Shown here: positions 1-64,000 of the stretch, piece by piece
Layout of the letters: every line of letters begins with the position of its first letter
How positions within the stretch are numbered: the first letter of the stretch is position 1
Assembly (NCBI GenBank): GCA_021735655.1
Contig: JAIPGM010000004.1
Coordinates: 32,001 to 96,000, forward strand
Direction of reading: 5' to 3'
Length of the DNA stretch: 64,000 bases
Origin: Candidatus Omnitrophota bacterium
GTDB taxonomy: Bacteria; Omnitrophota; Gorgyraeia; Duberdicusellales; 4484-171
Notes under the pieces: generated by a model
Seen by the model: the letters and a program-made list of their open reading frames with translations, nothing else
Told to the model about the DNA's origin: nothing
Databases searched by the model: none
Position numbers and translations under genes: made by a program

Positions 1-261
1 TTTAAAGTCGATTATGCTATCAAGAGAATATTTTTTAGCTATTTTTAGCATAATCTCCTCTTCCCCCAGGCCAGCCTCTAAAAAGGCGTCTATGTAAGCT
101 TTCATCTCTTTAGCGTGAGCACAAGTGCAGGAAATAAAAGATTTGCCGCACTTGCAACATTCCAATTTAGAATAAATGTCTTCTTTGGCCCCGGCAAAAA
201 CAGTACTGCTAAAAAACGCAACCAGTAAAACAAAAACAATAACTTTTAATTTTTTACTCAT
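1..261 (-). CDS. Partial (C-terminal part beyond window start) secreted CxxC protein, CcmH/NrfF-like thiol-disulfide oxidoreductase
   Basis: Manual minus-strand translation from ATG at 261-259: MSKKLKVIVFVLLVAFFSSTVFA signal peptide, then LECCKCGKSF..CTCAHAKEMKAYIDAFLEAGLGEEEIMLKIAKKYS. This resembles the CcmH LRCxxC...G.sd.EI...v.rYG pattern. No stop codon before position 1. Confidence 0.35.
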   Translation of the reverse strand, partial: MSKKLKVIVFVLLVAFFSSTVFAGAKEDIYSKLECCKCGKSFISCTCAHAKEMKAYIDAFLEAGLGEEEIMLKIAKKYSLDSIIDFK

Positions 262-1378
262 CGTTCTCTCCTCCTTCTACCGGATAGCCGGCATCTTCCC
301 AGGCGCCAAAGCCATCCTCAAAAACCTTGATTCTTCCCGGCTTAAAACCATTCTTGATCAAAATTCTTCCGGCACTCATACTGGCATCGCACTTTCCTCC
401 GTCCCAGGTACCTTCACAATAAAAAACCACCTCTTTATCAGGTGATATTTTATCAAGATTGTATTCTAAATCTGAAAGCGGAATACCCAGAGCGTCTTTA
501 ACATGCCCGGCCGAATAATCATCCTTATTTCTAACATCAACCCAAATAATATCCTTAAACAATAAAAAGTAATGTTCGTAAGCTTCCTCTAGGTGGACTA
601 TGGCCGGTTCTTGGCTAGCCGGTAACTTTGGCCCGCGAATTAAAGGATAACCTTTTTTCTCCCAAAAAGAGATACCGTCTAAGTTGTAAGCGTTGTAACC
701 CTTCTGCCGCAGCTTCTTGGTTATGTAACTGCTTCTATGGCCGGCTCCGCAATAAGAAACTAGAGGTGTTTCTTTGTCGATGTCCTGAAGTTTAGCTAAA
801 ACATTCTCATCATTGCGGTCGAACCTGCTTTTAGGAAACCATACGGCCTCGGGGATGTGCCGTTCAATATATTCATTCTCTTCCCTTACGTCTAAAATAA
901 CTATTTTTTGTTCCTTCCCTAACCGTTCATAGAGCTCAGTTGAGCTAAGGCTGGGTATCTTGGAAATGTTTTTCTGGCCAAAGGATGCCTTAGGCCCAAT
1001 CTCAGCTGAAATACTAAATTTTAACTTGGGCTGGGAGAGATCATTAGAAACAAGGTAGATATATTTCTCGTCTTTGCCGGGCTGCTTGCCTTGAGGATTG
1101 TAAATTACTTTTAATTCTGCCTTAACTCCGGCTGGTATTCGGTTAGAAGAAATCTCAGCAGTAGTACAACCGCAGGTAGTATAGACTTTCTCAATAACCA
1201 GATCCTCATCCCCGACATTCTCTACCGTAAAAATCTTCTCTTTTCTCTGGCTTTCCTCTATCTTGCCAAAATCCCAGTAATTTGAATCAACCCTAATATT
1301 GGGGCCGGATTTTCCGGCGGCTTCTTGGCTGAAAAATAAAGAAAAAAACAATAATAAATAAAGCAATTTTTTCATCAA
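254..1378 (-). CDS. Secreted tandem-rhodanese sulfurtransferase with N-terminal DUF1573-like domain
   Basis: Signal peptide MMKKLLYLLLFFSLFFSQEAAG. DUF1573-like VDSNYWDFGKI...TCGCTT. Two rhodanese modules with active-site loops CGAGHRSS and CEGTWDGGKC. Confidence 0.7.
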   Translation of the reverse strand: MMKKLLYLLLFFSLFFSQEAAGKSGPNIRVDSNYWDFGKIEESQRKEKIFTVENVGDEDLVIEKVYTTCGCTTAEISSNRIPAGVKAELKVIYNPQGKQPGKDEKYIYLVSNDLSQPKLKFSISAEIGPKASFGQKNISKIPSLSSTELYERLGKEQKIVILDVREENEYIERHIPEAVWFPKSRFDRNDENVLAKLQDIDKETPLVSYCGAGHRSSYITKKLRQKGYNAYNLDGISFWEKKGYPLIRGPKLPASQEPAIVHLEEAYEHYFLLFKDIIWVDVRNKDDYSAGHVKDALGIPLSDLEYNLDKISPDKEVVFYCEGTWDGGKCDASMSAGRILIKNGFKPGRIKVFEDGFGAWEDAGYPVEGGENDE

Positions 1379-1617
1379 TCAGCTTCCTTTTTCTGCTTTC
1401 CTTCATGACAGCTCTTAGGAACTTTTCCGCTGCCTTTGGCAATCCAGTTTAAGAATCCATCAGTGGGCTTTCTCCTAAGATAATCTCCAATATTCTCCTG
1501 GAAAGTAGCTTTGCAGGCTTGACAATCAAAATAATAAGTTTTTCCCTGATGAGAAAAAAAATATTCCGTATTTTTACTCACCCTTACTCCGCATACGGGA
1601 TCCCGTTTTTTAAACAT
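1375..1617 (-). CDS. YHS/TRASH-domain small metal-binding protein
   Basis: 80 aa with DPVCGVRV...YYFDCQAC, a YHS-like Cys pattern. It lies immediately upstream of copA on the same strand, with a 4-nt overlap with the downstream rhodanese gene. Confidence 0.55.
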   Translation of the reverse strand: MFKKRDPVCGVRVSKNTEYFFSHQGKTYYFDCQACKATFQENIGDYLRRKPTDGFLNWIAKGSGKVPKSCHEGKQKKEAD

Positions 1618-1630
1618 TTTTAACCTCCAA

Positions 1631-4111
1631 TTATATTGCCCGCTTGTACCTTCGCATCAACAAAGAATTAGATACTACGCTGACCGAACTAAAGGCCATG
1701 GCTGCGCCGGCAATCATCGGGTTCAATAAAAACCCAAATATTGGATAAAGTATACCGGCAGCAACCGGTATACCGGCAGCATTATAAAAGAAAGCCCAGA
1801 AAAGATTCTGTTTTATCTTCTTCATCGCATAATGCGATAAATCCATAGCCATAACCACATCGCGCAGGTCATCCTTAATCAATACTATGTCGCCGGATTC
1901 AATAGCTACATCGGTTCCGCTGCCGATAGCCAACCCAATATCAGCCTGAGTTAAAGCCGGGGCATCATTTATACCGTCGCCGACCATAGCTACTTTTAAA
2001 CCTTCAGCCTGAAGCTTCTTGACTTCATTAGCTTTATCTTTAGGCAGGACTTCGGCTAAAACCCGCTTAATACCCAGTTGTTTGGCTATGGCTTGGCCGG
2101 TGCGTTTGTTATCGCCGGTAATCATAATCACCTGTTTTTTCATCTGTTTCAATTTAGCCACTGCCGCTTTAGAAAATTCCTTCAAAGTATCGGCTACGGC
2201 GATAATTCCGATTAGCTTATCGGCAGCAGCTACCAGCATAGCGGTTTTCCCTTCGTTCTCTAATTTTTCTAAATCTTTTTCTGCTTTTAAAATATCGATA
2301 TTCTCTTCCTCCATAAACTTTCGATTACCCAGTAAAACTCTTACTCCCTCTACCCGGGCCAATACGCCTTTGCCGGTGATTGAGTTAAAATCAGTGATTG
2401 CTTTTAATTCTATAGCCTTATCTTTGGCTCCTTTTACAATTGCTTCAGCCAGAGGATGCTCAGAACTTTTCTCCACCGACGCCGCTAAACACAATACTTC
2501 ACTATCAGCTTTATCATAAGCTACCACATCTGTAATTTGCGGTTCTCCCTTGGTAAGTGTACCGGTCTTATCAAAAACTATTGCTTGAATTTGATGGGCT
2601 AGCTGAAGGCTTTCGGCACTCTTGATCAATATGCCGTTTTCTGCCCCTAAACCGGTCCCGACCATTACGGCAGTCGGGGTAGCTAAGCCCAAAGCACAGG
2701 GACAGGCAATAATTAAAACGGCAATGAAAATAGTTAAAGCAAAAACAAACCCCTGGCCAACAGCCAGCCAGATAATAAAAGCTAAGATAGCAATTCCTAC
2801 TACTGCCGGCACAAAATAGGCTGATATCTTATCGGCTAATTCCTGAATTGGCGCCTTAGACCCCTGGGCTTCTTCGACCAATCTGATGATCTGAGCCAAA
2901 GCCGTATCTTTGCCGACTTTGGTAGCTTTAAACTTAAAACTACCGGTTTTATTTATGGTAGCTCCGATAACCTGGCTGCCTTTAGATTTTTCAACCGGGA
3001 TACTTTCTCCGCTGATCATTGACTCATCCACGCTGGAATAGCCGTCTGTTACTTGGCCGTCAACCGGAATTTTTGCTCCCGGCCTGACTATGACAATATC
3101 GCCGGCTATTACTTCTTCTACCGAAACCTCCTGCTCCTTACCGTTACGTAAAACCAGGGCTTTTTTCGCTTGAAGGCCCATGAGTTTTTTTATCGCCTCA
3201 GAAGTTTTACCTTTAGCGATTGATTCTAAAAACTTACCTAACAAGATAAAAGCAATCAAGAATCCAGCAATCTCATAATAAAGATTTTTCATATCAAAAG
3301 CAGATGAGCCCGACCAGATCACTATCGAAACATATAAACTATAAAGGTAAGCTGCTCCCACACCTAAAGCCACCAAAGTATCCATGTTCGCAGTATGGGT
3401 TTTAATCACTGCCGAAAAACCTCGAGTAAAAAACTGATAGCCGGCAAACATAATCGGAGTAGCCAGGAGAAACTGAATCAAAGCCATATTATTTACCATC
3501 CAGGAAGCAAGAGGCAGTTTTAACCCCGAACTCATCGCAAAATACATCAGCGGCGCAGCCAGAATAATCGAAACTATAAACTTAAGTTTAAGAATTCTTA
3601 TCTCCCTTTCTCGAGTTTCTTTTTCTAAATCCGGGGTGGCTTTTTCTTGCTCAATCGGCTCATAGCCAGCGGCTTTAATTACGGCTTTAATCTTCTCGGC
3701 AGAAAGAATAGCCGGATCAAATTTAATCTTTGCCCGCTGGTTCACCAATAACTCTTTGCTGGTTATCCCCTTAAGGCTGTTTAGGGCTCCCTCTACCGTG
3801 CTAAGGCAATGAGGGTTGTCCATACCGATAACTTTAAGCTCTAACAGGCCTGCGGTTTTCTTATTGCCGGCTACCTTGTAGCCGGTTTTCTCTATAGCCT
3901 TATGCAAAACCTCCAAATTAACTTTACCGGAATCATAGTCAACATAAGCCTTTTCGCTGGCAAAATTAACCCTGGCTTGTTTTACTCCCGGAGTTTTTTT
4001 CAAGGCACCTTCAATAGTTGCCACACAGCTCGCACAGTGCATACCGCTTATACTGATAACCGTCTTACTTAAACCAGACATAGATTTACCCTCTCCTTTC
4101 GTTATCCGCAA
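1631..4111 (-). CDS. copA: Copper-translocating P1B-type ATPase
   Basis: 826 aa. Two N-terminal HMA domains (GMHCASCV; second one degenerate). CPC transmembrane motif ([13 protein letters not shown]), DKTGTLT phosphorylation site, GDGINDAP hinge. Confidence 0.95.
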
Positions 4112-4140
4112 CCCCCTGACTGTTCTTTTCCGAGATACTC

Positions 4141-4533
4141 TTAATGATGAGCCTCATGTCCGGAAGGCATTTCTTTTTCACTGTTTTTTCTGCCCTGGCC
4201 GGCATCATCTTTACCCATCATCGGACAACTTTTCATCATTTCTTTCATCATTTGCCGCATTCCTTCGCTATCGATGCTTAGCTCAACCTCTTTCACCAAA
4301 TTTAACTTTTTATCATATTTAACAAGCTTATTGCCTAAAAGCAACACTACCCCTCCATCTTCAGTGGCCACTAATTGTTTTTTAACCATCATCTGCATCA
4401 TACCTTTTCCCATCATACTCTTGCTCATCATACCTTTATCCATCATCTCTGAAGAATGTTCTTCAGCAAAAACAGAAAAGTTAACAACAACCAACAGCAA
4501 ACTACCTAAAACAATACCGGTAAACCGCTTCAT
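4141..4533 (-). CDS. Periplasmic methionine-rich (MxxM/MMxxM repeats) putative Cu(I)-binding protein
   Basis: Signal peptide, then [20 protein letters not shown] and [17 protein letters not shown], ending in a His-rich GHEAHH tail. Directly upstream of copA. Confidence 0.5.
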
Positions 4534-4534
4534 C

Positions 4535-4723
4535 TTACGCCTCCTTTTTTAATCCGGGAATAAAAGCCGGAACCCGTTTTCTGTACTCCAGAAATTCCCA
4601 GTCGAACTGCTTCTCGACTTCTTTTTCCTCTCTCATCGCTAACTTGTAGTAAACCGACACAAGAACCGGCCACATCCCGTATGCATAACTGTCTAAACCT
4701 TCTCCAGGCATATTTATCTTCAT
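4535..4723 (-). pseudogene. Fragment resembling the C-terminus of an isoprenylcysteine carboxyl methyltransferase (ICMT/PEMT) family protein
   Basis: 62 aa ending ...REEKEVEKQFDWEFLEYRKRVPAFIP, like the ICMT C-terminal EE..L...FG.eY..Y...V.r.iP motif. The full family is about 150-200 aa, and there is no room for the rest before metW. Confidence 0.3.
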
Positions 4724-4870
4724 TTATAATTATGCCTAGTCTAGGCAAGACTGTAAATTAGACCTTAGCCCAATAGCCAACTCTATGATACCACACCCCC
4801 CTATGGTATGTCAAGATGATATTAAAATATTTTCCGCTCATAACTCCTTGAGAATAAGGGTCTTACAAGC

Positions 4871-5461
4871 TTAATCCTTAGTAACCAAAAAAATAGCGTT
4901 TAAAGCGAAAAGGTTGGGGAAAAACTTTACTAACTTCCTTTTGCCAAGATAAAAGGCACTAGAAACCTTTATCTGTTTTTCAACACAGAAGTCTTTAAAG
5001 TCATTAATGCTCAAAAAATGAACATTGGGTGTATCATGCCAATGGTAAGGTAAAGAAGCGGTTATCGGAACTTTTCCTCTAAAGAAAATTCTAAAGCGGG
5101 CCGGAAAATAGGTAAAATTGGGAAAGCCAACAATTACTTCTTTGCCAATCCTCAAAGATTCAGTCACTACGTAGTCGACTTTTTTAATTTCTTGCATACT
5201 TTGATTCAATATCACATAATCAAAAGCTTTAGCCGGATATCCAGAAAGCCCTGTTTCAATGTCGCCATGGAATACACTTAAATCCTTCTCAACACAATTA
5301 TAAATACCTCTCTCATCCAGCTCAATGCCTTGTGCTTTTACTTTCTTTTCTTTGACTAAAAAATGCAAAAGATCTCCATTGCCGCAGCCAAGATCAAGCA
5401 CCTTAGCTCCGGGTTTAACAATCTTATAGATTATCCTATGGTCCAAACGTATCTTATCCAT
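4871..5461 (-). CDS. metW: Methionine biosynthesis protein MetW (SAM-MTase-like partner of MetX)
   Basis: [30 protein letters not shown] are conserved MetW blocks. It overlaps metX by 8 nt. Confidence 0.8.
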
Positions 5462-6596
5462 TTTTCACCAAATCATAGGTCTTTCTCAAAAAATTCTTAA
5501 CCAAACGGGTCTGTTCGTCAACCTCCAGCAAAAAAGCATCGTGGCCATAGGTTGACTCTATTTCACAATAAGTAACATCAACTTGTCGAGTTTTAAGCTG
5601 CTGAATTATCTCTCTAGACTGATAAGGCGGATAGAGCCAGTCTGACTTAAAGGCAATAACTAAGAAGCGAGTATCAATTTTGTTACTCTTCGCCACTAAT
5701 TTCCCTTCTGACAAATCAAGATAGTCCATAGCCTTAGTGATATAAAGGTAGCTGTTAGCATCAAAGCGCTTTACAAAGCTATCTCCTTGATATCTCAAAT
5801 ATCCTTCAACTTCAAAGTCAGTCTTAAAACTAAAGCTATAGTTTTTTTCTTTAAGTTTACGGGAAAACTTCTTCTCCATCGACTCATCGCTCATATAAGT
5901 TATATGACCGATCATCCTAGCAACAGACAAACCCCTCTGAGGCTGAGATTTTCCGTAGTAATTACCCTCAAGCCAATCTGGGTCAGCCATTACCGCCTGC
6001 CTCCCAACCTCATCGAAAGCTATTTGCTGAGGAGAATGCTTTAAGGCCGTAGCTATAGGAATTGCCGATGAGATGACTTCCGGATAAGAAGCTGCCCATT
6101 GTAAGACTTGCATACCACCCATTGATCCGCCAGTAACACAAAGTATCTTCTTAATGCCTAAATAATCTATAAGTCTCTTCTGAGCCGCGACCATATCAGC
6201 AATGGTAATTATCGGAAAATCAATACCATAAGGTTTATTGGTCTTAGGGCTAGTTGAAGAAGGCCCGGTTGAGCCTTTACAGCCACCAAGAACATTAGAG
6301 CAAATTATGAAATACTTATCGGTATCAAAAGCTTTGCCCGGGCCAATCATTATATCCCACCAGCCGGGTTTTTCGTCTCCTTGATGAAAACCAGCCGCAT
6401 GAGCATCACCGCTTAAAGCATGGGCAACTAGAACGGCATTGGTTTTAGCTGAATTTAATTCCCCATAAGTTTCATAGCAAAGAGTAATCGGGCCTAGCTC
6501 TCCCCCATTAGCTAGCTTAAGCTGATCAGACTGATCAGCAAAAGTAAAACTCTGCGGTTCAATAATTCCTAAGCTATTTTTAGCATTTTTGCTCAT
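5454..6596 (-). CDS. metX: Homoserine O-acetyltransferase
   Basis: 380 aa alpha/beta hydrolase with the GGSMGGMQ nucleophile elbow and a typical MetXA N-terminus ([13 protein letters not shown]). Confidence 0.9.
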
Positions 6597-6673
6597 AATT
6601 TACTAGATTTACTACTTAATCTGACTAAAGATTATTAGACCACAAGAGCAAACATTGTTCAAGGCCTTTATTC

Positions 6674-7600
6674 TTAGCCCTTAAACAACCAGGTTGAAAG
6701 ATATCTTTCGCCAGTATCGGGTAGAATTGCCACAATTGTTTTTCCTGAGGAATCTTTACGCTTGGCTACCTCTAGGGCCGCCCACATTGCTGCTCCGCTG
6801 GATATACCGACAAAAATTCCTTCCTTCTTAGCTAAAAGGCCAGCAACTTTACCGGCATCAACATGGGACACCTTTATAATTTCATCGATTATTTCTCGAT
6901 TTAAAACTTCCGGGATAAACCCGGCACCGATTCCCTGAATTTTATGCGAACCTGGTTTTTCACCGGAGATAACCGCTGACTCAACTGGTTCAAGGGCGAT
7001 AACCTTTAAAGATTTATTTTTTTTCTTTAAGGCTTCGCCTACCCCGGTTACTGTGCCTCCAGTACCAACCCCGGAAATAAAAATATCAATTTTTCCGCCA
7101 GTGGCTTCCCAAATTTCTTCGGCTGTTGTAATTCTATGAATCTCGGGATTAGCCGGATTATTAAACTGTTGAGGTACAAAACTGTTGGGAGTGTTTTTTG
7201 CAATTTCTTCTGCCTTTTCAACAGCCCCCTTCATGCCTTTAGCTCCTTCAGTCAATACTAATTCTGCTCCAAAAATCTCAAGAAGTTGCCGACGCTCAAT
7301 ACTCATTGTGTCAGGCATGGTAAGAATTAATCTATAGCCCTTAGCAGCACAAACAAAAGCTAAAGCTATCCCAGTATTTCCGCTAGTCGGTTCTACTATA
7401 ACCGAACCCTTCTTGATTAAACCTTTACTTTCAGCATCCGCAATCATTGCTGCGCCAATTCTGTCTTTAACGCTGGAAAGTGGATTAAAAGATTCTAATT
7501 TTGCCAATACTGTAGCCTGGGTATCTTTTGCCAAACGGTTGATTTTCACCAAAGGAGTATTGCCAATAGTTTTCGTAATATCATCTAATATTTTCGCCAC
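6674..7600 (-). CDS. cysK: Cysteine synthase (O-acetylserine sulfhydrylase)
   Basis: PLP-binding K in [22 protein letters not shown], GxGTGGT loop. 308 aa. Confidence 0.9.
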
Positions 7601-7617
7601 AATAACCTCCTTAGTTA

Positions 7618-9916
<2,299 letters not shown>

Positions 9917-9922
9917 TTTATT

Positions 9923-10777
9923 TTATAAACTTACCCAGTCCTCAGATACAATATTTCCTTTAATGCCTACCACTACACATTTCAACGGTACTTTTCTTTG
10001 GGCTTGGCCCAACCCTTCTTTTACTAAAGCCAAGAGACCACCACAGCAAGGAACCTCCATAATCATTACAGTTAAAGTATTGATTTTTGCCTCATCAGCC
10101 AAAATTTTTATCTTTTCTAAATAAACCTCTTTATTCGTATCTAATTTAGGGCAAGCAATAGCCAAAGATTTCCCAACTAGATATTTGGAATGAAAATTAC
10201 CCAAGGTATAAGCTACGCAATCAGCCGAAAGCAAAACATCTTTTCCCTGAAAATATGGCGCTCGGGGTGATACCAAATGTAATTGAAGCGGCCACTGCCT
10301 TAAAGCTGACGGTTGCTCTCCTGACACTTCTCCTATGTCTGGCTTATCAGAAAAATCCATCGTTCGCATCCCCGGACAACCCTGATGCGCCGCCACAAGC
10401 TTATCTTTAGCAACCGCAAAACCTTCAGGAATTTCTATGCCCTTTGTTTTTAACACTTCTAAGGCCTGTTTAAGGTATCCTCCTTCTCCGTGAACCTTCA
10501 AATGTTCAAGATGAGCTTTAATAGTACCTGCGCCTTGCTTTACAATATTCTCCATTACTTTTCTTTCGTCGTATTTTTCAGCTTCCCGTTCCTCAATGGT
10601 AATTGCATCTACCGGACAACTTCCGATACAAGCCCCTAGGCCATCACAAAAAAGATCACTAATCAAACGAACCTTTCCGTCAATAAGCTGTAAAGCCCCT
10701 TCGGGGCAATTAGGGATACAATCTCCGCAACCAGTGCATTTATCCAAATCAATTTTTATTATTTTTCTTTTTGACAT
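9923..10777 (-). CDS. Fe-S oxidoreductase: N-terminal 2x[4Fe-4S] ferredoxin domain fused to a CCG (HdrB/GlpC-like Cys-rich) domain
   Basis: CTGCGDCIPNCP and CDGLGACIGSCP ferredoxin motifs. C-terminal IACPKLD...about 35 aa...VPCCGG fits the C-x(31-39)-CCG pattern. Confidence 0.55.
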   Translation of the reverse strand: MSKRKIIKIDLDKCTGCGDCIPNCPEGALQLIDGKVRLISDLFCDGLGACIGSCPVDAITIEEREAEKYDERKVMENIVKQGAGTIKAHLEHLKVHGEGGYLKQALEVLKTKGIEIPEGFAVAKDKLVAAHQGCPGMRTMDFSDKPDIGEVSGEQPSALRQWPLQLHLVSPRAPYFQGKDVLLSADCVAYTLGNFHSKYLVGKSLAIACPKLDTNKEVYLEKIKILADEAKINTLTVMIMEVPCCGGLLALVKEGLGQAQRKVPLKCVVVGIKGNIVSEDWVSL

Positions 10778-10794
10778 GACAACCCTTTTCTAGT

Positions 10795-11238
10795 TTAAAT
10801 ATTATACATAAAAACACTCTTAGCATTCTTATCATTATATCGTTTAACTAAAGTTTCAAGAGTCACTGAATCCAAAGCCTTGATAATACTATTTCCGGTC
10901 TCATCCCAAAGTTGACGAACAATTGATACTGAGGCTGGTTGAAGACTATTATCATCTTGCAAATTATCAATTAAAGTTAAGCCACCTTCAAGAATTTCCA
11001 CTATTTCTCTAACCGTTATCTCTCCGGGAGCTTTCGCTAAAGAATAGCCACCGTGGGCTCCACGAAAAGAATTAACTAACCCTTGGGTCCGTAAAGGAAT
11101 AATGATCTGACTAAGGTACTTTTCAGAAATATCTTCCTTCCGGGCAATGTCTTTTAAAAAAACTGGCCCCTTATCGCAGGCCAAGGCTAAGGCCAGCATC
11201 AACCGAGTTCCATATCGACTACGAGCTGAAATTTTCAT
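10795..11238 (-). CDS. Rrf2-family transcriptional regulator (IscR/CymR-like)
   Basis: N-terminal wHTH MKISARSRYGTRLMLALA...; 147 aa. Embedded in the sulfur-assimilation array. Confidence 0.8.
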   Translation of the reverse strand: MKISARSRYGTRLMLALALACDKGPVFLKDIARKEDISEKYLSQIIIPLRTQGLVNSFRGAHGGYSLAKAPGEITVREIVEILEGGLTLIDNLQDDNSLQPASVSIVRQLWDETGNSIIKALDSVTLETLVKRYNDKNAKSVFMYNI

Positions 11239-11284
11239 TTTTTTCTCCTAATTACTAGTAAGATAATCACCACCATAGGTATTA

Positions 11285-12013
11285 TCAAATTCTATTACTG
11301 ACCCCTAATTTGTCAAGGAAGTTATCACGACCGATCTCTTCGATTAAAAGAGCCAATCTTTGCCTGGGTTTAGCATTATCTTTGAAAAAATTAACTACCT
11401 TCTCGATTAAAGAAAGCACCTCATCTTCGGTAAAAATTTTACCTAGCTTGAATCCCAACCGGGGAGTTCTCCCTCCACAGCCACCCAAATAAACAGCATA
11501 GCCAACTATTTTCTCAGAATGATTAAGGTCAATCTCACCGTGTATACCAATTTCAGAACTTTCGGATCGAGTGCAACGATTAGGACAACCGGAAATCGCA
11601 ATTTTAAATTTATGCGGTAGATCCAATCCGCAAACAATATTTAACTCCTTTTCTATTCTTTCAGAAAGAGAAAAGGTATTAACCAAACCTCGCTTACACC
11701 AGTTATTACCCGGACAAACAGTTGTAACTCTAAGTCGCGGGCCAGAAGTTCCAACTTTAATTTCAGCGAGTCTTAGCTCTTTCTCCACTTTCCCAATGTC
11801 TTCGAAACGAATAAAAGGAATTTCTACTGACTGACGAACTGTAAAATGAACAAAACTCCTAGCATACTTTTTAGAAATCTGAGAAAGTTTCTCTAGCTGC
11901 TCAGCTGAAGAGTTACCGGCAAGCATCCTTGTACGTAAAGTAAAATAGCCATCTTCTCGGGCCTTCAAAAACCCTCTCTTTTTTAAAGCATCTAGGTCTA
12001 TCTTATCCTTCAT
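11285..12013 (-). CDS. Small (about 27 kDa) siroheme-[4Fe-4S] sulfite/nitrite reductase-family protein (alSiR-type small sulfite reductase)
   Basis: NIR_SIR ferredoxin-like half-domain plus 4Fe-4S/siroheme Cys motifs CPGNNWC (C-x5-C) and CPNRC (C-x3-C). Only 242 aa. Confidence 0.65.
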   Translation of the reverse strand: MKDKIDLDALKKRGFLKAREDGYFTLRTRMLAGNSSAEQLEKLSQISKKYARSFVHFTVRQSVEIPFIRFEDIGKVEKELRLAEIKVGTSGPRLRVTTVCPGNNWCKRGLVNTFSLSERIEKELNIVCGLDLPHKFKIAISGCPNRCTRSESSEIGIHGEIDLNHSEKIVGYAVYLGGCGGRTPRLGFKLGKIFTEDEVLSLIEKVVNFFKDNAKPRQRLALLIEEIGRDNFLDKLGVSNRI

Positions 12014-13323
12014 TAGCTAACCTCTTTTTTTACAAAACAACTTAAAGTCTTTTTAACCGAAATTATTGATTTAGCAATATCAGCTGAACTATGGGCAAAA
12101 GATAAAAAATTTGCCTCATATTCCGAAGGGGCAAAGTAAACCCCTTGCTCCAAAGCAGACCGATAAAATAAACTAAACAAAGCCCTGTCGGAAAACTTAA
12201 AGCTAAACATTGATCGATATCTACTTATCTTTAAATCTATACCATTAGCAACAGCATATTTACTTATCGAATCACAAAACTGCTTAGCGAACTGGTTAAT
12301 TATTTCGTAATTTTTAGCTTCCTGGTTCAAAATTCTCAAGGTTGCAATGCCGGCTTGCATAACAATTGGATTACCGGAAAAAGTTGACGCCTGATAGACC
12401 TCTCCCTGAGGAGCTAAACAATTCATAATCTTAGAGCTGCCACCGTAGGCACCAATCGGTAAACCACCACCAATAATCTTTCCTAAACAGATTAAATCAG
12501 CATTTATGCCAACAGTTTGTAAAAAAGAACCAAAGTTAAACCTAAAACCGGTAATCACCTCATCGGCGACAAGCAAACTATCATGCTTTTCAGTAATCAA
12601 CCGCAAAGCTTTCAAAAATTCTATATCCGGAAGGGTTACTCCGTAATTTCCACCGACTGGTTCAACCAAAACTGCAGCGATTGACTTACCGTACTGCTTA
12701 AAAATGCTATTCAAGGCTTCGGTATCACCATAATCAACAATTAAAGTATGTTTTATAAACTCAAGCGGTACACCTTTGCTTAAAGGAATCTGTCCGGTTG
12801 CCAAGCCCGAACCAGCTTCAGCCAATAAATAATCGGCATGGCCATGATAAGAGTTTTTGAACTTAACTATTTTATCTCTTTGAGTGTAGCCACGAGCTAG
12901 ACGAACCGCACTCATTAAGCTTTCAGTCCCTGAATTAACAAAACGGATCTTTTCGATAGCCGGGATTGCTGCGTTAATGGTTCGGGCAAGCTCAACTTCA
13001 CTTTGATGAGTTGCGCCAAAACCAAACCCTTTAGTTAATTGATTTCTAACTGCTTCAACCACTTCTGGACGAGCCTGACCCAAAATCATTGCACCAAAAG
13101 ATGAACAATAGTCAATAAACTCTCTACCTTCATAGTCGTATATCTTTGAACCATGGCCTTGCTTTAATAATACCGGTTCACCGCCGACATAGGAAAAACT
13201 CCGTACCGGACTATTCACTCCGCCAACTAAAAACTGTTTGGCTTCTTTAAACAACTGACTGTTCTCTGAGTAATATTCTTTCTTGTTCATATTTTTTTTG
13301 CCAATAAGCAATATCAGCTGCAT
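12013..13323 (-). CDS. hemL: Glutamate-1-semialdehyde 2,1-aminomutase
   Basis: Class-III aminotransferase: VADEVITGFR, GNYGVTLPDIEFL, GTFSGNP. 436 aa (true start may be an internal Met). Confidence 0.9.
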   Translation of the reverse strand: MQLILLIGKKNMNKKEYYSENSQLFKEAKQFLVGGVNSPVRSFSYVGGEPVLLKQGHGSKIYDYEGREFIDYCSSFGAMILGQARPEVVEAVRNQLTKGFGFGATHQSEVELARTINAAIPAIEKIRFVNSGTESLMSAVRLARGYTQRDKIVKFKNSYHGHADYLLAEAGSGLATGQIPLSKGVPLEFIKHTLIVDYGDTEALNSIFKQYGKSIAAVLVEPVGGNYGVTLPDIEFLKALRLITEKHDSLLVADEVITGFRFNFGSFLQTVGINADLICLGKIIGGGLPIGAYGGSSKIMNCLAPQGEVYQASTFSGNPIVMQAGIATLRILNQEAKNYEIINQFAKQFCDSISKYAVANGIDLKISRYRSMFSFKFSDRALFSLFYRSALEQGVYFAPSEYEANFLSFAHSSADIAKSIISVKKTLSCFVKKEVS

Positions 13324-14221
13324 GGTAACTGATTATATAGTCTGCTCCCGCACGCTGGATTGCTCCAATAAGTTCGAACACAAAGTCTTCCTCCGACCAA
13401 AAACCCTGTTGGGCGCCAAGCTTAGCCAAGGCATATTCACCACTTACATTGTAAACAGCTAAAGGAAAATTAAATTGCCTTTTAGCCTGAACAATTATAT
13501 CCAGATAAGCTAAAGCCGGCTTAACCATTACAATGCCTGCTCCTTCTTTGATATCTTGTCTTATCTTCTCTAGGGCAGTTTCTCGATCATGATAATCAAG
13601 TTGATAGGCTCGACGATCTCCAAAACGCGGAGCTGAATCAGCGATTTCACGAAAAGGACCATAAAATTGAGAAGCAAACTTTGCTGAATAAGCCATAATT
13701 TTAACCTGATTATAACCATTTTGATCAAGCTTATTGCGAATTGCCCGAACTTGATTCTCGGCCATTGCTGAAGGACAAACAAAATCAGCGCCAGCTTTTG
13801 CATGTAAAAGTGCCATTGCCGCAAGAGCTTTAAGAGTTAGGGTATTATCAATGGCGACTTGACCCTCCAGAACTATTCCACAATGACCATGTGAACTATA
13901 AGCACACAAGCAAATATCAGTAAAAATAGTAAAACTAGGATAACGAGACTTAATAAAACTTATAGCCTCGCAAAGAAAATAATTACTCTCCCAAGCTGAT
14001 TTTCCTCGCCAACTTTTTTGAACTGGCAGACCAAAAAGTAAAATATTCCTAATCCCAAGATGATCAAGATTAACCAGCTCATCCTTTAAGGCTTCTAAAG
14101 AATATTTAAAAACTCCTGACATTGACTTAACCTCATCGGCCGGACCTTCCTTTTCTTTTACAAACAAAGGATAGATCAACTTTGAAAGCGATAAATTAAA
14201 CTTATTACTTTCTTTTATCAT
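13247..14221 (-). CDS. hemB: Porphobilinogen synthase (delta-aminolevulinate dehydratase)
   Basis: 324 aa. Active-site region ...VKPALAYLDII..., metal-Cys cluster DICLCAYSSHGHCG. Confidence 0.9.
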   Translation of the reverse strand: MIKESNKFNLSLSKLIYPLFVKEKEGPADEVKSMSGVFKYSLEALKDELVNLDHLGIRNILLFGLPVQKSWRGKSAWESNYFLCEAISFIKSRYPSFTIFTDICLCAYSSHGHCGIVLEGQVAIDNTLTLKALAAMALLHAKAGADFVCPSAMAENQVRAIRNKLDQNGYNQVKIMAYSAKFASQFYGPFREIADSAPRFGDRRAYQLDYHDRETALEKIRQDIKEGAGIVMVKPALAYLDIIVQAKRQFNFPLAVYNVSGEYALAKLGAQQGFWSEEDFVFELIGAIQRAGADYIISYHAADIAYWQKKYEQERILLREQSVV

Positions 14222-14954
14222 TTCTAAATTGCCTCACTCTCTCTCTAACTACTTCACCAACGATTAAAACCGCCGGTGGTTTAATTTTCGATTTTTTAGA
14301 TCTTTTTTCAATAGTTCCTATTGTTGCCTGTAAAATCCGCGACTTTTTTGTAGTTGCCCGTTCAATAAAAGCGCAAGGTACTGTATCTTTTCGACCGGAC
14401 TTGCGCAAAGCTTTAACTACATTTCCAATATTAGCTACGGCCATAAGATAAACTAAGGTTTCACAATCAGGGGCATCTATCAAAGCTTTTTTGTCTTTCT
14501 TTCTGCCAGTTAAAATGGCCACCGATGAAATTCGATTTTTTATTGTAAGCGGGATTTCAGCACTTAAAGGCCCTGCCAAAGCTGAAGTTATCCCGGGAAT
14601 AATTTCGTAGTTAACTTTTTTTAAATTAAGATACCTTGCTTCCTCAGCTCCCCGGCTAAAAATAAAAGGGTCCCCCCCTTTAAGCCGAACTACCGTTTTA
14701 AAAGCCAAGGACTTCTTGTATAAAAGCCGATTGATTTGGTTTTGCTCTTTTAAATGTAAACCGTCACTTTTACCAACACAAATCTTCTCACAAGACGGTT
14801 GAACTTCTCTTAATAATTCCGGAGCCGATAAAAAATCATAAAGAACACAATCGGCTGTACGAAGAGCCCTGACTCCCTTTAGGCTAATCAATTCAGGATC
14901 TCCTGGTCCAGCTCCAACTATATATACTTTTCCTTTATTATTGTTAATTGACAT
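14205..14954 (-). CDS. cobA: Uroporphyrinogen-III C-methyltransferase (SUMT; siroheme/precorrin-2 synthesis)
   Basis: VYIVGAGPGDPELISLKG TP-methylase N-terminus. 249 aa, no fused HemD domain. Confidence 0.85.
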   Translation of the reverse strand: MSINNNKGKVYIVGAGPGDPELISLKGVRALRTADCVLYDFLSAPELLREVQPSCEKICVGKSDGLHLKEQNQINRLLYKKSLAFKTVVRLKGGDPFIFSRGAEEARYLNLKKVNYEIIPGITSALAGPLSAEIPLTIKNRISSVAILTGRKKDKKALIDAPDCETLVYLMAVANIGNVVKALRKSGRKDTVPCAFIERATTKKSRILQATIGTIEKRSKKSKIKPPAVLIVGEVVRERVRQFRNDKRK

Positions 14955-15600
14955 TTAGCCTCCGAATGATTTCCAATAAATCATCCCTTTTTCTAAATAG
15001 CTGAATTGCCAAACGGCCCTGTAAATGGTGTGGTTCAATAATACTAAAAGGAATAATTTGTGAAATGCGTTTTTCTAATCCCAAACGGATTAGAGCTGCC
15101 TTAGCCATAACAACTGCGTCATATTTTCCGCAATCAACTTGGGCCAAGCGTTCTTCAATGTCACCACGAATATCCAAAGCAACTAAATCCTCTCGATAAT
15201 TTAAAATTGCTTGTTTGCGATTTTTGCTACTGGTACCTATTCGAGATCCCTTGGGCAGCGTATCTAAGGTAAAGTTGCCACGAACGACCAAACAATCGGC
15301 CCGGCTTATAGATTTGGTTAGCGCCGCCACTATCAAACTTTTAGGGATTTCATCTTCTAGATCCTTTGCACTATGCACAGCAAGATCTATTTCACCACTC
15401 AATAAAGCTGCTTCAATTTCATAGGTAAAAAAATCACTCCCTTCCTTAAAAGCCAAAGGTGTCTTTTTATCTTTATCCCCTTTAGTCTTAATTACAACAA
15501 CCTCAAAGTTAAAAAACGGCAAAAGCTGTTTAACTTCCTCAACCTGTTTAAGCGCTAACGAACTCGGCCGAGTTCCTATTTTGATATAGCGAATCATCAA
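14944..15600 (-). CDS. hemC: Hydroxymethylbilane synthase (porphobilinogen deaminase), domains 1-2 only
   Basis: IKIGTRPSSLALKQ N-terminus, ends ...QGRLAIQLFRKRDD. 218 aa versus about 300 aa typical; the C-terminal domain 3 with the cofactor Cys is absent. Confidence 0.75.
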   Translation of the reverse strand: MMIRYIKIGTRPSSLALKQVEEVKQLLPFFNFEVVVIKTKGDKDKKTPLAFKEGSDFFTYEIEAALLSGEIDLAVHSAKDLEDEIPKSLIVAALTKSISRADCLVVRGNFTLDTLPKGSRIGTSSKNRKQAILNYREDLVALDIRGDIEERLAQVDCGKYDAVVMAKAALIRLGLEKRISQIIPFSIIEPHHLQGRLAIQLFRKRDDLLEIIRRLNVN

Positions 15601-16561
15601 TCTGCCTCCTAATAGCTAACACCTGTTCTTCTATGGCCGCTTCAGCTAATTTTACATAGCTGCTCATAGATTGATTATGTCTTTTGCAAAGATCACTTAA
15701 CGAATCAAGGTTTTTTAAAAAAACGCCTGGAATTTTTGTCAACTCAAAATCTATATCTCGCGGTAAAGCTAAATCATAAACATAAAGTGGCTTTTTACGC
15801 AACCGAATAACCTTGACTAATAACTTGCTACTCAGCACCTGGTGAGGGCTTGAAGTTGCACTCACTAAACAATCTGCCCCTAAAAGCTCTTCTGATAAAT
15901 TATCTAGTAGAAAAACTTTGGCAGAATTTTTCCTAGCTAGACTTTGAGCCTTTTTTATCTTCTTTTTAGCGAAAAAATATAGTTCGAGATCAGTAAATTT
16001 ACTTTCTGAAAACATCTTAGCTATTTTTCCAGTACCGACAATAAGCACTTTTTTCTTACTAGCTAATCCGGTATTAAAAATAAGATCTTCTAAAACAATC
16101 TCGGAAATATTGTTTTCGTTACCGAATAAATCTAGCTGTTGACGTAAATCGTAGCTCGAAGTTAAAACTCCTCGCCAAAGATTCTTAATTGGCCAAGAAA
16201 AACTATCCCTCCTAACCCAAGAATCTAATTGCTCAAGAATTTGCCTTTCTCCGACAATTTGTGACTCAAGACCGCAAGCCAACCTCAAAGCTTTACGGAT
16301 AACACCCTGTGTATCCTGTATAAAGTGGGCTTTTTCAAAAATCGGATGGAACTGGCTCTTAAAATTTGCAATATCTTTTATTAATAGCTCTGTGTTTTCA
16401 GCAAGACCATAAATTTCTACTCGATTGCAAGTAAATAGCACCTCGGATTCAAAAACTGATTCTTTCCAGAACCGTACAATCTGATCACGCCGCAGGCAAG
16501 CATGTTCCCTTAGCGATAAAGGTGTATTCTTATAGTCTATTGCGATAGAGTAAAAATTCAT
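15548..16561 (-). CDS. hemA: Glutamyl-tRNA reductase
   Basis: FTCNRVEIY catalytic Cys block, GERQILEQ, NADP-binding VLIVGTGKIAKM. 337 aa (short C-terminus). Confidence 0.8.
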   Translation of the reverse strand: MNFYSIAIDYKNTPLSLREHACLRRDQIVRFWKESVFESEVLFTCNRVEIYGLAENTELLIKDIANFKSQFHPIFEKAHFIQDTQGVIRKALRLACGLESQIVGERQILEQLDSWVRRDSFSWPIKNLWRGVLTSSYDLRQQLDLFGNENNISEIVLEDLIFNTGLASKKKVLIVGTGKIAKMFSESKFTDLELYFFAKKKIKKAQSLARKNSAKVFLLDNLSEELLGADCLVSATSSPHQVLSSKLLVKVIRLRKKPLYVYDLALPRDIDFELTKIPGVFLKNLDSLSDLCKRHNQSMSSYVKLAEAAIEEQVLAIRRQIDDSLYQNRNSAEFVSA

Positions 16562-17003
16562 CCCACTTCTCCTTGAGATAATTTTTTAAATCTCGGGATA
16601 AAACCGGATCCTTGCCATCAGTATACACTGCGATTAAAGCTTTTTCCGTTCGCAGAACAGCTGGTGAAATAAAATCACTCAAAAGAGGTTTGTCTACAAC
16701 ATTAACTGAAATGCCCTTGACTTTAGCCCAATTGCTCACCTGTTCATTTAGGAAAGAATCATCGGTTGCCGAGATAACTAAAGTTGCTCCGAAGATGTCT
16801 GATTCTTTAGCTTTGCGCTCCAACCATTCAATAGCCCCCTGCTTGGCTAACTCTCTTAACTCTACTGTGACTTTAGGCGCAATCAGAGTAATTCTGGCTT
16901 CAGCCAAAAGCAAAGCCTCAATTTTACGCTGGCCTACTTTACCACCGCCAACCACGATGGCTTTCTTGTTTTTAATTTTAAGCGCAACTGGTAAATAATT
17001 CAT
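16530..17003 (-). CDS. sirC: Precorrin-2 dehydrogenase / sirohydrochlorin ferrochelatase-type Rossmann domain (SirC/CysG N-terminal domain-like)
   Basis: 157 aa; AIVVGGGKVGQRKIEALLLAEARITLIAP NAD-binding fold typical of the siroheme synthase N-terminal domain. Confidence 0.65.
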   Translation of the reverse strand: MNYLPVALKIKNKKAIVVGGGKVGQRKIEALLLAEARITLIAPKVTVELRELAKQGAIEWLERKAKESDIFGATLVISATDDSFLNEQVSNWAKVKGISVNVVDKPLLSDFISPAVLRTEKALIAVYTDGKDPVLSRDLKNYLKEKWDEFLLYRNRL

Positions 17004-17015
17004 AAACTCTTTAAC

Positions 17016-17741
17016 TTATATCCCATCTCCGTCTAAATTAGACTTTAACGGCCGAGTGTGGATTCCACACTCACCACCGCATTTGCTAGTTCCAATCCAA
17101 CGTCCGGCCCGCTCATTGTCGTCATTAGTGATTCTGGTGCAAGGAGAGCAACCTAAAGAACGATAACCCTCCTTATAAAGAGGGTTCACCTTAACTTCAT
17201 ATAAGGCTAAATACTGCCAAACTTCTCTTTCTTTCCAAATGAGAATCGGATTAAGTTTTATCAATCCTTTATCGCGTTCCTCAACTTCCTTGTAATCGGT
17301 CCGGGTTCGACCCTCAGTACAACGCAATCCAGTAACCCAACAGGTAACTTTCATCTCATCCACCGCTCTCTTCACCGGCTCAACCTTTAAAACCTCACAA
17401 CATTGATCAGGATCAACATTGTATAATTCGGGCGATATCTCTGAATCATTCTTATATACTGCCAATTCCGGATAACGGACAACTTCTTGATTCATAAACT
17501 CAACTGTTTCTTTGGGCTTGAACCGAGTGGTTACAATAAACCCTTTTATTTTTGGGTCAACCTTCTTTGCCAAATCCCAAACCACAACTGAATCCTTACC
17601 TAAACTGTTAGCAACAACCAGGCCATCACCATATTTATCATATGCTTCTCTTATAAGTTGTAAGGATCGATCCACCTTTTGCTTAAAATTTAAAGTTTCA
17701 ACCAATACTTTCAAATCGTCTTGTGTGCCTAACAAACTCAT
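17016..17741 (-). CDS. cysH: Adenylyl-sulfate (APS) reductase, thioredoxin-dependent, Fe-S type
   Basis: PAPS_reduct fold (SLGKDSVVVWDL). CC...CxxC Fe-S cysteines (DQCCEV, GCSPCT). C-terminal catalytic KCGGECGIH like the ECGLH motif. Confidence 0.8.
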   Translation of the reverse strand: MSLLGTQDDLKVLVETLNFKQKVDRSLQLIREAYDKYGDGLVVANSLGKDSVVVWDLAKKVDPKIKGFIVTTRFKPKETVEFMNQEVVRYPELAVYKNDSEISPELYNVDPDQCCEVLKVEPVKRAVDEMKVTCWVTGLRCTEGRTRTDYKEVEERDKGLIKLNPILIWKEREVWQYLALYEVKVNPLYKEGYRSLGCSPCTRITNDDNERAGRWIGTSKCGGECGIHTRPLKSNLDGDGI

Positions 17742-17788
17742 TTTTCCCCTCCTTCAATGATACTAACCCTTAAAATGAGTTAGTTAAA

Positions 17789-18010
17789 TTAGATTTGATA
17801 CTCTATTTCCTTAATTCTTCCGAATTTTACCTTATTCCAAATTCGTTCATGTATATAGTAAAGGAATATCTTTACTGTATTTGCGGCAATGCCCACTACC
17901 AATGACTCTTTAACGTCTTTGGTATAAATATAGATAGCAATTATCGTAGTCAAAAAAGCAATTACCCGCCAAGTTAAAGATTTGACTAAAGATCGTTTTG
18001 GATGTTCCAT
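17789..18010 (-). CDS. Small 2-TM membrane protein (DUF2061-like)
   Basis: 73 aa, SLTWRVIAFLTTIIAIYIY... Directly upstream of cysH on the same strand. Confidence 0.45.
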   Translation of the reverse strand: MEHPKRSLVKSLTWRVIAFLTTIIAIYIYTKDVKESLVVGIAANTVKIFLYYIHERIWNKVKFGRIKEIEYQI

Positions 18011-18210
18011 TTACTCACTAAATAGTATAAAAATGTATTTTATACACTACCTATTCTATCAAAATACTAGCTAATACTTTCAAAAAATATAGGCGCACAA
18101 ACGCCTTTTTTAATCACTATCAATGCAATCTCTTTGATAGAGATTAAAATATACCATATTATTAAGAATTGTCAAGGATAAATTTTAAGTTTTTTAAACC
18201 TTGTTTCTAG

Positions 18211-18238
18211 TTGCTAAGTAGCCCAAATATGGTATTAT
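18211..18238 (+). promoter_or_regulatory. Candidate sigma70-type promoter for the thi operon (TTGCTA-16 bp-TATTAT)
   Basis: TTGCTA at 18211-18216 and TATTAT at 18233-18238, about 33 nt upstream of the thiE ATG at 18271. Confidence 0.3.
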
Positions 18239-18270
18239 TAAGGATAATAATCAAAATTAACCCCTGGGGA

Positions 18271-18924
18271 ATGAAGAGCATTAGCAATTACAACTTATAT
18301 TTAGTTACTGGTGAGCAACGCTCAGCTACAAAAAAAACCCTAGAAGTAGTGAGGTTAGCCATTAACGGCGGGGCAAATATTATCCAGCTACGTGATAAAA
18401 ATATGGCCCGGTCTGAGCTAGTCAGCTTAGGAAAAAAACTCTCGACATTAGCTAAGAGTAAGAATATAGTATTTATTGTTAACGACGACCCGGATTTAGC
18501 CGCTGAGCTAGATGCTGACGGAGTGCACCTAGGACAAACTGACATAGAAAAATACTCGGTAGAAAAAACAAGAAAACTAATCGGTAGGAATAAAATTATT
18601 GGCCTATCAACCCATTCCCTAGAACAAATAGAACAAGCTAATAAGCTTGATATTAATTACATTGCCTTTGGACCATTATTTGAAACTAAAACTAAAAACT
18701 ACTCAATTGGAACTAGAGATTTAACTAAAGCTTTATCGTTATCAAAATTTCCTTTAGTTTGTATTGGTGGTATAAACTCAAATAATATCGAAGAAGTTTT
18801 AAAGCTGGGCGCAACTAATATTGCTATGATTCGAGAAATTACTGAAAGTCAAGATATAGAAAAAAAAGTGAAACAGCTAAAAAGCCTGATAACCAAATAT
18901 AAAAAAAATGCAGATAACAATTAA
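18271..18924 (+). CDS. thiE: Thiamine-phosphate synthase
   Basis: Start chosen at the internal ATG (MKSISNYNLYLVTGEQ...), preceded by a GGGGAA RBS; the track ORF starts earlier at 18211. TMP-TENI fold blocks GANIIQLRDK and VHLGQTD. Confidence 0.85.
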   Translation: MKSISNYNLYLVTGEQRSATKKTLEVVRLAINGGANIIQLRDKNMARSELVSLGKKLSTLAKSKNIVFIVNDDPDLAAELDADGVHLGQTDIEKYSVEKTRKLIGRNKIIGLSTHSLEQIEQANKLDINYIAFGPLFETKTKNYSIGTRDLTKALSLSKFPLVCIGGINSNNIEEVLKLGATNIAMIREITESQDIEKKVKQLKSLITKYKKNADNN

Positions 18925-19108
18925 CGGGAAAAAAGAAATTATCGATAACCCTAAATCTCTCCTTGAGCTTATCGGTGAAAAAAAACTAAATAAAGAAAAA
19001 ATGGTAGTTGAGTTAAATCTCAAGATTATTCCCCGTGACAATCTTAAAAGTACTCAAATTCAAGAAGGAGATTCAATTGAATTTGTTAGCTTCGTAGGAG
19101 GAGGTTAA
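18908..19108 (+). CDS. thiS: Sulfur-carrier protein ThiS
   Basis: 66 aa ubiquitin-like protein ending in GG(G). Confidence 0.7.
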   Translation: MQITINGKKEIIDNPKSLLELIGEKKLNKEKMVVELNLKIIPRDNLKSTQIQEGDSIEFVSFVGGG

Positions 19109-19882
19109 ATGTCGGATTCATTAATAATCGCCGGACAAGAAATCAAAAACCGCCTTTTCGTGGGGACCGGTAAGTTTCCCAACAAACCAATCATAAAGGA
19201 AGTTTTAGAACAGGCTAAAACAGAAGTTGCAACCGTTGCTTTGCGCCGAATTGACCTAGAATCAAAAGAAGATAATATTCTTGATTACATTCCAACTAAC
19301 TGCACAGTTATGACTAACACCTCTGGTGCAAGAAACGCCCAGGAAGCAATCCGTATTGCTAGATTGAGTAAAGCTGCTGGCTGTGGAAATTGGATAAAAC
19401 TAGAGGTAATCGCCGACAATAAACACCTCCTGCCTGACAATCTAGAAACTTTAAAAGCTACTGAAGTTTTAGCCAAAGAAGGTTTTATAGTCCTGCCCTA
19501 TATGAGCCCTGATTTATCAGTAGCTAAAAAATTGATCGAGGTCGGAGCTGCTGCAGTTATGCCACTGGGCTCACCAATCGGCTCAAAACGCGGAGTAAAA
19601 ACTGCGGAATTAGTCAAAATTCTAATTAAAGAAATTGCTGAACCAATTATCGTTGACGCTGGAATTGGTTATCCATCAGAAGCAGCTTACTGTATGGAAC
19701 TAGGCTGTGCGGCGGTCTTAGTTAATACGGCCATAGCCACTGCCAAAGATCCGGTTAAAATGGCTGAAAGCTTCAACTTGGCAGTCCGTGCCGGCCGCCT
19801 GTCTTATCTTAACGCAACTAAAAGCTCTGGACAGGCATCAGCATCTTCTCCGCTTACCGGTTTCCTGCAAACAAGTGAATAG
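19109..19882 (+). CDS. thiG: Thiazole synthase
   Basis: 257 aa; [22 protein letters not shown] (ThiG Schiff-base/TIM-barrel blocks). Confidence 0.9.
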
Positions 19883-19884
19883 CT

Positions 19885-20955
19885 ATGAGTTTTTATAATA
19901 TTTATCACAAATACAAAAACTGCTCCTTTGAAGAACTACCCAACCAAGAGCTAACCAAGCTTCTTTCTCTTGAGGCTGAAAAATCTTTAGAAGCAATGGC
20001 TCAAAAAGCCAAAACTTTGACCTTGCAGAATTTCGGAAAAACAATTAGCCTCTATACCCCACTCTACCTATCAAACTATTGCGAGAATGAATGCCTTTAC
20101 TGCGGATTCAATGCAAACAATAAAATTCCAAGAAGGAAACTAAAAATTGATGAGCTAAAAAAAGAAGCTAAATTCATCGCTAAGACCGGCCTGCAACACA
20201 TACTAATTCTTACTGGCGAATCGAAAAAGCTAAGCCCACTCTCCTACATAAAAGAATCTGTAAAAATACTAAATAAATTATTTAGTTCAATATCAATTGA
20301 AATTTACCCCTTAAGTCAAACAGAATATAAAGAACTTATCGCCGCGGGTGTCGACGGTCTAACAATTTATCAAGAGGTATATTCTCAATCAGAATACAAA
20401 AAACTCCATCCGGCTGGTCCAAAACAAGATTATCAATTTAGACTCGATGCTCCAGAAAGGGCTGCCCGAGCCGGTATACGTACCATTAACATCGGAAGCC
20501 TGCTAGGGCTAGCTCCTTGGCGAAAAGAAGCTTTTTTCATGCTAAAGCATGCTGAATACCTGCAAAATAAATACCCAGAAATAGAAATGAGCATTTCCTT
20601 ACCGCGGCTAAGACCTCAATTTAATAACTTTCAAACTCCTTATGAGGTAAGTGATAAAAACATCGTCCAAATAATTACTGCCGCCAGGATATTTATGCCA
20701 CGCTTAGGAATTACCCTATCAACCCGGGAAAATTCTCAGCTTCGCAATAACCTAATTAAATTAGGCATAACTAAAATGAGCGCTGGTTCAACCACTGCTG
20801 TCGGCGGTCATACTTTGGAAAAAACTTACATTAAAAATTCACTCCAGTTTGAAATTTCTGACAAACGAGATGTTTCTCAAATCAAAATAATGTTGCTTAA
20901 AGAAGGATACCAACCAGTGCTAAAGGACTGGGTCGGAGCACTGCAAAATGAATAA
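19885..20955 (+). CDS. thiH: 2-iminoacetate synthase (tyrosine lyase), radical SAM
   Basis: [10 protein letters not shown] radical-SAM cluster motif; 356 aa; thiS-thiG-thiH-thiF context. Confidence 0.8.
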
Positions 20956-21559
20956 CTTTGAAAAAGAAATCATTAAGTACTTTGGTAAAGATCAATTTAA
21001 AAAAATTCAATCAGTAACCATCGGCATTGCTGGGCTTGGTGGCCTTGGCTCAAACTGCAGCCATAATCTTATCCGCTGCGGTTTTAAAAAACTAATAATT
21101 GTTGATTTTGATAAGGTTGAGCTTTCAAATTTAAACCGCCAATTTTACTTCTTAAATCAAATAGGCAAGCGCAAAGTTGATGCCCTTAAAGAAAATCTGC
21201 TTAAAATTAACCCCGACATCAAAATCACGACTTATTGTGAAAAATTAGAAAAAAACAACCTAAAAAATATTTTTAAAGGTTGTTCTATTATCATTGAAGC
21301 TTTCGATAAAGCCGAATACAAAAGCTTAATCGTTGAAACTTTCCTCCCTACCGATAAGTTTATTGTTTCGGCCTCAGGCTTAGCCGGATATGGAAAAAGT
21401 GATGAAATAAAAATTCACCGCCTAAGAAAAAATCTGGCTATTGTTGGTGACCTTAAGTCCGAAGCCAGCCAAGACTTGCCACCGCTTTCTCCACGGGTAA
21501 ATATTGCGGCAGCTAAACAAGCTGATGTGGTATTAAACTATATATTAAAAAACATTTAA
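20948..21559 (+). CDS. thiF: ThiF/MoeB-family E1-like adenylyltransferase
   Basis: [10 protein letters not shown] nucleotide-binding loop. 203 aa. Confidence 0.75.
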
Positions 21560-21563
21560 TATC

Positions 21564-22844
21564 TTAGAATGACTTAAACTGTTCTTTTGGCAAGTTAAAA
21601 TAGCCCATTTTGAGCTTAGGAAACTCTCTTTTGATAGATTTAAGCAGATATAAAATACCTTGAGCTTTTACATTTTTGGTTGGAATTATTTTTCGATAGA
21701 TCTCCGGATCCATATTCAAATTACGCCATTGAATCATATCAATCCCACTATTTTTTATAAGTTTAATCAAACTTTTTATTTGTTTGGTTGAATCTGAAAA
21801 ACCGGGAAAAACAAACAGATTTATCGAAACAAACTTATTATACCTTTTGGCTATCGCTATTGACTTTAAAACATCTGAAAAACTATATCCTTGGGGTTTA
21901 AAATATAGATCATAAAACCTCTTATCTGGACTATTCAAGCTCACCCGAAAAGAATCAATCCCAGCTAAGCATAAATTTTTAATCTTATTGGGCAAGCTAG
22001 CATTAGTATTCATATTGATCGTGCCTCGGGAAGTCAACTTCCTAACCTCAACCACAGCCCTAGCAAGGCTATCTGCGCCTAGCAATGGTTCGCCTTCGCA
22101 ACCCTGACCAAAGCTAACTATAGCTTCTTGGGCCACCCTCAAATGGTTACTCATAACCTCAACCAGCTCATCTCGATCAGGCATAAAACTAATCCGGTTA
22201 TGCGAAGCACAAAGACCTTCCTCTTGATGGCTCAAGCAACCCAAGCATTTTGCATTACAACTTCTGGCTGTCGGCAAAGGTGCCTCCCACCGCTGAAGAA
22301 ACAAATTTTTCGCGGCTAAGCAATTATAATTAAGAGCGCAATTAGCTAAGTGCTGATAAAGCCTATTTTTAGGATATCTTTTAAAAAAGCTTCTCACCCC
22401 TTCTTTAACTCGCTTACCATCGTAAAACCACGGGCTTTGGCGGACTCTTTTATCTACTCTTATAGCGCTAACAACAAAACGACCTCGATGAAAACCACAA
22501 GCAGTATAGGCCCAAAGCGGTAGACATTTTTTACTAATAACCTTTACTACTGGTAGATGTAACCTTAAATAAGCTGGAATCGGAAAAACTGCAACAGCAA
22601 AAACATCCTGGCCCTTAAATTTATCTAAAAGCTCAACTTTCTTGCTTTGAGGATTAAATCCCAGGGGTTTTCGCCCAGGCAGATAAAAAAGAGTTGAGCC
22701 CTTAGGCATTGCAATTATCTCCTGGCCCTTAGGTAAAGAATACTTTCCTAAGCTTTCAACCACCATCTTTAAGGTTGAGTGGTGGTAAACCTTACCCTTA
22801 GAATCGGAAAATAATAAATCAGGTAATTTGGCTATCGAACTCAT
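21564..22844 (-). CDS. Radical SAM protein of unknown function with an about 190-aa uncharacterised N-terminal domain
   Basis: CNAKCLGC (C-x3-C-x2-C) at about residue 196; 426 aa. Convergent with the thi operon. Confidence 0.6.
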   Translation of the reverse strand: MSSIAKLPDLLFSDSKGKVYHHSTLKMVVESLGKYSLPKGQEIIAMPKGSTLFYLPGRKPLGFNPQSKKVELLDKFKGQDVFAVAVFPIPAYLRLHLPVVKVISKKCLPLWAYTACGFHRGRFVVSAIRVDKRVRQSPWFYDGKRVKEGVRSFFKRYPKNRLYQHLANCALNYNCLAAKNLFLQRWEAPLPTARSCNAKCLGCLSHQEEGLCASHNRISFMPDRDELVEVMSNHLRVAQEAIVSFGQGCEGEPLLGADSLARAVVEVRKLTSRGTINMNTNASLPNKIKNLCLAGIDSFRVSLNSPDKRFYDLYFKPQGYSFSDVLKSIAIAKRYNKFVSINLFVFPGFSDSTKQIKSLIKLIKNSGIDMIQWRNLNMDPEIYRKIIPTKNVKAQGILYLLKSIKREFPKLKMGYFNLPKEQFKSF

Positions 22845-22869
22845 AAATCGCTATTTAAGGCGGGGTGAA

Positions 22870-24003
22870 TTAATTAAAAATCAAAATAAGACTACCGAGA
22901 ACAAAAAAAACAAAAGCCATAATTAACTTTATTAAGCCGACGTTTTTCTTTAAAAAGTTATTAAACTTTTGGGATCCTACCCCCACTAATGAAAGAATAA
23001 ACACGATCACTAAAGGAAAAATAAACATCAAATTATAAAGCACCAGATAAAACCAAGCTCTCAAGCGTAGCTGATCGCTCTTTAAAACAAAAACAATAGT
23101 CGGAAGATACAACTGTCCAGTACAAGCTGCTTCGAGCAAAGAGACCATAAACCCAACCGAAAAAGAAGTAATTGCTAACCCCCAAAGGCTATCCTTTTTC
23201 TTATCGCGAAGCTTTGAGCCAATAGTAAGATTTATTTTTTTCTTTAAGAATTTTGGCAACTGCAACAAAGCACCCTCTGACTTCTTGGTTATTTTAAAAT
23301 GGATATAATCATAAATTGCAAAGATACCCATAAAAAAGCAAAAAAAGCCGACAACATAATAAAACCACTTTATAAAAAAAGTAATATTACCCAAAGAGTA
23401 AAAAAACTCAAAAACTCCCAGACCAATTAAAAGATAAGTGATAAAAACAGCAAGGCAATATGAAATTCCTACATAAATTATCTCTCTCTTTTTGTAGCCA
23501 TAAATCGAAAGGAATGATATAAAGAATACAATCACCGCAAAGGCACAAGGATTAACCCCATCGGCCAAACCGCTACCCAGTATTGCAAGAAGCGAAAACT
23601 TTTTAAAAATATCCATTAAGTTTTGTTTAGAAAAGGCCGGTACTCCTACTTTAGTATCAATTACATCCTGAATAGCCTGATCAAGCCCAGCCTGGATTTC
23701 ACCAAAACCAACAAACATCTTATCCCCAACCACAATGCTAGGAACTAGAGCTTTTTCGCGGCCAAACTGCTCACTCAACGATTTAAGCATCTCTAGACTG
23801 GCTGGCTCGCTAACCCCTGACTCCAACCAATCAGCTTTACCTTTATATTTTTCTTTTAGCTCAGGCAAAAGTTCAGCCTTAACTTTATGGCAAACATGAC
23901 AACTAGAAGAAGTAAATACTAAAATTGTTGGCTTATCTTGCGCATAAGAATATCCAATGAGGCCTAAAAAGGCCATAGTTAAAATAATAATTATCTTTCT
24001 CAT
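22870..24003 (-). CDS. Thiol:disulfide interchange protein: periplasmic thioredoxin-like CxxC domain fused to a CcdA/DsbD-type transmembrane domain
   Basis: Signal peptide, then SSSCHVCH (CxxC). Polytopic C-terminal region with NPCAF and EAACTGQ (the two membrane-embedded Cys of the CcdA/DsbD core). Confidence 0.65.
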   Translation of the reverse strand: MRKIIIILTMAFLGLIGYSYAQDKPTILVFTSSSCHVCHKVKAELLPELKEKYKGKADWLESGVSEPASLEMLKSLSEQFGREKALVPSIVVGDKMFVGFGEIQAGLDQAIQDVIDTKVGVPAFSKQNLMDIFKKFSLLAILGSGLADGVNPCAFAVIVFFISFLSIYGYKKREIIYVGISYCLAVFITYLLIGLGVFEFFYSLGNITFFIKWFYYVVGFFCFFMGIFAIYDYIHFKITKKSEGALLQLPKFLKKKINLTIGSKLRDKKKDSLWGLAITSFSVGFMVSLLEAACTGQLYLPTIVFVLKSDQLRLRAWFYLVLYNLMFIFPLVIVFILSLVGVGSQKFNNFLKKNVGLIKLIMAFVFFVLGSLILIFN

Positions 24004-24087
24004 AGTTAGGATTATACCAATTATTGCTAAAAAATCTATACCAGAATTTATATTTCAAAAACAAACAATTTAGGGTAAAATGTAACG

Positions 24088-26730
24088 ATGCTTTACGAAT
24101 TCATCGACAATCAAGGCACATTTAAAGTAAAAAATCCTCAAGGCCACAACCTATATTTCCCGCTTACCAATCGTGATGGCTCACTACTTAGCTCAATAAG
24201 CCCGAATCTTGCTGGAGATATAAAAGCTGACAACGACCATTTTATAACTCCGCCTCTTTCTTTGGTTGATATAAAGACTAACCTCCTTTGTCGACGAGAT
24301 TTCTTTATAAAAATTAGTTCTCCAAACATCAAAACAAAAAATAAAATTTTACGATTATCTAGCCCCTGGAAAGATACCCTCGAAGCAGGATTTCTCTACC
24401 ACAAAGTTATAAAAGAAAGTTCACAGCTAAAAGCAGAAGTTTTAAATTTTATCCCCTACAATCTCGGGGTTGAAATTACCTGGATAAAATTAATCAATAC
24501 AGGCAACACTGCCTTAGAAATAACTCCTACTTCCTTTATGCCTCTCTATGGCCGTGACGCTAATTGTCTTCGCGACCATCGCCACGTAAGTAGCCTCCTA
24601 AATCGAGTTGATCTGACTAAGCACGGAATATTGCTAAAGCCAACTATGGTTTTTGATGAAACCGGTCACAAGGCCAATGATGCAACTTATTTCTCTCTGG
24701 GTTTTCAAGATAACGCTAGAGCCCCATTAGGTCAATTCCCCAGCTTAAACTACTTCTGCGGCCAAGGCGATTTAATTAAACCTGATGCTATTGAGAAAAC
24801 TGTTAAGCCGATCACTAAAAACCAAAAGGAGTTTGACGGAAAAGAGACGATCGCGGCCTTGCTTTTTGATAAAAAAATATTAAAAAAATCGTCTGAAGTA
24901 AATTACTTTTTAATCACCGGTATGGTCAGAGCCTCTAAGGGCAAGGCTAAGCTAGCAATAAACAACATATTCTCAAAGCTAAACACACCGGCTAAAATTG
25001 AAAAAAGCCTATCGGACACTAAGCAATATTGGTTAAAAAATCTTAAAACAATAGACTTTGACTTCGCCAACAAAGATCTAAATAACTGGTTGCTCTGGGT
25101 TAAGTTGCAGCCAACCTTGCGCAAGCTATTCGGCAACTCGTTTCTGCCCCACTTTGACTACGGTAAGGGGGGCCGTGGCTGGCGCGACCTTTCACAAGAC
25201 GCTCTGGCCTTACTACTATCAGAACCGGACAAAGCTAAAAAAATAATTATCAATAATTTTAAAGGTGTCCGGCTGGATGGTTCCAATGCTACGATAATTA
25301 CTAAAAAGGGTGAGTTTCTTTCTGACCGAAACAGCATTCCCAGAGTCTGGATGGACCATGGCATCTGGCCCTACTTATCCCTGCGCCTATACATTAACCA
25401 AACAGCTGACCTTAATATTCTCAATAAAGATATTACCTATTTTAAAGATCACGTCCTAAAAAGAGCCAAGGAAGTCGACCAAAACTTCAAGCAAAAAGAT
25501 TTTTTGCTTCGCGATAAATCAAACCGTATTTATAAAGGCACTGTACTTGAACACATCTTAATTCAACATCTGGTTTCTTTTTTTAATGTTGGAAAACATA
25601 ATATCATCCGTCTAGAGAATGCTGACTGGAACGATGGCTTAGATATGGCCCCAGATTTAGGTGAAAGCGTAGCTTTTAGTTTCATGTACGCTCGGAATTT
25701 AAAAGATTTGGCTTGCCTCTTAAAGCAGCTGAAACAAAAGCAGAAAAAAATAATCTTGCTCAAAGAAATTTCTTTTCTGCTTGATCTAATAAAAAATCCC
25801 ATCAACTACAATGATTTTAAAAATAAACAGCAACGATTGAAAGATTTTTTTGAAAAAACAAAAAATATAGACGGAAAAAAAATTAGCTTGGAAATCGACG
25901 CAGTGATCAAAGATTTAGAAAATAAATCTGACCACCTGCTAAGTTGGCTTAAAAAAAAGGAATGGCTAAAAAATGGTTTCTTTAACGGCTATTACGATAA
26001 TAAAGGAAAAAGGGTTGAAGGCAAAATTAATAAAAAAATTAGGATAGCCCTACCTTCTCAAGTTTTTGCCTTAATGAATAAGGGCCTAGATTCTTATCAG
26101 CTTAAAAAAACTTGGAGCTCAATAAATAAATATTTAAAAGACCCAAAATTGGGTGGCTTTCGGCTAAATAGTGACTTTGGTTCAATTTATCTTGACTTAG
26201 GAAGGGCCTTTGGCTTTTCTTACGGCGACAAGGAAAATGGTGCTTTTTTTAACCATATGGTGATAATGCTTAGTTACGCTCTCTATGGCCAGGAATTAAG
26301 CCAAGAGGGCTCAATAGCCCTAGAATCCATCTATAAGATGGCAACCACCAAGGAAGCTAGAATCTACCCCGGGATTCCCGAATATTTTAACAGCCAAGGA
26401 AAAGGACTTTATCTCTATCTCACCGGATCGGCAAGCTGGTATATCTACACCCTTTTTGAAAAAGTCCTCGGAATTAAACTCACAATCGGTGACATACGTT
26501 TTAAACCGCTTTTAAACGCAGGAAATTTTTTTAAAGATAGGATAAAGGTCAGCTTTTCCTTAGGTAATAAAAAACTAACTATTTGCTACCAAAGAATCAG
26601 CAAAAACAAAATTCTTAAAATAAAAAAATTATTAGTAGCCGGCAAAAAAATAACACCTAAGAATAATAGCTACCTAATAAAAAGAAATTCTTTGAGTAAA
26701 AATACTAGGATTACAGTTTACTTGGGGTAG
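24088..26730 (+). CDS. Large (880 aa) glycoside phosphorylase/hydrolase-like protein, (alpha/alpha)6-barrel GH94/GH65-like
   Basis: YGKGGRGWRDLSQDA and LENADWNDGLDM resemble phosphate-binding and catalytic-acid blocks of GH94-type phosphorylases. No signal peptide. Confidence 0.4.
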   Translation: MLYEFIDNQGTFKVKNPQGHNLYFPLTNRDGSLLSSISPNLAGDIKADNDHFITPPLSLVDIKTNLLCRRDFFIKISSPNIKTKNKILRLSSPWKDTLEAGFLYHKVIKESSQLKAEVLNFIPYNLGVEITWIKLINTGNTALEITPTSFMPLYGRDANCLRDHRHVSSLLNRVDLTKHGILLKPTMVFDETGHKANDATYFSLGFQDNARAPLGQFPSLNYFCGQGDLIKPDAIEKTVKPITKNQKEFDGKETIAALLFDKKILKKSSEVNYFLITGMVRASKGKAKLAINNIFSKLNTPAKIEKSLSDTKQYWLKNLKTIDFDFANKDLNNWLLWVKLQPTLRKLFGNSFLPHFDYGKGGRGWRDLSQDALALLLSEPDKAKKIIINNFKGVRLDGSNATIITKKGEFLSDRNSIPRVWMDHGIWPYLSLRLYINQTADLNILNKDITYFKDHVLKRAKEVDQNFKQKDFLLRDKSNRIYKGTVLEHILIQHLVSFFNVGKHNIIRLENADWNDGLDMAPDLGESVAFSFMYARNLKDLACLLKQLKQKQKKIILLKEISFLLDLIKNPINYNDFKNKQQRLKDFFEKTKNIDGKKISLEIDAVIKDLENKSDHLLSWLKKKEWLKNGFFNGYYDNKGKRVEGKINKKIRIALPSQVFALMNKGLDSYQLKKTWSSINKYLKDPKLGGFRLNSDFGSIYLDLGRAFGFSYGDKENGAFFNHMVIMLSYALYGQELSQEGSIALESIYKMATTKEARIYPGIPEYFNSQGKGLYLYLTGSASWYIYTLFEKVLGIKLTIGDIRFKPLLNAGNFFKDRIKVSFSLGNKKLTICYQRISKNKILKIKKLLVAGKKITPKNNSYLIKRNSLSKNTRITVYLG

Positions 26731-26749
26731 GAAATTCTACCGATATATT

Positions 26750-27250
26750 TTAAAAACCTATCGAAAGAATAAGTTTCGTTTGGTCATTAATATTAACCAA
26801 TTCAACAGTACTTTCAGTAATCTCAACCACTCTATACTCACCAACCAAATCTTCTTCCTTAAGAGTATTACCATTAATGATTGCAACCGGAAAATCTAAA
26901 TCATAGATAATCCCATCAAGACGATAGACCCCTGCTTTTCCTGACCCAGGGACACTCTTTGAGGGAAGTGGCAACTTAAAACCTAAAGATTTTTGTTGAT
27001 CAGACAAGTCTCCTTTCTTTATTAGCGAAAATAAAGAGCTGGCTTTTTCTAGCAAGTATTGTCGGCCAACAGTGAAAGAAAAAACTAAAATAGTTACCGC
27101 TAAAATTACTATTAAAATCGAAATAATTTTTTTGTTCAATGACCACCTTGACTTTTTAGGCTGGGTTAAATTTTTACCTGGCTCTTCTTGAGAGCTACCC
27201 GATTTATCATTACCTTCCAACTTTTTTAAAGCATCATAAATTATACTCAC
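26750..27250 (-). CDS. GspB/PilP-like small membrane-anchored protein (partner of the ExeA-like ATPase)
   Basis: One TM segment; the C-terminal block GIIYDLDFPVAIINGNTLKEEDLVGEYRVVEI is paralogous to the C-terminus of the PilP-like ORF at 29610-29981. Confidence 0.4.
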   Translation of the reverse strand: MSIIYDALKKLEGNDKSGSSQEEPGKNLTQPKKSRWSLNKKIISILIVILAVTILVFSFTVGRQYLLEKASSLFSLIKKGDLSDQQKSLGFKLPLPSKSVPGSGKAGVYRLDGIIYDLDFPVAIINGNTLKEEDLVGEYRVVEITESTVELVNINDQTKLILSIGF

Positions 27251-28044
27251 TGCAACTCCTTAATACATGAAGAGAACATCTCTGGACCAAAAATACTTTT
27301 TTCTTTAACAAATCCTAAAAGTAAAACTCGATCACAAAGCATATTAACTAAACGAGGAATCCCTTTAGAAAATTCATAAATTAACTTAAAAGACTCTGGG
27401 GCAATTACGATATGTTCAGCCTCAGCTTGTCTTAACCGAAAATTAACATACCGCTCCACTTCAGCCTGGTTTAAAGGACTAAGGTTATGTTTTACGAAAA
27501 TACGTTGATGTATTTGTCGTAAATCAAACCGATTAAGCTTTTCAGTCAACTCCGGCTGGCCAACAAGAACAATTTGCAACAACTTATCAGTTGAAGTTTC
27601 TAAGTTAGAAAGTAGGCGGATTTGTTCTAACTGACGATTGCTTAAATCCTGAGCTTCATCAATAATGACTACTGCCTTTTCACCCCTCAAATTAATATCG
27701 ACCAAAAAAGAATTTAGGGCATTGACAATATCGAGACGGGTTTTCTTTTTAAGCTTCAAACCAAAATCCTCTACTATTGCTCGCAATAACTGAACCTCGC
27801 TAAAATAAGGATTAAGGATCAAAGAAGTCCTAGTGTTAGCCGAAATTCGATTAAGAAAAGCCTTACAAAGAGTAGTTTTACCTGTCCCTACTTCGCCAGT
27901 GATAAGAATAATGCCTTTTTTCTCTTGAACTCCATAAGATAACGCCGCCAATGCTTCCTTGTGAGATAAGCTCTCAAAGAAAAATTGTGGATCAGAAGTA
28001 ATATTGAAAGGTATCTTTTTTAAACCGTAAAGTTCTAGGTACAT
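27247..28044 (-). CDS. ExeA/GspA/MshM-like AAA+ ATPase
   Basis: Walker A ITGEVGTGKTTL; Walker B VVIIDEAQ; 265 aa. Adjacent to the secretin gene. Confidence 0.75.
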   Translation of the reverse strand: MYLELYGLKKIPFNITSDPQFFFESLSHKEALAALSYGVQEKKGIILITGEVGTGKTTLCKAFLNRISANTRTSLILNPYFSEVQLLRAIVEDFGLKLKKKTRLDIVNALNSFLVDINLRGEKAVVIIDEAQDLSNRQLEQIRLLSNLETSTDKLLQIVLVGQPELTEKLNRFDLRQIHQRIFVKHNLSPLNQAEVERYVNFRLRQAEAEHIVIAPESFKLIYEFSKGIPRLVNMLCDRVLLLGFVKEKSIFGPEMFSSCIKELQ

Positions 28045-28077
28045 CTTTAGGCTCTATTGATGAAATCAGAAAGAAAA

Positions 28078-29610
28078 CTATTTTTCCTTCTTTTCATTTA
28101 GATTAAACTGAACCGGTATCTGACTTGCCCTTATAAGATCTTGACCGAATATTTCACCAGGCTGTACGATTTCAGCGGTGATAAAAATTAACAAATCAAT
28201 CTTATCAATGTCTTCGGTTTGACGCTTAAATAACCAACCAATTAAAGGTATCTTGCTTAAATAAGGTATACCAATATCATACCTGCTTTTTACATCTTTA
28301 AGCAAACCACCAATGACAATCGTCTCGCCGTCTTTAGTTATTACTTGAGTTTCTGCTTCTCGAGATGTAAGCCAAGGATAAGAAACAAGGGTGGTTTGAT
28401 TTTGATCAACGACTCCGATGTCACTTAAACGAGCGGTAACCGCCGGATGGACAATCATACTGATAAAATCTTCGTTCTCGCCGCAAATCTGAGGCACAAC
28501 ATTAAGTTGAATTCCAATATCCTGATAGAAATCTAGAGAACCGCCAGTAATCTGAGAAGTTTCACTACTGGTTTCGGTTTTAACAATTGGGTATTTCTGT
28601 CCAACAAGAATAGATGCTTCCTGGTTATTCAGAGTAAGGATTACCGGCGCCGAAAGCGTATTAGTCCGAACATCTTCCTCAAGAGCATGAATTATCATCT
28701 CAAACTCAGTACCAGTAAGCTTACGGTACAAAAATTGATAAGCATTAGAAGTGATACCGCTTGCCCCGGAAGGTGTTGATGATATTGAAGGTATCGGAGA
28801 TATCGCCCGAATTGCTGCCTGGCCAATAAGATCACCGGCACTATTTTTATCAGCATCTACATATTGAGCTGAGCTTGCAGTCGCTCCGGTTGTACCAGTT
28901 CCCCAGTCAAGACCAAAATCTTCAAGCACGTCTTTACTAACCTCCATAATCCTGGTTTTTATCAAAATCTGTTTCGGCATAACATCAATTTTTTCAAAAA
29001 GGGTATCTATCTCATCTAATTTCTTAGCAATATCGGAAACAACCATTATCTTAGTCCGAGAGGTTTTTCCTTCTTTGACTCTTTGTCTTTTAGTAACATC
29101 GGTACCAAACTCCCAACCAGCCTGGCCAGTAGTTTCTAAAACTGAAATTCTTCCCATCGGAGAAAGTAACGGCTCAATCATTTTCCTAGCATCATTAGCA
29201 TCGATGAATTTTAAGCGATAAACTTTAGTCCGAGCAGGCTCCACCTCCTGACGCTCTTTAGCTGAAGCTTCTCTTCCGCTTATCTTTTCAGTAGTGTCTA
29301 CCAAAACTATATTTTCTCCGACCCACTCATAACTATAATTATAGGGGCGGATGACTGCCTCAAGGGCAGTAAACCAATCTACTTGCTCTAAATTTATACT
29401 AACTAAACCTTGAACCTCGGGACTCACCACTATGTTGATTTTTTGACCTTCTTTGTAAGCTTTTTGAGCTATTGACTGAAGAACAATTTTGATGTCGACA
29501 TCTTTAAACTTAATTACCGATATTGACTCATTTTGAGCACACACAAAGCTAGCCGGGATCAAACAACAAACAATAAACAATAATATAATTGATTTTTTAT
29601 ATTTTTTCAC
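28078..29610 (-). CDS. pilQ: Type IV pilus / T2SS-type outer-membrane secretin
   Basis: Signal peptide, STN-like N-terminus (VIKFKDVDIKIVLQSIA), secretin C-domain (NQEASILVGQKYPIVKTETS...LLIFITAEIV). Confidence 0.85.
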   Translation of the reverse strand: MKKYKKSIILLFIVCCLIPASFVCAQNESISVIKFKDVDIKIVLQSIAQKAYKEGQKINIVVSPEVQGLVSINLEQVDWFTALEAVIRPYNYSYEWVGENIVLVDTTEKISGREASAKERQEVEPARTKVYRLKFIDANDARKMIEPLLSPMGRISVLETTGQAGWEFGTDVTKRQRVKEGKTSRTKIMVVSDIAKKLDEIDTLFEKIDVMPKQILIKTRIMEVSKDVLEDFGLDWGTGTTGATASSAQYVDADKNSAGDLIGQAAIRAISPIPSISSTPSGASGITSNAYQFLYRKLTGTEFEMIIHALEEDVRTNTLSAPVILTLNNQEASILVGQKYPIVKTETSSETSQITGGSLDFYQDIGIQLNVVPQICGENEDFISMIVHPAVTARLSDIGVVDQNQTTLVSYPWLTSREAETQVITKDGETIVIGGLLKDVKSRYDIGIPYLSKIPLIGWLFKRQTEDIDKIDLLIFITAEIVQPGEIFGQDLIRASQIPVQFNLNEKKEK

Positions 29611-29981
29611 TATTCCTCCAGTTCTAAAGTAAACCCTTGGTTATTTTTCTCTAGAATAACTTTCCTTCTTTCAATAGTTAAGACTTTATACTCACCAATC
29701 ATGTCTCCGATTTTAACTACTTCATTATTAATAATTGCCACTGATTCTTCTTCAGAGTATATTATACCTCCTAATTCCATGTTTGTAACGTCTGTTTCGC
29801 GAGGTATAAGAATTAGCCCATTTCGGCTAACTAAAGGGACAAACGGATCCCGGCTATTTAGCCCAAAAGAATATTTTTCTAAACTCGCATCGGTGGTCGC
29901 CGTTTGAGAGAATCCCAAAGTCGGCAAAACCAACAATAACGAAATAAAAAATACAACTATTACTTTTCGGCTATCGCGCAT
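29610..29981 (-). CDS. PilP-like pilus assembly lipoprotein/periplasmic protein
   Basis: 123 aa with signal peptide; its position between pilO and pilQ; beta-domain shared with the 26750-27250 ORF. Confidence 0.45.
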   Translation of the reverse strand: MRDSRKVIVVFFISLLLVLPTLGFSQTATTDASLEKYSFGLNSRDPFVPLVSRNGLILIPRETDVTNMELGGIIYSEEESVAIINNEVVKIGDMIGEYKVLTIERRKVILEKNNQGFTLELEE

Positions 29982-30499
29982 ACTACTATTTCTATAGAAT
30001 TATAAGGGTAATCTGAAGAAACTTTTAACTCTTTAATATCAAAAAAATATTGGCTAGTTTGAAGATATTCCAAAAATAAAGCTAAGTTATGAAATTTAGC
30101 TTTGGCCTCTATACTGATTGGCAAATAGAATAAATTCTCTTCCGATTCCGCAAGATAGTTAATCAATTCGCCAGGGAGAAAAGACTTTATCTCTACCCCA
30201 AACTCCTTGCTAGCGGTTGAAATAAAAGATAGTGATTCTGAAGCTTCCTGAGAAAGAATGAGCTTGCTTCGACTATTCTCTATTTGATTTTTAAGCTCTT
30301 GATTAACCTTTGAATACTCATTAAGCCTAGGCCAATCATTCTCGGTGCTCTTAATTTGCTGACCGATTAAAGCGATTTTCTTATTAAGGCCAATCACTCT
30401 CTTTATGCTCCAAGGAAGCAAAATCAGTATTTCAATTACAATGACCGCGATTAAAAGTGAAAACGCAATTATTTTTTTATCAAAATTTATTTTTTGCAT
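29960..30499 (-). CDS. PilO-like inner-membrane pilus assembly protein
   Basis: Single N-terminal TM plus coiled coil, 179 aa; its position in the pilMNOPQ order. Confidence 0.5.
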   Translation of the reverse strand: MQKINFDKKIIAFSLLIAVIVIEILILLPWSIKRVIGLNKKIALIGQQIKSTENDWPRLNEYSKVNQELKNQIENSRSKLILSQEASESLSFISTASKEFGVEIKSFLPGELINYLAESEENLFYLPISIEAKAKFHNLALFLEYLQTSQYFFDIKELKVSSDYPYNSIEIVVCAIAEK

Positions 30500-31050
30500 T
30501 CGACAATGAATTTTAGAACCTCAGCATTATTGAAATTTTCCTTTTGGGATTCCTTTATTTCAACTACCGAGAATTGTGAAGAAAAGTACTCTCGCTCACG
30601 CAAAGATCTAATAAAATCATTTAAAGATACTAAAAAATCTTTATTCCATTTCACCACATAGCCTTGAATTTCTAGAGTTCCTTCCTGAAAATCTAAATTT
30701 TGAAACCATATGTTTTTAGGTAGTGAGAAAAAAATATCCCCTAAAATAAGGGACATTTTATAGCGCGGGGTTAAAACTTTATCTAACCTGTCGCGTTTTG
30801 TTTTTAAATTATTGGTTTGCTGCTTGATATCCTGCAGGGTTTTAGCTTTTGACTCCCATTGCTGCCAATTTTTAGCCTCAGAAGAGTAAGTATGGGCCTT
30901 TTTCAAAGCTATTACCTGAAGCAATAAAACCATGGCCAAGCCAACAATGGCAACCACAATCAACAAAGGAAGATAGGCGATTAAATTTCCTAAATCTAAT
31001 TTCATCGCCTTTTGTTTTTGAGGACTTAAATTTATAACTACTTTTTTCAT
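30487..31050 (-). CDS. PilN-like inner-membrane pilus assembly protein
   Basis: Single TM (LPLLIVVAIVGLAMVLLLQVIAL), 187 aa; directly downstream of the pilM-like gene. Confidence 0.55.
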   Translation of the reverse strand: MKKVVINLSPQKQKAMKLDLGNLIAYLPLLIVVAIVGLAMVLLLQVIALKKAHTYSSEAKNWQQWESKAKTLQDIKQQTNNLKTKRDRLDKVLTPRYKMSLILGDIFFSLPKNIWFQNLDFQEGTLEIQGYVVKWNKDFLVSLNDFIRSLREREYFSSQFSVVEIKESQKENFNNAEVLKFIVECKK

Positions 31051-31063
31051 GCTAATAAATACA

Positions 31064-32194
31064 TTATAAAATCAAACCGAAGGCGGCCGAAAAACTACTC
31101 TTAAAGTGATTAAACCGCTCATCTAGGATTTGACCGTCTAGTTTTTTTAAAAAGCTAGGGATATTTGGCAAAAGGCTCACCTCTACATCTAAGGCTTCAG
31201 CAAAAACACTCTCAATATCTTTAATCGAAGCTAACCCGCCGGTCAAATAGACTTTATCTATATGTTCACCTTTGTTAACTTCGAAATAATCAAAAGAGCT
31301 TTTCATTTCCTTGCAAAGCCCCGAGATGCCGCTTTGAATAAATTCCAGAAATTCGCCAGCATCAGGAGAACTCACAAGTTGCTTTTCAACCTCACCTGGC
31401 TTCAAACCTTTGGTCCGAGCTACGATCGCCACTATATCTTTTGTGCTGAATTTGACATCCCGAGTTAGAAAAGGAACCCCTTTATTTACGATCGTCATAA
31501 CCGAGAAACTACTGCCAATGTCTAAAATGCAAGAATTAATCTCCTTGTTATCGCTACAGTTATCGAGAAAAAGATTGAAGATGCAAATGCTATCTAAATT
31601 TATCTCAGATACTTCTACTCCGAGTGTTTTAAAAGCTTCCAAAATATTATCGATATAATCCTTCTTGGCGACGGCTAGCAAAATTGATAGCTCTGTTGGG
31701 CTGGCATCTTTTAAAATATAATAATCAAAATACACCTCTTCCGGAGAAAAAGGAATATGCTTATTCAGCTCATAGAAAAGTGCCTGCTCTAATCTTTTCT
31801 TCTCCATTTTAGGAAAGGAAAAATAACGCACTAGACAACTCGGATTCTTAATAGAAATCTTGACTGATTTGGCAGAAATCTTCTTTTGAGCCCAGACTTT
31901 TCCAAGAGTTTTAACTAAATCTTCATTCGGTTCAATAAAATAATCAGAAAGGCTATCTCCTTTAAAAATTAGCCCTTTAAGGTAGTAATTTCCAATGTTT
32001 AAACCTACCGTGGGCCTAGCTTCAGTTTTAAGAAAATCATTCGGCCGGAGAATTTTTCTAACCTGTTCTTTAAATTGGCTAATCGGTAAGGATTTTTTGA
32101 ATCGCTTCAAAACAGACTGCGATTGAATTGCTTTTAGAAAAACATTAGCCTTGATCATCATATATATACTATTATAGTCATTACGGCTTGTCAA
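31064..32194 (-). CDS. pilM: PilM-like actin-fold pilus assembly ATPase
   Basis: 376 aa, VGLNIGNYYLK and ILDIGSSFSVM (actin/FtsA-like phosphate loops); first gene of the MNOPQ order. Confidence 0.7.
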   Translation of the reverse strand: MTSRNDYNSIYMMIKANVFLKAIQSQSVLKRFKKSLPISQFKEQVRKILRPNDFLKTEARPTVGLNIGNYYLKGLIFKGDSLSDYFIEPNEDLVKTLGKVWAQKKISAKSVKISIKNPSCLVRYFSFPKMEKKRLEQALFYELNKHIPFSPEEVYFDYYILKDASPTELSILLAVAKKDYIDNILEAFKTLGVEVSEINLDSICIFNLFLDNCSDNKEINSCILDIGSSFSVMTIVNKGVPFLTRDVKFSTKDIVAIVARTKGLKPGEVEKQLVSSPDAGEFLEFIQSGISGLCKEMKSSFDYFEVNKGEHIDKVYLTGGLASIKDIESVFAEALDVEVSLLPNIPSFLKKLDGQILDERFNHFKSSFSAAFGLIL

Positions 32195-32210
32195 CGCAAT
32201 AGGAAGAATT

Positions 32211-32669
32211 TTACTCTACTTCGGAAAAGCCAACAGGACAACTTGTTCCGATATGAATATTTGGGGCAGGAGTGTTTACAGAATTAGATCTACAAAGAAG
32301 ACCGTCCTCGTCAATATAATAAGTTTTAGCTTGAGCTAAATTCTGCGGTGTGGCCGTAGCGTAGAAATCAATGTAAGTATTAGGAACCGCTTTAATAATA
32401 TATTCCTGCTTTATGCCGCTAGCTAAAGAAACGTCAATATAGGGAGGCTGGGCAGAAGCTAACTCCTGTAAAGTTGCATATTCCGGGTTAGTTGCCCGCC
32501 ACTGCACTTCAGCAGAACAAACAATGCGAAGAAGATTCGCCGAAATAGCTGCTCGGGCAGACATCCGCGAACGCAATAAATTAGGTATAGCCAAAGCTGC
32601 CAAGACAGATATTATGGTTACAACTATCATAAGCTCCATGAGAGTTATGGCCTTTTTTAATTTTTCCAT
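32211..32669 (-). CDS. Type IV (pseudo)pilin, paralog B of the major pilin
   Basis: Class-III signal/N-terminal helix KKAITLMELMIVVTIISVLAALAIPNLLRSR; C-terminal disulfide loop CRSNSV...CPVGF. Paralogous to 35328-35777 (shared blocks ATNP.YA.L, PPYID, YYIDEDG.LCRS). Its start overlaps the OST gene end by 13 nt. Confidence 0.8.
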   Translation of the reverse strand: MEKLKKAITLMELMIVVTIISVLAALAIPNLLRSRMSARAAISANLLRIVCSAEVQWRATNPEYATLQELASAQPPYIDVSLASGIKQEYIIKAVPNTYIDFYATATPQNLAQAKTYYIDEDGLLCRSNSVNTPAPNIHIGTSCPVGFSEVE

Positions 32670-35203
32670 TTTATCTTAAAAGCATAAAGGTTAGCTTTAT
32701 CTAACGCTATAAACGGTTCAAAGTAATCAAGAGTCTTTGCTTTTGTAAAATAAAGCTTAGCAAGCAAGCTCTCGCCTAAAGCTTTATTCGAAACTCCGAT
32801 ACATTTCCACTGACCGTTATCCTTAAAAAAGAAACCACCAGAATTAAATCGCATTGGCTGGCTCATTTTAGATTCATTATAGGTCAAGTTGTCGCCATCA
32901 AAAATAAAAGTAAAACTAAGCTCTTTGAATTTTTTTTCCGGCTGTTGAAACATCGTAGCCCGAGAACTATTCAGAGCTAAAACTATGCCATTGTCAAAAT
33001 AAACAGTTCCTGAATCCTCCCTACCTGCCGCCAAATAAAGCGGAAATGTCCACTTCTCAGAAACTACCTCGTTTACCTCTCGGCCAATTCTAGAAAACAT
33101 TACCTCTTCGTAAAGAAGTTCTGCTTCTGACTGCTTTAAACCAAACACCCGAAAAAGATTATTAATCACTTCCAACTTCGGCAGATCTTGATGCTTGATT
33201 ATATAAACTTTGGCAAAATTCCAATTACCTAAAAAAGAAATGGCTGAAATTTTATAGATCATGGTCTCATCAATAAACAAATAGGCTGGTGCCGGAATTT
33301 TAACAAAAATTACATCTTTTATTTTCTTAGCTAATCCTTTAGGTATTTTGTACTCTTTAAAAATAGCCTCGATATTTTTTTCTTCAGATCTCAATATCTT
33401 ATTAAGAAAAACAATTGAGGAAAAGTCGTCACCAAGGAAAGAATTAATTTGATCAAAAAGTGCGTCTGAAGAATTATTGATCATACGTAAAATTCGTACA
33501 GCTTCCTCTTCGTTACCAGCCAAGAAAACCCTCGCCATCCAATAAGTAATCGGTGCATCTTGAATTTGTGGGTCGACTAAGGTACGTCGATTAGCTATCT
33601 CTTTAAACCAGTTGCCATAATCCCACCAACTATTAATTACGCTATTCTCAGGTGTTTTTTCCTTTATTTGGATCATAAGATCATACCAACCATCATTAAG
33701 TATTGGAAACTGTATACTGGCTTGAGAAAAGCTTCTTCGCACCGGAATTGAAACTACAAGGCAAATTAAACAAACCGCACTCAAAATAAGGCCACTTCTA
33801 ACCTTATGGCTACTAACGCCTCTTACCCAATTCGGAAGTAACCGCCAGACATCGCCCAAGCTAACACTTAAAAAAATACCTAAAGGCACAAAAAGGAATT
33901 GAGTAAAACGCAACCCTTTTAGGCTGGCAAAAAACATAACAAAGGTCCAACAGCTAAGAATCAATACTATATCTGCCCGCTTGCCTCTTTTCTCTCGCAA
34001 ATATGTCCAAAGCAAACCAAACAAAGACAACATAAATATAGCCCAACCGCCAGTATATACCGGAATACTTGTAAAGCTTCCTTGCTTTAGCTCTGACACC
34101 GTATATAAAACTGAGGGCCAAATCGAGAAAGAAAGAGAGTTGCCCAATCTTAAATTGCTAGCTAAAGAACCATAAAGAAAAGAAAAAGGTTCAACCTTTG
34201 CAATAAGTAAACAAAAAATTACACTCCCCGATAAGAAAACAGCCAGAGAAACTAGATAGGGTGCATTTTTTTTCTTCAGGGTATCTCTATCTTTAAAATG
34301 TAAACAAAAATTATTAGCCAAGGTCGCAAGAAAAAATATAACGATTACCGCGAAAATAAACCACCAACCAACCCAGCTAAAAGCATATAATCCTAAAAGC
34401 AATGAAGCTAATAAAGAGTACTTAACGATTTGTATAAAAGTTTTGCTTTTTAGCCCTATACCAAGAAACCAAACTATCAACAAAGGAAATAAAACATTAA
34501 ATACATCCTGGTCAAACCAACCAGCAGAACTACGATGAATAAACACCGGAGAAAGACCAATAAAGATAATCGCAAATATTCCGGAAATGTTCGAAAAGAA
34601 ATAACGACAGAATAGGTAAAGAACAATACAAAACACAAAGGTAAGGAAAACCGGCAAATAAAAAACAAATTTCTCCAAAGACAGGTTGGGGAAAATAAAT
34701 GAAACTGCCCTATATAAATAGGCTGAAAAATAATAAAGAAACCTCTCAGGTGGAACTAACCCTCCCTGGGGGGCAAGCATAAACTTATCATAGATCTTGC
34801 CGTCTACTATCTTATTTCCCGGATAACCATTTTCTAAGGTAAGCCTAGTAAAACGTTTTCGACAATAAGGATCAACTTCAAGTAAGTAAGTCTGACCACT
34901 ATCATCTTGATATTGTGACTTTAGCCGCTCGTATTCCTTATTAACTCGCAGTTTAAAGCCTTTAGAATTCTTTCTGCCCTCTTTGACTACCTGCTTAGCA
35001 ATTTTTTCCTTTATCAAAGAGTTATAGCCAGGATACTGCTTTTGGGTAAATTCTCGAGCCTGAGAAAGCATCCGATCCTCTATATTAAGATGGGCTCTTT
35101 TCTTAAGTTGGGGAAAGTTGGCCGGAAATAAACGTAGGTAGACATTTAGCCCCAATACAGTTGCGAGGATTAAAAAAATGGTTACTTTTTTTAGCTTATC
35201 CAT
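32657..35203 (-). CDS. STT3/PglB/AglB-family oligosaccharyltransferase (polytopic N-terminal domain + periplasmic C-terminal domain)
   Basis: 848 aa with about 13 predicted TM segments, then SWWDYGNWF...TLVD, matching the PglB hallmark WWDYG...TLVDGG. Acidic loop motifs EVDPY and WFDQD in the external loops. Confidence 0.75.
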   Translation of the reverse strand: MDKLKKVTIFLILATVLGLNVYLRLFPANFPQLKKRAHLNIEDRMLSQAREFTQKQYPGYNSLIKEKIAKQVVKEGRKNSKGFKLRVNKEYERLKSQYQDDSGQTYLLEVDPYCRKRFTRLTLENGYPGNKIVDGKIYDKFMLAPQGGLVPPERFLYYFSAYLYRAVSFIFPNLSLEKFVFYLPVFLTFVFCIVLYLFCRYFFSNISGIFAIIFIGLSPVFIHRSSAGWFDQDVFNVLFPLLIVWFLGIGLKSKTFIQIVKYSLLASLLLGLYAFSWVGWWFIFAVIVIFFLATLANNFCLHFKDRDTLKKKNAPYLVSLAVFLSGSVIFCLLIAKVEPFSFLYGSLASNLRLGNSLSFSIWPSVLYTVSELKQGSFTSIPVYTGGWAIFMLSLFGLLWTYLREKRGKRADIVLILSCWTFVMFFASLKGLRFTQFLFVPLGIFLSVSLGDVWRLLPNWVRGVSSHKVRSGLILSAVCLICLVVSIPVRRSFSQASIQFPILNDGWYDLMIQIKEKTPENSVINSWWDYGNWFKEIANRRTLVDPQIQDAPITYWMARVFLAGNEEEAVRILRMINNSSDALFDQINSFLGDDFSSIVFLNKILRSEEKNIEAIFKEYKIPKGLAKKIKDVIFVKIPAPAYLFIDETMIYKISAISFLGNWNFAKVYIIKHQDLPKLEVINNLFRVFGLKQSEAELLYEEVMFSRIGREVNEVVSEKWTFPLYLAAGREDSGTVYFDNGIVLALNSSRATMFQQPEKKFKELSFTFIFDGDNLTYNESKMSQPMRFNSGGFFFKDNGQWKCIGVSNKALGESLLAKLYFTKAKTLDYFEPFIALDKANLYAFKIKWKN

Positions 35204-35215
35204 ATCTTTATCGAT

Positions 35216-35243
35216 ATTTTACCATACTAAGTTTAAATCGCAA
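35216..35243 (-). promoter_or_regulatory. Candidate sigma70-like promoter for the OST gene (TTGCGA-16 bp-TAAAAT on the minus strand)
   Basis: Minus-strand TTGCGA (35243-35238) and TAAAAT (35221-35216), between the pilin A terminator and the OST ATG at 35203. Confidence 0.25.
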
Positions 35244-35279
35244 TAACCGGATTGACTTTAAAGGCGGGTCGTAAAAATA

Positions 35280-35304
35280 ATAAGGCGGTGGGAATCCCAC
35301 CGCC
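35280..35304 (-). terminator. Rho-independent terminator downstream of major pilin gene A
   Basis: Perfect 11-bp stem AAGGCGGTGGG-AAT-CCCACCGCCTT flanked by A/T runs on both sides, 24 nt after the pilin stop codon. Confidence 0.55.
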
Positions 35305-35327
35305 TTATTATTTAATCACTTTTTTGC

Positions 35328-35777
35328 TTACTGCATTTCAGCATAACCAGATGGACAAGCATTCGTACCTTCATGAGCTGCGGCAGCAGTGCCAACAGCA
35401 GTAGATCTACATAGAATTCCATCTTCATCTATATAGAAAGAATGACCTTGTGCAGCAGTATTAACTGCTCTAGCTGCAAAAGTCCCATTAGTGTTGTCGG
35501 TAACAACTGAAAAAGTATATCCCTGTTTAGTTCCACCAGCCAAAGTTGTATCAATATAGGGTGGATTCTCACTGCCTAAAGTTGCCAAGGCAGCATAACC
35601 AGGATTAGTTGCTCGATATTGAATCTCAGCGGCAGCAACTGTATGAGCGGCTGCAGCTGCAGCAGCTTCTTGGGCTGACAAACGAGCCCTCAAAAGATTG
35701 GGTATAGCTATCGCCGCTAAAAGAGCAATGATAGCTACAACGATCATAATTTCAACAAGAGTAAAACCTTTCTTCAT
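35328..35777 (-). CDS. pilA: Type IV major pilin (paralog A)
   Basis: MKKGFTLVEIMIVVAIIALLAAIAIPNL, a canonical prepilin leader and N-methylatable F+1. Strong GGAGG RBS. C-terminal CRSTAV...CPSGY disulfide loop. One N-G-T sequon. Confidence 0.9.
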   Translation of the reverse strand: MKKGFTLVEIMIVVAIIALLAAIAIPNLLRARLSAQEAAAAAAAHTVAAAEIQYRATNPGYAALATLGSENPPYIDTTLAGGTKQGYTFSVVTDNTNGTFAARAVNTAAQGHSFYIDEDGILCRSTAVGTAAAAHEGTNACPSGYAEMQ

Positions 35778-35930
35778 CTTAACACCTCCAAATTTTCAAA
35801 TGGCGAGATCCTCTTTTTTAAACTTTTTCACCTCCTTTTCAAAAAAGAACCTCATTAATAAAATAATATAAAGAACACTGTTTCAAGGGCTTAACTTAAG
35901 GCTTCTTGCCTATTTTACCCGACCACTTCA

Positions 35931-35959
35931 AATATAGCATATCGACCTCAGCTTGTCAA
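35931..35959 (-). promoter_or_regulatory. Candidate sigma70 promoter for pilin A (TTGACA-17 bp-TATATT on the minus strand), about 150-nt leader
   Basis: Minus-strand TTGACA (35959-35954) and TATATT (35936-35931), located just after the pilC stop codon. Confidence 0.3.
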
Positions 35960-35976
35960 CGCCAAGACTTAGCTTA

Positions 35977-37191
35977 TCAATGAACTCCGCCAATATATTG
36001 GGTAATTTTGATTATTGGCAAAAATAAAGAAACTACAATGCCACCAACGACTATTCCCAAAAAGCCAATAACTATAGGCTCGATTAAACTTGATAACCCA
36101 GCAACCATAGCATCAGTCTGCTCTTCATAAAATTGAGCTATCTTAGACAACATCTCCTCCAGCCTTCCGCTTTTTTCACCTACCGAAATCATCCTGGTAA
36201 CCATTGGAGGGAAAACTCCGGTTTTTTCTAAAGGAAAAGAAATCGGCTGTCCTTCTTGAATCGCTGTCCGGGACTCCATAACTGCCTCTTCAATAACAAC
36301 ATTTCCTGAGGTCTTGGCTACAATCTCCAAACACTTTAATATCGGAACTCCGCTACGAACCAAAGTAGAAAATGTCCGGGAAAATTTAGCAATCGCTAAC
36401 TTTCTAGCTAAATTTCCAAATACCGGAAGCCGTAAAATAAATTTATGGAAGTTGCGCTTGCCTTTTGGTGTTTTGATATAACGAGTAAAAAGCATGCCGC
36501 CGCCGCCTAAAATAATCAGTAAGCCAAGGATTGATGTTGGCTTTCGGGCCAAATCCGAAAAACTTATCAAAATTCTAGTAGGCAAAGGTAAAACCCCGCC
36601 AAGAGCAGAAAAAATCTCTTTAAAGGTAGGGATTACCTTAAAGATTAAAAACGAAGTTATGGCTATCGCCATAAGAACAATGATTACCGGATAATAAAGA
36701 GCCGAAATCACTTTCTTCCTTAAAGCACTGCTTTTTTCTAAGTAAAATGAAACCCGATCTAAAATCTCCGGCAAATTCCCAGAAGCTTCCGCTGCTTCAA
36801 CCATGCTTAAATAAATATCAGGAAAAACATCCTTATGCCCAGAAAGGCTGGCTGAAAGAGATGTTCCTTCTTTAACCTCGCGCAAAATAGCCCAGATAAC
36901 TTCCTTAAAATAAGCCTGCTCGGTTTGTTCGCCTAGAATGCCCAAACACTCAACTACCGGAATTCCGCTTTCAATTAAAGTAGTGAATTGACGCGAAAAA
37001 ATTACTAAATCATCGGTTTTTATCTTGCCTTTTCTTTTTTTCCTAGCCTTTTCCTTAGTCTCTTCAATTGAAAAAATAATACTCTCTTGGCCATGAAAAT
37101 GCTCAATAAGCTTTTGTTTAGACTCAGCCTCAATAACCCCCTTGGTTGTTTTTCCTTCCTTGTCCTTAACGATATATGAAAATAACTTCAT
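35977..37191 (-). CDS. pilC: Type IV pilus inner-membrane platform protein (GspF/PilC family)
   Basis: 404 aa, two T2SSF repeats (…GIPVVECLGILGEQ… / …GVPILKCLEIVAKT…), 3 TM segments. Confidence 0.9.
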   Translation of the reverse strand: MKLFSYIVKDKEGKTTKGVIEAESKQKLIEHFHGQESIIFSIEETKEKARKKRKGKIKTDDLVIFSRQFTTLIESGIPVVECLGILGEQTEQAYFKEVIWAILREVKEGTSLSASLSGHKDVFPDIYLSMVEAAEASGNLPEILDRVSFYLEKSSALRKKVISALYYPVIIVLMAIAITSFLIFKVIPTFKEIFSALGGVLPLPTRILISFSDLARKPTSILGLLIILGGGGMLFTRYIKTPKGKRNFHKFILRLPVFGNLARKLAIAKFSRTFSTLVRSGVPILKCLEIVAKTSGNVVIEEAVMESRTAIQEGQPISFPLEKTGVFPPMVTRMISVGEKSGRLEEMLSKIAQFYEEQTDAMVAGLSSLIEPIVIGFLGIVVGGIVVSLFLPIIKITQYIGGVH

Positions 37192-37192
37192 C

Positions 37193-38914
37193 TCACTCCG
37201 AGATTACCCGAATAACTTCCTCTGCCGAAGTTACCCCTTCGCTACATTTTAAAAAACCATCTTCGGCCAAAGATTGGTAACCCTTAAATTCTCGAGCGTA
37301 CTGGATAATCGTTTCCTCAGTTGCTAATTCAATAATCATCTCTCTTATTTTATCATCTAAAAGAATAATTTCCAGTATTGCTACTCTACCTCTATAACCG
37401 CTGTGAGCGCAGTGAGGACAGCCCTTGGCTCGATAAATCTTTTTTGGCTCGTTGTTCCCCATTATTTTACTACTTAATCCAAACCCCAAACGCTTCAATA
37501 AATCCTTATCCGGGATATATCCTTCCTTACATTTAGGACAAAGCTTACGCACTAAACGCTGAGCAGTAAGGGCAACTAACGATGAAGCTAACAGGAATGG
37601 CTCTGTACCCATATCGCGCAGACGAGCTATTGCTCCCACTGCGCTATTGGTATGAAGAGTAGAAAGTATGGTCTCGCCGGTTAAAGAAGCTTTAATCGCT
37701 GTGTCGGCAGTCTCAGCATCTCTGATTTCACCAACCATAATTACATCCGGTGATTGACGCAAAACCGACCGTAAACCAGCAGAAAAAGTTAAGCCGATTT
37801 CAGCATTAACTTGAATTTGAGTTATACCTTCTAAATGATACTCAACCGGCTCTTCAATAGTTATAATATTTTTATCAGTCGAGTTAATCTGATTAATGAT
37901 TGAATAAAGAGTTGTTGATTTACCGCTTCCAGTTGGCCCAGTAACTAACATTATTCCAAAGGGAGCTTTGATTGCCTCTTCAAACAAAGCCAGCGGCCCG
38001 GGCGAAAACCCTAGTTTTTTTAACCCTATCGATAAGCTCTCTCTATCGAGCACCCGGAGAACAAACTTCTCGCCAAAGTGGGTAGGTAAACTAGAAACTC
38101 TAAAATCTATTTCCCGAGACTCAAATTTAACCCGAAATCTACCGTCTTGAGGAAGCCGCGACTCAGTAATGTCTAGAGATGAAATGATCTTCAAGCGAGC
38201 AATTACGGCTTGCTGGCTGGTTTTAGGAAAACTAAACTCATCGGCCAAGGATCCATCTACTCGATAACGAATTAATAATTTATCTTCACAAGGCTCAATA
38301 TGGATATCTGATGCCCGCTTCTTTAAGGCATTATAAATAATAACATCAATTGCTCTCACGACCGGAGGATGCTTGCTTTCTGAAATTGAACTCTCTAGAT
38401 CTTGTTTAGACTCTTGATGCAACAATCCTTCGCCAACCGAATCAAGAGATACATCGCTACTAAGGGTTTCGGAAATATGTTCAGCCGACTTGTATAAAAA
38501 ATTTATGGCTCTACTTATATCCTTCTCACGAGAAAGAACCAAATCAACCTTTTCGGCATTGGTAATAATCTTTATGTCGTCATGAGTAATAACATCTAAA
38601 GGATTGGCTGTGGCCAAAGTCAGAACATTGCCGATCTTGCATAAAGGAAGAACCTTATGCTTAATTGCTATATCTTTAGGTAATAGCTCTTGATTCTTGT
38701 AAGGTAGTTTATATTTTTTTAAATCAAGAAAAGGGATCTTAAGTTCTTTGGAAAACATCAATAAGAGCTCTTCTTCGCTGATAAGCCCGCTCTCAATCAA
38801 AAGGCTCCTTAAATCAGCATAGGTACGAGCTCGTTTGGCAATATCGATAAGGACCTTCTTGTCACATTTTTTGTCCTCTTGAATGTACTTTATTATCTTC
38901 TCTTTTATGGTCAT
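37193..38914 (-). CDS. pilB: Type IV pilus assembly ATPase (GspE/PilB family) with N-terminal T2SSE_N/MshEN-type domain
   Basis: Walker A GPTGSGKST, Asp box, His box, tetracysteine CPKC...CPHC. 573 aa. Confidence 0.9.
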   Translation of the reverse strand: MTIKEKIIKYIQEDKKCDKKVLIDIAKRARTYADLRSLLIESGLISEEELLLMFSKELKIPFLDLKKYKLPYKNQELLPKDIAIKHKVLPLCKIGNVLTLATANPLDVITHDDIKIITNAEKVDLVLSREKDISRAINFLYKSAEHISETLSSDVSLDSVGEGLLHQESKQDLESSISESKHPPVVRAIDVIIYNALKKRASDIHIEPCEDKLLIRYRVDGSLADEFSFPKTSQQAVIARLKIISSLDITESRLPQDGRFRVKFESREIDFRVSSLPTHFGEKFVLRVLDRESLSIGLKKLGFSPGPLALFEEAIKAPFGIMLVTGPTGSGKSTTLYSIINQINSTDKNIITIEEPVEYHLEGITQIQVNAEIGLTFSAGLRSVLRQSPDVIMVGEIRDAETADTAIKASLTGETILSTLHTNSAVGAIARLRDMGTEPFLLASSLVALTAQRLVRKLCPKCKEGYIPDKDLLKRLGFGLSSKIMGNNEPKKIYRAKGCPHCAHSGYRGRVAILEIILLDDKIREMIIELATEETIIQYAREFKGYQSLAEDGFLKCSEGVTSAEEVIRVISE

Positions 38915-38915
38915 C

Positions 38916-40619
38916 TTATTTTAATGGTTCATCTGGCGCAGTAACTTTAAGTACTTCTTCTAAAGTAGTAATTCCTTTTTCGACTTTCAAAATTCCATCC
39001 TGGCGCAAAGTACGCATACCTAGGTTACGGGCTTTTTTCTTAATGATACTTTCTGAAGCCGAAGAGTTTACTAAATTTTTTATTTGTTGATCAACGTGCA
39101 GATACTCACAAAGGGCAACTCTTCCCTTATAGCCAGTATTCTGGCAATTTCTACAGCCTTTTGATTTATAAATTAAAACTTCTTTATTAATAAGATATCG
39201 CTCGCGAACCGAATCAGATAATTCAAATTCCTCTTTACACTTAGGACACAACATTCGCACTAAACGCTGAGTGAGCACCCCAACCAATGTCGAAGAAAGC
39301 AAAAATGGCTCAACTCCCATATTAATAAGACGAGTGATTGAACCTGCGCTGGTCGTAGTATGAAGTGTGGAAAGAACTAAGTGCCCGGTTAAAGCTGACT
39401 TTATGGCCATGTCAGCAGTGTCAGCATCTCTGACCTCACCGATCATTATTATGTCCGGATCCTGACGCAATATTGAACGTAAACAGGCAGAAAAAGTCAA
39501 ATGAATCGAAGGATTAATACTGGTTTGGTTGATCCCTTTTAATTGGTATTCTATCGGATCTTCTACGGTAACTATGTTCTTCTCCGGTGCGTAAACATGT
39601 TTAATCACCGAATAAAGGCTGGTGGTCTTACCGGCCCCAGTAGGACCACAAACCAAAAGAAGACCGTGAGACTTAAGACTATCTTCCCGTAACTGTTTTA
39701 AAACATCTTCTTCAAACCCCAAAAGATCCAAATTAAGTAAAGCAGTTGCCTTATCTAAAACTCTAATCGCGACTTTTTCTCCAACACTAGTAGGAAGAAC
39801 TGAAACTCGAAAATCAACATTTTTATTTGAAATTCTGCTCCGAAATCTTCCTTCTTGAGGCAAACGGTGTTCGGCAATGTTTAAATTACACATTACCTTT
39901 ATCCGTGATATAGCAAAAGGATGAATTTTTTTTGAAAAGGTATCGATTTCTTGCAAAATTCCGTCAATCCGAAATCGAATCCGACTTACGTTTTCTAAGG
40001 GTTCTATCAGAATATCTGAAGCGGCCTCTTCAACTGCCTTAGTTAAAAAAGAATTGGTAAACTTTATTACCGGAGCCTCTTCAATTGAACGGACGATTTC
40101 TTCTTGAGTTACTTCCTTTTTGACCTTTTTTACAAACTCTAAGCTTTCGGCATGCTGCCCCTTAATAATATCCTCAATCGAAACCATATGGACCTGAGAA
40201 TAATGCATTGAGATGGCTTCTTTTATTTCTGAAAGCGGGGCAATTATCGGATTTACTTCACACTTAGTAATTTTTTTAATATCGTCAATAACTAAAATAT
40301 CTAAAGGATCACCCATGGCCAAGGTTAAGGTGTTGCCAATCTTGCCGATTGGTAAAACCTTATGGTCTCGGGCGACTCTTTCCGGAACTAAAGATATGAT
40401 CTCCTTGGGAATATTAAGATTAAGGATTCGAACCGGTGGGATTGAAAGATAGCTAGATAGTAAATCGAGAAGATCTGGTTCTTTTATGTAGCCTAACTGC
40501 ATAAGCTGCTCAACTAAAGAACCGCCCTTCTCCTTGTGGACGACTAAGACTTTATCTAAATCCTGTTTAGTTAAAAGTCCTTTTTCTAATATGTAATCGG
40601 TAAATTTTTTACTCTTCAT
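38916..40619 (-). CDS. Second GspE/PilB-family secretion ATPase paralog with N-terminal T2SSE_N domain
   Basis: Walker A GPTGAGKTT, CPKC...CRNC; 567 aa. Its N-domain IGNTLTLAMGDPLD matches the one in the standalone ORF. Confidence 0.9.
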   Translation of the reverse strand: MKSKKFTDYILEKGLLTKQDLDKVLVVHKEKGGSLVEQLMQLGYIKEPDLLDLLSSYLSIPPVRILNLNIPKEIISLVPERVARDHKVLPIGKIGNTLTLAMGDPLDILVIDDIKKITKCEVNPIIAPLSEIKEAISMHYSQVHMVSIEDIIKGQHAESLEFVKKVKKEVTQEEIVRSIEEAPVIKFTNSFLTKAVEEAASDILIEPLENVSRIRFRIDGILQEIDTFSKKIHPFAISRIKVMCNLNIAEHRLPQEGRFRSRISNKNVDFRVSVLPTSVGEKVAIRVLDKATALLNLDLLGFEEDVLKQLREDSLKSHGLLLVCGPTGAGKTTSLYSVIKHVYAPEKNIVTVEDPIEYQLKGINQTSINPSIHLTFSACLRSILRQDPDIIMIGEVRDADTADMAIKSALTGHLVLSTLHTTTSAGSITRLINMGVEPFLLSSTLVGVLTQRLVRMLCPKCKEEFELSDSVRERYLINKEVLIYKSKGCRNCQNTGYKGRVALCEYLHVDQQIKNLVNSSASESIIKKKARNLGMRTLRQDGILKVEKGITTLEEVLKVTAPDEPLK

Positions 40620-41060
40620 TTAAGGGTAGAATCTACCTATACCACTACGTATGTCTGAAGGGGTACTAACAAATATTTGGATATCGCAATGGGTCAGGTC
40701 TTCTAAATCTTCAATGGCATGAATATTAAGAGGATTGGCCATAGCTAAAGTCAAAGTGTTCCCTATTTTATCTATTGGAAGTAAACAATAATGACCGCAA
40801 ACGTTTTTGGGGACTAAAGAAACTACCTCTTCGGAAACTTGATAGTTCTCTAAAGGAAGATAGGGATAACCAAACTGTAAAGACAAGCAATAGGCAATAT
40901 CTTCCTCTTTGGCAAAGCCTAAACTTACAATGACTTCACCGATTAAACCTCCTTGACGTTTCTGGCTTGTTATAGCTTCCTTCAGTTGATCGGGAGTAAT
41001 TACCCCTCTTTCTGCTAAAATCTGCCCCAAAGGCTTATCTATTTTTTTGTGAGATTTCAT
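40620..41060 (-). CDS. Standalone T2SSE_N / MshEN-type domain protein (predicted c-di-GMP-binding)
   Basis: 146 aa. PLGQILAERGVITPDQLKEAITSQ fits the MshEN motif RLGxxLLxxGxIxxxQLxxALxxQ. IGNTLTLAMANPLN is the shared N-domain block. Confidence 0.7.
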   Translation of the reverse strand: MKSHKKIDKPLGQILAERGVITPDQLKEAITSQKRQGGLIGEVIVSLGFAKEEDIAYCLSLQFGYPYLPLENYQVSEEVVSLVPKNVCGHYCLLPIDKIGNTLTLAMANPLNIHAIEDLEDLTHCDIQIFVSTPSDIRSGIGRFYP

Positions 41061-42380
41061 TTAATTATCTTGCTTATTTTTCTTAAGCTTGGTGAATTTA
41101 ATCAACTCTTTGGCAGTTGTCCCGTCCAATGGGCTTGCTGCCACCGAAAAAGAAAGCTTAACTTTTCCCTGAGTTATTACCTTAAGAGCGGCTTCTGCCT
41201 TCTTCGCTGCCTCTTGAGAATGACGCTTATTGCTTTCTATAATAATGGCACCTAAGGTTTGGGGGCCTATTCTTCCGGCGATATCAATCGGACGCAAACT
41301 TCTCTTAAAGCCATGGGCGATTTTTTTAAGTATCTTCTCAGATTCAATCAAACCAAATTCTTTCTGATATTTATCAGGATCTAACAAACTAACCGAGATA
41401 AAGCCACAGGGACGCTGATAAATGCTTGAGCGCCTTATTTCTTCATCAAGCCTTCTAATAATTACCTTTTCATTATATAGATCAGTCAAATCGTCAAGCA
41501 CCTCTAAATCTTCAATCTTTGAAGAAAGACGTCGATGCTCCCAAATAAGAGTTACATTTTGAGAAAATAGGTTCAAAACATCTATTTCGTCTTTGCTAAA
41601 ATTATACTCATCCTGATTATTGCCGACTCCGACGATACCAACAACTATGCCTTTAGCAACAACCGGGACTAAAGCCATATTCACAAGCCCCAATTCTTTA
41701 GCCCACCCCAGATAAGGCTTAGGTTTATTGCTAGAATCAACAACTGACAGCTTCATCCTCTGAGGTAAATCACTATTACGATTTTCAATAAAAGAATCGA
41801 TAATCGGTATTTCTACTCCTAAAAAGGAAATTGGTTTTAGCTTACTTTGAGCATCATCTTTTAAGCTACAAAAACAAACATTAGTTTCCAAAATCTTCTT
41901 TAAATGCTCACTTAAAAACTTAATAATCTCTTCAGCCGGAGCATCCTTAGAAAATAAATCATTGGCCTGTAGAATAGCTGAGAGGACAAGAACTTTCTTA
42001 GTGACCTCTCGGTTGAGTTCTTCGGTTTTTTGAGTAAAGTCTTTTAATTCTTCAAACCCGCTTTTAACTTTATCCGAAAGTACGTTAATAACTGTCTCTA
42101 GGCTCTGGACTTCATCTGAAATTTCTGGAGCCTGTTCGCCAATATCTTCTAAAGCAGTCTTTGATTGTGTATATAGTCTAATAATTGATGAAAAAACCTC
42201 AAAAACAACTCGCCATCCCAAAATTACAACTAATAATAATGTCGTAGCTGCAAAAAAAGATATCTGGTATCCGAATAAATAGTAAAGAAGCACAATCAAC
42301 GGAATGAGAGAAACCAAAGCAATCGAAATCCAAATCCTTCTGGCTAGACTTAAATTAGTTATTCTATTTTTTGTTTTCAC
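41061..42380 (-). CDS. Membrane-anchored GAF + degenerate GGDEF protein (PelD-like c-di-GMP receptor architecture)
   Basis: 2 N-terminal TM segments, a coiled segment, a GAF-like block, then a GGDEF fold where the A-site reads GRIGPQTL instead of GG(D/E)EF. The RxxD I-site (RPID) is retained 5 aa upstream. Confidence 0.6.
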   Translation of the reverse strand: MKTKNRITNLSLARRIWISIALVSLIPLIVLLYYLFGYQISFFAATTLLLVVILGWRVVFEVFSSIIRLYTQSKTALEDIGEQAPEISDEVQSLETVINVLSDKVKSGFEELKDFTQKTEELNREVTKKVLVLSAILQANDLFSKDAPAEEIIKFLSEHLKKILETNVCFCSLKDDAQSKLKPISFLGVEIPIIDSFIENRNSDLPQRMKLSVVDSSNKPKPYLGWAKELGLVNMALVPVVAKGIVVGIVGVGNNQDEYNFSKDEIDVLNLFSQNVTLIWEHRRLSSKIEDLEVLDDLTDLYNEKVIIRRLDEEIRRSSIYQRPCGFISVSLLDPDKYQKEFGLIESEKILKKIAHGFKRSLRPIDIAGRIGPQTLGAIIIESNKRHSQEAAKKAEAALKVITQGKVKLSFSVAASPLDGTTAKELIKFTKLKKNKQDN

Positions 42381-42662
42381 TCTGCCCCCTCTTATAATAA
42401 TATAGTATTTATACGCTTACTACAAAATACTAACACCTTTCATTGCTAGTGTCAACTCGACTGAACCGAAAACATATTATATTTACTGTAATTTTAGACA
42501 AAACCGCTAGTTTAATTCAACTAAAGTAAGCCCCCTTTGGCTTCATGATCTTACCTCAGTTAAGAGGATAAATATTCTGAGCATCCCTCCAAGAAATAAA
42601 CTGAGCATCGGCATCTAAGCCCAAGGGCTCTATTGCCAATATGTCATCTTTACTGTATTTAT

Positions 42663-43532
42663 CTATTCAATATCTTGCCAAGACACTGTCTCCGAAGATG
42701 AGAACCCCAAATTAGCTAAAGCTGCACTTATCAGGTCAGGGTCATAAGCTAAATCGACACTGCCCTTAATGGTAGTATCTATACCGGCGCCGCTTTCAGC
42801 AAGAACTGACCCGCTGATAGCAACATTACCGGTAATTGAAAGTTCCCCGATAACATAAATTATACCTTCAAAATTTTCAGTTCCCGACATGTGAACGTCC
42901 CCTTCTATGACTAAAATCCCGCTGCCCTGTAAATTTCCTGCCGTTGTCAAAGTTACCCCCGGAGAAACCTCAACCCAGGTTATGCCGTCAACCGGCTCAC
43001 CAAAAGTGCTTTCATCGTAAAGGTGCGTGGCCATATTCTTTACTGATTCTTTACTATTTGCAAACAAATCCGAAAAATTTAAAACCGCTTGTTCATTGAA
43101 CGAATCCTCAGGAGTAATGGTATATGCCTGGCCTTTAATTACTAAATCACCTGTTGTCTCAATCGCGTATTGGAACTTGGAGGAATCAGGAGGATCTACT
43201 CTTACAATTGCGCGTAAAGACTTTTCGATTGTTGCCCCGGAAGATAAAGTAACTGTGCCGGTTGAGTCGATCTGATAATACCAATTACCTAACGCTTCTG
43301 TGGTTGCCGCATAACAATAGTTACTTTTCATACATCCAGATGTATTGTCGGGTAGATTACCCTTGCTCATTGCAATACCAGCCTCGGCCAGCCAAAAAGC
43401 TTCGACAGCCCCTACATATCTTGTGGTAAGCTTGTTCTCATTTATAGTTTTTAAAAAAAGTGCTGTCGATAGCATAATCATAATCAACATCATTAAAAGA
43501 CTAAGGATTAAAACACCGCCTCTTTTATTCAT
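42663..43532 (-). CDS. PilX-like minor pilin / pilus assembly protein
   Basis: N-terminal MNKRGGVLILSLLMMLIMIM hydrophobic segment typical of the PilX N-terminus; 289 aa. Confidence 0.55.
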   Translation of the reverse strand: MNKRGGVLILSLLMMLIMIMLSTALFLKTINENKLTTRYVGAVEAFWLAEAGIAMSKGNLPDNTSGCMKSNYCYAATTEALGNWYYQIDSTGTVTLSSGATIEKSLRAIVRVDPPDSSKFQYAIETTGDLVIKGQAYTITPEDSFNEQAVLNFSDLFANSKESVKNMATHLYDESTFGEPVDGITWVEVSPGVTLTTAGNLQGSGILVIEGDVHMSGTENFEGIIYVIGELSITGNVAISGSVLAESGAGIDTTIKGSVDLAYDPDLISAALANLGFSSSETVSWQDIE

Positions 43533-44154
43533 TTCTTATTTTCACATCCAGTTCTAAGGTAATTGGAAGAAGGTCCCTCTCCCGAACCTGACTTTGGCCG
43601 GTGATCGCGACAACCATCCTCTTACTATTATTAAGATTATCTTTAAAATTATCCGTCGTTCTCGCGCCGCCAGTATCGATAGTATAAAAAGGCGGCTCTG
43701 TTATGCCTATAAACTCCCTGCTTTCTGTTGTATTGTTGCCGCTATCAATAACACTGCGCGTAATCTTACTTAAAGTATTATCGTAATCATACTCAATATA
43801 GTCCAGACTTAATATATAATTACCGGTAGTTGTATTTATCCCGTCAACCGTCCGAAATTTAATATACGAAGCAGAAGGGTTATTGTTGGCTATGTCCCAG
43901 CAAGGAGCCTGGCGGATATCTCTAACTATTAAATTCCCTATCGACCTTATCTTAGCCTGAAAATCTATTTTGGCAGTCATTACCGGAAAAACTGATTCTC
44001 CTGCTTGAAGAACTCTAACCACTGCAGTAGCAATAAGTGACAGCACCAGAGAAGCAATCAATATCTCCGTAAGGGTAAATGCTTTCTGCTTAGCGATGAA
44101 TGCATGTTGAGAGCTCAAAATATCTTGTTTTCTGCCTTTCAGACCAGCTAACAT
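43525..44154 (-). CDS. Minor (pseudo)pilin with prepilin-type N-terminus (PilW/PilV-like)
   Basis: QKAFTLTEILIASLVLSLIATAVV class-III leader; 209 aa. Confidence 0.65.
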   Translation of the reverse strand: MLAGLKGRKQDILSSQHAFIAKQKAFTLTEILIASLVLSLIATAVVRVLQAGESVFPVMTAKIDFQAKIRSIGNLIVRDIRQAPCWDIANNNPSASYIKFRTVDGINTTTGNYILSLDYIEYDYDNTLSKITRSVIDSGNNTTESREFIGITEPPFYTIDTGGARTTDNFKDNLNNSKRMVVAITGQSQVRERDLLPITLELDVKIRNE

Positions 44155-44497
44155 TTGCTATTACCTCCGTAAGCGACGTTTCTGTACCTGCCGCCTGAAC
44201 AGTAACATTCTCATCTATCAAATTATCAAACACCGGCGGAGAATAAACATCTATATCCCCATAAGATAAGGTCTTGATCTCCTCTAATACACATTGAGCA
44301 TCGTTAGCCGCAGCTACTAAGTTATTGCTTGATTCATTGAGAAAAGCGCAAGAAACAAAAGCCATAATCAACCCACTAGCAACTATCATTATAATAGCCG
44401 CAGCTATCATCACTTCCAATAGAGTAAACCCAGCCCGCTTAGAAAAACTCTTACGCATAGCTTTATTTATTTGGCCTTTTTCCTTAAAATTCCTCAT
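44090..44497 (-). CDS. Minor (pseudo)pilin with prepilin-type N-terminus (PilV/FimT-like)
   Basis: RAGFTLLEVMIAAAIIMIVASGL class-III leader; 135 aa. Confidence 0.65.
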   Translation of the reverse strand: MRNFKEKGQINKAMRKSFSKRAGFTLLEVMIAAAIIMIVASGLIMAFVSCAFLNESSNNLVAAANDAQCVLEEIKTLSYGDIDVYSPPVFDNLIDENVTVQAAGTETSLTEVIANVSWSERQKTRYFELSTCIHR

Positions 44498-44597
44498 AAC
44501 CCAATATTTAACCTACCCTCTCAATTCAATTTTACCATTTAAGGGGAGACCTTTCAACTAGACTAAAAAAGTAAACTCAGTTAAGGATTTTTAGTCC

Positions 44598-45113
44598 TTA
44601 GTAATCCTTAACAATGCCGATAATTTCATCAACAAAGGTTTCCTCGGCACTTAAGAGATTAAGGTGATGTTTAAGAAGGAGGCGTTGGTGAACTGGAAAT
44701 TCTTCTTCAATCGCAATGTTCTCAGACAACCATTGCTTTACTTTCTCTAAGAATCGTTTCCTCAAACGCAAGCGGGCCATTACTTCTTTTGTATCTAAAA
44801 AAGGAAGGAAATATAAAGGAATGTCGATATCGATAAACGGCCGCTTCTCGCTCAATAAAGCTTCTAGGGCCAGCCTTAAAAATTCTTTATTACCATGAGG
44901 AGTAATAGAGTATACGTATCTAGGCAGTCTTCCTTTATCTTTAGCAGTAGTCTTTTTGATGAGCCCTTCTCGGGCCATAATCTTTAAAGGATAGTAGATT
45001 GATTTATTTTCAAGAGAGGTAAAAACAGCGAGGTCTTTCTTTATAATCTTTTTTATCTCGTAACCGTGTCGTGGGCTATTTTTTAAAATACCTAATATTA
45101 TTAGGCGTTGCAT
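44598..45113 (-). CDS. PadR-family transcriptional regulator
   Basis: LIILGILKNSPRHGYEIKKII...YYPLKIMAREGLI wHTH, 171 aa with a C-terminal extension. First gene of the pilus-gene strand run. Confidence 0.75.
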   Translation of the reverse strand: MQRLIILGILKNSPRHGYEIKKIIKKDLAVFTSLENKSIYYPLKIMAREGLIKKTTAKDKGRLPRYVYSITPHGNKEFLRLALEALLSEKRPFIDIDIPLYFLPFLDTKEVMARLRLRKRFLEKVKQWLSENIAIEEEFPVHQRLLLKHHLNLLSAEETFVDEIIGIVKDY

Positions 45114-45116
45114 CCG

Positions 45117-46070
45117 TTACTCGTTAAAAACTCCCATCTTTCTGTAACGCTGTTGTCTAGAGCTTAGCAATTGCGGTACAGAGAGCTGAGTAAGTTCGTC
45201 TAAATTTTTATTAACTGCTTTTTTTAAATTACCGGCTGATGCTTCATACTCCCAATGAGCGCCACCCTCAACTTCAGGAATCACCCCATCAATGAGCCCC
45301 AAAGAAAGAAGCTCCGGAGCAGTAAGCTTTAAAACATCAGCTGCTTTTTCACGTTTAGATGCATCTTTCCAAAGAATTGCTGCGCAACCTTCAGGTGAAA
45401 TAACCGAATAATAAGAATACTCCATAACCAAAACCCTGTCTCCAACACCGATACCTAAAGCCCCGCCGCTTCCACCTTCGCCGATGACTACGACTAAAAT
45501 CGGCACTTTGAGCAAAAACATATCTCTAATATTTTCAGCAATTGCCTGAGCCTGGCCCCTCTCTTCGGCCCCTACTCCCGGGTAAGCTCCCGGAGTATCA
45601 ACTAAACAAAGAATTGGCATTGAAAAACGCTCAGCCAATTTCATCACCCGCATAGCTTTGCGATATCCTTCCGGATGAGCACAGCCAAAATTACGCTCAA
45701 TGTTTTCCTTGGTATCTTTACCCTTTTGATGCCCGATGATAGCAATTTTTCTATCATCCAGCTTAGCAAGACCTGAGATTAAAGCTAGATCATCACCATA
45801 AAGACGATCGCCACAAAGAGAAACAAAATCTTTAAAAATTAAATTTATATAATCAAGGGTGGTTGGCCGATTAGGATGACGGGCGATTTGAACTTTTTGC
45901 CAAGCCGATAGGCCAGAATAAACTTCTTTCTTCAAAGTTTGCAGCTTCTCTTCCAAATCGGAAATCTCAGAGTTAAGATCAACCGCCTTATCCTTGGAGA
46001 ACTTTCGTAACTCCTCAATTTTATTCTCTAGCTCAATAATTGGTTTTTCAAAATCCCAAGTCTGCATCAT
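45117..46070 (-). CDS. accA: Acetyl-CoA carboxylase carboxyltransferase alpha subunit
   Basis: 317 aa; GGSGGALGIGVGD, PEGCAAILWKD blocks. Confidence 0.9.
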   Translation of the reverse strand: MMQTWDFEKPIIELENKIEELRKFSKDKAVDLNSEISDLEEKLQTLKKEVYSGLSAWQKVQIARHPNRPTTLDYINLIFKDFVSLCGDRLYGDDLALISGLAKLDDRKIAIIGHQKGKDTKENIERNFGCAHPEGYRKAMRVMKLAERFSMPILCLVDTPGAYPGVGAEERGQAQAIAENIRDMFLLKVPILVVVIGEGGSGGALGIGVGDRVLVMEYSYYSVISPEGCAAILWKDASKREKAADVLKLTAPELLSLGLIDGVIPEVEGGAHWEYEASAGNLKKAVNKNLDELTQLSVPQLLSSRQQRYRKMGVFNE

Positions 46071-46075
46071 AATAT

Positions 46076-46906
46076 CTAATCAATGATTAACACTTCGGTT
46101 CCTATCGGAACAATATCAAAAAGTTCCTCAACCTCTTGATTCCTCATCCGTATGCAGCCCAAGGTAATCTGTTTACCTAATTCTTGAGGTTTGGTTGTTC
46201 CATGAATGCCGTACCCTTTTATATCTTCTCCGTTTGCATCTTTACCCTCTAAACCCATCCAACGAGAACCCAAAATATTTTCTGGATCTGCAGGATCAAC
46301 GATAGCCCCGGTCCTAAACCAAGTAGGATTTCTAAGCTTATTCCGATCGATAGTAAACTTACCTACCGGAGTTGAGTTATCCTTCCCCGTAGAAACAATA
46401 TAGGTTTTTACTACTTCACCTTTTCGTTTTAAAAAAAGTAAATTTTGCGACTTATCAACTACTATCGAAAATTCACAAGAAGCTACCTTTAACTTTTGCT
46501 TAGGACGAATCGTATCCGACGACAAATTATTAGAACGTTTAATTAGACTTACCGTGGTTTTAAATTTCTTGGAAATTTTTGTTAGAGTATCCTTGGGTTG
46601 AACAACATAGGTAGTGCTGCACTGATCAAGATCTTTTGAAAAAATAATTCTTATATTGATATCTTCAATCTTCTGGCGAATACTATTGATTAGGTTAGGA
46701 TCATCGACATTTTCTAAACTTTCCTGATACAACCTCTTGGCCTCTTTGAACGATCCAACCGAAAAAGCTGATTCAGCTTCCTTTAAAACTGCCGATTTAA
46801 AAATAGTTTTTTTAGGTATGGTTGATTTTTTTGAAGATAGGGCTATAAGCGTAAAAATTATCACCATACTGATACTGACAATAATAACTATGTGAATTTT
46901 CTTCAT
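46076..46906 (-). CDS. L,D-transpeptidase (YkuD) with LysM domain
   Basis: LysM (YVVQPKDTLTKISKKF...), YkuD catalytic HGT...LGCIRM. Confidence 0.8.
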   Translation of the reverse strand: MKKIHIVIIVSISMVIIFTLIALSSKKSTIPKKTIFKSAVLKEAESAFSVGSFKEAKRLYQESLENVDDPNLINSIRQKIEDINIRIIFSKDLDQCSTTYVVQPKDTLTKISKKFKTTVSLIKRSNNLSSDTIRPKQKLKVASCEFSIVVDKSQNLLFLKRKGEVVKTYIVSTGKDNSTPVGKFTIDRNKLRNPTWFRTGAIVDPADPENILGSRWMGLEGKDANGEDIKGYGIHGTTKPQELGKQITLGCIRMRNQEVEELFDIVPIGTEVLIID

Positions 46907-46928
46907 TAAGCCTTTCCTTTTATTTTAA

Positions 46929-47378
46929 TTATCGGTAAAAGAAAAGAGTTACTACTATGCCGACTATGGCCCCGATAAAAACTTCTATCGGAGTATGACC
47001 AACAAGTTCTCGCAAACGAGATTCTCCAATCTTCTTTCCTTCCTGAAAATCCTCAACCATTCGATTAAGCACTTTTGCCTGGAAGCCTATCGAACGCCGC
47101 CAAGTTTGGGCATCAAACATATTAATCACCGCGAACAAAACACTCATCGCAAAAAGAATAGATCCGGTTCCAGCCTCTTTGGCCACGCAAACAACCAAAG
47201 AAACCACTGCGGCACTATGAGCTGATGGCATGCCGCCAGTACCCATAACCCAAAAAAAGTTAAACTTCTTATCTTTTATGAGCCCGGTAAAAATCTTTAA
47301 AACTTGGGCTACGAAAATTGTGGTTACAATAGCCCAAAAAGCCCTATTTCTATATATTCCTTCCCAAAACCCCTGCAT
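46929..47378 (-). CDS. Divergent PAP2-like membrane phosphatase (DUF212 family)
   Basis: 149 aa, 4 TM, GGMPSAHSA motif. Confidence 0.55.
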   Translation of the reverse strand: MQGFWEGIYRNRAFWAIVTTIFVAQVLKIFTGLIKDKKFNFFWVMGTGGMPSAHSAAVVSLVVCVAKEAGTGSILFAMSVLFAVINMFDAQTWRRSIGFQAKVLNRMVEDFQEGKKIGESRLRELVGHTPIEVFIGAIVGIVVTLFFYR

Positions 47379-47588
47379 ATAGGCCTTATTATAAAAAGAA
47401 AAGGTGATTTAAGCAACAACTATTTAGTCCATCTTCAAATTGCAATATCTACCCATGGAAATCTCTTAAAAAATCTAATCTGCTCTGCTTCTAAAGCGCT
47501 CTCTGGGTTAGCCCGAGCTTTAGGGTTTCCTTTTGCTCCATTTATCAAAACATAAAAATCTGTATCAGCGGCTATCGCGGCTCTGGTT

Positions 47589-48491
47589 TTAAATTCCAAA
47601 ATAAATTACTAAAATGCAAACTATACACCAGAGGGCCAAATTAAGCTGCAACTTTAAGTCAGCAAAAAGTATTCGCGTAGGATCTCCGTGTTTAAAGCGT
47701 TGATGAATTATGTAAAGATAACGAAATATACCATAATATACAAACGGCAGGCTGTACATAAGATGATTACTTCCAAATGCATTAATAGTCCTTGTGTCTA
47801 CTGTATAAAGCATATAGATAACTACCATCGAAGACGTCAGCACCGCTATCATTTGATCTATAAAGTATACGCTATATTTAGACAAAACCTTCCGGTGTAA
47901 AACAGCCTTTTTTTGCAAAATTATCAGCTCCTGACGCCTTTTAATAAATCCCAAAAATAATGCCAGCAAAACCGTCATTAATATAATCCAATGTGACATT
48001 TCAATTCCGGTAGCCACGCTGCCGGCTATTATTCGCAAAAGGAAAAACCCACCAACACAAAAAACATCGACAATAACAAAGTTTTTAAGCACCTTTGTAT
48101 AAATTAAATTAAACAACAGATAAATAAGCATAACCAAACCCAAATATCTGTTCAAAACAAAAGCTAGGCCAATAGACAAAAAAGATAAAATAATTGCCGC
48201 TATCAACGCGTTGGCGATGCTTAGCTTACCGGAAGCAATTGGCCGAAATTTCTTTAAGGGATGAACCCGATCATTCCTTACGTCAATTAAATCATTAAAC
48301 AGATAAACCGCACCCGATGTCATTGAAAACAAAACCATAGCGATTACGGCATCAAGATTAGCAGGATAAGAAAAAAGCTTCTTTCCGAAAATTAAAGGCA
48401 AAAGTATAAAAGAATTCTTAATCCATTGCCTTGGTCTTATAGAATATAAAAAGTTTTTCATTAAACTAAAGTTTCCATTACAATTAACCAC
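47589..48491 (-). CDS. UbiA-family prenyltransferase, decaprenyl-phosphate phosphoribosyltransferase (DPPR synthase)-like
   Basis: NDLIDVRNDRVHPLKKFRPIASG matches the NDxxDxxxD...RP(I/L)ASG block of DPPR synthases; 300 aa, polytopic. Confidence 0.7.
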   Translation of the reverse strand: MVNCNGNFSLMKNFLYSIRPRQWIKNSFILLPLIFGKKLFSYPANLDAVIAMVLFSMTSGAVYLFNDLIDVRNDRVHPLKKFRPIASGKLSIANALIAAIILSFLSIGLAFVLNRYLGLVMLIYLLFNLIYTKVLKNFVIVDVFCVGGFFLLRIIAGSVATGIEMSHWIILMTVLLALFLGFIKRRQELIILQKKAVLHRKVLSKYSVYFIDQMIAVLTSSMVVIYMLYTVDTRTINAFGSNHLMYSLPFVYYGIFRYLYIIHQRFKHGDPTRILFADLKLQLNLALWCIVCILVIYFGI

Positions 48492-48544
48492 CTATCAGGT
48501 TGACGGAAAAGTACCTGTCCAAGCTATTAACTGTTTCTAAATTA

Positions 48545-49183
48545 TTATTCGGCTTCTTCGATGGAAAATAACTGAAAATGTTGTGGGCAAATAAAAGTAG
48601 TGTCAAAATCAGAAGTTCCTTTATAAAAAACGGCCTTATCTACAAAATTACTTAAATCCCCAACCTGTGAAATATCTAGCCTGGCACACCCTCTTAGCTT
48701 TCGACCATTAAATACTATCGTATTTCCTTTGCTCGCCTTCAGACAATAACAAGCTCCACAAGCCCTGCTGCCAGCCCGGTAGTTACATCTAGTTATAACG
48801 CCTTCACCCTTCTGAATAACTACTTCTGGCTGATCAGACTCTTCTTCTGAATCATCAATGTCTAGTTTGTTTTGAAAAGAACCCTTTTTTAACTCTCGGA
48901 GCTTACCAAAAAGCTCCTGAGTTGCCTTTTTATCTCTAAAGCAATCTTTCGGGCAACTTTCTGCCGTTTCGCAACAAGTAAATCCGCGAGAACCACAGCC
49001 TTTATCTTGACAAAATCCATCACCGCAACGATCAGTACATCTATCTAAAGGCTCATCATTAGCCTTCCCCTCTATGCCCGGCAGACCAGTTTCGATATCT
49101 ACAACTCTACCTTCAGAAAAAACATTCTGAAAGACAAAAAATGAAAATACCATAATTGAAATACTTATAGTTACTGGTTTCAT
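48545..49183 (-). CDS. Secreted cysteine-rich hypothetical protein (two Cys-rich modules separated by an acidic linker)
   Basis: Signal peptide; CTDRCGDGFCQDKGCGSRGFTCCETAESCPKDC, then DIDDSEEESD, then CNYRAGSRACGACYC...C...C. Confidence 0.4.
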   Translation of the reverse strand: MKPVTISISIMVFSFFVFQNVFSEGRVVDIETGLPGIEGKANDEPLDRCTDRCGDGFCQDKGCGSRGFTCCETAESCPKDCFRDKKATQELFGKLRELKKGSFQNKLDIDDSEEESDQPEVVIQKGEGVITRCNYRAGSRACGACYCLKASKGNTIVFNGRKLRGCARLDISQVGDLSNFVDKAVFYKGTSDFDTTFICPQHFQLFSIEEAE

Positions 49184-49193
49184 TTATTTGCCT

Positions 49194-49697
49194 CTACATC
49201 TTGGTAAAATTAACATCTTTGTCTTTCTTTTGTCTGTCAGTAATTTCTTTTTCCTCTTCCTCCTTGTCTACCACTCTCCTAAAAGACCCTTCTGAGGAAG
49301 ACCCTCCTCCAATTAGGATATTTTTTTCGGCATAGCCTTCAACAAGTTCAGCAAGCCGATCTCCTAATAATTTTCTTACACTCTTTAACTTCCGTTCATA
49401 GTAAACAATTAGCTTCTCCCCTTCCCCGGAAGCTTTCTCGTTAGCTTTCTTTATTTCTTCCTGGCTAGGTAAATCTTTATCTTCAGAAATAAAATTACTG
49501 ATTTCTTGCCAACGCTTAAGCAAGGAGCTGTCTTCTGAATTCTTTGCTTTCTCCACCTCTTCTTTTAGGTCTTTCTCTAGCTCTTTTGAAATCTCTAATG
49601 AAGTCTGGTTCTTTGTCTGATCTCCTCTTATCTCATCCAGTCGCAACTGGACTAAGCGGTACTCATCGACTAAACATTTTAAACGGTCTTTTCTCAT
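49194..49697 (-). CDS. Hypothetical charged/coiled-coil cytoplasmic protein
   Basis: 167 aa, very K/E-rich, with a GGGSSSEGS linker. Confidence 0.35.
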   Translation of the reverse strand: MRKDRLKCLVDEYRLVQLRLDEIRGDQTKNQTSLEISKELEKDLKEEVEKAKNSEDSSLLKRWQEISNFISEDKDLPSQEEIKKANEKASGEGEKLIVYYERKLKSVRKLLGDRLAELVEGYAEKNILIGGGSSSEGSFRRVVDKEEEEKEITDRQKKDKDVNFTKM

Positions 49698-49705
49698 AAT
49701 CCCTC

Positions 49706-50521
49706 CTAATTATTAATAAAATACTTATCGTACATATCTCGATAAAAATTAAAATAACTCTCTCTGCCAAACATCATATATCCATATTCTAAATCAGTTG
49801 GTGCTGTGGCATAACCGGCAAAAAGTGATTTTGAACTGGTCTTAAACCGATGCTTAATAGCCCAGGGCTGCCAAACCCGATAATAAAATTCCTTTGTCTT
49901 CTTAACTGCTTCAAATTCTACCTTGGCAATTTGCATAACAAACTCTTCTTTAGTAATTTTTCTATCTGCGGCTTTTTCAAAAATATCATTAAACTCATCT
50001 TTGTTGTTAATATTAATTAATTCAAATATAGCACAAGCCCACAGATCTTCAAAGGAAAGATCTCTGCCAATACTTTTCCGATTATGAGCCGTCTCTTTTG
50101 TATAAATTATATTTATACTAATAGATCCTCTGCGACCGGTTTGATTACGATTTACAGCTAACCAACCCTGAGGAGGATATTTGGGGTTCCAATCGACTAA
50201 CTCTCTAGAATCTTGACCAGCATATTTTCTAACTACCCACTGCCAAATAGAGTCTTCCTCGCTGACCGATCTTAGAAAATGGAACCTATTAACATACTTG
50301 GACATCCCCGGCCTGTCTTTAAGCATTTTTCGAATTTGTTGCTTCCCGTGGCGGATAGCCCGCTCCGATAAGTTTGTCCCTGAATATCGTGGGTCACTTC
50401 CGTATATTAGCCGATCCTCGAAAAGCACAAGATCAATCTTCAAATAAAGAAAAATTGCCCCTAAAACAAGAAAGCTGGCTATTATAAAAATTTTCCTCTG
50501 AGAAAAACCTTTAAAAACCAT
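49706..50521 (-). CDS. Hypothetical N-terminally membrane-anchored protein
   Basis: TM FIIASFLVLGAIFLYL then a 240-aa soluble domain with no recognisable motif. Confidence 0.4.
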   Translation of the reverse strand: MVFKGFSQRKIFIIASFLVLGAIFLYLKIDLVLFEDRLIYGSDPRYSGTNLSERAIRHGKQQIRKMLKDRPGMSKYVNRFHFLRSVSEEDSIWQWVVRKYAGQDSRELVDWNPKYPPQGWLAVNRNQTGRRGSISINIIYTKETAHNRKSIGRDLSFEDLWACAIFELININNKDEFNDIFEKAADRKITKEEFVMQIAKVEFEAVKKTKEFYYRVWQPWAIKHRFKTSSKSLFAGYATAPTDLEYGYMMFGRESYFNFYRDMYDKYFINN

Positions 50522-50566
50522 ATGCTCATTCTATCAAAACCTAACCAGTTTTCAATAAAGAAAACC

Positions 50567-50594
50567 TTGACAAAACCCGAGTTTTAGCCATAAT
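50567..50594 (+). promoter_or_regulatory. Near-consensus sigma70 promoter (TTGACA-16 bp-CATAAT)
   Basis: TTGACA at 50567-50572; CATAAT at 50589-50594; 10 nt before the ATG at 50605. Confidence 0.3.
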
Positions 50595-50604
50595 CGAAGA
50601 TATT

Positions 50605-50772
50605 ATGGGAAGGCCAAAAAAAGAATTAAAAAAGCTCCACCGGAAAAAAATCAGAAAGGCTAAAGAAAAGGTACGGCTACACGCAAAAAAAGAGCTGCCC
50701 TTTGAAAAGCTAACTGAACGCGGTAAACATTTTCTAGAGAAGAAAAGAAAACAGGAAAGAAAAACTTCTTAG
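50605..50772 (+). CDS. Small (55 aa) highly basic Lys/Arg-rich protein, unannotated by the ORF track
   Basis: MGRPKKELKKLHRKKIRKAKEKVRLHAKKELPFEKLTERGKHFLEKKRKQERKTS; sits in an otherwise empty intergenic region directly behind a consensus promoter. Confidence 0.3.
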   Translation: MGRPKKELKKLHRKKIRKAKEKVRLHAKKELPFEKLTERGKHFLEKKRKQERKTS

Positions 50773-50773
50773 T

Positions 50774-51043
50774 TTATTCGAACTTGTAATGTTTTCGAAC
50801 GTCTCTCTGAATATGCCACTTGCAGCTTAAGCCTTTGGGGAAAGTTGCAAAATCGCCTTTCTTAATTTTAATCTTTTCACCACTCTCAACCTCTACTTCA
50901 ACTTCTCCTTCTAAAAAATAACAAGACTCTTTTTGGTCATAATACCAATCAAAGCTACTCGCTTCCTTTTCCCAAATCGGCCAACTCTTAACTCCTAAAA
51001 CTTCTAACTCTTGCTCTGTAGGTTTCTTAACTTCAATATTCAT
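50774..51043 (-). CDS. Small cupin-fold protein
   Basis: 89 aa, YFLEGEVEVEVESGEKIKIKKGDFATFPKGLSCKW beta-barrel motif pattern. Confidence 0.5.
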   Translation of the reverse strand: MNIEVKKPTEQELEVLGVKSWPIWEKEASSFDWYYDQKESCYFLEGEVEVEVESGEKIKIKKGDFATFPKGLSCKWHIQRDVRKHYKFE

Positions 51044-51108
51044 CCGATCTTTTACCTCCTCTTCTTTTTCATTTATTTAAACTATTCTTTTGCTTTAGAG
51101 TAAGTGAA

Positions 51109-51378
51109 CTACCCAACAAAAAGAGATATTAAGCTGCCAATAAACACAATTACTCCCATGAACATCGTGAATTTACCTACTTTTACAGACTTAAATACTT
51201 TAATTGTCTTATTAGGTGACTCTTTATTAAGTTTCATGCCTTGGATAACAAAGTAAATTGCAGCTATTAACATACCGATATTTGCTATCTTATTTGTAAT
51301 CTTACCATACACACATGCCATAATTACACCAATAATGACAAAAACAATCATTACGACAACTAAACTTTTCTTTTCCAT
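51109..51378 (-). CDS. Small 2-3 TM membrane protein
   Basis: 89 aa hydrophobic. Confidence 0.35.
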   Translation of the reverse strand: MEKKSLVVVMIVFVIIGVIMACVYGKITNKIANIGMLIAAIYFVIQGMKLNKESPNKTIKVFKSVKVGKFTMFMGVIVFIGSLISLFVG

Positions 51379-51421
51379 TATTTATCCTTTTTAGCCACCA
51401 GCATTTAAGGAAGGAAGACAA

Positions 51422-51495
51422 TGGCGGCGAGTGGACTTGAACCACCGACAAAACGGGTATGAGCCGTTTGCTCTACCAGCCTGAGCTACGCCGCC
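51422..51495 (-). tRNA. tRNA-Met (anticodon CAT; elongator-type, could alternatively be the Ile2 lysidine isoacceptor)
   Basis: Reverse complement GGCGGCGTAGCTCAGGCTGGTAGAGCAAACGGCTCATACCCGTTTTGTCGGTGGTTCAAGTCCACTCGCCGCCA folds as a cloverleaf (7-bp acceptor, GCTC/GAGC D-stem, AACGG/CCGTT anticodon stem, CAT, T-loop TTCAAGT). CCA not encoded. Confidence 0.85.
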
Positions 51496-51530
51496 AACGG
51501 GGAAAAATTATACCACATCTTTGAAAAAAA

Positions 51531-52559
51531 TTAGAATCTTTTAATAAATTCTATTTTTTCAATCACTGTTCCATCATTAGTACTAATTTTAAAATCATCA
51601 AGCGAACCATTGTTAGTAACATTATTTATCCGAAGGCGATAATATATTGGCTCGTCTCTTCTTTTTATCATTCGAAATTTTTCTTGCGGTACTACCCCCC
51701 TATAAAGAGTAACTCCAGTTATCGGACCATTAGCATAAACATGAATTTCCAAATTAATTTCCAACTGAGGGAATCCTTCTTCTTTGAGAAAAAATTCAGG
51801 AGCTTGCGGATAAACGATTAGCTTCGTTTTTCTTCCCTCAAGGTCTATCTCCGCTCTTTTTACATTTTTTATCTTTTTGCTAATCTTCTGCGCGGCTTGA
51901 TACCTAGATACTTTATCTTTTTGATAGTGGAAAAATGAAATTAAATTTATAAATGCTGTCTTCTCTTGATTCTCCGAAAAATAATACTTAGCCAAACATA
52001 AATAAATAATCGGATTTTCTGGTTGAGTCTGGGCTGCTTTAATTAACTCTGATTCCAAGCCCTTAATTAAATAATATTCAAAAAGATAAGAATAAGTATT
52101 CGGATCTTTGGAATATAGTTGGGTTGCCTTAATTAATTCAGATTTAGCCCTTTCATCGCCTTCGATTGTATAAAACCGACCCAACCTTAAGTGATAATCA
52201 AAATTGGTCGGGTTCAACCTTATTGCTTTCTTGTAAAGACTCTCTATTTGGACCTTATCGATAGAAAGCTCATCAGCCAACCCCTCTTCCTTGGCCTCTA
52301 ATAGATAGTCCCCTTTTTTTGCATAATAGTCAGCTTTATCAGGACTTATTTTTATGGCTTTAAATACTGATTTTAAAACCTTGCGGTAATAACTTAAACT
52401 AGCCGCATTTAAATCTGGTTTCTGAAAAGTAGAAAGATTTTCGTAAATGCAATTTGCTCTATAATTAGAACTGATATAAAAAGTGAGGTAGATTAATAAA
52501 AAAATGCTTCCTATAAAAAAAATATATTTTTCTTTCCGATCAAAAACCTTTTCTTTCAT
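51531..52559 (-). CDS. N-terminally anchored TPR-like repeat protein
   Basis: TM segment then repeated A..YY/LG..Y helical motifs. Confidence 0.45.
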   Translation of the reverse strand: MKEKVFDRKEKYIFFIGSIFLLIYLTFYISSNYRANCIYENLSTFQKPDLNAASLSYYRKVLKSVFKAIKISPDKADYYAKKGDYLLEAKEEGLADELSIDKVQIESLYKKAIRLNPTNFDYHLRLGRFYTIEGDERAKSELIKATQLYSKDPNTYSYLFEYYLIKGLESELIKAAQTQPENPIIYLCLAKYYFSENQEKTAFINLISFFHYQKDKVSRYQAAQKISKKIKNVKRAEIDLEGRKTKLIVYPQAPEFFLKEEGFPQLEINLEIHVYANGPITGVTLYRGVVPQEKFRMIKRRDEPIYYRLRINNVTNNGSLDDFKISTNDGTVIEKIEFIKRF

Positions 52560-53882
52560 TTAAGTTCTATTCTTATTAGTCACATGGTGATTAAACTGAG
52601 TATTAACGCACTTATAAATTAAAGCCAAAATTAGCCAAAATAGGAATGTCGTCGCTGGAATATGAAAATTAAACTCAAAAAAGCTATGCAACAAAACCCC
52701 AATGAGACCGCAGGCGCCGCTTAAGGTAATTATCTTTACAAAACTGTCCTGCCTTTGACTAATCTTTTTTAAAATGCTTTTAAAAATCGTAACTATAAAC
52801 CCCAGATAAAAAAAAGCTCCGATAAGTCCGGTTTCAACAACCATCTGGAGATGGTCGTTATGAAGATGGTAAAAAAATTTACTCCATGCGAATTCTTGAT
52901 AGTAGGGAAAAATATATGAAAAATTTCCTAGACCTATACCGAATAAAGGAAAATCTTTTATAATAGCCAAAGAATTAGCCGCTATCTTAAGACGACCCAA
53001 AAATCCCTCTTCAATCATAATAAATCGCGCTTTTATTGGGGCTAAGCCTGGAATTAGAACTAATCCCAAACCGAAAATTAATACCAAGGGAATAATCCAG
53101 CCGCTACTCTTTATTAAAAATTTTCGTTTAGAAAATATCCCCATCAATAACAAGGAAAAAATTAAACTCAGCGATCCGGCTCGCGAAAGAGAAATAAATA
53201 CACTGGCTGAAATCAAAACTGCTAGGAATCCAAAAATAATTTTTTTAGCCTTGTCTCGGTAATACAAAGCATGGCCGACAGCCAAAGGCGCAACCATAAC
53301 CATATAGCCGGCAAAATGGTTACGATTACCGAAAGTGCTAAAAGCACCAGTTATCTCAGCATTAATTATAAAATACTTTTTTATGACCCCATAAAATGAA
53401 AGAATCGCTCCCCAAATGATTATCGTTAAAAACAGACGCTCGAATTGAGAGCGTTTCTTTATAGTATTAAGTGTAACCAAAAATAAAATCAAAAATGATA
53501 ACAGATTTATGCTTTCTGCTTTAGTTGCTGCTCTATAAAAAGATAACGATAAAAATCCCGACTGACTATCAAGCGGCATATAGTTATGCTTAAAAAAATA
53601 GGTTTTTGATGAAATAAATTTTATTGCAGCTTGTGGAAGCGGTAAAATCTGGAAAATAACAATAGCGATAAAAACAACTAAAAGATAGGTCTGCCGCGGA
53701 TAAACAATTTGCAACTGACCAGGAAAACTCCTCGCCAGATATAAAGCTAAAATAACTAGTATAGTTATCTGAACGACAAAAAGAAATGTTCCTTTAACTG
53801 AACCGTAACCGAGGGGAACAAAAACTATAAGAAAAACCAAGATAGCTTCAAATAGCCAATCCGGAATTACTTTTTTTATCAT
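52560..53882 (-). CDS. Wzy_C-family polytopic membrane protein (O-antigen ligase/polymerase-like; could also be an O-oligosaccharyltransferase)
   Basis: 440 aa, about 10-12 TM segments, with a periplasmic loop containing NDHLQMVVETG (the H-containing Wzy_C loop). Confidence 0.6.
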   Translation of the reverse strand: MIKKVIPDWLFEAILVFLIVFVPLGYGSVKGTFLFVVQITILVILALYLARSFPGQLQIVYPRQTYLLVVFIAIVIFQILPLPQAAIKFISSKTYFFKHNYMPLDSQSGFLSLSFYRAATKAESINLLSFLILFLVTLNTIKKRSQFERLFLTIIIWGAILSFYGVIKKYFIINAEITGAFSTFGNRNHFAGYMVMVAPLAVGHALYYRDKAKKIIFGFLAVLISASVFISLSRAGSLSLIFSLLLMGIFSKRKFLIKSSGWIIPLVLIFGLGLVLIPGLAPIKARFIMIEEGFLGRLKIAANSLAIIKDFPLFGIGLGNFSYIFPYYQEFAWSKFFYHLHNDHLQMVVETGLIGAFFYLGFIVTIFKSILKKISQRQDSFVKIITLSGACGLIGVLLHSFFEFNFHIPATTFLFWLILALIYKCVNTQFNHHVTNKNRT

Positions 53883-55720
53883 TTTTTAGTTTCCGGGGAG
53901 TAAGAATAATGATAAAAATAGTAACCACCCTTACTTTGCTCAATACCATTCAAAACAGCGCCGATAATTTTTGTTTTATTGCCTAATATTTTCCTAGCTT
54001 CAGCTATATGCTTAAGTGGAGTAACTCCGGCTCGAATCACAAAAACTAACCCATCGCATTTATCCGCTAAAAGAATAGCCTCAGATACACTCAAAACCGG
54101 GGTGGAATCAATAATAACTCTTTTATACTTTTTCTCTACCTCGCGCAATATATCTTTTAAAGTGGCTGAGCCCAAAAGCTCTGTGGGGTTAGGCGTGTAA
54201 TGACCACAACCAATAAAATCAAGATTCGGGACATCAGTTGACACTATTACTTCCTCTAAAGAAGCTACGCCAGCCAGCAGGCTACTTAAGCCAATTTCGG
54301 AAGAAGGACTAAAAGATTTCGCTAAGTGCCCCTTGCGCATATCAGCATCGATAAGTAAAGTTGAGTCGCCGGTTTGTGCAAAAGCTATTGCTAAATTAGC
54401 AGAAGTAAAACTTTTTCCCTCCTGCGGAATAGTACTACCAATGACTATAGTTCGTAGAGGCTTATCCTCCGGAAAAGAAAAAATTAAGGCTGTTCTTAAA
54501 TTCTTAAAGTTTTCAGCAACTATAGAAAAAGGCTGGGTGTGAGACAATAAATTTAGTTTTTCTCGGGTTTGCTCTTCCTTTGCCAAGTTGATTGCTCCAA
54601 GAAAGGGGAGCTTAGCGTAAAATTCTACATCGTCCGATGTCTTCAAGGTAGAATCGGTATATTCTAGAAAAAAACAAAAAGATAAGCTTAGAAAAATGCT
54701 CATCGCTAAAGCTAGAATGATATCCCGCTTCGGCCGAGGCCAAACCGGAGACAAAGGAACATCAGCTTCATCAACTATGCGTATATTAGAAATAGAAAGT
54801 TCTTTAGAAACATCTAATTCCTTAGCCCGCTGCAGAAGGTTTTCATATATCGATTTATTCGAATCTACTCTTCGTTTAAGAATTCTGTACTCAGCCGAAA
54901 TATCTTGAATGGCCATGAATTTTTCAGTCTCACTTTTAATCGTTAAAATAACCGTATTTAGCTCCTCATTCAAAGCAAGTATTTCAGGATGTTTTCCTTT
55001 GTATTTCTTAGATAAGGAAGCCACTTCATTTTCCAAGTCAGATTTTTGTTTTTCGAGGTCACGCAAAATACTTTTATCATACTCTTTCTCCATGTCTGGA
55101 ATATTAACGATCTTATTTTTACGAACAAAATTATTTAACTCTTTGTCCGATTGTTGTATTTTCTTTAATGCTTCTTCAAGCTGTCCTTCCAACCAAGAAA
55201 CACCATATTTGGCAATCCCAGTCCTTCTTTCTATATCCTGATAAATAAATTCCCTAGCCCAAGTGTTAGCGATACTGGTTATTTTTAAACGGTCCCTACC
55301 GGTAACCGTAATGATAACTAAATTGCTCATCCGCTCAGGCTTAACATCAACCCAAGACAAAAGAACTCTAGCCGGATTTCTCTTCCCGCCAATTTCAGGA
55401 TCATTAGCAAGATCCAACTTATCAATAACCCGTTCAGCCAAAGAAAGTGATTTCAACAAACCATACTGGCTATAATAATACTCTCTATCTCTGACTTCGC
55501 CCTGATAAGCATACCCACCCTTTTCAGACATAATCTGCGGGTTTTGCTTTTCAATATGCATTGTCATCTCTGCCCGATATTTTTTAGGTTGAGTGAAATC
55601 ATAAAAAGCAACTAGGCTTACGGTTATCAAGATAAAAGACACAACTAACCATTTACGCTTCAAAAAAATTTCCCAATAATCCTTAATGCCTAACACTTTT
55701 ACTTCTGCGGGTGGTATCAT
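53879..55720 (-). CDS. Polysaccharide co-polymerase / BY-kinase (Wzc/EpsG-like)
   Basis: Wzz-like N-terminal domain with 2 TM and coiled coil. C-terminal P-loop GSTIPQEGKSFTSANLA and DADMRKG. Confidence 0.8.
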   Translation of the reverse strand: MIPPAEVKVLGIKDYWEIFLKRKWLVVSFILITVSLVAFYDFTQPKKYRAEMTMHIEKQNPQIMSEKGGYAYQGEVRDREYYYSQYGLLKSLSLAERVIDKLDLANDPEIGGKRNPARVLLSWVDVKPERMSNLVIITVTGRDRLKITSIANTWAREFIYQDIERRTGIAKYGVSWLEGQLEEALKKIQQSDKELNNFVRKNKIVNIPDMEKEYDKSILRDLEKQKSDLENEVASLSKKYKGKHPEILALNEELNTVILTIKSETEKFMAIQDISAEYRILKRRVDSNKSIYENLLQRAKELDVSKELSISNIRIVDEADVPLSPVWPRPKRDIILALAMSIFLSLSFCFFLEYTDSTLKTSDDVEFYAKLPFLGAINLAKEEQTREKLNLLSHTQPFSIVAENFKNLRTALIFSFPEDKPLRTIVIGSTIPQEGKSFTSANLAIAFAQTGDSTLLIDADMRKGHLAKSFSPSSEIGLSSLLAGVASLEEVIVSTDVPNLDFIGCGHYTPNPTELLGSATLKDILREVEKKYKRVIIDSTPVLSVSEAILLADKCDGLVFVIRAGVTPLKHIAEARKILGNKTKIIGAVLNGIEQSKGGYYFYHYSYSPETKK

Positions 55721-55721
55721 T

Positions 55722-56954
55722 TTAAAAATCCATTGATAGCTTTAAAGACACTATATTATTATCATGCTCAGCCAAGGTTGAGTCTGAACCTATTTTTTCA
55801 AATTCATAATTACCGATTATTTTTAGCTGTTTTGTTAAAGTGTACTCTGAGCTTAACAAAATATTGTATTGTTTATCTTGTCTCCCAGATTCATATTCAT
55901 CAAAATTAAAAGAGACGTTAGATATTAATTTTAGCTTTCGGTTAAACGGCGGAAAGTATCGAAACCCGAAACCGAAGTTAGAATAAGAATCTAGCTCATC
56001 AGTGCTAATAGAAGACGCTCCCACTCCCTGTTCAGCGTTAACATTAAGAATGAATCTTCGAGAAAGTAAATAATCTAAATTTATATTCACAGCATTGGAA
56101 GATACGTGCTCTTCTGGATAGTGCCCTTCCTCATAACCAAATTTTATTAGCCCCTTAATCTTTGAAAATATATCCCCTCTTACTCCGATCCAATATTCAT
56201 CGCGATCCCGGTCTACACTCCCACCTTTATAGAAATCTTTCCATTCATGATCGTACTCCAAAAAAGCATAGGTTTTAGAAGCAATCCTTAAAGACCCAGT
56301 AAAACTAACTGTATCGGCTTTATAGCTATGAGTTGTTCGAAAATCGCCTTCTTCGTAGGCCTTATCGCGATGTAGATAGGCCATCTCCCAACGAAACCGA
56401 TTCCAATTTACATCCAGGCTTAGTTTTGGATAATGCTCTAAATAATCCACAAACCCTTCGTCAGTAGTAAGGCTCAAGTCGGTCAAAGTAGCCTGTTCCT
56501 TTATGAATCGATAGTCTAGAGTTAAAGCAAACATACCCAGGCCATGGCTAACCAAAAAACTAAAATAGGGATTTTCAACGTTATGCTCGTCATGTTCAGC
56601 ATATTGTTTAACCAAAATCCCGGTATCAACAAAAATATTAGTTTTTTTCTGACTGCTTAGATCTCCATATCTTACCCCCGGGCTAATCTCAGTAACAAAA
56701 TCTCCCTCAATATCTTCAGTGGTAAGAAAAATATTATCGTTAATAGTCGTTTTAAGCTCAACGTAAGGAGTAAGATTGTCTAAAAATTTTCTTATTGCGC
56801 TAAGTCTTCCCCCCTGAGCTTCCTGAACCAAGACATCAAAGCTATTCTGATCCGGCTCGGTCTCGGCGTAGGCTCCAACTGACCCCACCCCAATCAAACA
56901 GACAGCAGCTATAATTATCACTCTTAATAACAAAGTTCTCTGCTGATATTGCAT
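55722..56954 (-). CDS. Outer-membrane beta-barrel protein (EpsL-like exopolysaccharide-locus OMP)
   Basis: Signal peptide, alternating amphipathic beta-strands, C-terminal ...SLKLSMDF with terminal Phe. Confidence 0.5.
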   Translation of the reverse strand: MQYQQRTLLLRVIIIAAVCLIGVGSVGAYAETEPDQNSFDVLVQEAQGGRLSAIRKFLDNLTPYVELKTTINDNIFLTTEDIEGDFVTEISPGVRYGDLSSQKKTNIFVDTGILVKQYAEHDEHNVENPYFSFLVSHGLGMFALTLDYRFIKEQATLTDLSLTTDEGFVDYLEHYPKLSLDVNWNRFRWEMAYLHRDKAYEEGDFRTTHSYKADTVSFTGSLRIASKTYAFLEYDHEWKDFYKGGSVDRDRDEYWIGVRGDIFSKIKGLIKFGYEEGHYPEEHVSSNAVNINLDYLLSRRFILNVNAEQGVGASSISTDELDSYSNFGFGFRYFPPFNRKLKLISNVSFNFDEYESGRQDKQYNILLSSEYTLTKQLKIIGNYEFEKIGSDSTLAEHDNNIVSLKLSMDF

Positions 56955-56961
56955 AACCTTA

Positions 56962-57372
56962 TTAATGCCTTTCTCCCTCTCTAATATTCTTGCCTCGAGC
57001 CTTATAACTATTTACAATGCTATTATTAATAAACTCTTTCGCCTTCTCATCAATATTGACAAATTCGGTTGCAAGATCATATCCACCCATTTTCTTCAAA
57101 GCCCTGCTTCTTAAAACTTTAGCCACGACTTTAATTGAATCAACCCGTGGCGGAAAATTTATCTCTATTTCTACTATGTTGTTAACCGGAATATTTTCCT
57201 TGGCATGGAAGAGAACCCCGCCAGCACTTATATCTCTGGCAAAAGACAACTTTGACTGGCCATCAATGCTTTTATATTTCAATAAACAGTGCACTCGAAT
57301 CCTAGCAAAATTTCTATTTCTCTTCTTAAAAAATTTACTGGCCAATCTTGAAAAAAACAGCGACTTCATCAC
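56962..57372 (-). CDS. PilZ-domain c-di-GMP-binding protein
   Basis: RNFARIRV (RxxxR) and DISAGGVLF (DxSxGG) motifs; 136 aa. Confidence 0.65.
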   Translation of the reverse strand: MMKSLFFSRLASKFFKKRNRNFARIRVHCLLKYKSIDGQSKLSFARDISAGGVLFHAKENIPVNNIVEIEINFPPRVDSIKVVAKVLRSRALKKMGGYDLATEFVNIDEKAKEFINNSIVNSYKARGKNIREGERH

Positions 57373-59133
57373 TTAGTAGCCCATCCTTTCTTTAATCCTG
57401 GTTAAATATTGTTCGGTTTTTCTGTAACCTGATTGCAGACCAACTACCTGATTAAACATTTCCCGCGACCTAGCATAGTCTCCCAAAGAAAATAAAACTA
57501 CGGCTAAGTTATACTTTGGCTCGATATAATCGAGCTTTAAAGCTATGGCCTTTCTGAAATATTTTTGAGCTGTGCGGTGATCACGCTCAAGCCAAAAAAT
57601 ATAACCTAAATTATTATAGGCTTCAGCAAAATCAGGATTAACTTTTATAGCTCGGATAAGTAAAGTCTTAGCTTTTGCATAATCCTTGTCTAACAGATAA
57701 AGAGTTCCTAAATTGTAATTCGATACATCCAAACTGGGGTTAATTTTTGAGGCCCTCTTGTACTCAGCTATTGCCTCATCACCCATGCCCAAATTGTAAT
57801 AAATTGAACCTAAAACAATTGTACTTTCAGCCCCTTTCTCAGAAAGTTGCTGCGTTTTTTCGACTTCTTCTAGAGCCTCTTCGGTTTTATTAAGCAAATT
57901 ATAAGCCAAGCTTTTTCCGCTATAGGCTAAGTCTAAATCAGAAGAAACTCCTAAAGCTAAATCAAATTGTTTCAAAGCTTGGTAATATTTTTCGGGATTG
58001 GAAGTTCGATACCCTTCCCTCAACAAATTAAAACCTTCATAGCCATAATGATCGGCTAAATCGTATTTAATCTTTTCCTCATAATAATCGCTGTACTCAG
58101 TTTCTCCGGACTTAGTTTTTAGCTTATCAAACGCAGCCTTAGCTGCTTTCATATCTTCCATATCACGCATATAAATATAACCTACCCGAAGTTGCGATAA
58201 CTGTCCCGTTTTTTGAGATAAACCTGCCTCAAAATTTTCCTTAAACATAGCTAAAGCTTTCTCAGTTTCCCCTAAAGCGTAAAGAGAGCTAGCCTCCTGA
58301 TAGCTAGAAAACCCCTGCCATTCTTTGGGCAAGTTTTGTTTTATTTCATTAAAAACTAACTGTGCTTTTTTAAAATCTTTTTTGGCTTTATAAGCAATAC
58401 CTGAATAGAACTTAGCCGCCAAGGCTTCTATGTTGTTGGGATCAGCTTCTACCACCTTATTCAAATAAACTAAAGAATTATCAAAATCTTTCATCTGCAA
58501 ATATAGCTGGCCCAATTTTAAATATTCTCGCTGGAGATCTTCTTTGCTATAAGACCCTTGCTTACTATAAGCGACTAGCTTACTTCTTACATCTTCGATA
58601 TCTTTATTTAAATTTCTCTTCACGCCTTTTTTGCCAACAGTCGTGAGAGCAATCACAAAATCATCGAGCTTGGAACGTAAAAACGATTTATCTTTCTGTT
58701 TCTTTACGATAGTTGCTCGAATGAAATGTTTTGCATCTTCGATGTGGTCGCCGCTAGAAGCTTGAGAAAGAAGATCGCTGGCAACATCAATTTCAGTTGC
58801 AGCAATCATGCCTTCTATATACTTTTTATTAGTTTCCCGTTGTTGGAAAGAAATTTTTTCGCTTGCTAAATCACCAATTTCTATTTTTAAAGCCGCTGCT
58901 AGATCAAATCCTTCTTTGGTTGACTCTGCCACAAAGGCATTATCTAAAATATCTTTAACTGCCCTTATTTGGCTTACTGTTTCCGCTCCATCTAGCTCCC
59001 TTAAAGAAAGCTTTAAGTTGACTAATGAATTATCTAATAAATAATGGTTATAGCCAGCGAAAAAGACAAAAGCTCCCCCAAGAGCAACAATCAAAGGAAG
59101 AAAATTTTTGAAAAATATCCTTTTACTCATCAC
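57373..59133 (-). CDS. N-terminally anchored multi-TPR repeat protein
   Basis: 586 aa; TM helix then more than 8 TPR-like repeats (…AEAYNNLGYIF…, …KYNLAVVLFSLGDY…). Confidence 0.6.
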   Translation of the reverse strand: MMSKRIFFKNFLPLIVALGGAFVFFAGYNHYLLDNSLVNLKLSLRELDGAETVSQIRAVKDILDNAFVAESTKEGFDLAAALKIEIGDLASEKISFQQRETNKKYIEGMIAATEIDVASDLLSQASSGDHIEDAKHFIRATIVKKQKDKSFLRSKLDDFVIALTTVGKKGVKRNLNKDIEDVRSKLVAYSKQGSYSKEDLQREYLKLGQLYLQMKDFDNSLVYLNKVVEADPNNIEALAAKFYSGIAYKAKKDFKKAQLVFNEIKQNLPKEWQGFSSYQEASSLYALGETEKALAMFKENFEAGLSQKTGQLSQLRVGYIYMRDMEDMKAAKAAFDKLKTKSGETEYSDYYEEKIKYDLADHYGYEGFNLLREGYRTSNPEKYYQALKQFDLALGVSSDLDLAYSGKSLAYNLLNKTEEALEEVEKTQQLSEKGAESTIVLGSIYYNLGMGDEAIAEYKRASKINPSLDVSNYNLGTLYLLDKDYAKAKTLLIRAIKVNPDFAEAYNNLGYIFWLERDHRTAQKYFRKAIALKLDYIEPKYNLAVVLFSLGDYARSREMFNQVVGLQSGYRKTEQYLTRIKERMGY

Positions 59134-59155
59134 TAAGTCTTAGTGTAGCAAAATA

Positions 59156-59572
59156 TTAGACATTGTCAACGAAATAGGCCTTTCGTTTCATTAAATAAAT
59201 TATTATTAATATATTAATTACTATACCTAAAACAACAATTAAATTTTCACCATTATGTCTAGTTGCCCTTAGGCCTTCTATTTTTAAAAACGCCGTCTTC
59301 TGATTGGCAATAAGAATGCCATTAATTAGAAAAATAATATGCAAAAACAAAGCAGCCACAAAGCCGCTTTTTTTAGCTTCCCTCATTGCTAAATAAAGAA
59401 ACCAAAATAAAATAAGAAAGTTAAAATGAATGATTTTGGCCAAAAAAGGGCTAACCGCTACTCCAAAAATCACCAGTTGGGTAGAAAAGACGAAAAGAGG
59501 TAGCCCGTAAAGGATACTTAAGCAGAGATAAAAATAACCGATGGTTCTTATTCCTAACTTCCTGTCTACCAA
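59156..59572 (-). CDS. Small 4-TM membrane protein
   Basis: 138 aa hydrophobic. Confidence 0.35.
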   Translation of the reverse strand: MVDRKLGIRTIGYFYLCLSILYGLPLFVFSTQLVIFGVAVSPFLAKIIHFNFLILFWFLYLAMREAKKSGFVAALFLHIIFLINGILIANQKTAFLKIEGLRATRHNGENLIVVLGIVINILIIIYLMKRKAYFVDNV

Positions 59573-59637
59573 TAAGTTACCTCCTTGACAATGGTCCTAA
59601 CTAATGTTATACTTAAATTGAAGGAGAAAAGGACAAT

Positions 59638-59862
59638 ATGAGTAAAAAAATACTGTTTATTCTAATAGTGTTGTTTGTAAATGGGCTAATTTTCAATGGG
59701 GTTGTATTCTCCGATAAAGACAAAAAGGATGCTGCTTCACCGAAAATCCACTATGATGAGAAAACCTCTCGCGAACGCGACAGCGATAAAATTAGCACTA
59801 AGGCAGTTGCCGAAGACCTCGTAGTAAGCGAACCTTTGATTTACTTTCCTAAGGAATCTTAA
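59638..59862 (+). CDS. Small secreted protein
   Basis: AAGGAG RBS 8 nt upstream; signal peptide MSKKILFILIVLFVNGLIF. The only plus-strand gene in this region. Confidence 0.35.
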   Translation: MSKKILFILIVLFVNGLIFNGVVFSDKDKKDAASPKIHYDEKTSRERDSDKISTKAVAEDLVVSEPLIYFPKES

Positions 59863-59892
59863 AGATACTACTCATTAAATTATTTTTATAGC

Positions 59893-61359
59893 TTAGGCCT
59901 CTGCTGGCCTATCACCCTTCCTTTTGTCTAAAACAAAACAGCTTCTTGGCTCATTCTTGGCTTTTTTCTTTACTTCAGCGGCAATATTAGTTACTTCGGC
60001 ATAAGATTCAATCGACCGGTGAGCATTAGTTATGCCGGCCAAAGATATGGTCATAATCGGAAACTGCTTTACTGAACCGTCCCGAGCATGAGCAACAATA
60101 TGCCCTCTTTCTAAATCTTCCTGATTGTACAAAGCTCTGACCTTCTCATCAAAGGTAGAAGTTATGTGATCGGCTAGATCTTGTGCTCTTTCCGGTTCAG
60201 TCACCAAAAGAAAGTCATCGCCGCCTTCATGCCCGATAAAATCCGTAGCGGCTCCCTTGGTTTTAACTGCCTCCTTAAATATACCCCCGGTTAACATGAT
60301 CGCTTCATCACCTTTATGAATTCCATACTTATCATTAAAAGCCTTAAAATTATCTAAATCGCAATAAATAACTGTAAATTTCTTACCCTCTTCAATTCTT
60401 CTAGTCACATCTTCCATAATTACGATGTTGCCAGGGAGCTTGGTAAGAGGATTCGCATCCTCTGCCTTTTCCTTCATTAAGGCTAATTCTTTAGTCATGG
60501 TATTAAAAGTATCAGCCAGCTCTTCGAGTTCATCATTAGTAGAGATTCTTACGCGCGAATCGAGTTGGCCAGAAGCAATGGTTTTAGCTGCCCGGTTAAA
60601 AACCCTTATTGGCCTGACTACTAAGCGGGATAAAAAAATGCCTAAAAAGATATTGGTTATTACCAACAACACTCCTACTATGATCGCCGGTTGATAAACT
60701 TTTTTTATGGCTAACCAGACGTCACCCAAAGGGAAAAAGGCTCGGACCACTAAGGGAATGCGTTTCTGGCTATCGGTGAGTGGAATATATACAGAAAATT
60801 GTTTTAAGCTCTTATTCACTACCGACTGGCCGCTAACCGTCTCGTTTCGTCTTAATTTCTTAATTATATCCAGATCATCATAATCGCCTTGAGCCCCGGA
60901 AAACCATTTCTCGGTTGAGAATACTATTTGGCCTTTTCTGTCCAAGATATAAGCTGCCTGCAAAGACTCTGCATTCTTTAGAAACTCCAAACCTTTGCCA
61001 AGATAGCCAATTCTTTCTTCAATTGGCAAATCAATACTTAGTTGTCGATTTAACAACCGTAGCCCTTTATTTACAGCTTTAATCTTTTCGCTGTCCGCTA
61101 TTGAAGATGCTAGAGTTTCACTTAACAATTGTAAACCCTTACCTAAGGCCTCTAGCTTGGTCTCTGCTCCTGATGAATTTAATACCTCAGTTAGTTTTTC
61201 TTCAATATGTAAAGAAGTTGTTTTTGCCTTATACTTTATCGACCCGTCAACCGTCCCCACTTCGTGAGCGAGCTGGATTACAAGAAACATACTAATAGTA
61301 ACTATGGTAAAAATCGTTACTATAAGAATGATTCTGGTTTTTAAACTAATAGCTTTCAT
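59893..61359 (-). CDS. Membrane sensor with periplasmic domain, HAMP and GGDEF domain (GGDDF variant)
   Basis: 2 TM segments flanking an about 180-aa loop; HAMP (LSRLVVRPIRVFNRAAKTIASGQL); GGDEF fold NPLTKLPGN...YCDLDNFKAFND...HEGGDDF. Confidence 0.75.
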   Translation of the reverse strand: MKAISLKTRIILIVTIFTIVTISMFLVIQLAHEVGTVDGSIKYKAKTTSLHIEEKLTEVLNSSGAETKLEALGKGLQLLSETLASSIADSEKIKAVNKGLRLLNRQLSIDLPIEERIGYLGKGLEFLKNAESLQAAYILDRKGQIVFSTEKWFSGAQGDYDDLDIIKKLRRNETVSGQSVVNKSLKQFSVYIPLTDSQKRIPLVVRAFFPLGDVWLAIKKVYQPAIIVGVLLVITNIFLGIFLSRLVVRPIRVFNRAAKTIASGQLDSRVRISTNDELEELADTFNTMTKELALMKEKAEDANPLTKLPGNIVIMEDVTRRIEEGKKFTVIYCDLDNFKAFNDKYGIHKGDEAIMLTGGIFKEAVKTKGAATDFIGHEGGDDFLLVTEPERAQDLADHITSTFDEKVRALYNQEDLERGHIVAHARDGSVKQFPIMTISLAGITNAHRSIESYAEVTNIAAEVKKKAKNEPRSCFVLDKRKGDRPAEA

Positions 61360-61526
61360 TTAATTTTAATCGGTTCATTTAAAAACTTTTAGTGATCAAC
61401 TGTATTTTCATAATTCTTGCTAGCCTATATTATACATCGGCCATCACCAATACAAACAAATATTTTATCTACGCCTTATTGTTTTACCCTCTCAACGCCT
61501 CCAAAATAATCTAGCTGATCAAGTGA

Positions 61527-61625
61527 ATCCTCCCCGGCCTAAAGGCCAGGGCTTCCTCCCGAGCAGAAATCCTAAAAGAGCATTCATCCCTCGGGCTAAA
61601 GCCCGGGGATTTCTGCGAGGGATTA
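61527..61625. repeat. GC-rich nested inverted-repeat element in intergenic spacer
   Basis: Two similar hairpins (CCCCGGCC-TAAA-GGCCAGGG and CCTCGGGC-TAAA-GCCCGGGG) plus a 10-bp long-range stem GCAGAAATCC/GGATTTCTGC. Locally far more GC-rich than the flanks. Confidence 0.3.
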
Positions 61626-61640
61626 AAATTACCCTTTAGC

Positions 61641-62321
61641 TTAGTAACCTTTAGCCTCAATATTTTGTTTTATGCCTCGGGCCATGATTTTAAAGTCAGT
61701 CAATAAAAGACGCCAAGCCGAAAACTCCATATATTTTTTGATATAGTCGTACTCCAAAACTAAATTATGTAAATCTGGTGTACCCTTACGAACATCCGTT
61801 TCGCTCCACAAAGCAGCCTTTAAAACTTTTTTATGCACATAGCCTTCTTGCAAAACATCCTGATAAACCTCCCAAGCAATAGCTCGTGTTCCAACAAAGG
61901 ACATATCGCCTTTAACGATATTGAAAAGTTGGGGAAGCTCATCTAAGTAAGCTTTTTTTAAAATTTTTCCCACCCGAGTTAATTTTTCGGGAAACTCTTC
62001 CGGATAAGCCGCAACATCATATTGCTCTCTTAAGCGTTTGTTGATAAAACGCATTTTAGTAATTCTAAATTTATACTTTATGAATTTTTTTCCTCGGTCT
62101 GAAGCAATATAGGAAGCTAAAATCCCGCCTCGATCGTCGGGATAAAAAAGATTATCAATTAGGTAGGCAAAAAATATCAGTAGAAAAACCGGCGAAGCAA
62201 ATAAAATCGCAATGACTGAAGCACAACGGTCAAATATCGCTTTACAAGGCCTAACCGGCAATGGCCCCTTTAAAGCAAAAATTTCTTTATAATTTTCTCG
62301 TAACTGCTCAACTTTTTCCAT
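61641..62321 (-). CDS. Small monotopic phosphoglycosyltransferase (Bac_transf/PglC-like), divergent paralog
   Basis: 226 aa; single N-terminal re-entrant helix; DELPQLFNIVKGDMSFVGTR (DE dyad retained, PRP motif degenerate). Confidence 0.65.
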   Translation of the reverse strand: MEKVEQLRENYKEIFALKGPLPVRPCKAIFDRCASVIAILFASPVFLLIFFAYLIDNLFYPDDRGGILASYIASDRGKKFIKYKFRITKMRFINKRLREQYDVAAYPEEFPEKLTRVGKILKKAYLDELPQLFNIVKGDMSFVGTRAIAWEVYQDVLQEGYVHKKVLKAALWSETDVRKGTPDLHNLVLEYDYIKKYMEFSAWRLLLTDFKIMARGIKQNIEAKGY

Positions 62322-62336
62322 ATAAATAACTTAAAA

Positions 62337-62978
62337 TTAATTAGGGTCGTTTAGTTGGCTTTCTATTTTGTTTTTAAGAGCTCCTCCTAAAAAACGAAAT
62401 TTATCGCCTTCTACTTCCCACTTGCTGTTAAACGTTACTAAAAATGATAGAAAAATAAGATAAAAATCTAAAAAAAAGGTCCGATTTTTTACATACCAGA
62501 TATCGTATTTAAACTTTTCGCGAAAATTAAGATAGTGAGAACCAAACACTTGAGCCACCCCGGTCAGTCCCGGCCTTATAGCATTTCGCTTAGTAAAATC
62601 GGGAAACTCCAGACAAAACTTTTTAACAAATTCCGGTCTTTCAGTCCGCGGGCCAACGAAACTCATATCTCCTTTTAAAATATTAATTAATTGCGGAAGC
62701 TCGTCTAAAGCCGACTTCCTTAGCCTTTTCCCGATCTTTGTACTTCTGGCATCATTTCCTAAGGATAGAGTTGGGCCAATATCCTTTTCAGCGTTAGGGA
62801 CCATTGAACGAAACTTAAGTATTTTGAATACTTTATTATCTTTGCCAATTCTGGCTTGAGAATAAAAAATAGGCCCGCCGTCTTCCACTTTAATCAATAA
62901 AGCAATGACAACCCCCAAGGGAAAAGCTAAGATTAAGCCAGTTAAGGAAAAAATAATATCGAATGATCGTTTAAGCAT
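62337..62978 (-). CDS. Small monotopic phosphoglycosyltransferase (Bac_transf/PglC-like initiating sugar-1-P transferase)
   Basis: 213 aa; KRSFDIIFSL..., ILKFRSM, DELPQLINILKGDMSFVGPRTERPE canonical blocks. Confidence 0.85.
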   Translation of the reverse strand: MLKRSFDIIFSLTGLILAFPLGVVIALLIKVEDGGPIFYSQARIGKDNKVFKILKFRSMVPNAEKDIGPTLSLGNDARSTKIGKRLRKSALDELPQLINILKGDMSFVGPRTERPEFVKKFCLEFPDFTKRNAIRPGLTGVAQVFGSHYLNFREKFKYDIWYVKNRTFFLDFYLIFLSFLVTFNSKWEVEGDKFRFLGGALKNKIESQLNDPN

Positions 62979-63028
62979 TTAAGTTAAGCCATAAATCTAA
63001 AAATTATTTCCGAAGGCATTTTACTATA

Positions 63029-64000
63029 TTACAATCTACATTTCAATATCTCTTCATACACCTGTTGGCTCTCGACCAGCATCCGATCTAAACTAAACTT
63101 TCTTAGGGCCCGTTGATAACCTGCTTCCCCCATATCTTTGCGCAATTTCTTATCTTCGATTAGCTTCTCTAAGGCTCCGGCTAAAGCCGCGGGGTCGCGC
63201 GGCGGGACTAAAAACCCGGTAACTGAATTTTTAACCAACTCACTCACTCCCCCGACATCTGTGGCTACTACTGGCAGCTTAGCTAACATTGCTTCAATGA
63301 TTGAGCGCGGAAGGCCTTCCCAATTCGAAGATAGCACAAAAATATCTGAAGCAACTAAAAACTCTTCCACCCGCTTTTGTTCGCCGACGAGCACCACCCG
63401 ATCAGCTAAATTACTCTTACCGATCATCCCTTGCACTTGCTGACGCAAAGGGCCATCACCAACAATAATTATTTTTGCTTTTGCGATAAGCTTTGCCGCT
63501 TTGATAAGAGTAGATAAATCTTTCTGAGGGTTTAGGCGGCCAACAAAAGTTATCACCGTGGCCTTCTCTAGTTTTAGCTCCTTTCGAATTTTCATTCTAT
63601 CAGCTTCGCCAATTGGGGCTGGATCTATGCCATTATGAATGATTGCCAGCTTGTTCGGCGGTGCGATTCTGAACTTAAGCGCTAGCCTATAGTCATACTC
63701 GGAAACGCAGATAATCTTAACTGTAGATTTAGCAGCTAAACGTTCAAGCCATGACAAAAACCAACGTTTCCCAAAAGAGCGTCCTTCGCCAAAACTCCAT
63801 CCATGAGCTGTAAAGATTACTGGCTTACGCTCCCAGGCTGCGCTAAGCCGCGCCGCCAACCCAGCTTTAGTGCTATGGCTGCTTATTATATCCGGCTTAA
63901 AAAACTTTATTGCCCGCCATACTGAAATTAAAGCCCTCAAATCGTGGTAAGGAGAAATAGGATAAATAAAATGGGGCTCGGGGAAAACTTTGGCTCCAAT
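63029..64000 (-). CDS. GT4 (GT-B) glycosyltransferase, N-terminus beyond the window end
   Basis: EX7E-type C-terminal block (FVLSSNWEGLPRSIIEAMLAKLPVVATDVGGVSELV). The reading frame stays open upstream of the track's TTG start through to position 64000. Confidence 0.75.
   Translation of the reverse strand: MGAKVFPEPHFIYPISPYHDLRALISVWRAIKFFKPDIISSHSTKAGLAARLSAAWERKPVIFTAHGWSFGEGRSFGKRWFLSWLERLAAKSTVKIICVSEYDYRLALKFRIAPPNKLAIIHNGIDPAPIGEADRMKIRKELKLEKATVITFVGRLNPQKDLSTLIKAAKLIAKAKIIIVGDGPLRQQVQGMIGKSNLADRVVLVGEQKRVEEFLVASDIFVLSSNWEGLPRSIIEAMLAKLPVVATDVGGVSELVKNSVTGFLVPPRDPAALAGALEKLIEDKKLRKDMGEAGYQRALRKFSLDRMLVESQQVYEEILKCRL

What the first reader, a model, noticed from the sequence alone, without database searches (positions are those of the whole stretch)
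4871..17741. About 13 kb single-strand super-operon for sulfate-derived sulfide and Cys/Met synthesis with embedded siroheme pathway
Fifteen genes lie in transcription order with short gaps or overlaps: cysH(APS-type)-sirC-hemA-hemC-cobA-hemB-hemL-small SiR-rrf2-Fd/CCG-mnmA-like-metY-cysK-metX-metW.

The cofactor (siroheme) pathway is encoded in the middle of the operon that needs it, and an Rrf2 regulator sits inside the array rather than upstream.

No sulfate adenylyltransferase (sat/cysDN) or APS kinase is present in the window, so activation of sulfate must be encoded elsewhere.
Basis: partly seen in the sequence, partly recalled or inferred. Interest (0 to 1): 0.5.

Follow-up and report, generated by a model that had tools for sequence, protein, structure and literature searches.

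The report
Sulfur-assimilation gene array with built-in siroheme genes
An uncultured Omnitrophota bacterium keeps the genes that turn activated sulfate into cysteine and homocysteine, plus most genes for the siroheme cofactor this needs, in one 13-kb same-strand array that probably runs as two repressor-controlled units; this is a tidy new arrangement of well-known enzymes with a few odd parts.

Summary
Sixteen genes, not fifteen, lie head to tail on the minus strand (18010 to 4871), with junctions from a 50-nt overlap to a 77-nt gap. The same order recurs in another Omnitrophota contig, and its first half in a third.

The gene calls are right, and the window holds no sat, cysDN or cysC.

The interpretation needs four corrections.
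- **Siroheme route incomplete.** There is no hemD and no separate ferrochelatase. HemC lacks its third domain, which carries the cofactor cysteine; this is true of all 120 closest homologues.
- **Probably two modules.** DUF2061-to-SiR and rrf2-to-metW look like separate units. A promoter-like site sits before rrf2, and relatives carry the second module alone or swap metY-metX-metW for HcyBio-NIL.
- **Rrf2 regulator.** It belongs to a family linked to metY and cysK across many metagenomes. I derived a 28-bp palindromic operator from other loci. Two of the window's three matches fall in the leader before DUF2061-cysH. The window's regulator has lost the Fe-S cysteines most relatives keep.
- **Two relabelled genes.** "Fd/CCG" looks like an FrdX-type protein. 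"mnmA-like" is a ThiI-type PP-loop enzyme fused to NFACT-R_2.

Verdict: a new variant of a known kind, of moderate interest.

The parts
18148..18175 (-). Promoter P1: TTGACA, 16-nt spacer, TATATT with an upstream TG. It heads the array.
   Evidence: 11/12 consensus match. The same element is present in L082 and L085.
18115..18142 (.). Operator O1, a 28-bp palindrome (CTATCAA-N10-TTGATAG core). It starts 5 nt after the P1 -10 box. It also overlaps the predicted -35 of the divergent thi promoter.
   Evidence: 14.4 bits with a matrix trained on other loci. Only 3 hits of at least 10 bits occur in 64 kb, against 0.32 expected. The orthologous L082 site scores 19.4.
18081..18113 (-). Either a GC hairpin plus T-run, or a second promoter P2 (TTAAAA-16-TATATT). 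Its role is unresolved.
   Evidence: Both the terminator-like and the promoter-like match come. The element is conserved in L082 and absent in L085. The RNA fold z-score of -4.0 is confounded by the palindromic operators.
18045..18072 (.). Operator O2, the second 28-bp palindrome in the leader.
   Evidence: 16.8 bits, the best hit in the window. The orthologous L082 site scores 22.8.
17789..18010 (-). DUF2061 small membrane protein (73 aa).
   Evidence: ORF. PF09834 annotation on the identical contig. Conserved in L082 and L085. Also found next to metY in L118.
17016..17741 (-). CysH, a thioredoxin-type sulfonucleotide reductase with Fe-S cysteines. It probably uses APS and makes sulfite.
   Evidence: PF01507 at E 2.6e-40; NF002537 at 171.6 bits, above its cutoff of 154. 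CC, CxxC and ECGIH motifs are in the translation.
16530..17003 (-). Short SirC/CysG-N-like precorrin-2 dehydrogenase (157 aa). It may also act as the ferrochelatase.
   Evidence: TIGR01470 at 123 bits. It aligns to Salmonella CysG residues 1-144 and to B. megaterium SirC (3DFZ).
15548..16561 (-). HemA, glutamyl-tRNA reductase (337 aa). It gives no hit to a dimerisation domain, and its 3' end overlaps hemC by 50 nt.
   Evidence: GlutR_N + Shikimate_DH hits; it matches positions 4-330 of the 416-position TIGR01035 profile. The overlap is conserved in L082 and L085.
14944..15597 (-). HemC, hydroxymethylbilane synthase with domains 1-2 only (217 aa).
   Evidence: TIGR00212 at 202 bits, covering positions 1-215 of 293. 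It aligns to E. coli HemC residues 4-208 of 313. All 120 closest homologues are 195-232 aa and lack PF03900.
14205..14954 (-). CobA/SirA, uroporphyrinogen-III C-methyltransferase (SUMT). It is not fused to HemD.
   Evidence: NF004790 at 253 bits; TIGR01469 at 250 bits.
13247..14221 (-). HemB, porphobilinogen synthase.
   Evidence: NF006762 at 379 bits.
12013..13323 (-). HemL, glutamate-1-semialdehyde aminomutase. The start is either ATG 13323 or TTG 13254.
   Evidence: NF000818 at 521 bits. Alternative start from the gene call on the identical contig.
11285..12013 (-). Small single-module siroheme/[4Fe-4S] sulfite reductase (242 aa). It reduces sulfite to sulfide.
   Evidence: NIR_SIR_ferr + NIR_SIR. 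The CX5C and CX3C motifs are present. Its closest solved relatives are the C-terminal siroheme half of F420-dependent sulfite reductase and NirA.
11289..11316 (-). Internal promoter-like site (TTGACA-16-TAGAAT) inside the 3' end of the SiR gene, ahead of rrf2.
   Evidence: 11/12 match. The same element is in L082. L085 has its own promoter in a 115-nt spacer at this junction.
11253..11280 (.). Degenerate remnant of the operator before rrf2.
   Evidence: It scores only -2.2 bits in the window. It is positionally orthologous to a 13.3-bit site in L082, and L085 has a 26.3-bit site at the same junction.
10795..11238 (-). Rrf2-family repressor, CymR-like, without Fe-S ligand cysteines.
   Evidence: PF02082 at E 9e-34; CymR model at 135 bits, below its cutoff of 195. 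Its best solved relatives include B. subtilis and S. aureus CymR.
9923..10777 (-). 2x[4Fe-4S] ferredoxin domain + AF_0155 domain protein (FrdX-like). It is a presumed electron carrier.
   Evidence: Fer4 hits. PF27217 annotation. 62-80% identity across many phyla with invariant Cys and His residues. Its neighbours elsewhere are Rrf2, Hcp, cupin and Crp/Fnr.
8927..9916 (-). ThiI-like PP-loop ATPase + NFACT-R_2 domain. It is a predicted sulfide-dependent thiolation enzyme, probably for tRNA s4U.
   Evidence: ThiI and NFACT-R_2 hits. The SGGLDS, CxxC and PCPAGGC motifs are present. The family was described in PMC4075521. It lies next to the Rrf2 gene in L084, L088, L092, L093, L116 and L137.
7618..8913 (-). 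MetY, O-acetylhomoserine sulfhydrylase (homocysteine synthase).
   Evidence: NF006096 at 734 bits, above its cutoff of 726.
6674..7600 (-). CysK, O-acetylserine sulfhydrylase.
   Evidence: TIGR01139 at 467 bits.
5454..6596 (-). MetX, homoserine O-acetyltransferase.
   Evidence: NF001209 at 523 bits.
4871..5461 (-). MetW, partner protein of MetX. This is the last gene of the array.
   Evidence: TIGR02081 at 222 bits.

Best explanation
This is a conserved sulfur-assimilation locus of an Omnitrophota lineage, built from two co-directional modules placed back to back.

**Module 1** (DUF2061-cysH-sirC-hemA-hemC-cobA-hemB-hemL-SiR) reduces APS to sulfite with CysH and sulfite to sulfide with a small siroheme sulfite reductase. 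It also carries the glutamate-to-sirohydrochlorin genes that supply that enzyme's cofactor.

**Module 2** (rrf2-frdX-like-thiI/NFACT-metY-cysK-metX-metW) fixes the sulfide into cysteine (CysK) and homocysteine (MetX/MetW make O-acetylhomoserine, MetY adds sulfide). It also carries an Fe-S electron-transfer protein, a probably sulfide-dependent thiolation enzyme, and the regulator.

**Regulation.** The Rrf2 protein is inferred to be a repressor. It would bind 28-bp palindromes (consensus TACTACtAATtcAATTGaaTTaGTAGTA). Two of these sit just downstream of the promoter elements in the DUF2061-cysH leader. In relatives, one also sits in front of rrf2 itself. Sulfite/sulfide production and its own module would therefore be switched together.

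**What is shown:** gene identities, order, conservation, and the motif with its positions.

**What is inferred:** that this Rrf2 binds the motif, that binding represses, the signal sensed, APS as the substrate, and the number of transcripts.

Sulfate uptake and activation, HemD, cysE and methionine synthase must be encoded elsewhere.
For: - **Gene identities.**
- **Tight spacing.** Junctions run from -50 to +77 nt.
- **Conservation of the array.** The whole array is conserved in L082 and module 1 in L085.
- **Module 2 is separable.**
  - The complete genome CP070807 has rrf2-Fd-PPloop-cysK-HcyBio-NIL without module 1.
  - L085 replaces metY-metX-metW with HcyBio-NIL, 77% identical to the L084 HcyBio protein.
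- **Promoter-like sites before rrf2.** They appear in the window and L082. L085 has a promoter and operator in a 115-nt spacer.
- **Regulator family.** Of 80 metagenome loci with this Rrf2 type, about 35 have metY and/or cysK adjacent, in several arrangements.
- **Operator.** The motif was learned from 28 of 68 non-redundant rrf2 upstream regions, leaving out the window and its syntenic relatives.
  - Across 611 kb of loci, 47 of 58 unique sites of at least 15 bits lie within 300 nt upstream of rrf2 (26), metY (16), cysK (2) or DUF2061 (3).
  - This includes sites upstream of metY in metY-cysK-rrf2 loci, which were not in the training set.
  - In the window, 3 hits of at least 10 bits occur against 0.32 expected, and 2 of them fall within the 130-bp leader.
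- **Operator in relatives.** L082 has leader sites of 22.8 and 19.4 bits; L085 has one of 25.7 bits.
- **Enzyme motifs.** The CysH Fe-S motifs and the SiR CX5C/CX3C motifs are present.
- **No competing pathways.** No B12 or Ahb genes are in the window.
Against: - The window's own operator before rrf2 is degenerate at -2.2 bits. In this genome the second module may depend partly or wholly on read-through from P1.
- No clear intrinsic terminator separates the modules or follows metW.
- The window's internal promoter lies in coding sequence, so its conservation in L082 could reflect protein constraint.
- The siroheme route lacks HemD and an identifiable ferrochelatase, and HemC lacks the domain that normally carries its cofactor. 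Function of the block is therefore assumed, not shown.
- The Rrf2 scores below NCBIfam's CymR cutoff (135 against 195).
- Binding of this protein to the motif is inferred from co-occurrence only.
- One equally strong motif hit (29981-30008, 16.4 bits) lies in a pilus operon and is probably chance.
Confidence: 0.7

Rival explanations
1. There is a single 16-gene super-operon. One transcript from P1 covers DUF2061 through metW, and the Rrf2 gene is truly internal.
For: All junctions are 77 nt or less, and many overlap. No convincing terminator lies between SiR and rrf2. The window's rrf2-proximal operator is degenerate, while the two good operators sit only at the head of the array. The full order is conserved in L082.
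Against: An 11/12 promoter match lies 50 nt before rrf2. L082 has a 164-nt gap and L085 a 115-nt gap at this junction, with operators of 13.3 and 26.3 bits. Module 2 stands alone in L084. Its gene content is exchanged between relatives.
Confidence: 0.25
2. The hem-cobA-sirC block serves another tetrapyrrole, either anaerobic B12 or siroheme-dependent alternative heme. It is only incidentally next to the sulfur genes.
For: Sirohydrochlorin is also the branch point for anaerobic cobalamin and for the Ahb heme route. hem + SUMT + precorrin-2 dehydrogenase clusters serve heme synthesis in archaea (PMC3004389). No dedicated siroheme ferrochelatase is present in the array.
Against: The window has no cbi/cob, ahb/nirDHJ or heme-late genes. 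The block is wedged, with overlapping reading frames, between cysH and the only siroheme enzyme. That arrangement is conserved in L082 and L085. A more distant lineage (L135) again places sirC-hemA-hemC-cobA beside cysH, cysK and SiR.
Confidence: 0.08
3. The FrdX-like Fe-S protein and the ThiI/NFACT-R_2 ATPase are core parts of sulfur incorporation. For example, they might activate and deliver sulfide as a protein-bound persulfide or thiocarboxylate to CysK, MetY or HcyBio, rather than acting as an electron carrier and a tRNA-modifying enzyme.
For: The triad rrf2-Fd-PPloop sits directly before sulfide-fixing enzymes in three different configurations: the window and L082, L084, and L085. rrf2-PPloop adjacency recurs without the Fd in L088, L092, L093, L116 and L137, again with cysK or metY nearby. 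The PP-loop protein keeps three cluster-type cysteines.
Against: - CysK and MetY use free sulfide directly in characterised systems.
- The PP-loop family carries an RNA-binding-type NFACT-R domain, and its distribution is mutually exclusive with canonical ThiI, which points to tRNA s4U (PMC4075521).
- Outside this lineage the Fd family sits mostly with hcp and nitrosative-stress regulators, not with sulfur genes.
- A frdX knock-down in C. difficile gives NO sensitivity (PMC12915319).
Confidence: 0.12
4. CysH and the small SiR act mainly in sulfite or nitrite detoxification rather than sulfate assimilation. The organism may not activate sulfate at all.
For: No sulfate transporter, Sat/CysDN or CysC is in the window. 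Small siroheme reductases can also reduce nitrite (general knowledge). The Fd family is tied to nitrosative stress elsewhere.
Against: A CysH-type reductase has no role without APS or PAPS. The products feed directly into adjacent CysK and MetY, and the locus carries an operator shared with metY/cysK operons in many other organisms.
Confidence: 0.07

Closest known systems
Bacillus subtilis cysH operon (cysH-cysP-sat-cysC-ylnD-ylnE-ylnF). Operon composition is from my own knowledge; the roles of YlnD and YlnF in siroheme synthesis are cited in PMC1266029.
   Same: An Fe-S-type CysH heads a sulfur-regulated operon that also carries siroheme-synthesis genes (SUMT and a short, roughly 160-aa precorrin-2 dehydrogenase). 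The cofactor genes sit with the pathway that uses them.
   Different: The Bacillus operon includes sulfate uptake and activation (cysP, sat, cysC) and a ferrochelatase (ylnE). It has no hemA/L/B/C trunk, no sulfite reductase and no Cys/Hcy synthases. The Omnitrophota array is the reverse on all these points.
Corynebacterium glutamicum fpr2-cysIXHDNYZ cluster (PMC1266029)
   Same: One sulfur-regulated cluster joins an APS-type CysH, a sulfite reductase, a putative siroheme ferrochelatase (CysY) and small Fe-S/electron-donor proteins (CysX, Fpr2). A dedicated repressor controls it.
   Different: It contains cysDN and a large CysI-type reductase. It has no tetrapyrrole trunk genes, and its regulator (McbR, TetR family) is unrelated and encoded elsewhere.
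CymR, the Rrf2-family master repressor of cysteine metabolism in Bacillus and Staphylococcus (PDB 2Y75, 3T8R; summarised in PMC3828012)
   Same: It is a winged-helix Rrf2 repressor without Fe-S ligand cysteines. It is genetically linked to cysK, and CymR is the best-scoring NCBIfam model (E 1.5e-39). The window protein scores 94 and 83 bits against the solved CymR chains.
   Different: - It scores below the CymR equivalog cutoff (135 against 195).
- Most members of its own family carry a C-x6-C-x5-C Fe-S motif, which this clade has lost.
- I did not compare the operator found here with the published CymR box.
- Dependence on a CysK complex is untested.
- The regulon here includes cysH, siroheme genes and SiR.
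hem + SUMT + precorrin-2 dehydrogenase gene clusters. Archaeal examples are in PMC3004389. The clostridial sirC-hemA-hemC-cobA/hemD-hemB-hemL order is from my own memory.
   Same: The same gene set, and (for the clostridial type) the same order: sirC-hemA-hemC-cobA-hemB-hemL.
   Different: Those clusters include hemD, often fused to cobA, and a three-domain HemC. They are not inserted between cysH and a sulfite reductase.
Low-molecular-weight assimilatory-type sulfite reductases, and the C-terminal half of F420-dependent sulfite reductase Fsr (PDB 7NP8; PMC3448663)
   Same: A single NIR_SIR_ferr + NIR_SIR module of about 240 aa with CX5C...CX3C siroheme/[4Fe-4S] ligands. The best solved match is the Fsr C-terminal half (E 5e-26 to 5e-27).
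   Different: There is no fused F420H2-dehydrogenase or ferredoxin domain. The electron donor is unknown; the adjacent FrdX-like protein is only a candidate.
FrdX of hcp-frdX operons (PMC1274295, PMC12915319) and the ThiI+DUF814 predicted tRNA 4-thiouridine synthase (PMC4075521)
   Same: The Fd protein's family sits beside hcp in 22 of 80 genome loci and beside Crp/Fnr regulators in 16 of 80. This is the pattern described for FrdX. The PP-loop protein has the ThiI-like core plus NFACT-R_2 and the conserved CxxC.
   Different: No hcp is present here, and no TusA gene lies next to the PP-loop gene. Both instead sit between a sulfur regulator and Cys/Hcy synthases. I did not compare the sequence directly with a named FrdX.

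Membership tests
Fe-S (APS-type) CysH sulfonucleotide reductase | PAPS_reduct catalytic domain | tested here: met
   PF01507 at E 2.6e-40; NF002537 at 171.6 bits, above its cutoff of 154.
Fe-S (APS-type) CysH sulfonucleotide reductase | Two cysteine pairs (CC...CxxC) that bind the [4Fe-4S] cluster, plus the C-terminal ECGLH catalytic cysteine | tested here: met
   'DQCCEV', 'GCSPCT' and 'GECGIH' are in the translation. The link between these motifs and APS preference comes from the literature as I recall it.
Fe-S (APS-type) CysH sulfonucleotide reductase | APS rather than PAPS as substrate | not testable with these tools
   TIGR02055 (APS_reductase) scores 137.5, below its cutoff of 235. The call rests on the motifs only.
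Complete siroheme pathway (glutamyl-tRNA to siroheme) | HemA, HemL, HemB, SUMT (CobA/SirA) and precorrin-2 dehydrogenase (SirC) | tested here: met
   All five have strong family hits.
Complete siroheme pathway (glutamyl-tRNA to siroheme) | Uroporphyrinogen-III synthase (HemD) | tested here: not met
   No HEM4/HemD hit in the array or in any other ORF of at least 120 aa in the window. CobA is not fused to HemD. The gene may lie elsewhere in the genome.
Complete siroheme pathway (glutamyl-tRNA to siroheme) | Sirohydrochlorin ferrochelatase (SirB/CbiX, or a bifunctional Met8p/CysG-N type) | tested here: inconclusive
   No CbiX/SirB is in the window. The 157-aa SirC-like protein has Asp at the position of CysG Ser128. 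From memory, that position corresponds to the catalytic Asp141 of bifunctional Met8p. Chelatase activity is untested.
Canonical hydroxymethylbilane synthase (HemC) | Domains 1 and 2 with the catalytic Asp and the substrate-binding Arg residues | tested here: met
   PF01379 at E 5e-59. 'HSAKDL' and R/S residues corresponding to E. coli substrate-binding positions (assignments from memory, e.g. R131, R149) are invariant in 15 homologues.
Canonical hydroxymethylbilane synthase (HemC) | Domain 3 carrying the cysteine that holds the dipyrromethane cofactor (E. coli Cys242) | tested here: not met
   The protein ends at the equivalent of E. coli residue ~210-220, short of domain 3. There is no PF03900 hit. 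All 120 closest homologues lack it too.
CymR (Bacillus-type cysteine-metabolism repressor) | Rrf2 winged-helix fold without Fe-S ligand cysteines | tested here: met
   PF02082 at E 9e-34. The only cysteine is at position 21, and there is none after residue 80.
CymR (Bacillus-type cysteine-metabolism repressor) | Score above the NCBIfam equivalog cutoff | tested here: not met
   NF047409 scores 135.3 bits against a cutoff of 195.
CymR (Bacillus-type cysteine-metabolism repressor) | Genetic link to cysK and other sulfur genes, and a palindromic operator at their promoters | tested here: met
   About 35 of 80 family loci have metY and/or cysK adjacent. 47 of 58 strong operator sites lie upstream of rrf2, metY, cysK or DUF2061.
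CymR (Bacillus-type cysteine-metabolism repressor) | DNA binding stabilised by CysK and released by O-acetylserine | not testable with these tools
   This mechanism is known for B. subtilis (summarised in PMC3828012). There are no data for this protein.
Low-molecular-weight siroheme sulfite reductase | Single NIR_SIR_ferr + NIR_SIR module with CX5C...CX3C ligands, about 220-240 aa | tested here: met
   Pfam hits. 'CPGNNWC' and 'CPNRC' are in the 242-aa translation.
FrdX (Hcp-associated ferredoxin-like protein) | N-terminal 2x[4Fe-4S] domain plus a conserved C-terminal Cys-rich domain, encoded beside hcp | tested here: inconclusive
   The domain architecture matches, and the family neighbours hcp in 22 of 80 loci. 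There is no hcp here, and I made no direct alignment to a named FrdX.
ThiI+DUF814 (NFACT-R_2) PP-loop family | SGGxDS PP-loop, ThiI-type CxxC and internal Cys, and a C-terminal NFACT-R_2 domain | tested here: met
   NFACT-R_2 at E 1.3e-17; ThiI at E 6.5e-11. 'SGGLDS', 'CIDC' and 'PCPAGGC' are present.
ThiI+DUF814 (NFACT-R_2) PP-loop family | TusA-domain gene as conserved neighbour (PMC4075521) | tested here: not met
   There is no TusA/SirA-like gene in the array or the window. The neighbours here are Rrf2, the Fd protein and Cys/Hcy synthases.
Single operon (one transcription unit) | Co-directional genes with short or overlapping junctions | tested here: met
   Junctions run from -50 to +77 nt.
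Single operon (one transcription unit) | No internal promoter; one transcript | tested here: inconclusive
   A strong promoter-like site lies before rrf2, and relatives have a promoter plus operator there. There are no transcript data.

The most novel reading that the evidence does not exclude
Omnitrophota may make uroporphyrinogen III and siroheme by a non-canonical route. Their HemC is a stable two-domain enzyme that has lost the whole domain carrying the cofactor cysteine, and it has gained a nearly invariant cysteine at the domain 1/2 hinge (the position of E. coli Ala107). No HemD is recognisable near it. This could mean a relocated cofactor anchor, a cofactor-free mechanism, or an unrecognised partner that supplies cyclisation.

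Separately, the rrf2-FrdX-ThiI/NFACT triad may be a dedicated sulfide-handling module for Cys and Hcy synthesis, governed by an Rrf2 sensor that was originally Fe-S based.
Probability: 0.15. Interest if true: 0.7.

Novelty: new variant of a known kind. Interest (0 to 1): 0.4.

Why it matters
**Metabolism of an uncultured phylum.** The locus gives a concrete, testable picture of how one lineage makes its sulfur amino acids. That lineage seems to keep tetrapyrrole synthesis mainly, perhaps only, to supply siroheme for sulfite reduction.

**Regulation.** The comparative work yields a candidate regulon and a 28-bp operator for a widespread family of Rrf2 regulators. This family is mostly of the Fe-S type and is tied to metY and cysK in anaerobes. 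I have not seen it described.

**HemC.** An entire clade has a HemC without its cofactor-bearing domain. If that enzyme is active, it challenges the textbook mechanism of hydroxymethylbilane synthase.

**Limits.** The array itself is a rearrangement of well-known enzymes and would not change how sulfur assimilation is understood.

Tried and rejected
1. **Riboswitch or known RNA in the leader.** Rfam found nothing in the window at gathering thresholds except one tRNA. The leader gave only chance-level hits with E of at least 0.29. There is no SAM or T-box element.
2. **Attenuator reading of the leader hairpin plus T-run.** It is conserved in L082 but absent in L085. The low folding energy (z -4.0 and -3.5) is expected from two related palindromic operators. 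I left this unresolved.
3. **Function of the AF_0155 domain by structure.** Sequence search matched only the ferredoxin part to any PDB entry. The AlphaFold model from a 14-sequence alignment was poor (pLDDT 62). Foldseek against the PDB gave nothing significant; the best was beta-carbonic-anhydrase-like at E of about 0.01 and TM of about 0.25.
4. **Fd protein as a dedicated partner of the small SiR.** Among 80 genome loci with this Fd family, none had an SiR neighbour outside this lineage.
5. **Hidden HemD, Ahb or CbiX among the window's unannotated ORFs.** NCBIfam found nothing.
6. **The third strong operator hit (29981-30008).** It lies inside a type IV pilus operon and I treat it as chance.
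7. **Comparison with the published CymR box.** The Even et al. 2006 paper was not available.
8. **Literature on natural HemC lacking domain 3.** One search returned only canonical-enzyme and porphyria papers.

Full report
**1. What is in the sequence**

The region is a run of ORFs on the minus strand. In order these are cysH, a 157-aa SirC/CysG-N-like NAD-binding protein, hemA, hemC, cobA (SUMT), hemB, hemL, a 242-aa single-module siroheme sulfite reductase, an Rrf2 regulator, a 2x[4Fe-4S] protein, a PP-loop ATPase, metY, cysK, metX and metW.

With the most likely start codons, the junctions are +12, -32, -50, -11, -17, -8, -1, +46, +17, +6, +13, +17, +77 and +7 (or -8) nt.

One gene was missed. 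A 73-aa ORF at 17789-18010(-), 47 nt upstream of cysH, is a DUF2061 membrane protein. The array therefore has 16 genes and starts at 18010.

The exact contig is a metagenome assembly. Its proteins are named in NCBI as Candidatus Omnitrophica.

**2. It is a conserved arrangement, not a chance run**

A 502-kb contig (L082) carries the same 16 genes in the same order at 56-91% amino-acid identity. It also has the same divergent thiE-thiS-thiG-thiH operon upstream.

A third contig (L085) carries DUF2061-cysH-sirC-hemA-hemC-cobA-hemB-hemL-SiR-rrf2-Fd-PPloop-cysK. It then continues with a HcyBio (PF01837-type) gene and a small NIL-type gene instead of metY-metX-metW.

A complete 1.8-Mb Omnitrophota genome (L084) has only rrf2-Fd-PPloop-cysK-HcyBio-NIL, with unrelated genes upstream.

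The locus therefore consists of two modules. The first (DUF2061 to SiR) is kept as a block. The second starts with rrf2 and ends with whichever enzymes fix sulfide into cysteine and homocysteine.

**3. One operon or two**

A strong promoter match (TTGACA-16-TATATT with an extended TG) lies at 18175-18148. A second 11/12 match (TTGACA-16-TAGAAT) lies at 11316-11289, inside the last codons of the SiR gene and 50 nt before rrf2. L082 has the same element.

In L085 the SiR-rrf2 spacer is 115 nt. It contains its own TTGACA-16-TACAAT followed by a strong operator.

I found no convincing terminator at this junction or after metW. Read-through is therefore likely, and the two readings are not exclusive. 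The regulator is best described as the first gene of the second unit.

**4. The regulator and its operator**

The window's Rrf2 has no cysteine after residue 80. CymR is its best NCBIfam model at 135 bits, below the cutoff of 195. It also matches the solved B. subtilis and S. aureus CymR chains.

A scan of metagenome contigs with this protein returned 80 loci at 44-68% identity. About 35 of them have metY and/or cysK next to the regulator, in several layouts:
- metY-cysK-rrf2
- rrf2-metY-cysK-metX-metW
- divergent metY and rrf2

Five loci have the PP-loop gene directly after rrf2.

I built a 28-bp palindromic motif from 200-nt regions upstream of rrf2 in 68 non-redundant loci, leaving out the window, L082, L083 and L085. 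Twenty-eight of these contributed sites. The consensus is TACTACtAATtcAATTGaaTTaGTAGTA.

Across all 83 loci (611 kb), 47 of 58 distinct sites of at least 15 bits lie within 300 nt upstream of rrf2, metY, cysK or DUF2061. This includes sites upstream of metY in metY-cysK-rrf2 operons, which were not in the training regions.

In the 64-kb window only three positions reach 10 bits, against 0.32 expected from Markov-simulated sequence:
- 18115-18142 (14.4 bits), starting 5 nt after the P1 -10 box
- 18045-18072 (16.8 bits), also in the leader
- 29981-30008 (16.4 bits), inside a pilus operon and probably chance

L082 has leader sites of 22.8 and 19.4 bits and a 13.3-bit site before rrf2. L085 has 25.7 bits in the leader and 26.3 bits before rrf2. 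The window's site before rrf2 has decayed to -2.2 bits.

There is an Rrf2-type operator upstream of cysH, and in relatives also upstream of rrf2. There is none directly before the SiR gene.

Most members of this regulator family carry a C-x6-C-x5-C motif of the kind that binds Fe-S clusters in IscR and NsrR. The window's clade has lost all three cysteines. How it senses sulfur status is therefore open. A CysK/O-acetylserine mechanism, as in B. subtilis CymR (summarised in PMC3828012), is one possibility.

**5. The embedded cofactor pathway**

The block sirC-hemA-hemC-cobA-hemB-hemL covers glutamyl-tRNA to sirohydrochlorin, with two holes.

First, there is no HemD. CobA is not fused to it, and no ORF in the window matches it.

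Second, there is no SirB/CbiX ferrochelatase. The short SirC-like protein aligns to CysG residues 1-144 and has Asp at the position of CysG Ser128. From memory, that position corresponds to the catalytic Asp141 of the bifunctional yeast Met8p, so it may do both steps. This is an inference.

No cbi/cob or ahb genes are in the window. Together with the conserved wedging between cysH and the siroheme enzyme, this favours siroheme over B12 or alternative heme.

**6. An odd HemC**

HemC is 217 aa. It matches positions 1-215 of the 293-position HemC model and residues 4-208 of the 313-residue E. coli enzyme. It lacks domain 3, which in solved enzymes carries the cysteine that holds the dipyrromethane cofactor (role of E. 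coli Cys242 from my own knowledge).

This is not an assembly error. All 120 closest homologues are 195-232 aa and carry only the N-terminal Pfam domain.

The catalytic 'HSAKDL' and the arginines are invariant across 15 homologues. A cysteine at the position of E. coli Ala107 is present in 14 of the 15.

NCBIfam also has a 241-position HemC model, PRK01066, which this protein matches at 184 bits. My recollection that this is the chlamydial enzyme is unverified.

I could not test whether these short enzymes work.

**7. The two less familiar genes**

The 284-aa 'Fd/CCG' protein has an N-terminal two-cluster ferredoxin domain and a C-terminal AF_0155 domain (PF27217, from precomputed annotation). 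It gave no CCG-domain hit.

Its family is strikingly conserved, at 62-80% identity from Omnitrophota to Altiarchaeota, with invariant Cys and His residues.

In 80 genome loci from many anaerobe phyla, its commonest neighbours are:

| Neighbour | Loci |
|---|---|
| Rrf2 gene, mostly directly upstream | 29 (24 directly upstream) |
| Hybrid-cluster protein (hcp) | 22 |
| Small cupin | 20 |
| Divergent Crp/Fnr regulator | 16 |

That is the context described for FrdX (PMC1274295). A frdX knock-down in C. difficile causes NO sensitivity (PMC12915319). Sulfur genes are only occasional neighbours.

The 329-aa 'mnmA-like' protein is the ThiI-like PP-loop + NFACT-R_2 (DUF814) family. Burroughs and Aravind predicted this family to be an alternative tRNA 4-thiouridine synthase (PMC4075521). 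It keeps SGGLDS, CxxC and a third cysteine motif. This is compatible with a cluster-dependent enzyme that uses sulfide directly (inference).

Its repeated placement right after the sulfur regulator suggests it is co-regulated with sulfide supply.

**8. What is missing**

The window has no sulfate transporter, Sat/CysDN, CysC, CysE or methionine synthase. The array covers APS to sulfite to sulfide to cysteine and homocysteine. It does not cover the whole route from sulfate to methionine.

CysH has the CC, CxxC and ECGIH motifs of the Fe-S class. An APS kinase may therefore not be needed.

**9. Comparison and verdict**

Placing siroheme genes in sulfur-assimilation operons is known. Examples are the B. 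subtilis cysH operon with ylnDEF (from my own knowledge; YlnD/YlnF roles in PMC1266029) and CysY in the C. glutamicum cluster (PMC1266029). hem-SUMT-dehydrogenase clusters are also known (PMC3004389).

Three things are new here:
- the complete C5 trunk sits inside the sulfur locus
- it is juxtaposed with a regulator-led Cys/Hcy module
- several parts are unusual: the two-domain HemC, the absence of HemD, the cluster-less derivative of an Fe-S Rrf2 family, and the FrdX-like and ThiI/NFACT genes in a sulfur context

I rate it a new variant of a known kind, with interest 0.4.

Noticed in passing
window 14944-15597 (-); homologues P0121-P0240: HemC lacks domain 3, the domain that carries the cofactor cysteine. 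So do all 120 closest homologues (195-232 aa, PF01379 only). A cysteine at the position of E. coli Ala107 is present in 14 of 15 aligned sequences. No hemD lies nearby.
   Followed up: partly
loci L084-L164 (Rrf2 homologues); window 10795-11238: Most metY/cysK-linked members of this Rrf2 family carry a C-x6-C-x5-C motif typical of Fe-S-binding Rrf2 proteins. The window, L082/L083 and L085 have no cysteine there, so this clade has lost the ligands.
   Followed up: partly
window 18211-21559 (+): A divergent thiE-thiS-thiG-thiH-thiF thiazole/thiamine operon shares the 200-bp control region with the array. Operator O1 (18115-18142) overlaps its predicted -35 box (TTGATA at 18134). The same repressor might therefore also control this sulfur-requiring pathway. 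The divergent layout is conserved in L082 and L085.
   Followed up: partly
L084 13154-14517; L085 13236-14860: Close relatives replace metY-metX-metW with HcyBio (PF01837) plus a NIL-domain gene. From memory, this pair resembles the genes used for homocysteine synthesis in methanogens. The homocysteine step of the module is therefore interchangeable.
   Followed up: partly
window 18081-18113 (-): The leader has a GC hairpin flanked by an A-run and a T-run, identical in stem between the window and L082 but absent in L085. It could be an attenuator/terminator, or simply a second promoter (TTAAAA-16-TATATT).
   Followed up: partly
window 29981-30008: A 16.4-bit match to the Rrf2 operator lies inside a type IV pilus gene cluster, just upstream of a T2SSB-like ORF. 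It is probably chance.
   Followed up: partly
window 15548-15600 and 16530-16561: The 3' end of hemA overlaps hemC by 50 nt, and sirC overlaps hemA by 32 nt. The long hemA/hemC overlap is conserved in relatives (59 nt in L082, 71 nt in L085). HemA (337 aa) also gives no hit to the C-terminal dimerisation domain.
   Followed up: partly
window 254-4533 (-), and L001/L082 downstream flanks: A copper-handling cluster follows the array. It includes a small unknown ORF pair and a P-type Cu ATPase with two HMA domains. The longer source contig L001 and L082 add YHS, cupredoxin, DUF1573/rhodanese and CsoR-like genes. It has its own promoter-like site at 4814-4785.
   Followed up: no
window 26750-44500 (-): A large type IV pilus/T2SS cluster. 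It has two tandem PilB/GspE-type ATPases with MshEN domains, a stand-alone MshEN-domain ORF (40620-41060), a GGDEF/GAF protein, PilMNO, a secretin and an 848-aa STT3-like oligosaccharyltransferase.
   Followed up: no
window 9923-10777 (-); alignment A1: The AF_0155 domain of the ferredoxin-like protein is 62-80% identical across bacterial and archaeal phyla. It has invariant residues C134, C187, C209, C244-C245 and H89/H92/H96/H167/H196, and no solved homologue. This is an unusually conserved protein of unknown chemistry.
   Followed up: partly

Follow-up and report, generated by a model that had tools for sequence, protein, structure and literature searches.

The 242-residue open reading frame (ORF) that follows hemL in a cysH-siroheme gene string of this Omnitrophota bacterium encodes a single-repeat siroheme-[4Fe-4S] reductase which, in our assessment, is probably the assimilatory sulfite reductase of the organism, supplied by CysH, homodimeric and served by a general electron carrier. 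The window analyzed here is a 64-kb stretch of a single contig, and the features discussed below are listed in Table 1. The class that accommodates the protein best is the alSiR/Group I Dsr-LP architecture, with an assimilatory function; the reductase is a divergent member of this known architecture and not a new kind of enzyme.

The ORF is real, far beyond chance expectation, and its product matches, at 100% identity, a 'hypothetical protein' deposited at NCBI from a Candidatus Omnitrophica MAG. Its ATG start codon shares one base with the TAA stop codon of hemL (TAATG) and is preceded by a Shine-Dalgarno-like AAGAGG. Following the 19 N-terminal residues, Pfam search detects the NIR_SIR_ferr domain (PF03460, residues 20-81, E 1.4e-16) and the NIR_SIR domain (PF01077, residues 90-236, E 2.3e-31), that is, a single sulfite/nitrite-reductase repeat, together with the complete siroheme-[4Fe-4S] motif (C100-x5-C106 and C143-x3-C147), as the preliminary description of this sequence had proposed. 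That description had named a lack of the siroheme-ligating cysteines in an alignment as evidence against its assignment; all four are present, and they are invariant in 121 of the 121 family members. The anion-binding quartet R27/R95/K135/K137 is likewise complete, which corresponds to the subgroup 'd' ('Id') pattern; R95, K135 and K137 are invariant among the 121 proteins and R27 is found in 120. These residues align with the RKYK segment of Mtb SirA as well as with R355/R423/K460/K462 of Fsr, the roles of which have been described (bioRxiv 10.1101/2022.04.07.487323). The quartet does not discriminate sulfite from nitrite activity. Two additional cysteines, C128 and C179, are specific to the Omnitrophota clade; the former lies in a 3-residue insert directly ahead of the KxK active-site lysines and the latter in the glycine-rich siroheme loop. 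The inserted ferredoxin domain is absent, with no CxxCxxCxxxC motif in the 242 residues, and in the alignment with Fsr the latter chain runs from residue 485 to 544 while the reductase advances only from 159 to 170. A FrhB-like F420H2-oxidase domain was detected neither in the ORF nor in the genes adjacent to it.

The AF2 model of the reductase (pLDDT 94.9) was compared with solved structures using Foldseek, which yielded TMq values of 0.83 for Mtb NirA/SirA, 0.81-0.82 for Fsr, 0.75-0.80 for DsrA/B and about 0.65 for CysI. Among solved proteins, Fsr (PDB 7np8, 7npa and 9tn7) provides the best matches by both sequence and structure (E 5e-27 to 9e-26), with 28-29% identity to its C-terminal module and 36-39% over the core columns. 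The profiles of sulfite reductase families match with scores of 81.5 bits for AsrC (TIGR02912, cut-off 324.1), 55 for TIGR02066 of the DsrAB type (cut-off 342), 49 for NF010029 of the CysI/Sir type (cut-off 457), 32 for CysI (TIGR02041, cut-off 757) and 24 for sir (TIGR02042, cut-off 732).

The family to which the reductase belongs is confined to Omnitrophota; its members share 62-80% identity among themselves and no more than about 38% with any other protein. In trees built by neighbour joining only, from HMM match columns, 200 of 200 bootstraps recover the Omnitrophota clade as monophyletic, whereas its sister group varies among the single-repeat classes and the Fsr C-terminal module, in a set with references from Fsr, SirA and NiR. 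The preliminary description had named a position among nitrite reductases or coenzyme F420-dependent enzymes as evidence against a sulfite reductase. For the first grouping, NirA-type half-domains joined the clade in no more than about 20% of the replicates when references were left out, and in 3 of 200 when they were included. The second is ambiguous as a test: the C-terminal module of Fsr is the nearest solved relative and neighbours the clade in 127 of 200 bootstraps, yet the reductase has neither the F420H2-oxidase half of Fsr nor its ferredoxin insert. The Fsr, SirA and NiR references in these trees are fragments taken from phmmer alignments to the reductase itself, which may bias them toward it.

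[quoted passage not shown] The differences are the low identity to any small homologue outside Omnitrophota (38% at most; DVU_1597 was compared by description), the separate clade, the two extra cysteines and an operon that is unambiguously assimilatory, whereas the physiological role of the classical alSiR is described as unclear (PMC6286981). The C-terminal module of Fsr shares the same four cysteines and the same four Arg/Lys residues, but Fsr additionally contains an N-terminal FrhB-like F420H2-oxidase half and an inserted 2x[4Fe-4S] ferredoxin domain, and it detoxifies sulfite in methanogens, whereas the protein described here is bacterial and encoded in an assimilatory context. AsrC (Group III Dsr-LP) has a comparable single-repeat siroheme reductase core, an architecture seen in many of the nearest database neighbours, but carries a 2x[4Fe-4S] ferredoxin insert behind its CX3C motif and has AsrA and AsrB as partners; the insert is lacking here, and no AsrA/B-like neighbours were found in the 90 related loci. 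With CysI, Sir and Mtb SirA, the reductase shares the place in the pathway, after cysH and before cysK, the cofactor chemistry and the one-repeat fold (TMq 0.65-0.83). However, these proteins (about 500-570 residues) are fusions of two repeats, whereas the reductase, at less than half that size, has one, so that both halves of the active site would have to come from identical chains.

Table 1. Genes and sites of the probable sulfite assimilation region in the 64-kb window, listed from upstream to downstream
Feature	Position	Strand	Basis
Sigma-70-like promoter match, 11/12, TG-extended, 5' of operon	18148..18175	-	consensus match only
DUF2061 small membrane protein, first gene of string	17789..18010	-	PF09834
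cysH, APS/PAPS reductase family	17016..17741	-	NF002537, 171.6 bits (cut-off 154)
sirC-like precorrin-2 dehydrogenase, 157 aa, NAD-binding part only	16530..17003	-	TIGR01470 cysG_Nterm, 123 bits, profile positions 1-140 of 205
hemA, glutamyl-tRNA reductase, 337 aa	15548..16561	-	PF05201 and PF01488
hemC, short form, 218 aa, without C-terminal domain	14944..15600	-	TIGR00212, 202 bits, profile positions 1-215 of 293
cobA/sirA, uroporphyrinogen-III C-methyltransferase	14205..14954	-	TIGR01469, 249.7 bits (cut-off 185)
hemB, porphobilinogen synthase	13247..14221	-	PF00490 ALAD
hemL, glutamate-1-semialdehyde aminomutase	12013..13323 (longest ORF; called start about 13254)	-	PF00202
Single-repeat siroheme-[4Fe-4S] sulfite reductase	11285..12013	-	Pfam, motifs, AF2 model, Foldseek
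Rrf2-family regulator, CymR-like	10795..11238	-	PF02082; NF047409 CymR, 135 bits (below cut-off 195)
Fd284, 284-aa protein with 2x[4Fe-4S] ferredoxin and AF_0155-type C-terminal domain	9923..10777	-	Fer4, PF27217
ThiI-like PP-loop ATPase with NFACT-R_2 domain	8927..9916	-	domain search
metY, O-acetylhomoserine sulfhydrylase, sulfide consumer	7618..8913	-	PF01053
cysK, cysteine synthase, sulfide consumer	6674..7600	-	PF00291
metX-metW, homoserine O-acetyltransferase and partner	4871..6596	-	PF00561 and PF07021

The gene order in the window is widely conserved. Related loci were sought by a genome scan with an 8-sequence alignment, which returned 80 loci, and the synteny counts given here refer to 90 related Omnitrophota loci, many of them on short contigs. 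Across this set, the reductase gene closes a cysH-sirC-hemA-hemC-cobA-hemB-hemL unit in nearly every case, with HemL directly upstream in 58 of 61 loci, and metY, cysK, metX and metW often come next. CysH is encoded in 35, CysK in 41 and MetY in 30 of the 90 loci, many contigs being short, and MetY lies next to the reductase on its downstream side in 20 of 54. The reductase thus occupies the position expected for CysI, as had been suggested from the window alone. The relatives also keep hemB in the operon, the DUF2061 gene 5' of cysH and a hemC of the same short length. In one locus (L142), the string reads cysH-cysD-cysN-sirC-hemA-hemC-cobA-hemB-hemL-SiR-cysK-metY, and this cysDN pair represents the only sulfate-activation genes in the window and the 90 loci combined; in the 64-kb window itself, no sat, cysDN or cysC was found. 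In two loci (L010 and L012), a gene for a PHO4/PiT permease lies between cysH and cysK. Outside the family, a Planctomycetaceae MAG encodes a distant small reductase (31% identity), after which come genes for a sulfate ABC transporter and CysH. The preliminary claim that this is the only sulfite reductase holds for the 64-kb window, where tblastn detected no paralogue; tblastn and motif scans also found no second sulfite reductase in the 90 related loci. The ThiI-like gene occurs together with the Rrf2 and Fd284 genes only in the closest relatives.

These observations suggest the following route of sulfite assimilation. Sulfite would be supplied by CysH, the translation of which contains a CC...CxxC iron-sulfur motif and ECGIH, the Fe-S motif being typical of APS reductases. 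At the siroheme of the reductase, which is predicted to couple to the [4Fe-4S] cluster via Cys147 (or an equivalent), with Cys100, Cys106, Cys143 and Cys147 as cluster ligands and R27, R95, K135 and K137 binding the anion, sulfite would undergo six-electron reduction to sulfide, to be incorporated into cysteine and homocysteine by CysK and MetY, respectively. The siroheme is likely to be made by the products of the genes between cysH and the reductase gene (sirC, hemA, hemC, cobA, hemB and hemL), and the reductase gene appears to be translationally coupled to hemL, the last of these cofactor genes. Profile searches found neither hemD nor a recognizable sirohydrochlorin ferrochelatase in the operon, which therefore explains the siroheme supply only in part. 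An Rfam search across the operon gave no riboswitch match.

Because one chain contains only one sulfite/nitrite-reductase repeat, the reductase most likely forms a homodimer in which each protomer would complete the siroheme pocket of its partner, giving two active sites. Such a self-complementing homodimer, proposed as a progenitor in the Fsr structure paper (bioRxiv 10.1101/2022.04.07.487323), is the probable state of the protein, and the monomer assumed in the preliminary description is doubtful, since dimerisation is argued in the papers on the Fsr structure to be a necessity for a protein with one repeat. The characterized alSiR of D. vulgaris is described as a monomer (PMC3448663), which conflicts with this inference.

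A bolder interpretation is that the Omnitrophota proteins are extant representatives of the 'elementary' homodimeric module postulated to be ancestral to the Fsr C-terminal module and DsrAB, and that C128 and C179 constitute a new functional element (for example a redox switch, a thiol-based relay for electrons or sulfur, or a covalent attachment of the cofactor resembling the Tyr-Cys bond of Mtb SirA), such that no ferredoxin domain or dedicated partner would be needed, with siroheme made by a pathway that lacks a recognizable HemD and chelatase. We regard this interpretation as rather unlikely.

Under the assimilatory reading, the most likely source of electrons would be a general low-potential carrier, a ferredoxin or flavodoxin whose gene lies elsewhere, with no dedicated partner in the operon. 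The preliminary description had instead nominated the neighbouring ferredoxin-like protein, Fd284, which it termed Fd-CCG, as a plausible dedicated donor. The Fd284 gene shares the strand of the reductase gene and is located two genes downstream of it, the gaps between them being short; its product contains a 2x[4Fe-4S] domain, and L097, L109 and L161, the closest relatives, retain the Rrf2-Fd284-ThiI-like insert. Nevertheless, Fd284 is present in only 4 of the 90 related loci, and in 65 of 67 loci no ferredoxin-type motif occurs within 3 kb of the reductase. Furthermore, more than 8000 proteins belong to the Fd284 family, and identity reaches 64-67% in unrelated phyla, archaea among them; elsewhere the gene comes after Rrf2 in a group of oxidative-stress genes (L163) or is placed beside Hcp (L011), and a promoter-like site (11/12) separates the reductase from the Rrf2 gene. 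The CCG domain had to be abandoned, given the lack of a PF02754 match and the presence of Fer4 and PF27217 (AF_0155) instead. A PDB search with Fd284 returned matches to the ferredoxin part only. A dedicated role of Fd284 in this genome is therefore unlikely.

It also appears very unlikely that the reductase is dissimilatory, reversible or detoxifying, that is, serves energy conservation, protection or sulfide oxidation. Such a role has been put forward for the Omnitrophota proteins labelled COG2221 'DsrA' (Seymour et al.), the label that JGI attaches to homologues of this ORF, and the nearest solved relatives, the Fsr proteins, detoxify sulfite. The conserved partners, however, are cysH, the siroheme synthesis genes, cysK, metY, metX, metW, a sulfate-type permease and cysDN, and none of the 90 neighbourhoods contains dsrB, dsrC, dsrMK or aprAB-like genes. 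DsrAB are encoded by paired genes for proteins of about 380-440 residues with a ferredoxin insert and are accompanied by dsrC and dsrMK, whereas the reductase is the product of a single gene, lacks the DsrA/B insert and scores only 61 bits against the dsrA profile (TIGR02064, cut-off 393).

Siroheme enzymes commonly reduce sulfite and nitrite alike. This cross-reactivity, and the fact that the highest NCBIfam scores belong to NirB (90 bits) and ferredoxin-nitrite reductase (NF007125, 86 bits), could be taken to indicate a minimal NirA-like assimilatory nitrite reductase. Group II Fsr reportedly proved to be a nitrite reductase (PMC9295563). These scores are far under the respective cut-offs of 578 and 594 bits, both arginines that are exchanged for Lys and Gly in Group II Fsr are kept in the reductase, and the tree positions given above do not favour NirA-type half-domains. 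NirA itself comprises two repeats (about 500-600 residues) in a nitrogen-assimilation context, whereas the conserved neighbourhood of the single-repeat reductase contains no genes for a nitrate/nitrite transporter, nitrate reductase or glutamine synthetase. A phmmer alignment in which the counterpart of K137 was sought in tobacco NiR covered the C-terminal repeat and not the repeat bearing Asn226. Altogether, we consider a nitrite reductase to be highly improbable. A CobG-like tetrapyrrole-modifying enzyme of the NIR_SIR superfamily, to which the translationally coupled position next to hemL at the end of a tetrapyrrole biosynthesis operon and a weak CobG match (33 bits) might point, is hardly credible in view of the CobG cut-off of 235 bits, the absence of other corrin genes, an operon that opens with cysH and runs on into cysK and metY, and two loci (L011 and L136) in which the reductase adjoins cysH or cysK and the hem genes are absent.

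The biochemistry of small single-repeat sulfite reductases dates back to the 1980s. In reviews, their role is given as unclear or only 'presumably' assimilatory (PMC6286981; bioRxiv 10.1101/2022.04.07.487323). The present locus provides a clean genomic case for this long-unclear physiological role: Omnitrophota emerge as a phylum in which a small sulfite reductase is hard-wired into a cysH-siroheme-cysK/metY operon, so that the assimilatory role becomes directly testable. A PDB search found no solved structure of a small single-repeat sulfite reductase, and the 242-residue protein offers a compact target for the structure of a minimal enzyme of this kind. Finally, the COG2221 'DsrA' proteins of Omnitrophota, interpreted in the literature as dissimilatory or reversible sulfite reductases (Seymour et al.), are probably biosynthetic rather than dissimilatory, a correction that would alter the inferred sulfur ecology of the ultra-small Omnitrophota.

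The gene of the single-repeat siroheme-[4Fe-4S] reductase is confirmed as a real gene. Its ATG overlaps the TAA stop of hemL by one base (TAATG), with an AAGAGG sequence upstream, and the homologue search returned a 100% match, annotated as 'hypothetical protein', on a 160-kb contig of a Candidatus Omnitrophica MAG. In the Pfam search, residues 20-81 matched a single NIR_SIR_ferr half-domain (E = 1.4e-16) and residues 90-236 a single NIR_SIR 4Fe-4S/siroheme domain (E = 2.3e-31), and the protein contains the motifs Cys100-x5-Cys106 and Cys143-x3-Cys147; the single half-domain set with C-x5-C / C-x3-C motifs noted in the preliminary description is thus borne out by both Pfam and the sequence. 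Alignment to the F420-dependent sulfite reductases (Fsr; PDB 7np8, 7npa, 9tn7) covers the core of the reductase and skips the inserted ferredoxin domain of Fsr, of about 55 residues (Fsr chain 485 to 544 versus residues 159 to 170).

The four cluster cysteines, R95, K135 and K137 are invariant across 121 Omnitrophota family members, and R27 is kept in 120 of these. R27, R95, K135 and K137 align with R355, R423, K460 and K462 of Fsr, sulfite-binding residues described as 'perfectly conserved across sulfite reductases' (bioRxiv 10.1101/2022.04.07.487323). The Omnitrophota clade has further conserved cysteines, namely C128 (120/121; in a 3-residue insert directly ahead of the HKFK segment with the active-site lysines) and C179 (119/121; in the GGxGG glycine-rich siroheme-loop region), which are mostly missing from other small reductases, the homologous protein P0127 sharing a Cys at the C179 position. 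A confident AlphaFold2 model computed from an input alignment of 60 sequences (pLDDT 94.9, pTM 0.90) was compared with solved structures using Foldseek and matched Mycobacterium tuberculosis (Mtb) NirA/SirA (TMq 0.83), Fsr (0.81-0.82), DsrA/B (0.75-0.80), maize SiR (about 0.75) and E. coli CysI (about 0.65). The solved-structure sequence matches of the reductase include no free-standing small reductase.

The best 120 homologues share 62-80% identity with the reductase and range from 231 to 251 aa in length, and all named entries among them are from Omnitrophota; after clustering of a library at 50% identity, one representative stands for the whole full-length family, and the next full-length matches (E = 1e-47) show 31-38% identity. 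These distant relatives have three architectures. Proteins of the first are small (about 210-250 aa) and lack the ferredoxin insert. Those of the second are about 280-300 aa long, carry a 2x[4Fe-4S] insert and are similar to Group III Dsr-LP and AsrC; they take in the Methanosarcina 'sulfite reductase-related proteins'. The third comprises NirA-like two-repeat proteins (500-800 aa). Many uncharacterised proteins of the NirA-like type, P0121 and P0126 included, carry CX5C...GCX3C in both repeats, and in P0121 (528 aa) a repeat without the ferredoxin insert is fused to one with it, a layout that resembles a single-chain DsrAB analogue. None of the curated NCBIfam models comes near its cut-off with the reductase (bits/cut-off: NirB 90/578, NirA 86/594, AsrC 81.5/324, DsrA 61/393, CysI 32/757), and it does not have the sets of features by which CysI/Sir, Fsr, AsrC, DsrAB and NirA are defined; in particular, Fsr has an N-terminal FrhB-like half and an inserted ferredoxin domain, whereas the reductase has neither. 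By published feature criteria, the protein has the architecture of Group I Dsr-LP, the small assimilatory-type sulfite reductases (alSiR), in the 'Id' pattern: it combines the coupled cluster motif with the four Arg/Lys and lacks a ferredoxin domain (PMC3448663). The enzyme class is a known one, and the reductase is a new, divergent member of it that extends across the phylum.

In neighbour-joining trees built on HMM match columns (200 bootstraps), the Omnitrophota clade is monophyletic in 200/200 replicates, with a varying sister group. Before named references were included, 146/200 replicates placed the clade among the single-repeat classes. When references taken from PDB alignments were added (the C-terminal sulfite-reductase module of Fsr, Mtb SirA and tobacco NiR fragments), the three Fsr fragments joined a small group neighbouring the Omnitrophota clade in 127/200 replicates, and NirA-type halves almost never did. 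Because these fragments were selected by alignment to the reductase, this proximity is only a lead. Placement with F420-dependent enzymes, which the preliminary description regarded as evidence against the assignment, is not really what the trees indicate: the F420 dependence of Fsr resides in its FrhB-like half, absent here, and the C-terminal module is itself a sulfite reductase.

The reductase gene lies in a string of 16 minus-strand genes (18010 to 4871).

Genes of the string, in order, and other features of the window and of related loci
Feature	Position	Strand	Remarks
DUF2061	17789-18010	-	73-aa membrane protein
cysH		-
sirC	16530-17003	-	157 aa, NAD-binding part only
hemA	15548-16561	-	337 aa
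hemC	14944-15600	-	218 aa, short form without C-terminal domain
cobA		-
hemB		-
hemL		-
reductase	11285-12013	-	242 residues, translated ORF
Rrf2		-	with Fd284, 9923-11238
Fd284	9923-10777	-	ferredoxin-like, 284 aa
ThiI-like	8927-9916	-	PP-loop ATPase fused to NFACT-R_2 RNA-binding-type domain
metY		-
cysK		-
metX		-
metW		-
sigma-70-like match	18148-18175	-	11/12, consensus match only
sigma-70-like match	11289-11316	-	11/12, consensus match only
thiE, thiS, thiG, thiH, thiF	18211-21559	+	thiamine cluster
type IV pilus / type II secretion-like cluster	27247-44497	-	large; several pilin-like genes
copper P-type ATPase	1631-4111	-
L142, cysH-cysD-cysN	1655-5085		metagenomic relative
L163, Fd284 and Rrf2	5592-6870		another Omnitrophota genome
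L011, Fd284 homologue beside hybrid-cluster protein	3974-6614
L036, small reductase cluster	9654-16155		Planctomycetaceae MAG

CysH contains CC...CxxC and ECGIH motifs, which mark the Fe-S-containing APS-reductase type. The lengths of HemC, SirC and HemA are shared by relatives (L003, L142, L161); in E. coli HemC, the cofactor cysteine sits in the C-terminal domain. Neither hemD nor a recognisable sirohydrochlorin ferrochelatase gene is present in this conserved siroheme operon, in the window or in the same three loci, and sat, cysDN and cysC are absent from the 64-kb window. The view that the pathway has no other sulfite reductase holds locally, since the window has no second NIR_SIR gene. 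Many Omnitrophota loci (L003-L007, L089, L103 and others) keep the DUF2061 gene, first in the string and here preceded by one of the sigma-70-like matches, ahead of cysH.

Window proteins were mapped onto 90 Omnitrophota loci, of which 11 come from species-representative genomes and 79 from metagenomes. Where the flank is long enough (61 loci), HemL is the upstream neighbour of the reductase in 58; the downstream neighbour (n = 54) is MetY in 20, Rrf2 in 8, CysK in 5 and another protein in 21. Long loci read (Rrf2)-(DUF2061)-cysH-(cysK)-sirC-hemA-hemC-cobA-hemB-hemL-SiR-(metY-cysK-metX-metW), SiR being the reductase, which in L011 and L136 follows cysH or cysK, with hem genes absent. The position where a CysI would be expected is therefore retained, in a cysH/siroheme/metY/cysK context conserved in related loci. 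L142 is a complete sulfate-to-cysteine operon, with cysD and cysN (602 aa, C-terminal APS-kinase-like extension) between cysH and sirC, ahead of the siroheme genes; L010 and L012 have a PHO4/PiT-family permease inserted after cysH. By guilt by association, this conserved context is strong evidence that the reductase is an assimilatory sulfite reductase, which the siroheme genes appear to serve as their single client. In the Planctomycetaceae locus, the small reductase is only 31% identical to that of the window. The genes of a sulfate-type ABC transporter (binding protein, two permeases, CysA-type ATPase) come next, then cysH, which places a single-repeat reductase inside a sulfate-assimilation cluster in a second phylum.

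Fd284, proposed earlier under the name 'Fd-CCG' as the dedicated electron donor, fits that role poorly. It consists of an N-terminal 2x[4Fe-4S] part, to which its solved-structure matches are limited, and a C-terminal PF27217 (AF_0155) domain; the domain search gave no HdrB-type CCG match, although a literal CCGG tetrapeptide is present. Of 90 related loci, 4 contain Fd284, and 65 of 67 loci have no ferredoxin-type CxxCxxCxxxCP motif at a distance of 3 kb or less from the reductase. Only the closest relatives (L097, L109, L161; the ThiI-like fusion also occurs in L002) share the Rrf2-Fd284-ThiI-like block, as an insert. The Fd284 family is very large and highly conserved between distant phyla, archaea included (members from Altiarchaeota, Nitrospirae, Kiritimatiellae and Fibrobacterota are 64-67% identical), and has other contexts: in L163, its gene overlaps that of Rrf2 in an oxidative-stress cluster (rubrerythrin, glutaredoxin, AhpC, DsbD), and in L011 it adjoins the gene of a hybrid-cluster protein. 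Given this rarity, missing motif, broad family and other contexts, a dedicated donor role is not supported; in this particular lineage, Fd284 may still act as an opportunistic donor. Rrf2 and the Fer4/PF27217 protein behave as a two-gene module, here 3' of the reductase. The second sigma-70-like match, a consensus match only, falls at the 3' terminus of the reductase ORF just ahead of Rrf2; it suggests that the genes from Rrf2 on may form a separate transcription unit and likewise speaks against a dedicated donor.

Two-repeat enzymes divide the anion-binding Arg/Lys and the cluster cysteines between their repeats; Mtb SirA, for example, carries RKYK in its N-terminal and CX3C in its C-terminal repeat. 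The reductase holds both sets within one short chain. The primordial enzyme has been proposed to be a homodimer in which one monomer holds the siroheme-[4Fe-4S] and the other provides the substrate/siroheme site, reciprocally (bioRxiv 10.1101/2022.04.07.487323). By analogy, we infer that the reductase would be a homodimer with two composite active sites, and its electrons would come from a general low-potential carrier; the classical D. vulgaris alSiR is described as monomeric (PMC3448663).

The physiological role of alSiR has been called unclear, most alSiR-bearing archaea being without the full sulfate pathway (PMC6286981), and alSiR is graded only 'presumably' assimilatory in the Fsr structure paper (bioRxiv 10.1101/2022.04.07.487323). 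For the reductase described here, the context evidence for an assimilatory role is unusually clear. Seymour et al. 2023 read Omnitrophota COG2221 proteins as putative reversible dissimilatory DsrA; these calls likely refer to the present family, because JGI gives its homologues the same COG2221 name. If so, the gene context of these 'DsrA' proteins points to a biosynthetic role.

Follow-up and report, generated by a model that had tools for sequence, protein, structure and literature searches.

We propose that a gene within a type IV pilus (T4P) cluster of an Omnitrophota bacterium encodes an active single-subunit N-oligosaccharyltransferase (OST) of the AglB/STT3 type whose chief substrates would be the surrounding type IV pilins, a reading to which, from sequences and structural models, we give a probability of about 0.62. 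All the evidence was obtained in silico from metagenome-assembled genomes (MAGs) of uncultured organisms, the window (the whole analysed stretch, 64 kb) belonging to a Candidatus Omnitrophota MAG. This work established the family and the fold of the enzyme, the conservation of its motifs, the synteny and the sequon statistics.

The pilus cluster around the OST gene

The OST gene lies between two paralogous type IV pilin genes, found as ORFs exactly where the sequence-only reading had placed them, and the cluster is laid out as follows.

26750-28044 (-): AAA_22 ATPase, 265 aa (PF13401, 1.9e-27), and a 166-aa protein; end of the conserved cluster
28078-32194 (-): pilM, pilN, pilO, pilP and pilQ (secretin), assigned by synteny and ortholog matches to PF11104, PF04350 and PF00263
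32211-32669 (-): pilin B, 152 aa; N_methyl match 8e-5, Ala replacing Gly at -1
32657-35203 (-): OST, 848 aa; predicted single-subunit STT3/AglB-type N-oligosaccharyltransferase, GT-C, GT66-like
35328-35777 (-): pilin A, 149 aa; PilA-type major type IV pilin, leader MKKG|FTLVE
35977-37191 (-): pilC platform protein; orthologs with PF00482 (T2SSF), 81% identity to the L001 ortholog
37193-40619 (-): pair of PilB-like assembly ATPases in tandem, 573 aa and 567 aa; MshEN and T2SSE in each (ortholog Pfam)
40620-42380 (-): free-standing MshEN-domain protein, 146 aa, and GAF-GGDEF protein, 439 aa; ortholog PF05157 and PF00990
42663-44497 (-): minor-pilin set, with 135-aa and 209-aa prepilins and a 289-aa DUF7305 protein; N_methyl matches

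The pilin-OST-pilin unit is indeed flanked by pilC and pilMNOPQ, and the reported 13-nt overlap between the OST stop codon and the pilin B ATG is seen in the sequence. The MshEN/GAF-GGDEF pair, which heads the cluster, is kept in loci L001, L002, L008 and L095-L099, the PilB-like ATPases are 78-80% identical to those of L001, and the AAA_22 ATPase with its 166-aa neighbour also follows pilQ in L001-L003, L008, L010, L095 and L097. The OST had been regarded as a core pilus gene; this view has to be given up, as the near-identical T4P clusters L095 and L097 lack it: the OST is an accessory to the T4P cluster, absent from sister clusters.

Pilins A and B share 50% identity over 150 aa (E=2e-52). 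The sequence blocks said to unite them are present, except that pilin A has FYIDEDG and not YYIDEDG. Pilin A matches the N_methyl family PF07963 (1.1e-7) and its AF2 model (pLDDT 89.2) adopts a pilin fold, with Thermus PilA4 and the PAK pilin as top fold matches. Orthologs of pilin B lie downstream of the OST in L001, L002, L003, L008, L010 and L015. The count of N-x-S/T motifs given earlier, exactly one in pilin A (N97-G-T) and zero in pilin B, was confirmed.

Three putative transcription signals and the candidate glycosylation site complete the unit.

35216-35243 (-): weak promoter-like site preceding the OST gene, TTGCGA-16-TAAAAT plus TG; 9/12 match
35275-35313 (-): intrinsic terminator-like hairpin 3' of pilin A; 18-bp stem, 8 GC pairs, then a T-run
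35481-35489 (-): N97-G98-T99, sole pilin A sequon; in the model, β1-β2 hairpin turn (residues 95-98)
35931-35959 (-): strong sigma-70-like promoter preceding the pilin A gene, TTGACA-17-TATATT plus TG; 11/12, by consensus match only

The hairpin agrees with the terminator reported after pilin A. A separate OST promoter is weakly suggested by its consensus match only: that site would give a 5'UTR of ~6 nt, and promoter-like matches in the region (16, against 11.3±4.1 expected) show no excess over chance.

Family, fold and catalytic residues of the OST

By sequence and predicted structure, the 848-aa ORF is a genuine STT3-family N-oligosaccharyltransferase. It matches Pfam STT3 (PF02516, E=2.4e-37), and its AF2 model (pLDDT 89.8, pTM 0.84) retrieved from the PDB with Foldseek only PglB, STT3 and AglB structures at ranks 1-19, the best being 5ogl, 6gxc and 3rce, with a ~10^6 gap in E-value between N-OSTs and DPY19/AftA/ArnT. 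The β-rich C-terminal domain resembles that of PglB (3aag). An ArnT/PMT-like GT-C with a coincidental WWDYG is thus ruled out, HMM and fold search both giving STT3. The family had been called STT3/PglB, of which the first half stands by PF02516 and fold; the second does not, the sequence being AglB/STT3-like. Indeed, archaeo_STT3 (1e-20) outscored PglB (2e-6) among NCBIfam models, and A. fulgidus AglB (2e-18) came before STT3A (9e-16) and PglB (2e-12) in profile searches of the PDB. At 26.8 bits against a cutoff of 1300, the protein is not a PglB equivalog; it also scores far under the curated cutoff of the AglB-type model (73.6 against 450 bits).

The motifs that had been recognized, EVDPY (109-113), WFDQD (229-233), WWDYG (526-530) and TLVD (541-544), are all present. 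Conservation of the residues below was counted across 89 relatives.

33614-33628 (-): W526-W-D-Y-G530, Ser/Thr(+2)-binding motif; WW 89/89, D528 88/89, G 89/89
34091-34102 (-): T368-V-S-E371, TIXE/SVSE-type motif, external loop 5; T 87/89, V 85/89, E 89/89
34505-34513 (-): D231-Q-D233 (WFDQD), second acidic DxD motif; D231 86/89, D233 88/89
34871-34873 (-): D111 (EVDPY), first catalytic Asp, external loop 1; 89/89

D111 aligned to D47 of A. fulgidus AglB and D49 of human STT3A, D231/D233 to AglB D161xH163 and STT3A D167xE169, and WWDYG to its namesake in both; from the motif alone, T368-E371 would be the counterpart of PglB E319 and the STT3 SVSE motif. R432 is likewise conserved (89/89). The DK-motif Lys is Ser in the window OST and variable across the family, most members of which have a DxxK-type motif.

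Synteny and sequons across the OST family

Clustering at 50% identity divides the family into at least 857 groups; our comparison drew on ~100 related loci, 70 of them informative for upstream pilins. In 25/70 the OST directly follows a pilC-pilin array or has a pilin ORF immediately upstream, and these pilin-linked loci cover 31-70% identity and are dispersed over several deep clades of the NJ tree. Homologs of the 135-aa minor pilin immediately precede the OST in L023, L035, L037 and L038, and in L025 the whole minor-pilin/DUF7305 trio lies downstream of it.

The 85 unique OST-linked pilins contain 262 N-x-S/T sequons, where shuffling at constant composition gives 127.8±9.6 (z=14), and 135 copies of the reverse motif S/T-x-N; P-values for sequons are overstated here because the pilins are phylogenetically related. 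Thr prevails over Ser at +2 (180:82), while D/E at -2 is at background level, with no acidic preference. Enrichment holds for the pilin that comes first behind pilC (z=3.5) as well as for those further on (z=12.8). Likewise, 116 PilA homologs have 143 sequons against 91.2±8.7 (z=6; reverse motif 79), with hot spots in the αβ-loop, the β-hairpin and the D-region. Sequons also follow the enzyme: PilA carries at least one in 8/8 clusters where an intact OST lies next to it and in 1/5 where this is not so (Fisher p=0.007, Mann-Whitney p=0.005), and three look-ups picked beforehand by sequon count all turned out as predicted. In L003, where the OST has an in-frame stop codon, neither pilin bears a sequon; in L096, a cluster without OST, a pilin bears 2. 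Conserved synteny, directional sequon enrichment and sequon/OST co-variation together give the OST-pilin link strong comparative support.

The local case is thin, since chance could supply the lone sequon of pilin A in any 120-residue domain. The pilins of its own clade (the window, L001/L015, L003 and L008) are not enriched, with 5 sequons against 7.2 expected and 13 reverse motifs. Nevertheless, the N97 sequon is conserved as NGT or NET in pilin A orthologs of 87-96% identity: it is kept in every close ortholog with an intact OST, one NET variant included, and is missing in L003. The minor pilins at 43525-44497, with 3 (135 aa) and 4 (209 aa) sequons, would be equally good candidate targets.

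Proposed mechanism, rival readings and known systems

We infer OST activity, Asn linkage, the modified pilin, the donor and the expression logic as follows. Prepilins would be inserted in the inner membrane with the globular domain on the periplasmic side, where the OST active site would also face, D111, D231/D233 and E371 surrounding a divalent cation, R432 contacting the lipid phosphate and WWD526-528 holding the +2 Ser/Thr. A pre-assembled polyprenyl-phosphate-linked glycan would then be moved en bloc onto the Asn of short N-x-S/T sequons in exposed pilin loops, before pilins are extracted into the fibre. Against this reading count the lack of a sequon in pilin B, the DK-position Ser, the 2-sequon pilin of L096 and the surroundings of the OST in this window, where neither an AglJ-like GT2 nor a flippase nor any other gene for the donor is present. 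The best candidate sites here would be N97 of pilin A and the 3+4 minor-pilin sequons, pilin B remaining unglycosylated. The terminator after pilin A may pass only a fraction of transcripts to OST-pilinB-pilMNOPQ, with pilin B translation coupled to that of the OST.

The OST may instead have only the minor pilins (44090-44497 and 43525-44154) as substrates here, its position beside the flanking pilins being a remnant of an ancestral pilin array-OST-GT2 order. At distant loci, ~115-aa and ~190-aa minor-pilin-like ORFs adjoining the OST bear 5-7 sequons, and pilins in first position behind pilC frequently have 0; the 135-aa minor pilin is homologous to such ORFs, and the window's minor pilins exceed pilins A and B in sequons. 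We consider this unlikely, however: alone, neither excess is significant (3 against 1.3 and 4 against 2.1 expected), and both the persistence of N97-x-T beside intact OSTs and the tie between PilA sequons and OST presence argue against it. Slightly less probable is a general periplasmic N-OST like Campylobacter PglB, serving many envelope clients with pilins as at most one, its place in the T4P operon being incidental in some lineages. Because 45/70 informative loci have no pilin upstream of the OST, the family need not be pilin-specific; its most constant partner is an AglJ/DPMS-like GT2, whose gene immediately follows that of the OST in 55/73 loci, other contexts include mreBCD-rodA (L013) and TPR genes (L009), and the window's own pilins are sequon-poor. 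Yet several deep clades repeatedly show the link to pilins, linked pilins have 2.75 sequons per 100 aa against 0.36 in neighbouring proteins (7.6-fold), none of the non-pilin neighbours at the loci examined is sequon-rich, nor does any non-pilin ORF of at least 100 aa stand out in the 64 kb of genome that the window covers, and PilA sequons are lost where the OST is missing or broken.

It is very improbable that an STT3 fold serves an acceptor other than the sequon Asn (a non-canonical pilin B residue, a lipid or a polysaccharide). Sequon-less pilin B would be translationally coupled to the OST, the DK Lys is replaced, and elsewhere in Omnitrophota a YfhO-type GT-C comes after a pilin array whose pilins have no sequons, so that pilin-linked GT-Cs need not be N-OSTs; but the WWD motif and the metal- and phosphate-binding residues are conserved in 86-89 of 89 relatives, and directional, Thr-preferring enrichment is the canonical N-OST signature. 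The slimmest chance goes to a decaying, functionless relic in a lineage with already sequon-depleted pilins. The clade's sequon deficit, the L003 stop codon and the lost adjacency of the AglJ-like GT2 would fit, whereas the full-length, confidently modelled ORF, the catalytic residues, all retained here and in intact orthologs (63-70% identical), and the persistence of N97-x-T would not.

Pilin O-OSTs (P. aeruginosa TfpO/PilO, Neisseria PglL, Acinetobacter TfpO/PglS) put a lipid-linked glycan on the pilin in the periplasm prior to assembly, and their genes also directly follow the major pilin gene. They belong, however, to the Wzy_C superfamily (PF04932), which the OST does not match, and form O-linkages to Ser/Thr where an N-linkage is predicted here. 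The window's sole Wzy_C protein (52560-53882) is encoded within an EPS cluster and seems to be of an IctB/exosortase-ligase-like type. TfpW, which modifies group IV pilins of P. aeruginosa in the periplasm, is also a GT-C membrane enzyme encoded right after the pilin gene; it is ArnT/Emb-like and transfers D-Araf from a polyprenyl-monophosphate donor onto Thr/Ser, and its class differs from that of the OST: in the fold search, ArnT, AftA and Emb score at least 10^6-fold worse than N-OSTs. PglB (Campylobacter, Desulfovibrio) is, like the OST, bacterial, periplasm-facing and a single-subunit STT3-family member, with the closest folds; the OST differs in its low score with the PglB model and in lying outside any pgl glycan-assembly locus. 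Campylobacter PglB requires D/E-X-N-X-S/T, unlike the pilin sequons here. We know of no action of PglB on type IV pilins and found none in the literature searched.

Archaeal AglB (Methanococcus, Haloferax, Sulfolobus; type IV pilins and archaellins) shares with the OST the single-subunit STT3 family and a short N-x-S/T sequon, the best PDB profile and NCBIfam matches, the DxxK-type motif of most OST family members and their usual AglJ/Dol-P-hexose-synthase-like GT2 partner. The OST differs in its sub-cutoff score and DK Ser, in its diderm bacterial host with PilMNOPQ and secretin, and in being embedded in a pilus operon, which to our knowledge is not normal for archaeal aglB; its lipid carrier is presumably undecaprenyl-type, not dolichol. 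Class-III-signal-peptide pilins are AglB substrates (PMC5131992), as proposed here for the OST. The sequence-only reading held a bacterial N-OST tied to T4 pilins to be undescribed, in line with the literature searched, which yielded no description. This bacterial pilus operon contains an STT3-family N-OST of the archaeal/eukaryotic type with pilins as its suggested targets, a pairing previously described only in archaea.

Gene order and expression signals of the pilin/OST unit

In the window, the oligosaccharyltransferase gene (OST, of STT3 type) stands between two pilin genes, pilin A and pilin B, and this unit is itself placed between pilC and pilMNOPQ. This arrangement had been claimed by the sequence-only reading, and the ORF coordinates bear it out:

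35977-37191, minus strand: pilC, flanking the pilin A side of the unit
35328-35777, minus strand: pilin A, 149 aa (ORF listing)
32657-35203, minus strand: OST, 848 aa (ORF listing)
32211-32669, minus strand: pilin B, 152 aa (ORF listing)
28078-32194, minus strand: pilM-N-O-P-Q, flanking the pilin B side of the unit

Other details of that reading also held: the OST stop overlaps the ATG of pilin B by 13 nt, the two pilins are paralogs (50% identity, E = 2e-52), pilin A contains one N-x-S/T sequon (N97-G-T; nt 35481-35489) and pilin B none, and a terminator-like element, made up of a hairpin of 18 bp and then a T-run, lies 3' of pilin A (35275-35313). The proposed OST-specific promoter is weak and we discarded it: the candidate site is just a 9/12 match with an implied leader of ~6 nt, and promoter-like matches are no commoner in the region than expected by chance (16 vs 11.3±4.1 in shuffles). 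Pilin A has a strong promoter-like site in front of it (11/12, with TG). Expression of the OST may involve read-through of the terminator, and pilin B would be translationally coupled to the OST.

Pilin A has the features of a class III type IV pilin: a short basic leader (MKKG/FTLVE) with Gly at -1, Phe at +1 and Glu at +5, a hydrophobic N-terminal helix and a match to the N_methyl HMM (PF07963, 1.1e-7). Its model consists of α1 at residues 7-57 and a 4-stranded sheet (pLDDT 89.2). Pilin B, assigned to the same class, reads KKA/ITLME, with Ala at -1 (PF07963, 8e-5). This Ala (A7; nt 32649-32651, minus strand) occupies a position where the pilin B orthologs of the related loci L001, L002, L003 and L008 also have Ala or Ser in place of the near-universal Gly, and several orthologs have Ile at +1. 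The prepilin peptidase may process pilin B more slowly than pilin A, or in another way.

The head of the type IV pilus cluster (37193-42380, minus strand) encodes a GAF-GGDEF protein, a free-standing 146-aa MshEN protein and two tandem MshEN-bearing PilB-like ATPases, and no PilT-type ATPase was found within the cluster itself (26750-44497), which together suggests that pilus assembly is under c-di-GMP control. The cluster-head arrangement is also kept in L001, L002, L008 and L095-L099. Just past the end of the cluster, a convergent gene (24088-26730, plus strand) encodes an 880-aa GH94-family glycoside phosphorylase-like protein, found at the same place in L008 and L095.

Family, fold and active site of the OST

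The OST matched the Pfam STT3 family (PF02516; CAZy GT66) with 129.8 bits (cutoff 24.5, E = 2.4e-37) and was barely over threshold for the STT3-PglB core (PF21436, 23.1 bits, cutoff 23). An AlphaFold2 model built with 34 homologs (pLDDT 89.8, pTM 0.84) predicts a GT-C membrane domain and an STT3-fold periplasmic domain, nearer to N-oligosaccharyltransferases (N-OSTs) than to other GT-C enzymes. When the model was compared with the PDB using Foldseek, ranks 1-19 were all PglB, eukaryotic STT3 or archaeal AglB (E 3e-20 to 8e-13), and the other GT-C folds (DPY19, AftA, ArnT, ALG9, PMT, Emb) appeared at E 1e-7 or worse: ArnT at 1e-5, Pmt no better than 5e-3 and Emb no better than 6e-3, where PglB reached 3e-20. 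Since the top 19 ranks are exclusively N-OSTs, and since no PMT or ArnT Pfam match was obtained, an ArnT/TfpW/PMT-like enzyme was rejected; HMM and fold also exclude a non-STT3 GT-C with a coincidental WWDYG. A pilin O-oligosaccharyltransferase of the Wzy_C type (PilO/TfpO/PglL) was rejected as well, PF04932 being absent from the 848-aa protein at E≤1. We regard membership of the STT3 family as nearly certain.

The sequence-only reading had called the enzyme STT3/PglB-like. The HMM and structure checks that it proposed upheld STT3 family and fold, but the likeness to PglB did not stand, because by sequence the OST is closer to AglB/STT3. The best NCBIfam model was archaeo_STT3 (TIGR04154, for archaeal AglB of the archaeosortase-associated type; 1.1e-20, 73.6 bits), still below its cutoff of 450, against 1.8e-6 and 26.8 bits for the PglB equivalog NF050801 (cutoff 1300), and a profile of the OST family matched AfAglB (2.1e-18), STT3A (8.5e-16) and PglB (1.6e-12) in the PDB.

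The motifs listed in the sequence-only reading are all present: EVDPY (109-113), WFDQD (229-233), WWDYG (526-530) and TLVD (541-544). D111 in external loop 1, the first of the catalytic Asp residues, is found in 89/89 family members and aligns with AfAglB D47 and human STT3A D49; the first catalytic Asp of PglB is D56. The second acidic motif, D231-Q-D233 (D231 in 86/89, D233 in 88/89), aligns with D161-x-H163 of AglB (DHH) and D167-x-E169 of STT3A (DNE). In external loop 5, T368-V-S-E371 (E in 89/89, T in 87/89) is probably the TIXE/SVSE equivalent, judging from the motif and its position between transmembrane segments. R432 (89/89) aligns with the conserved transmembrane Arg, and WWDYG with the same motif of AglB and STT3A (W526-W527 in 89/89, D528 in 88/89). 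The Ser/Thr pocket is completed by a DK (DxxK) or MI (MxxI) motif. The DK-type motif is looser in the family: its Asp is D592 in the OST and kept in 76/89 members, its Lys position is K or R in 51/89 and Ser in the OST, and DxxK is found in 3/4 distant outgroup homologs. The residue at the Lys position showed no correlation with sequon-poor or sequon-rich pilins and was dropped as their cause.

The OST itself contains 7 N-x-S/T (4.4 expected), 5 of which (N576, N577, N745, N772 and N776) are in what is predicted to be the periplasmic domain, and N576/N577 belong to an LRM-x-NN motif that hardly varies. PglB is known to glycosylate itself.

Synteny and sequons in related loci

The OST has the same sequence as a protein annotated as hypothetical in a Candidatus Omnitrophica MAG, and the genome-level relatives are Omnitrophota MAGs and single MAGs labelled Margulisiibacteriota and Planctomycetia; a Woesearchaeota protein is among the more distant database matches. 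The family is large: an exhaustive phmmer search of 1.84 billion cluster representatives returned 857 clusters with E≤1e-30, rising to 2600 with E≤1e-3, and a metagenome scan yielded at least 479 relatives. We compared 94 related loci; upstream sequence extended for 1.5 kb or more in 70 of them, and downstream sequence was long enough in 73. Placement of the OST next to pilins recurs among them, as a pilin ORF lies directly upstream in 25/70 loci, usually closing a pilB-pilC-(pilin)1-6 array. Directly downstream, a GT2 gene is present in 55/73 loci (for example L012:8531-9667 and L013:8531-11136). Pilin-linked loci are spread through several deep clades of a neighbour-joining tree, which is indicative only as it carries no support values. 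The order pilC-pilinA-OST-pilinB-pilMNOPQ is common to the window, L001/L015, L003, L008, L002 and L010 (45-70% identity). The OST is missing from two close relatives of these clusters, L095 and L097, which share their flanking genes; it is thus an accessory cassette, and its description as a core pilus gene in the sequence-only reading does not hold.

A further Omnitrophota MAG (GCA_028687345.1, L098:2147-12023) has at least 7 pilin genes followed by a 795-aa YfhO-family GT-C (PF09586), with weak matches to the S. mutans protein O-glycosylation enzymes PgfM1/PgfM2, then a GT2-methyltransferase fusion and a TPR protein. The queried pilin of this locus, P0235, has zero N-x-S/T. The locus looks like a second, distinct pilin-linked GT-C cassette in the position of the STT3 cassette.

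In 85 unique pilins encoded on the OST strand of the 94 loci, mostly in arrays immediately upstream of the OST, the globular parts contain 262 N-x-S/T against 127.8±9.6 in composition-preserving shuffles (z = 14). The reverse motif S/T-x-N, which controls for composition and β-strand periodicity, occurs 135 times in the same pilins. Sequon density is 2.75 per 100 aa in linked pilins vs 0.36 in neighbouring proteins, and no convincing sequon-rich non-pilin ORF was found in the window or the related loci. In 116 PilA homologs of pilin A (50-96% identity), taken as an independent set, we counted 143 sequons against 91.2±8.7, and 79 reverse motifs. These homologs typically have one site each, at a few recurrent positions (58, 69, 88, 97, 126-132 and 144), which on the pilin A model map to the αβ-loop, β1 strand, β1-β2 turn and C-terminal D-region, for the most part exposed and variable regions in type IV pilins.

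The residue at +2 of the 262 sequons is Thr in 180 and Ser in 82, and D/E is found at -2 in 8% of them vs 9% in the background, so that the sequon implied by these putative substrates is of the short archaeal/eukaryotic type and not the extended Campylobacter type with an acidic -2, a property read from the pilins and not from an assayed enzyme. The excess is far stronger in the later, minor-pilin-like array members (190 sequons vs 86.5±8.1) than in the first pilin after pilC (35 vs 20.6±4.1). In the L067-L094 arrays (for example L090:1721-4998 and L071:2184-4992), the tandem near-identical major pilins after pilC have 0 sequons and the OST-nearest pilin-like ORFs of ~125, ~115 and ~190 aa have up to 5-8; glycosylation in these lineages seems to be aimed at minor or tip pilins.

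Loci with and without the OST served as natural controls. Among PilA-type pilins of known context, those with an intact adjacent OST have 1 sequon in the window, L001/L015 and L008, 3 in L010 and L014, and 4 in L002, L012 and L099. Those without one have 0 in L095 and L097 (no OST), 2 in L096 (none in the cluster), 0 in L003 (in-frame TAA in the OST) and 0 in L098 (YfhO-type GT-C instead). PilA sequons were associated with OST presence (Fisher p = 0.007, Mann-Whitney p = 0.005), P-values that are optimistic given the small, phylogenetically related samples. The three contexts looked up last were examined after the pilins had been chosen by sequon count alone, and 3/3 came out as predicted. In L003, the OST ortholog (L003:3644-6190, 67% identical) has its in-frame TAA at a Tyr of the relatives (GMI*KTPSISFLGNW) and both pilins beside it have 0 sequons; in this one assembly, either enzyme and sites decayed together or the stop is an assembly error.

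Possible donor, candidate substrates and meaning of a probable pilin-linked N-OST

The GT2 linked to the OST in other loci best matches AglJ, a haloarchaeal dolichyl-phosphate hexose transferase (TIGR04182, 2.2e-49, below cutoff), and the structure of a Pyrococcus Dol-P-mannose synthase (5mlz), which points to a polyprenyl-monophosphate hexose synthase; it has a C-terminal transmembrane domain. A PgaC/NodC-like second GT2 and an HpnJ-like B12-radical-SAM gene often come next, and the three genes resemble a glycan module of archaeal style that uses polyprenyl monophosphate. None of the three was found by tblastn within the 64-kb window, and the AglJ-like GT2 family proved huge, covering several phyla, with no match recognisable as coming from the MAG of the window. 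A Pfam search of 40 window ORFs for glycan-donor genes near the OST returned just a distant cluster:

51531-63940, minus strand: exosortase-type EPS cluster, holding the only lipid-linked-glycan genes of the window (two Bac_transf, GT4, Wzy_C, Wzz)

The cluster encodes two Bac_transf initiating phosphoglycosyltransferases (61641-62978), a Wzy_C/IctB-like protein (52560-53882), a Wzz-GNVR tyrosine-kinase-like protein, a TPR protein, a large TPR protein, a BBP2 β-barrel porin and a HAMP-GGDEF protein; it might supply the OST with lipid-linked glycan. On the minor-pilin side of the pilus cluster and about 2.5 kb away from it, a UbiA-family prenyltransferase and a divergent PAP2 phosphatase (DUF212) are neighbours (46929-48491, minus strand), a pair that could serve polyprenyl-phosphate carrier metabolism or unrelated quinone/haem chemistry.

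From the directional N-x-T/S enrichment in linked pilins, we infer that the OST transfers a lipid-linked glycan to Asn of N-x-S/T. It would be a single-subunit N-OST facing the periplasm. A glycan assembled beforehand on polyprenyl phosphate would be moved to pilins that are still anchored in the membrane and that PilB/PilC then draw into the fibre. The link between OST and pilins, put forward in the sequence-only reading, is supported by synteny, sequon enrichment and the PilA natural controls, and we give a pilin-directed N-OST a probability of roughly 0.6. Its main competitor is a general N-OST that often merely travels with pilin genes, which we consider improbable, at slightly over one chance in five. 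An acceptor other than Asn, or a decaying relic, are both very unlikely because the active site is invariant, the relic marginally the more so.

As to which pilins a pilin-directed OST would modify in this organism, local sequon evidence is thin: pilins of the window's own clade show no sequon enrichment (5 vs 7.2 expected), and pilin B has no sequon though apparently coupled to the OST. N97-G-T of pilin A is predicted at the β1-β2 hairpin turn and is kept as NGT or NET in 87-96% identical orthologs, being missing in L003, where the OST is broken. Two minor pilins of the window have 3 (44090-44497) and 4 sequons (43525-44154) and are homologous to the sequon-laden minor pilins that adjoin the OST in other loci. 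Minor pilins and pilin A are equally plausible targets; that the minor pilins are the only ones is a minority possibility, to which these counts and homologs lend some weight.

The OST would work as archaeal AglB does on type IV pilins and archaellins, yet it stays below the cutoffs of the curated models for AglB and PglB. Pseudomonas TfpO/PilO (O-oligosaccharyltransferases) and TfpW (a GT-C) are encoded at the same place, immediately after pilA, but the OST belongs to neither family. STT3-type N-glycosylation in bacteria is known from Campylobacterota and some Desulfobacterota (PglB), and to our knowledge glycosylated bacterial pilins are O-linked only (by Wzy_C enzymes or TfpW). The open-access literature and preprints that we searched gave no account of an STT3-type OST that occurs in Omnitrophota or acts on bacterial pilins.

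Somewhat more probably than otherwise, the Omnitrophota, possibly with neighbouring candidate phyla, have a widespread archaeal-type N-glycosylation module dedicated to type IV pilins: an AglB-like OST with a short sequon, usually an AglJ-like GT2, a second GT2 and a B12-radical-SAM protein, forming an accessory cassette at the ends of pilin arrays that is gained and lost together with pilin sequons. If so, this would be the first N-glycosylated type IV pilus in bacteria and a second lineage of bacterial N-OSTs whose sequences differ from that of PglB, and N-glycosylation would gain a further bacterial phylum and another class of substrates. It would also provide new single-subunit bacterial OSTs, apparently with a short eukaryote-like sequon, a property actively sought in glycoengineering (for example PMC12229607).

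The relationship of archaeal AglB with pilins and archaellins would then be reproduced in bacteria, which bears on the co-evolution or inter-domain exchange of N-glycosylation and type IV filaments. Sister clusters with and without the OST, and pilins that have or lack sequons, would offer a natural presence/absence system for asking why pili are glycosylated in nanobacteria presumed to rely on hosts or prey.
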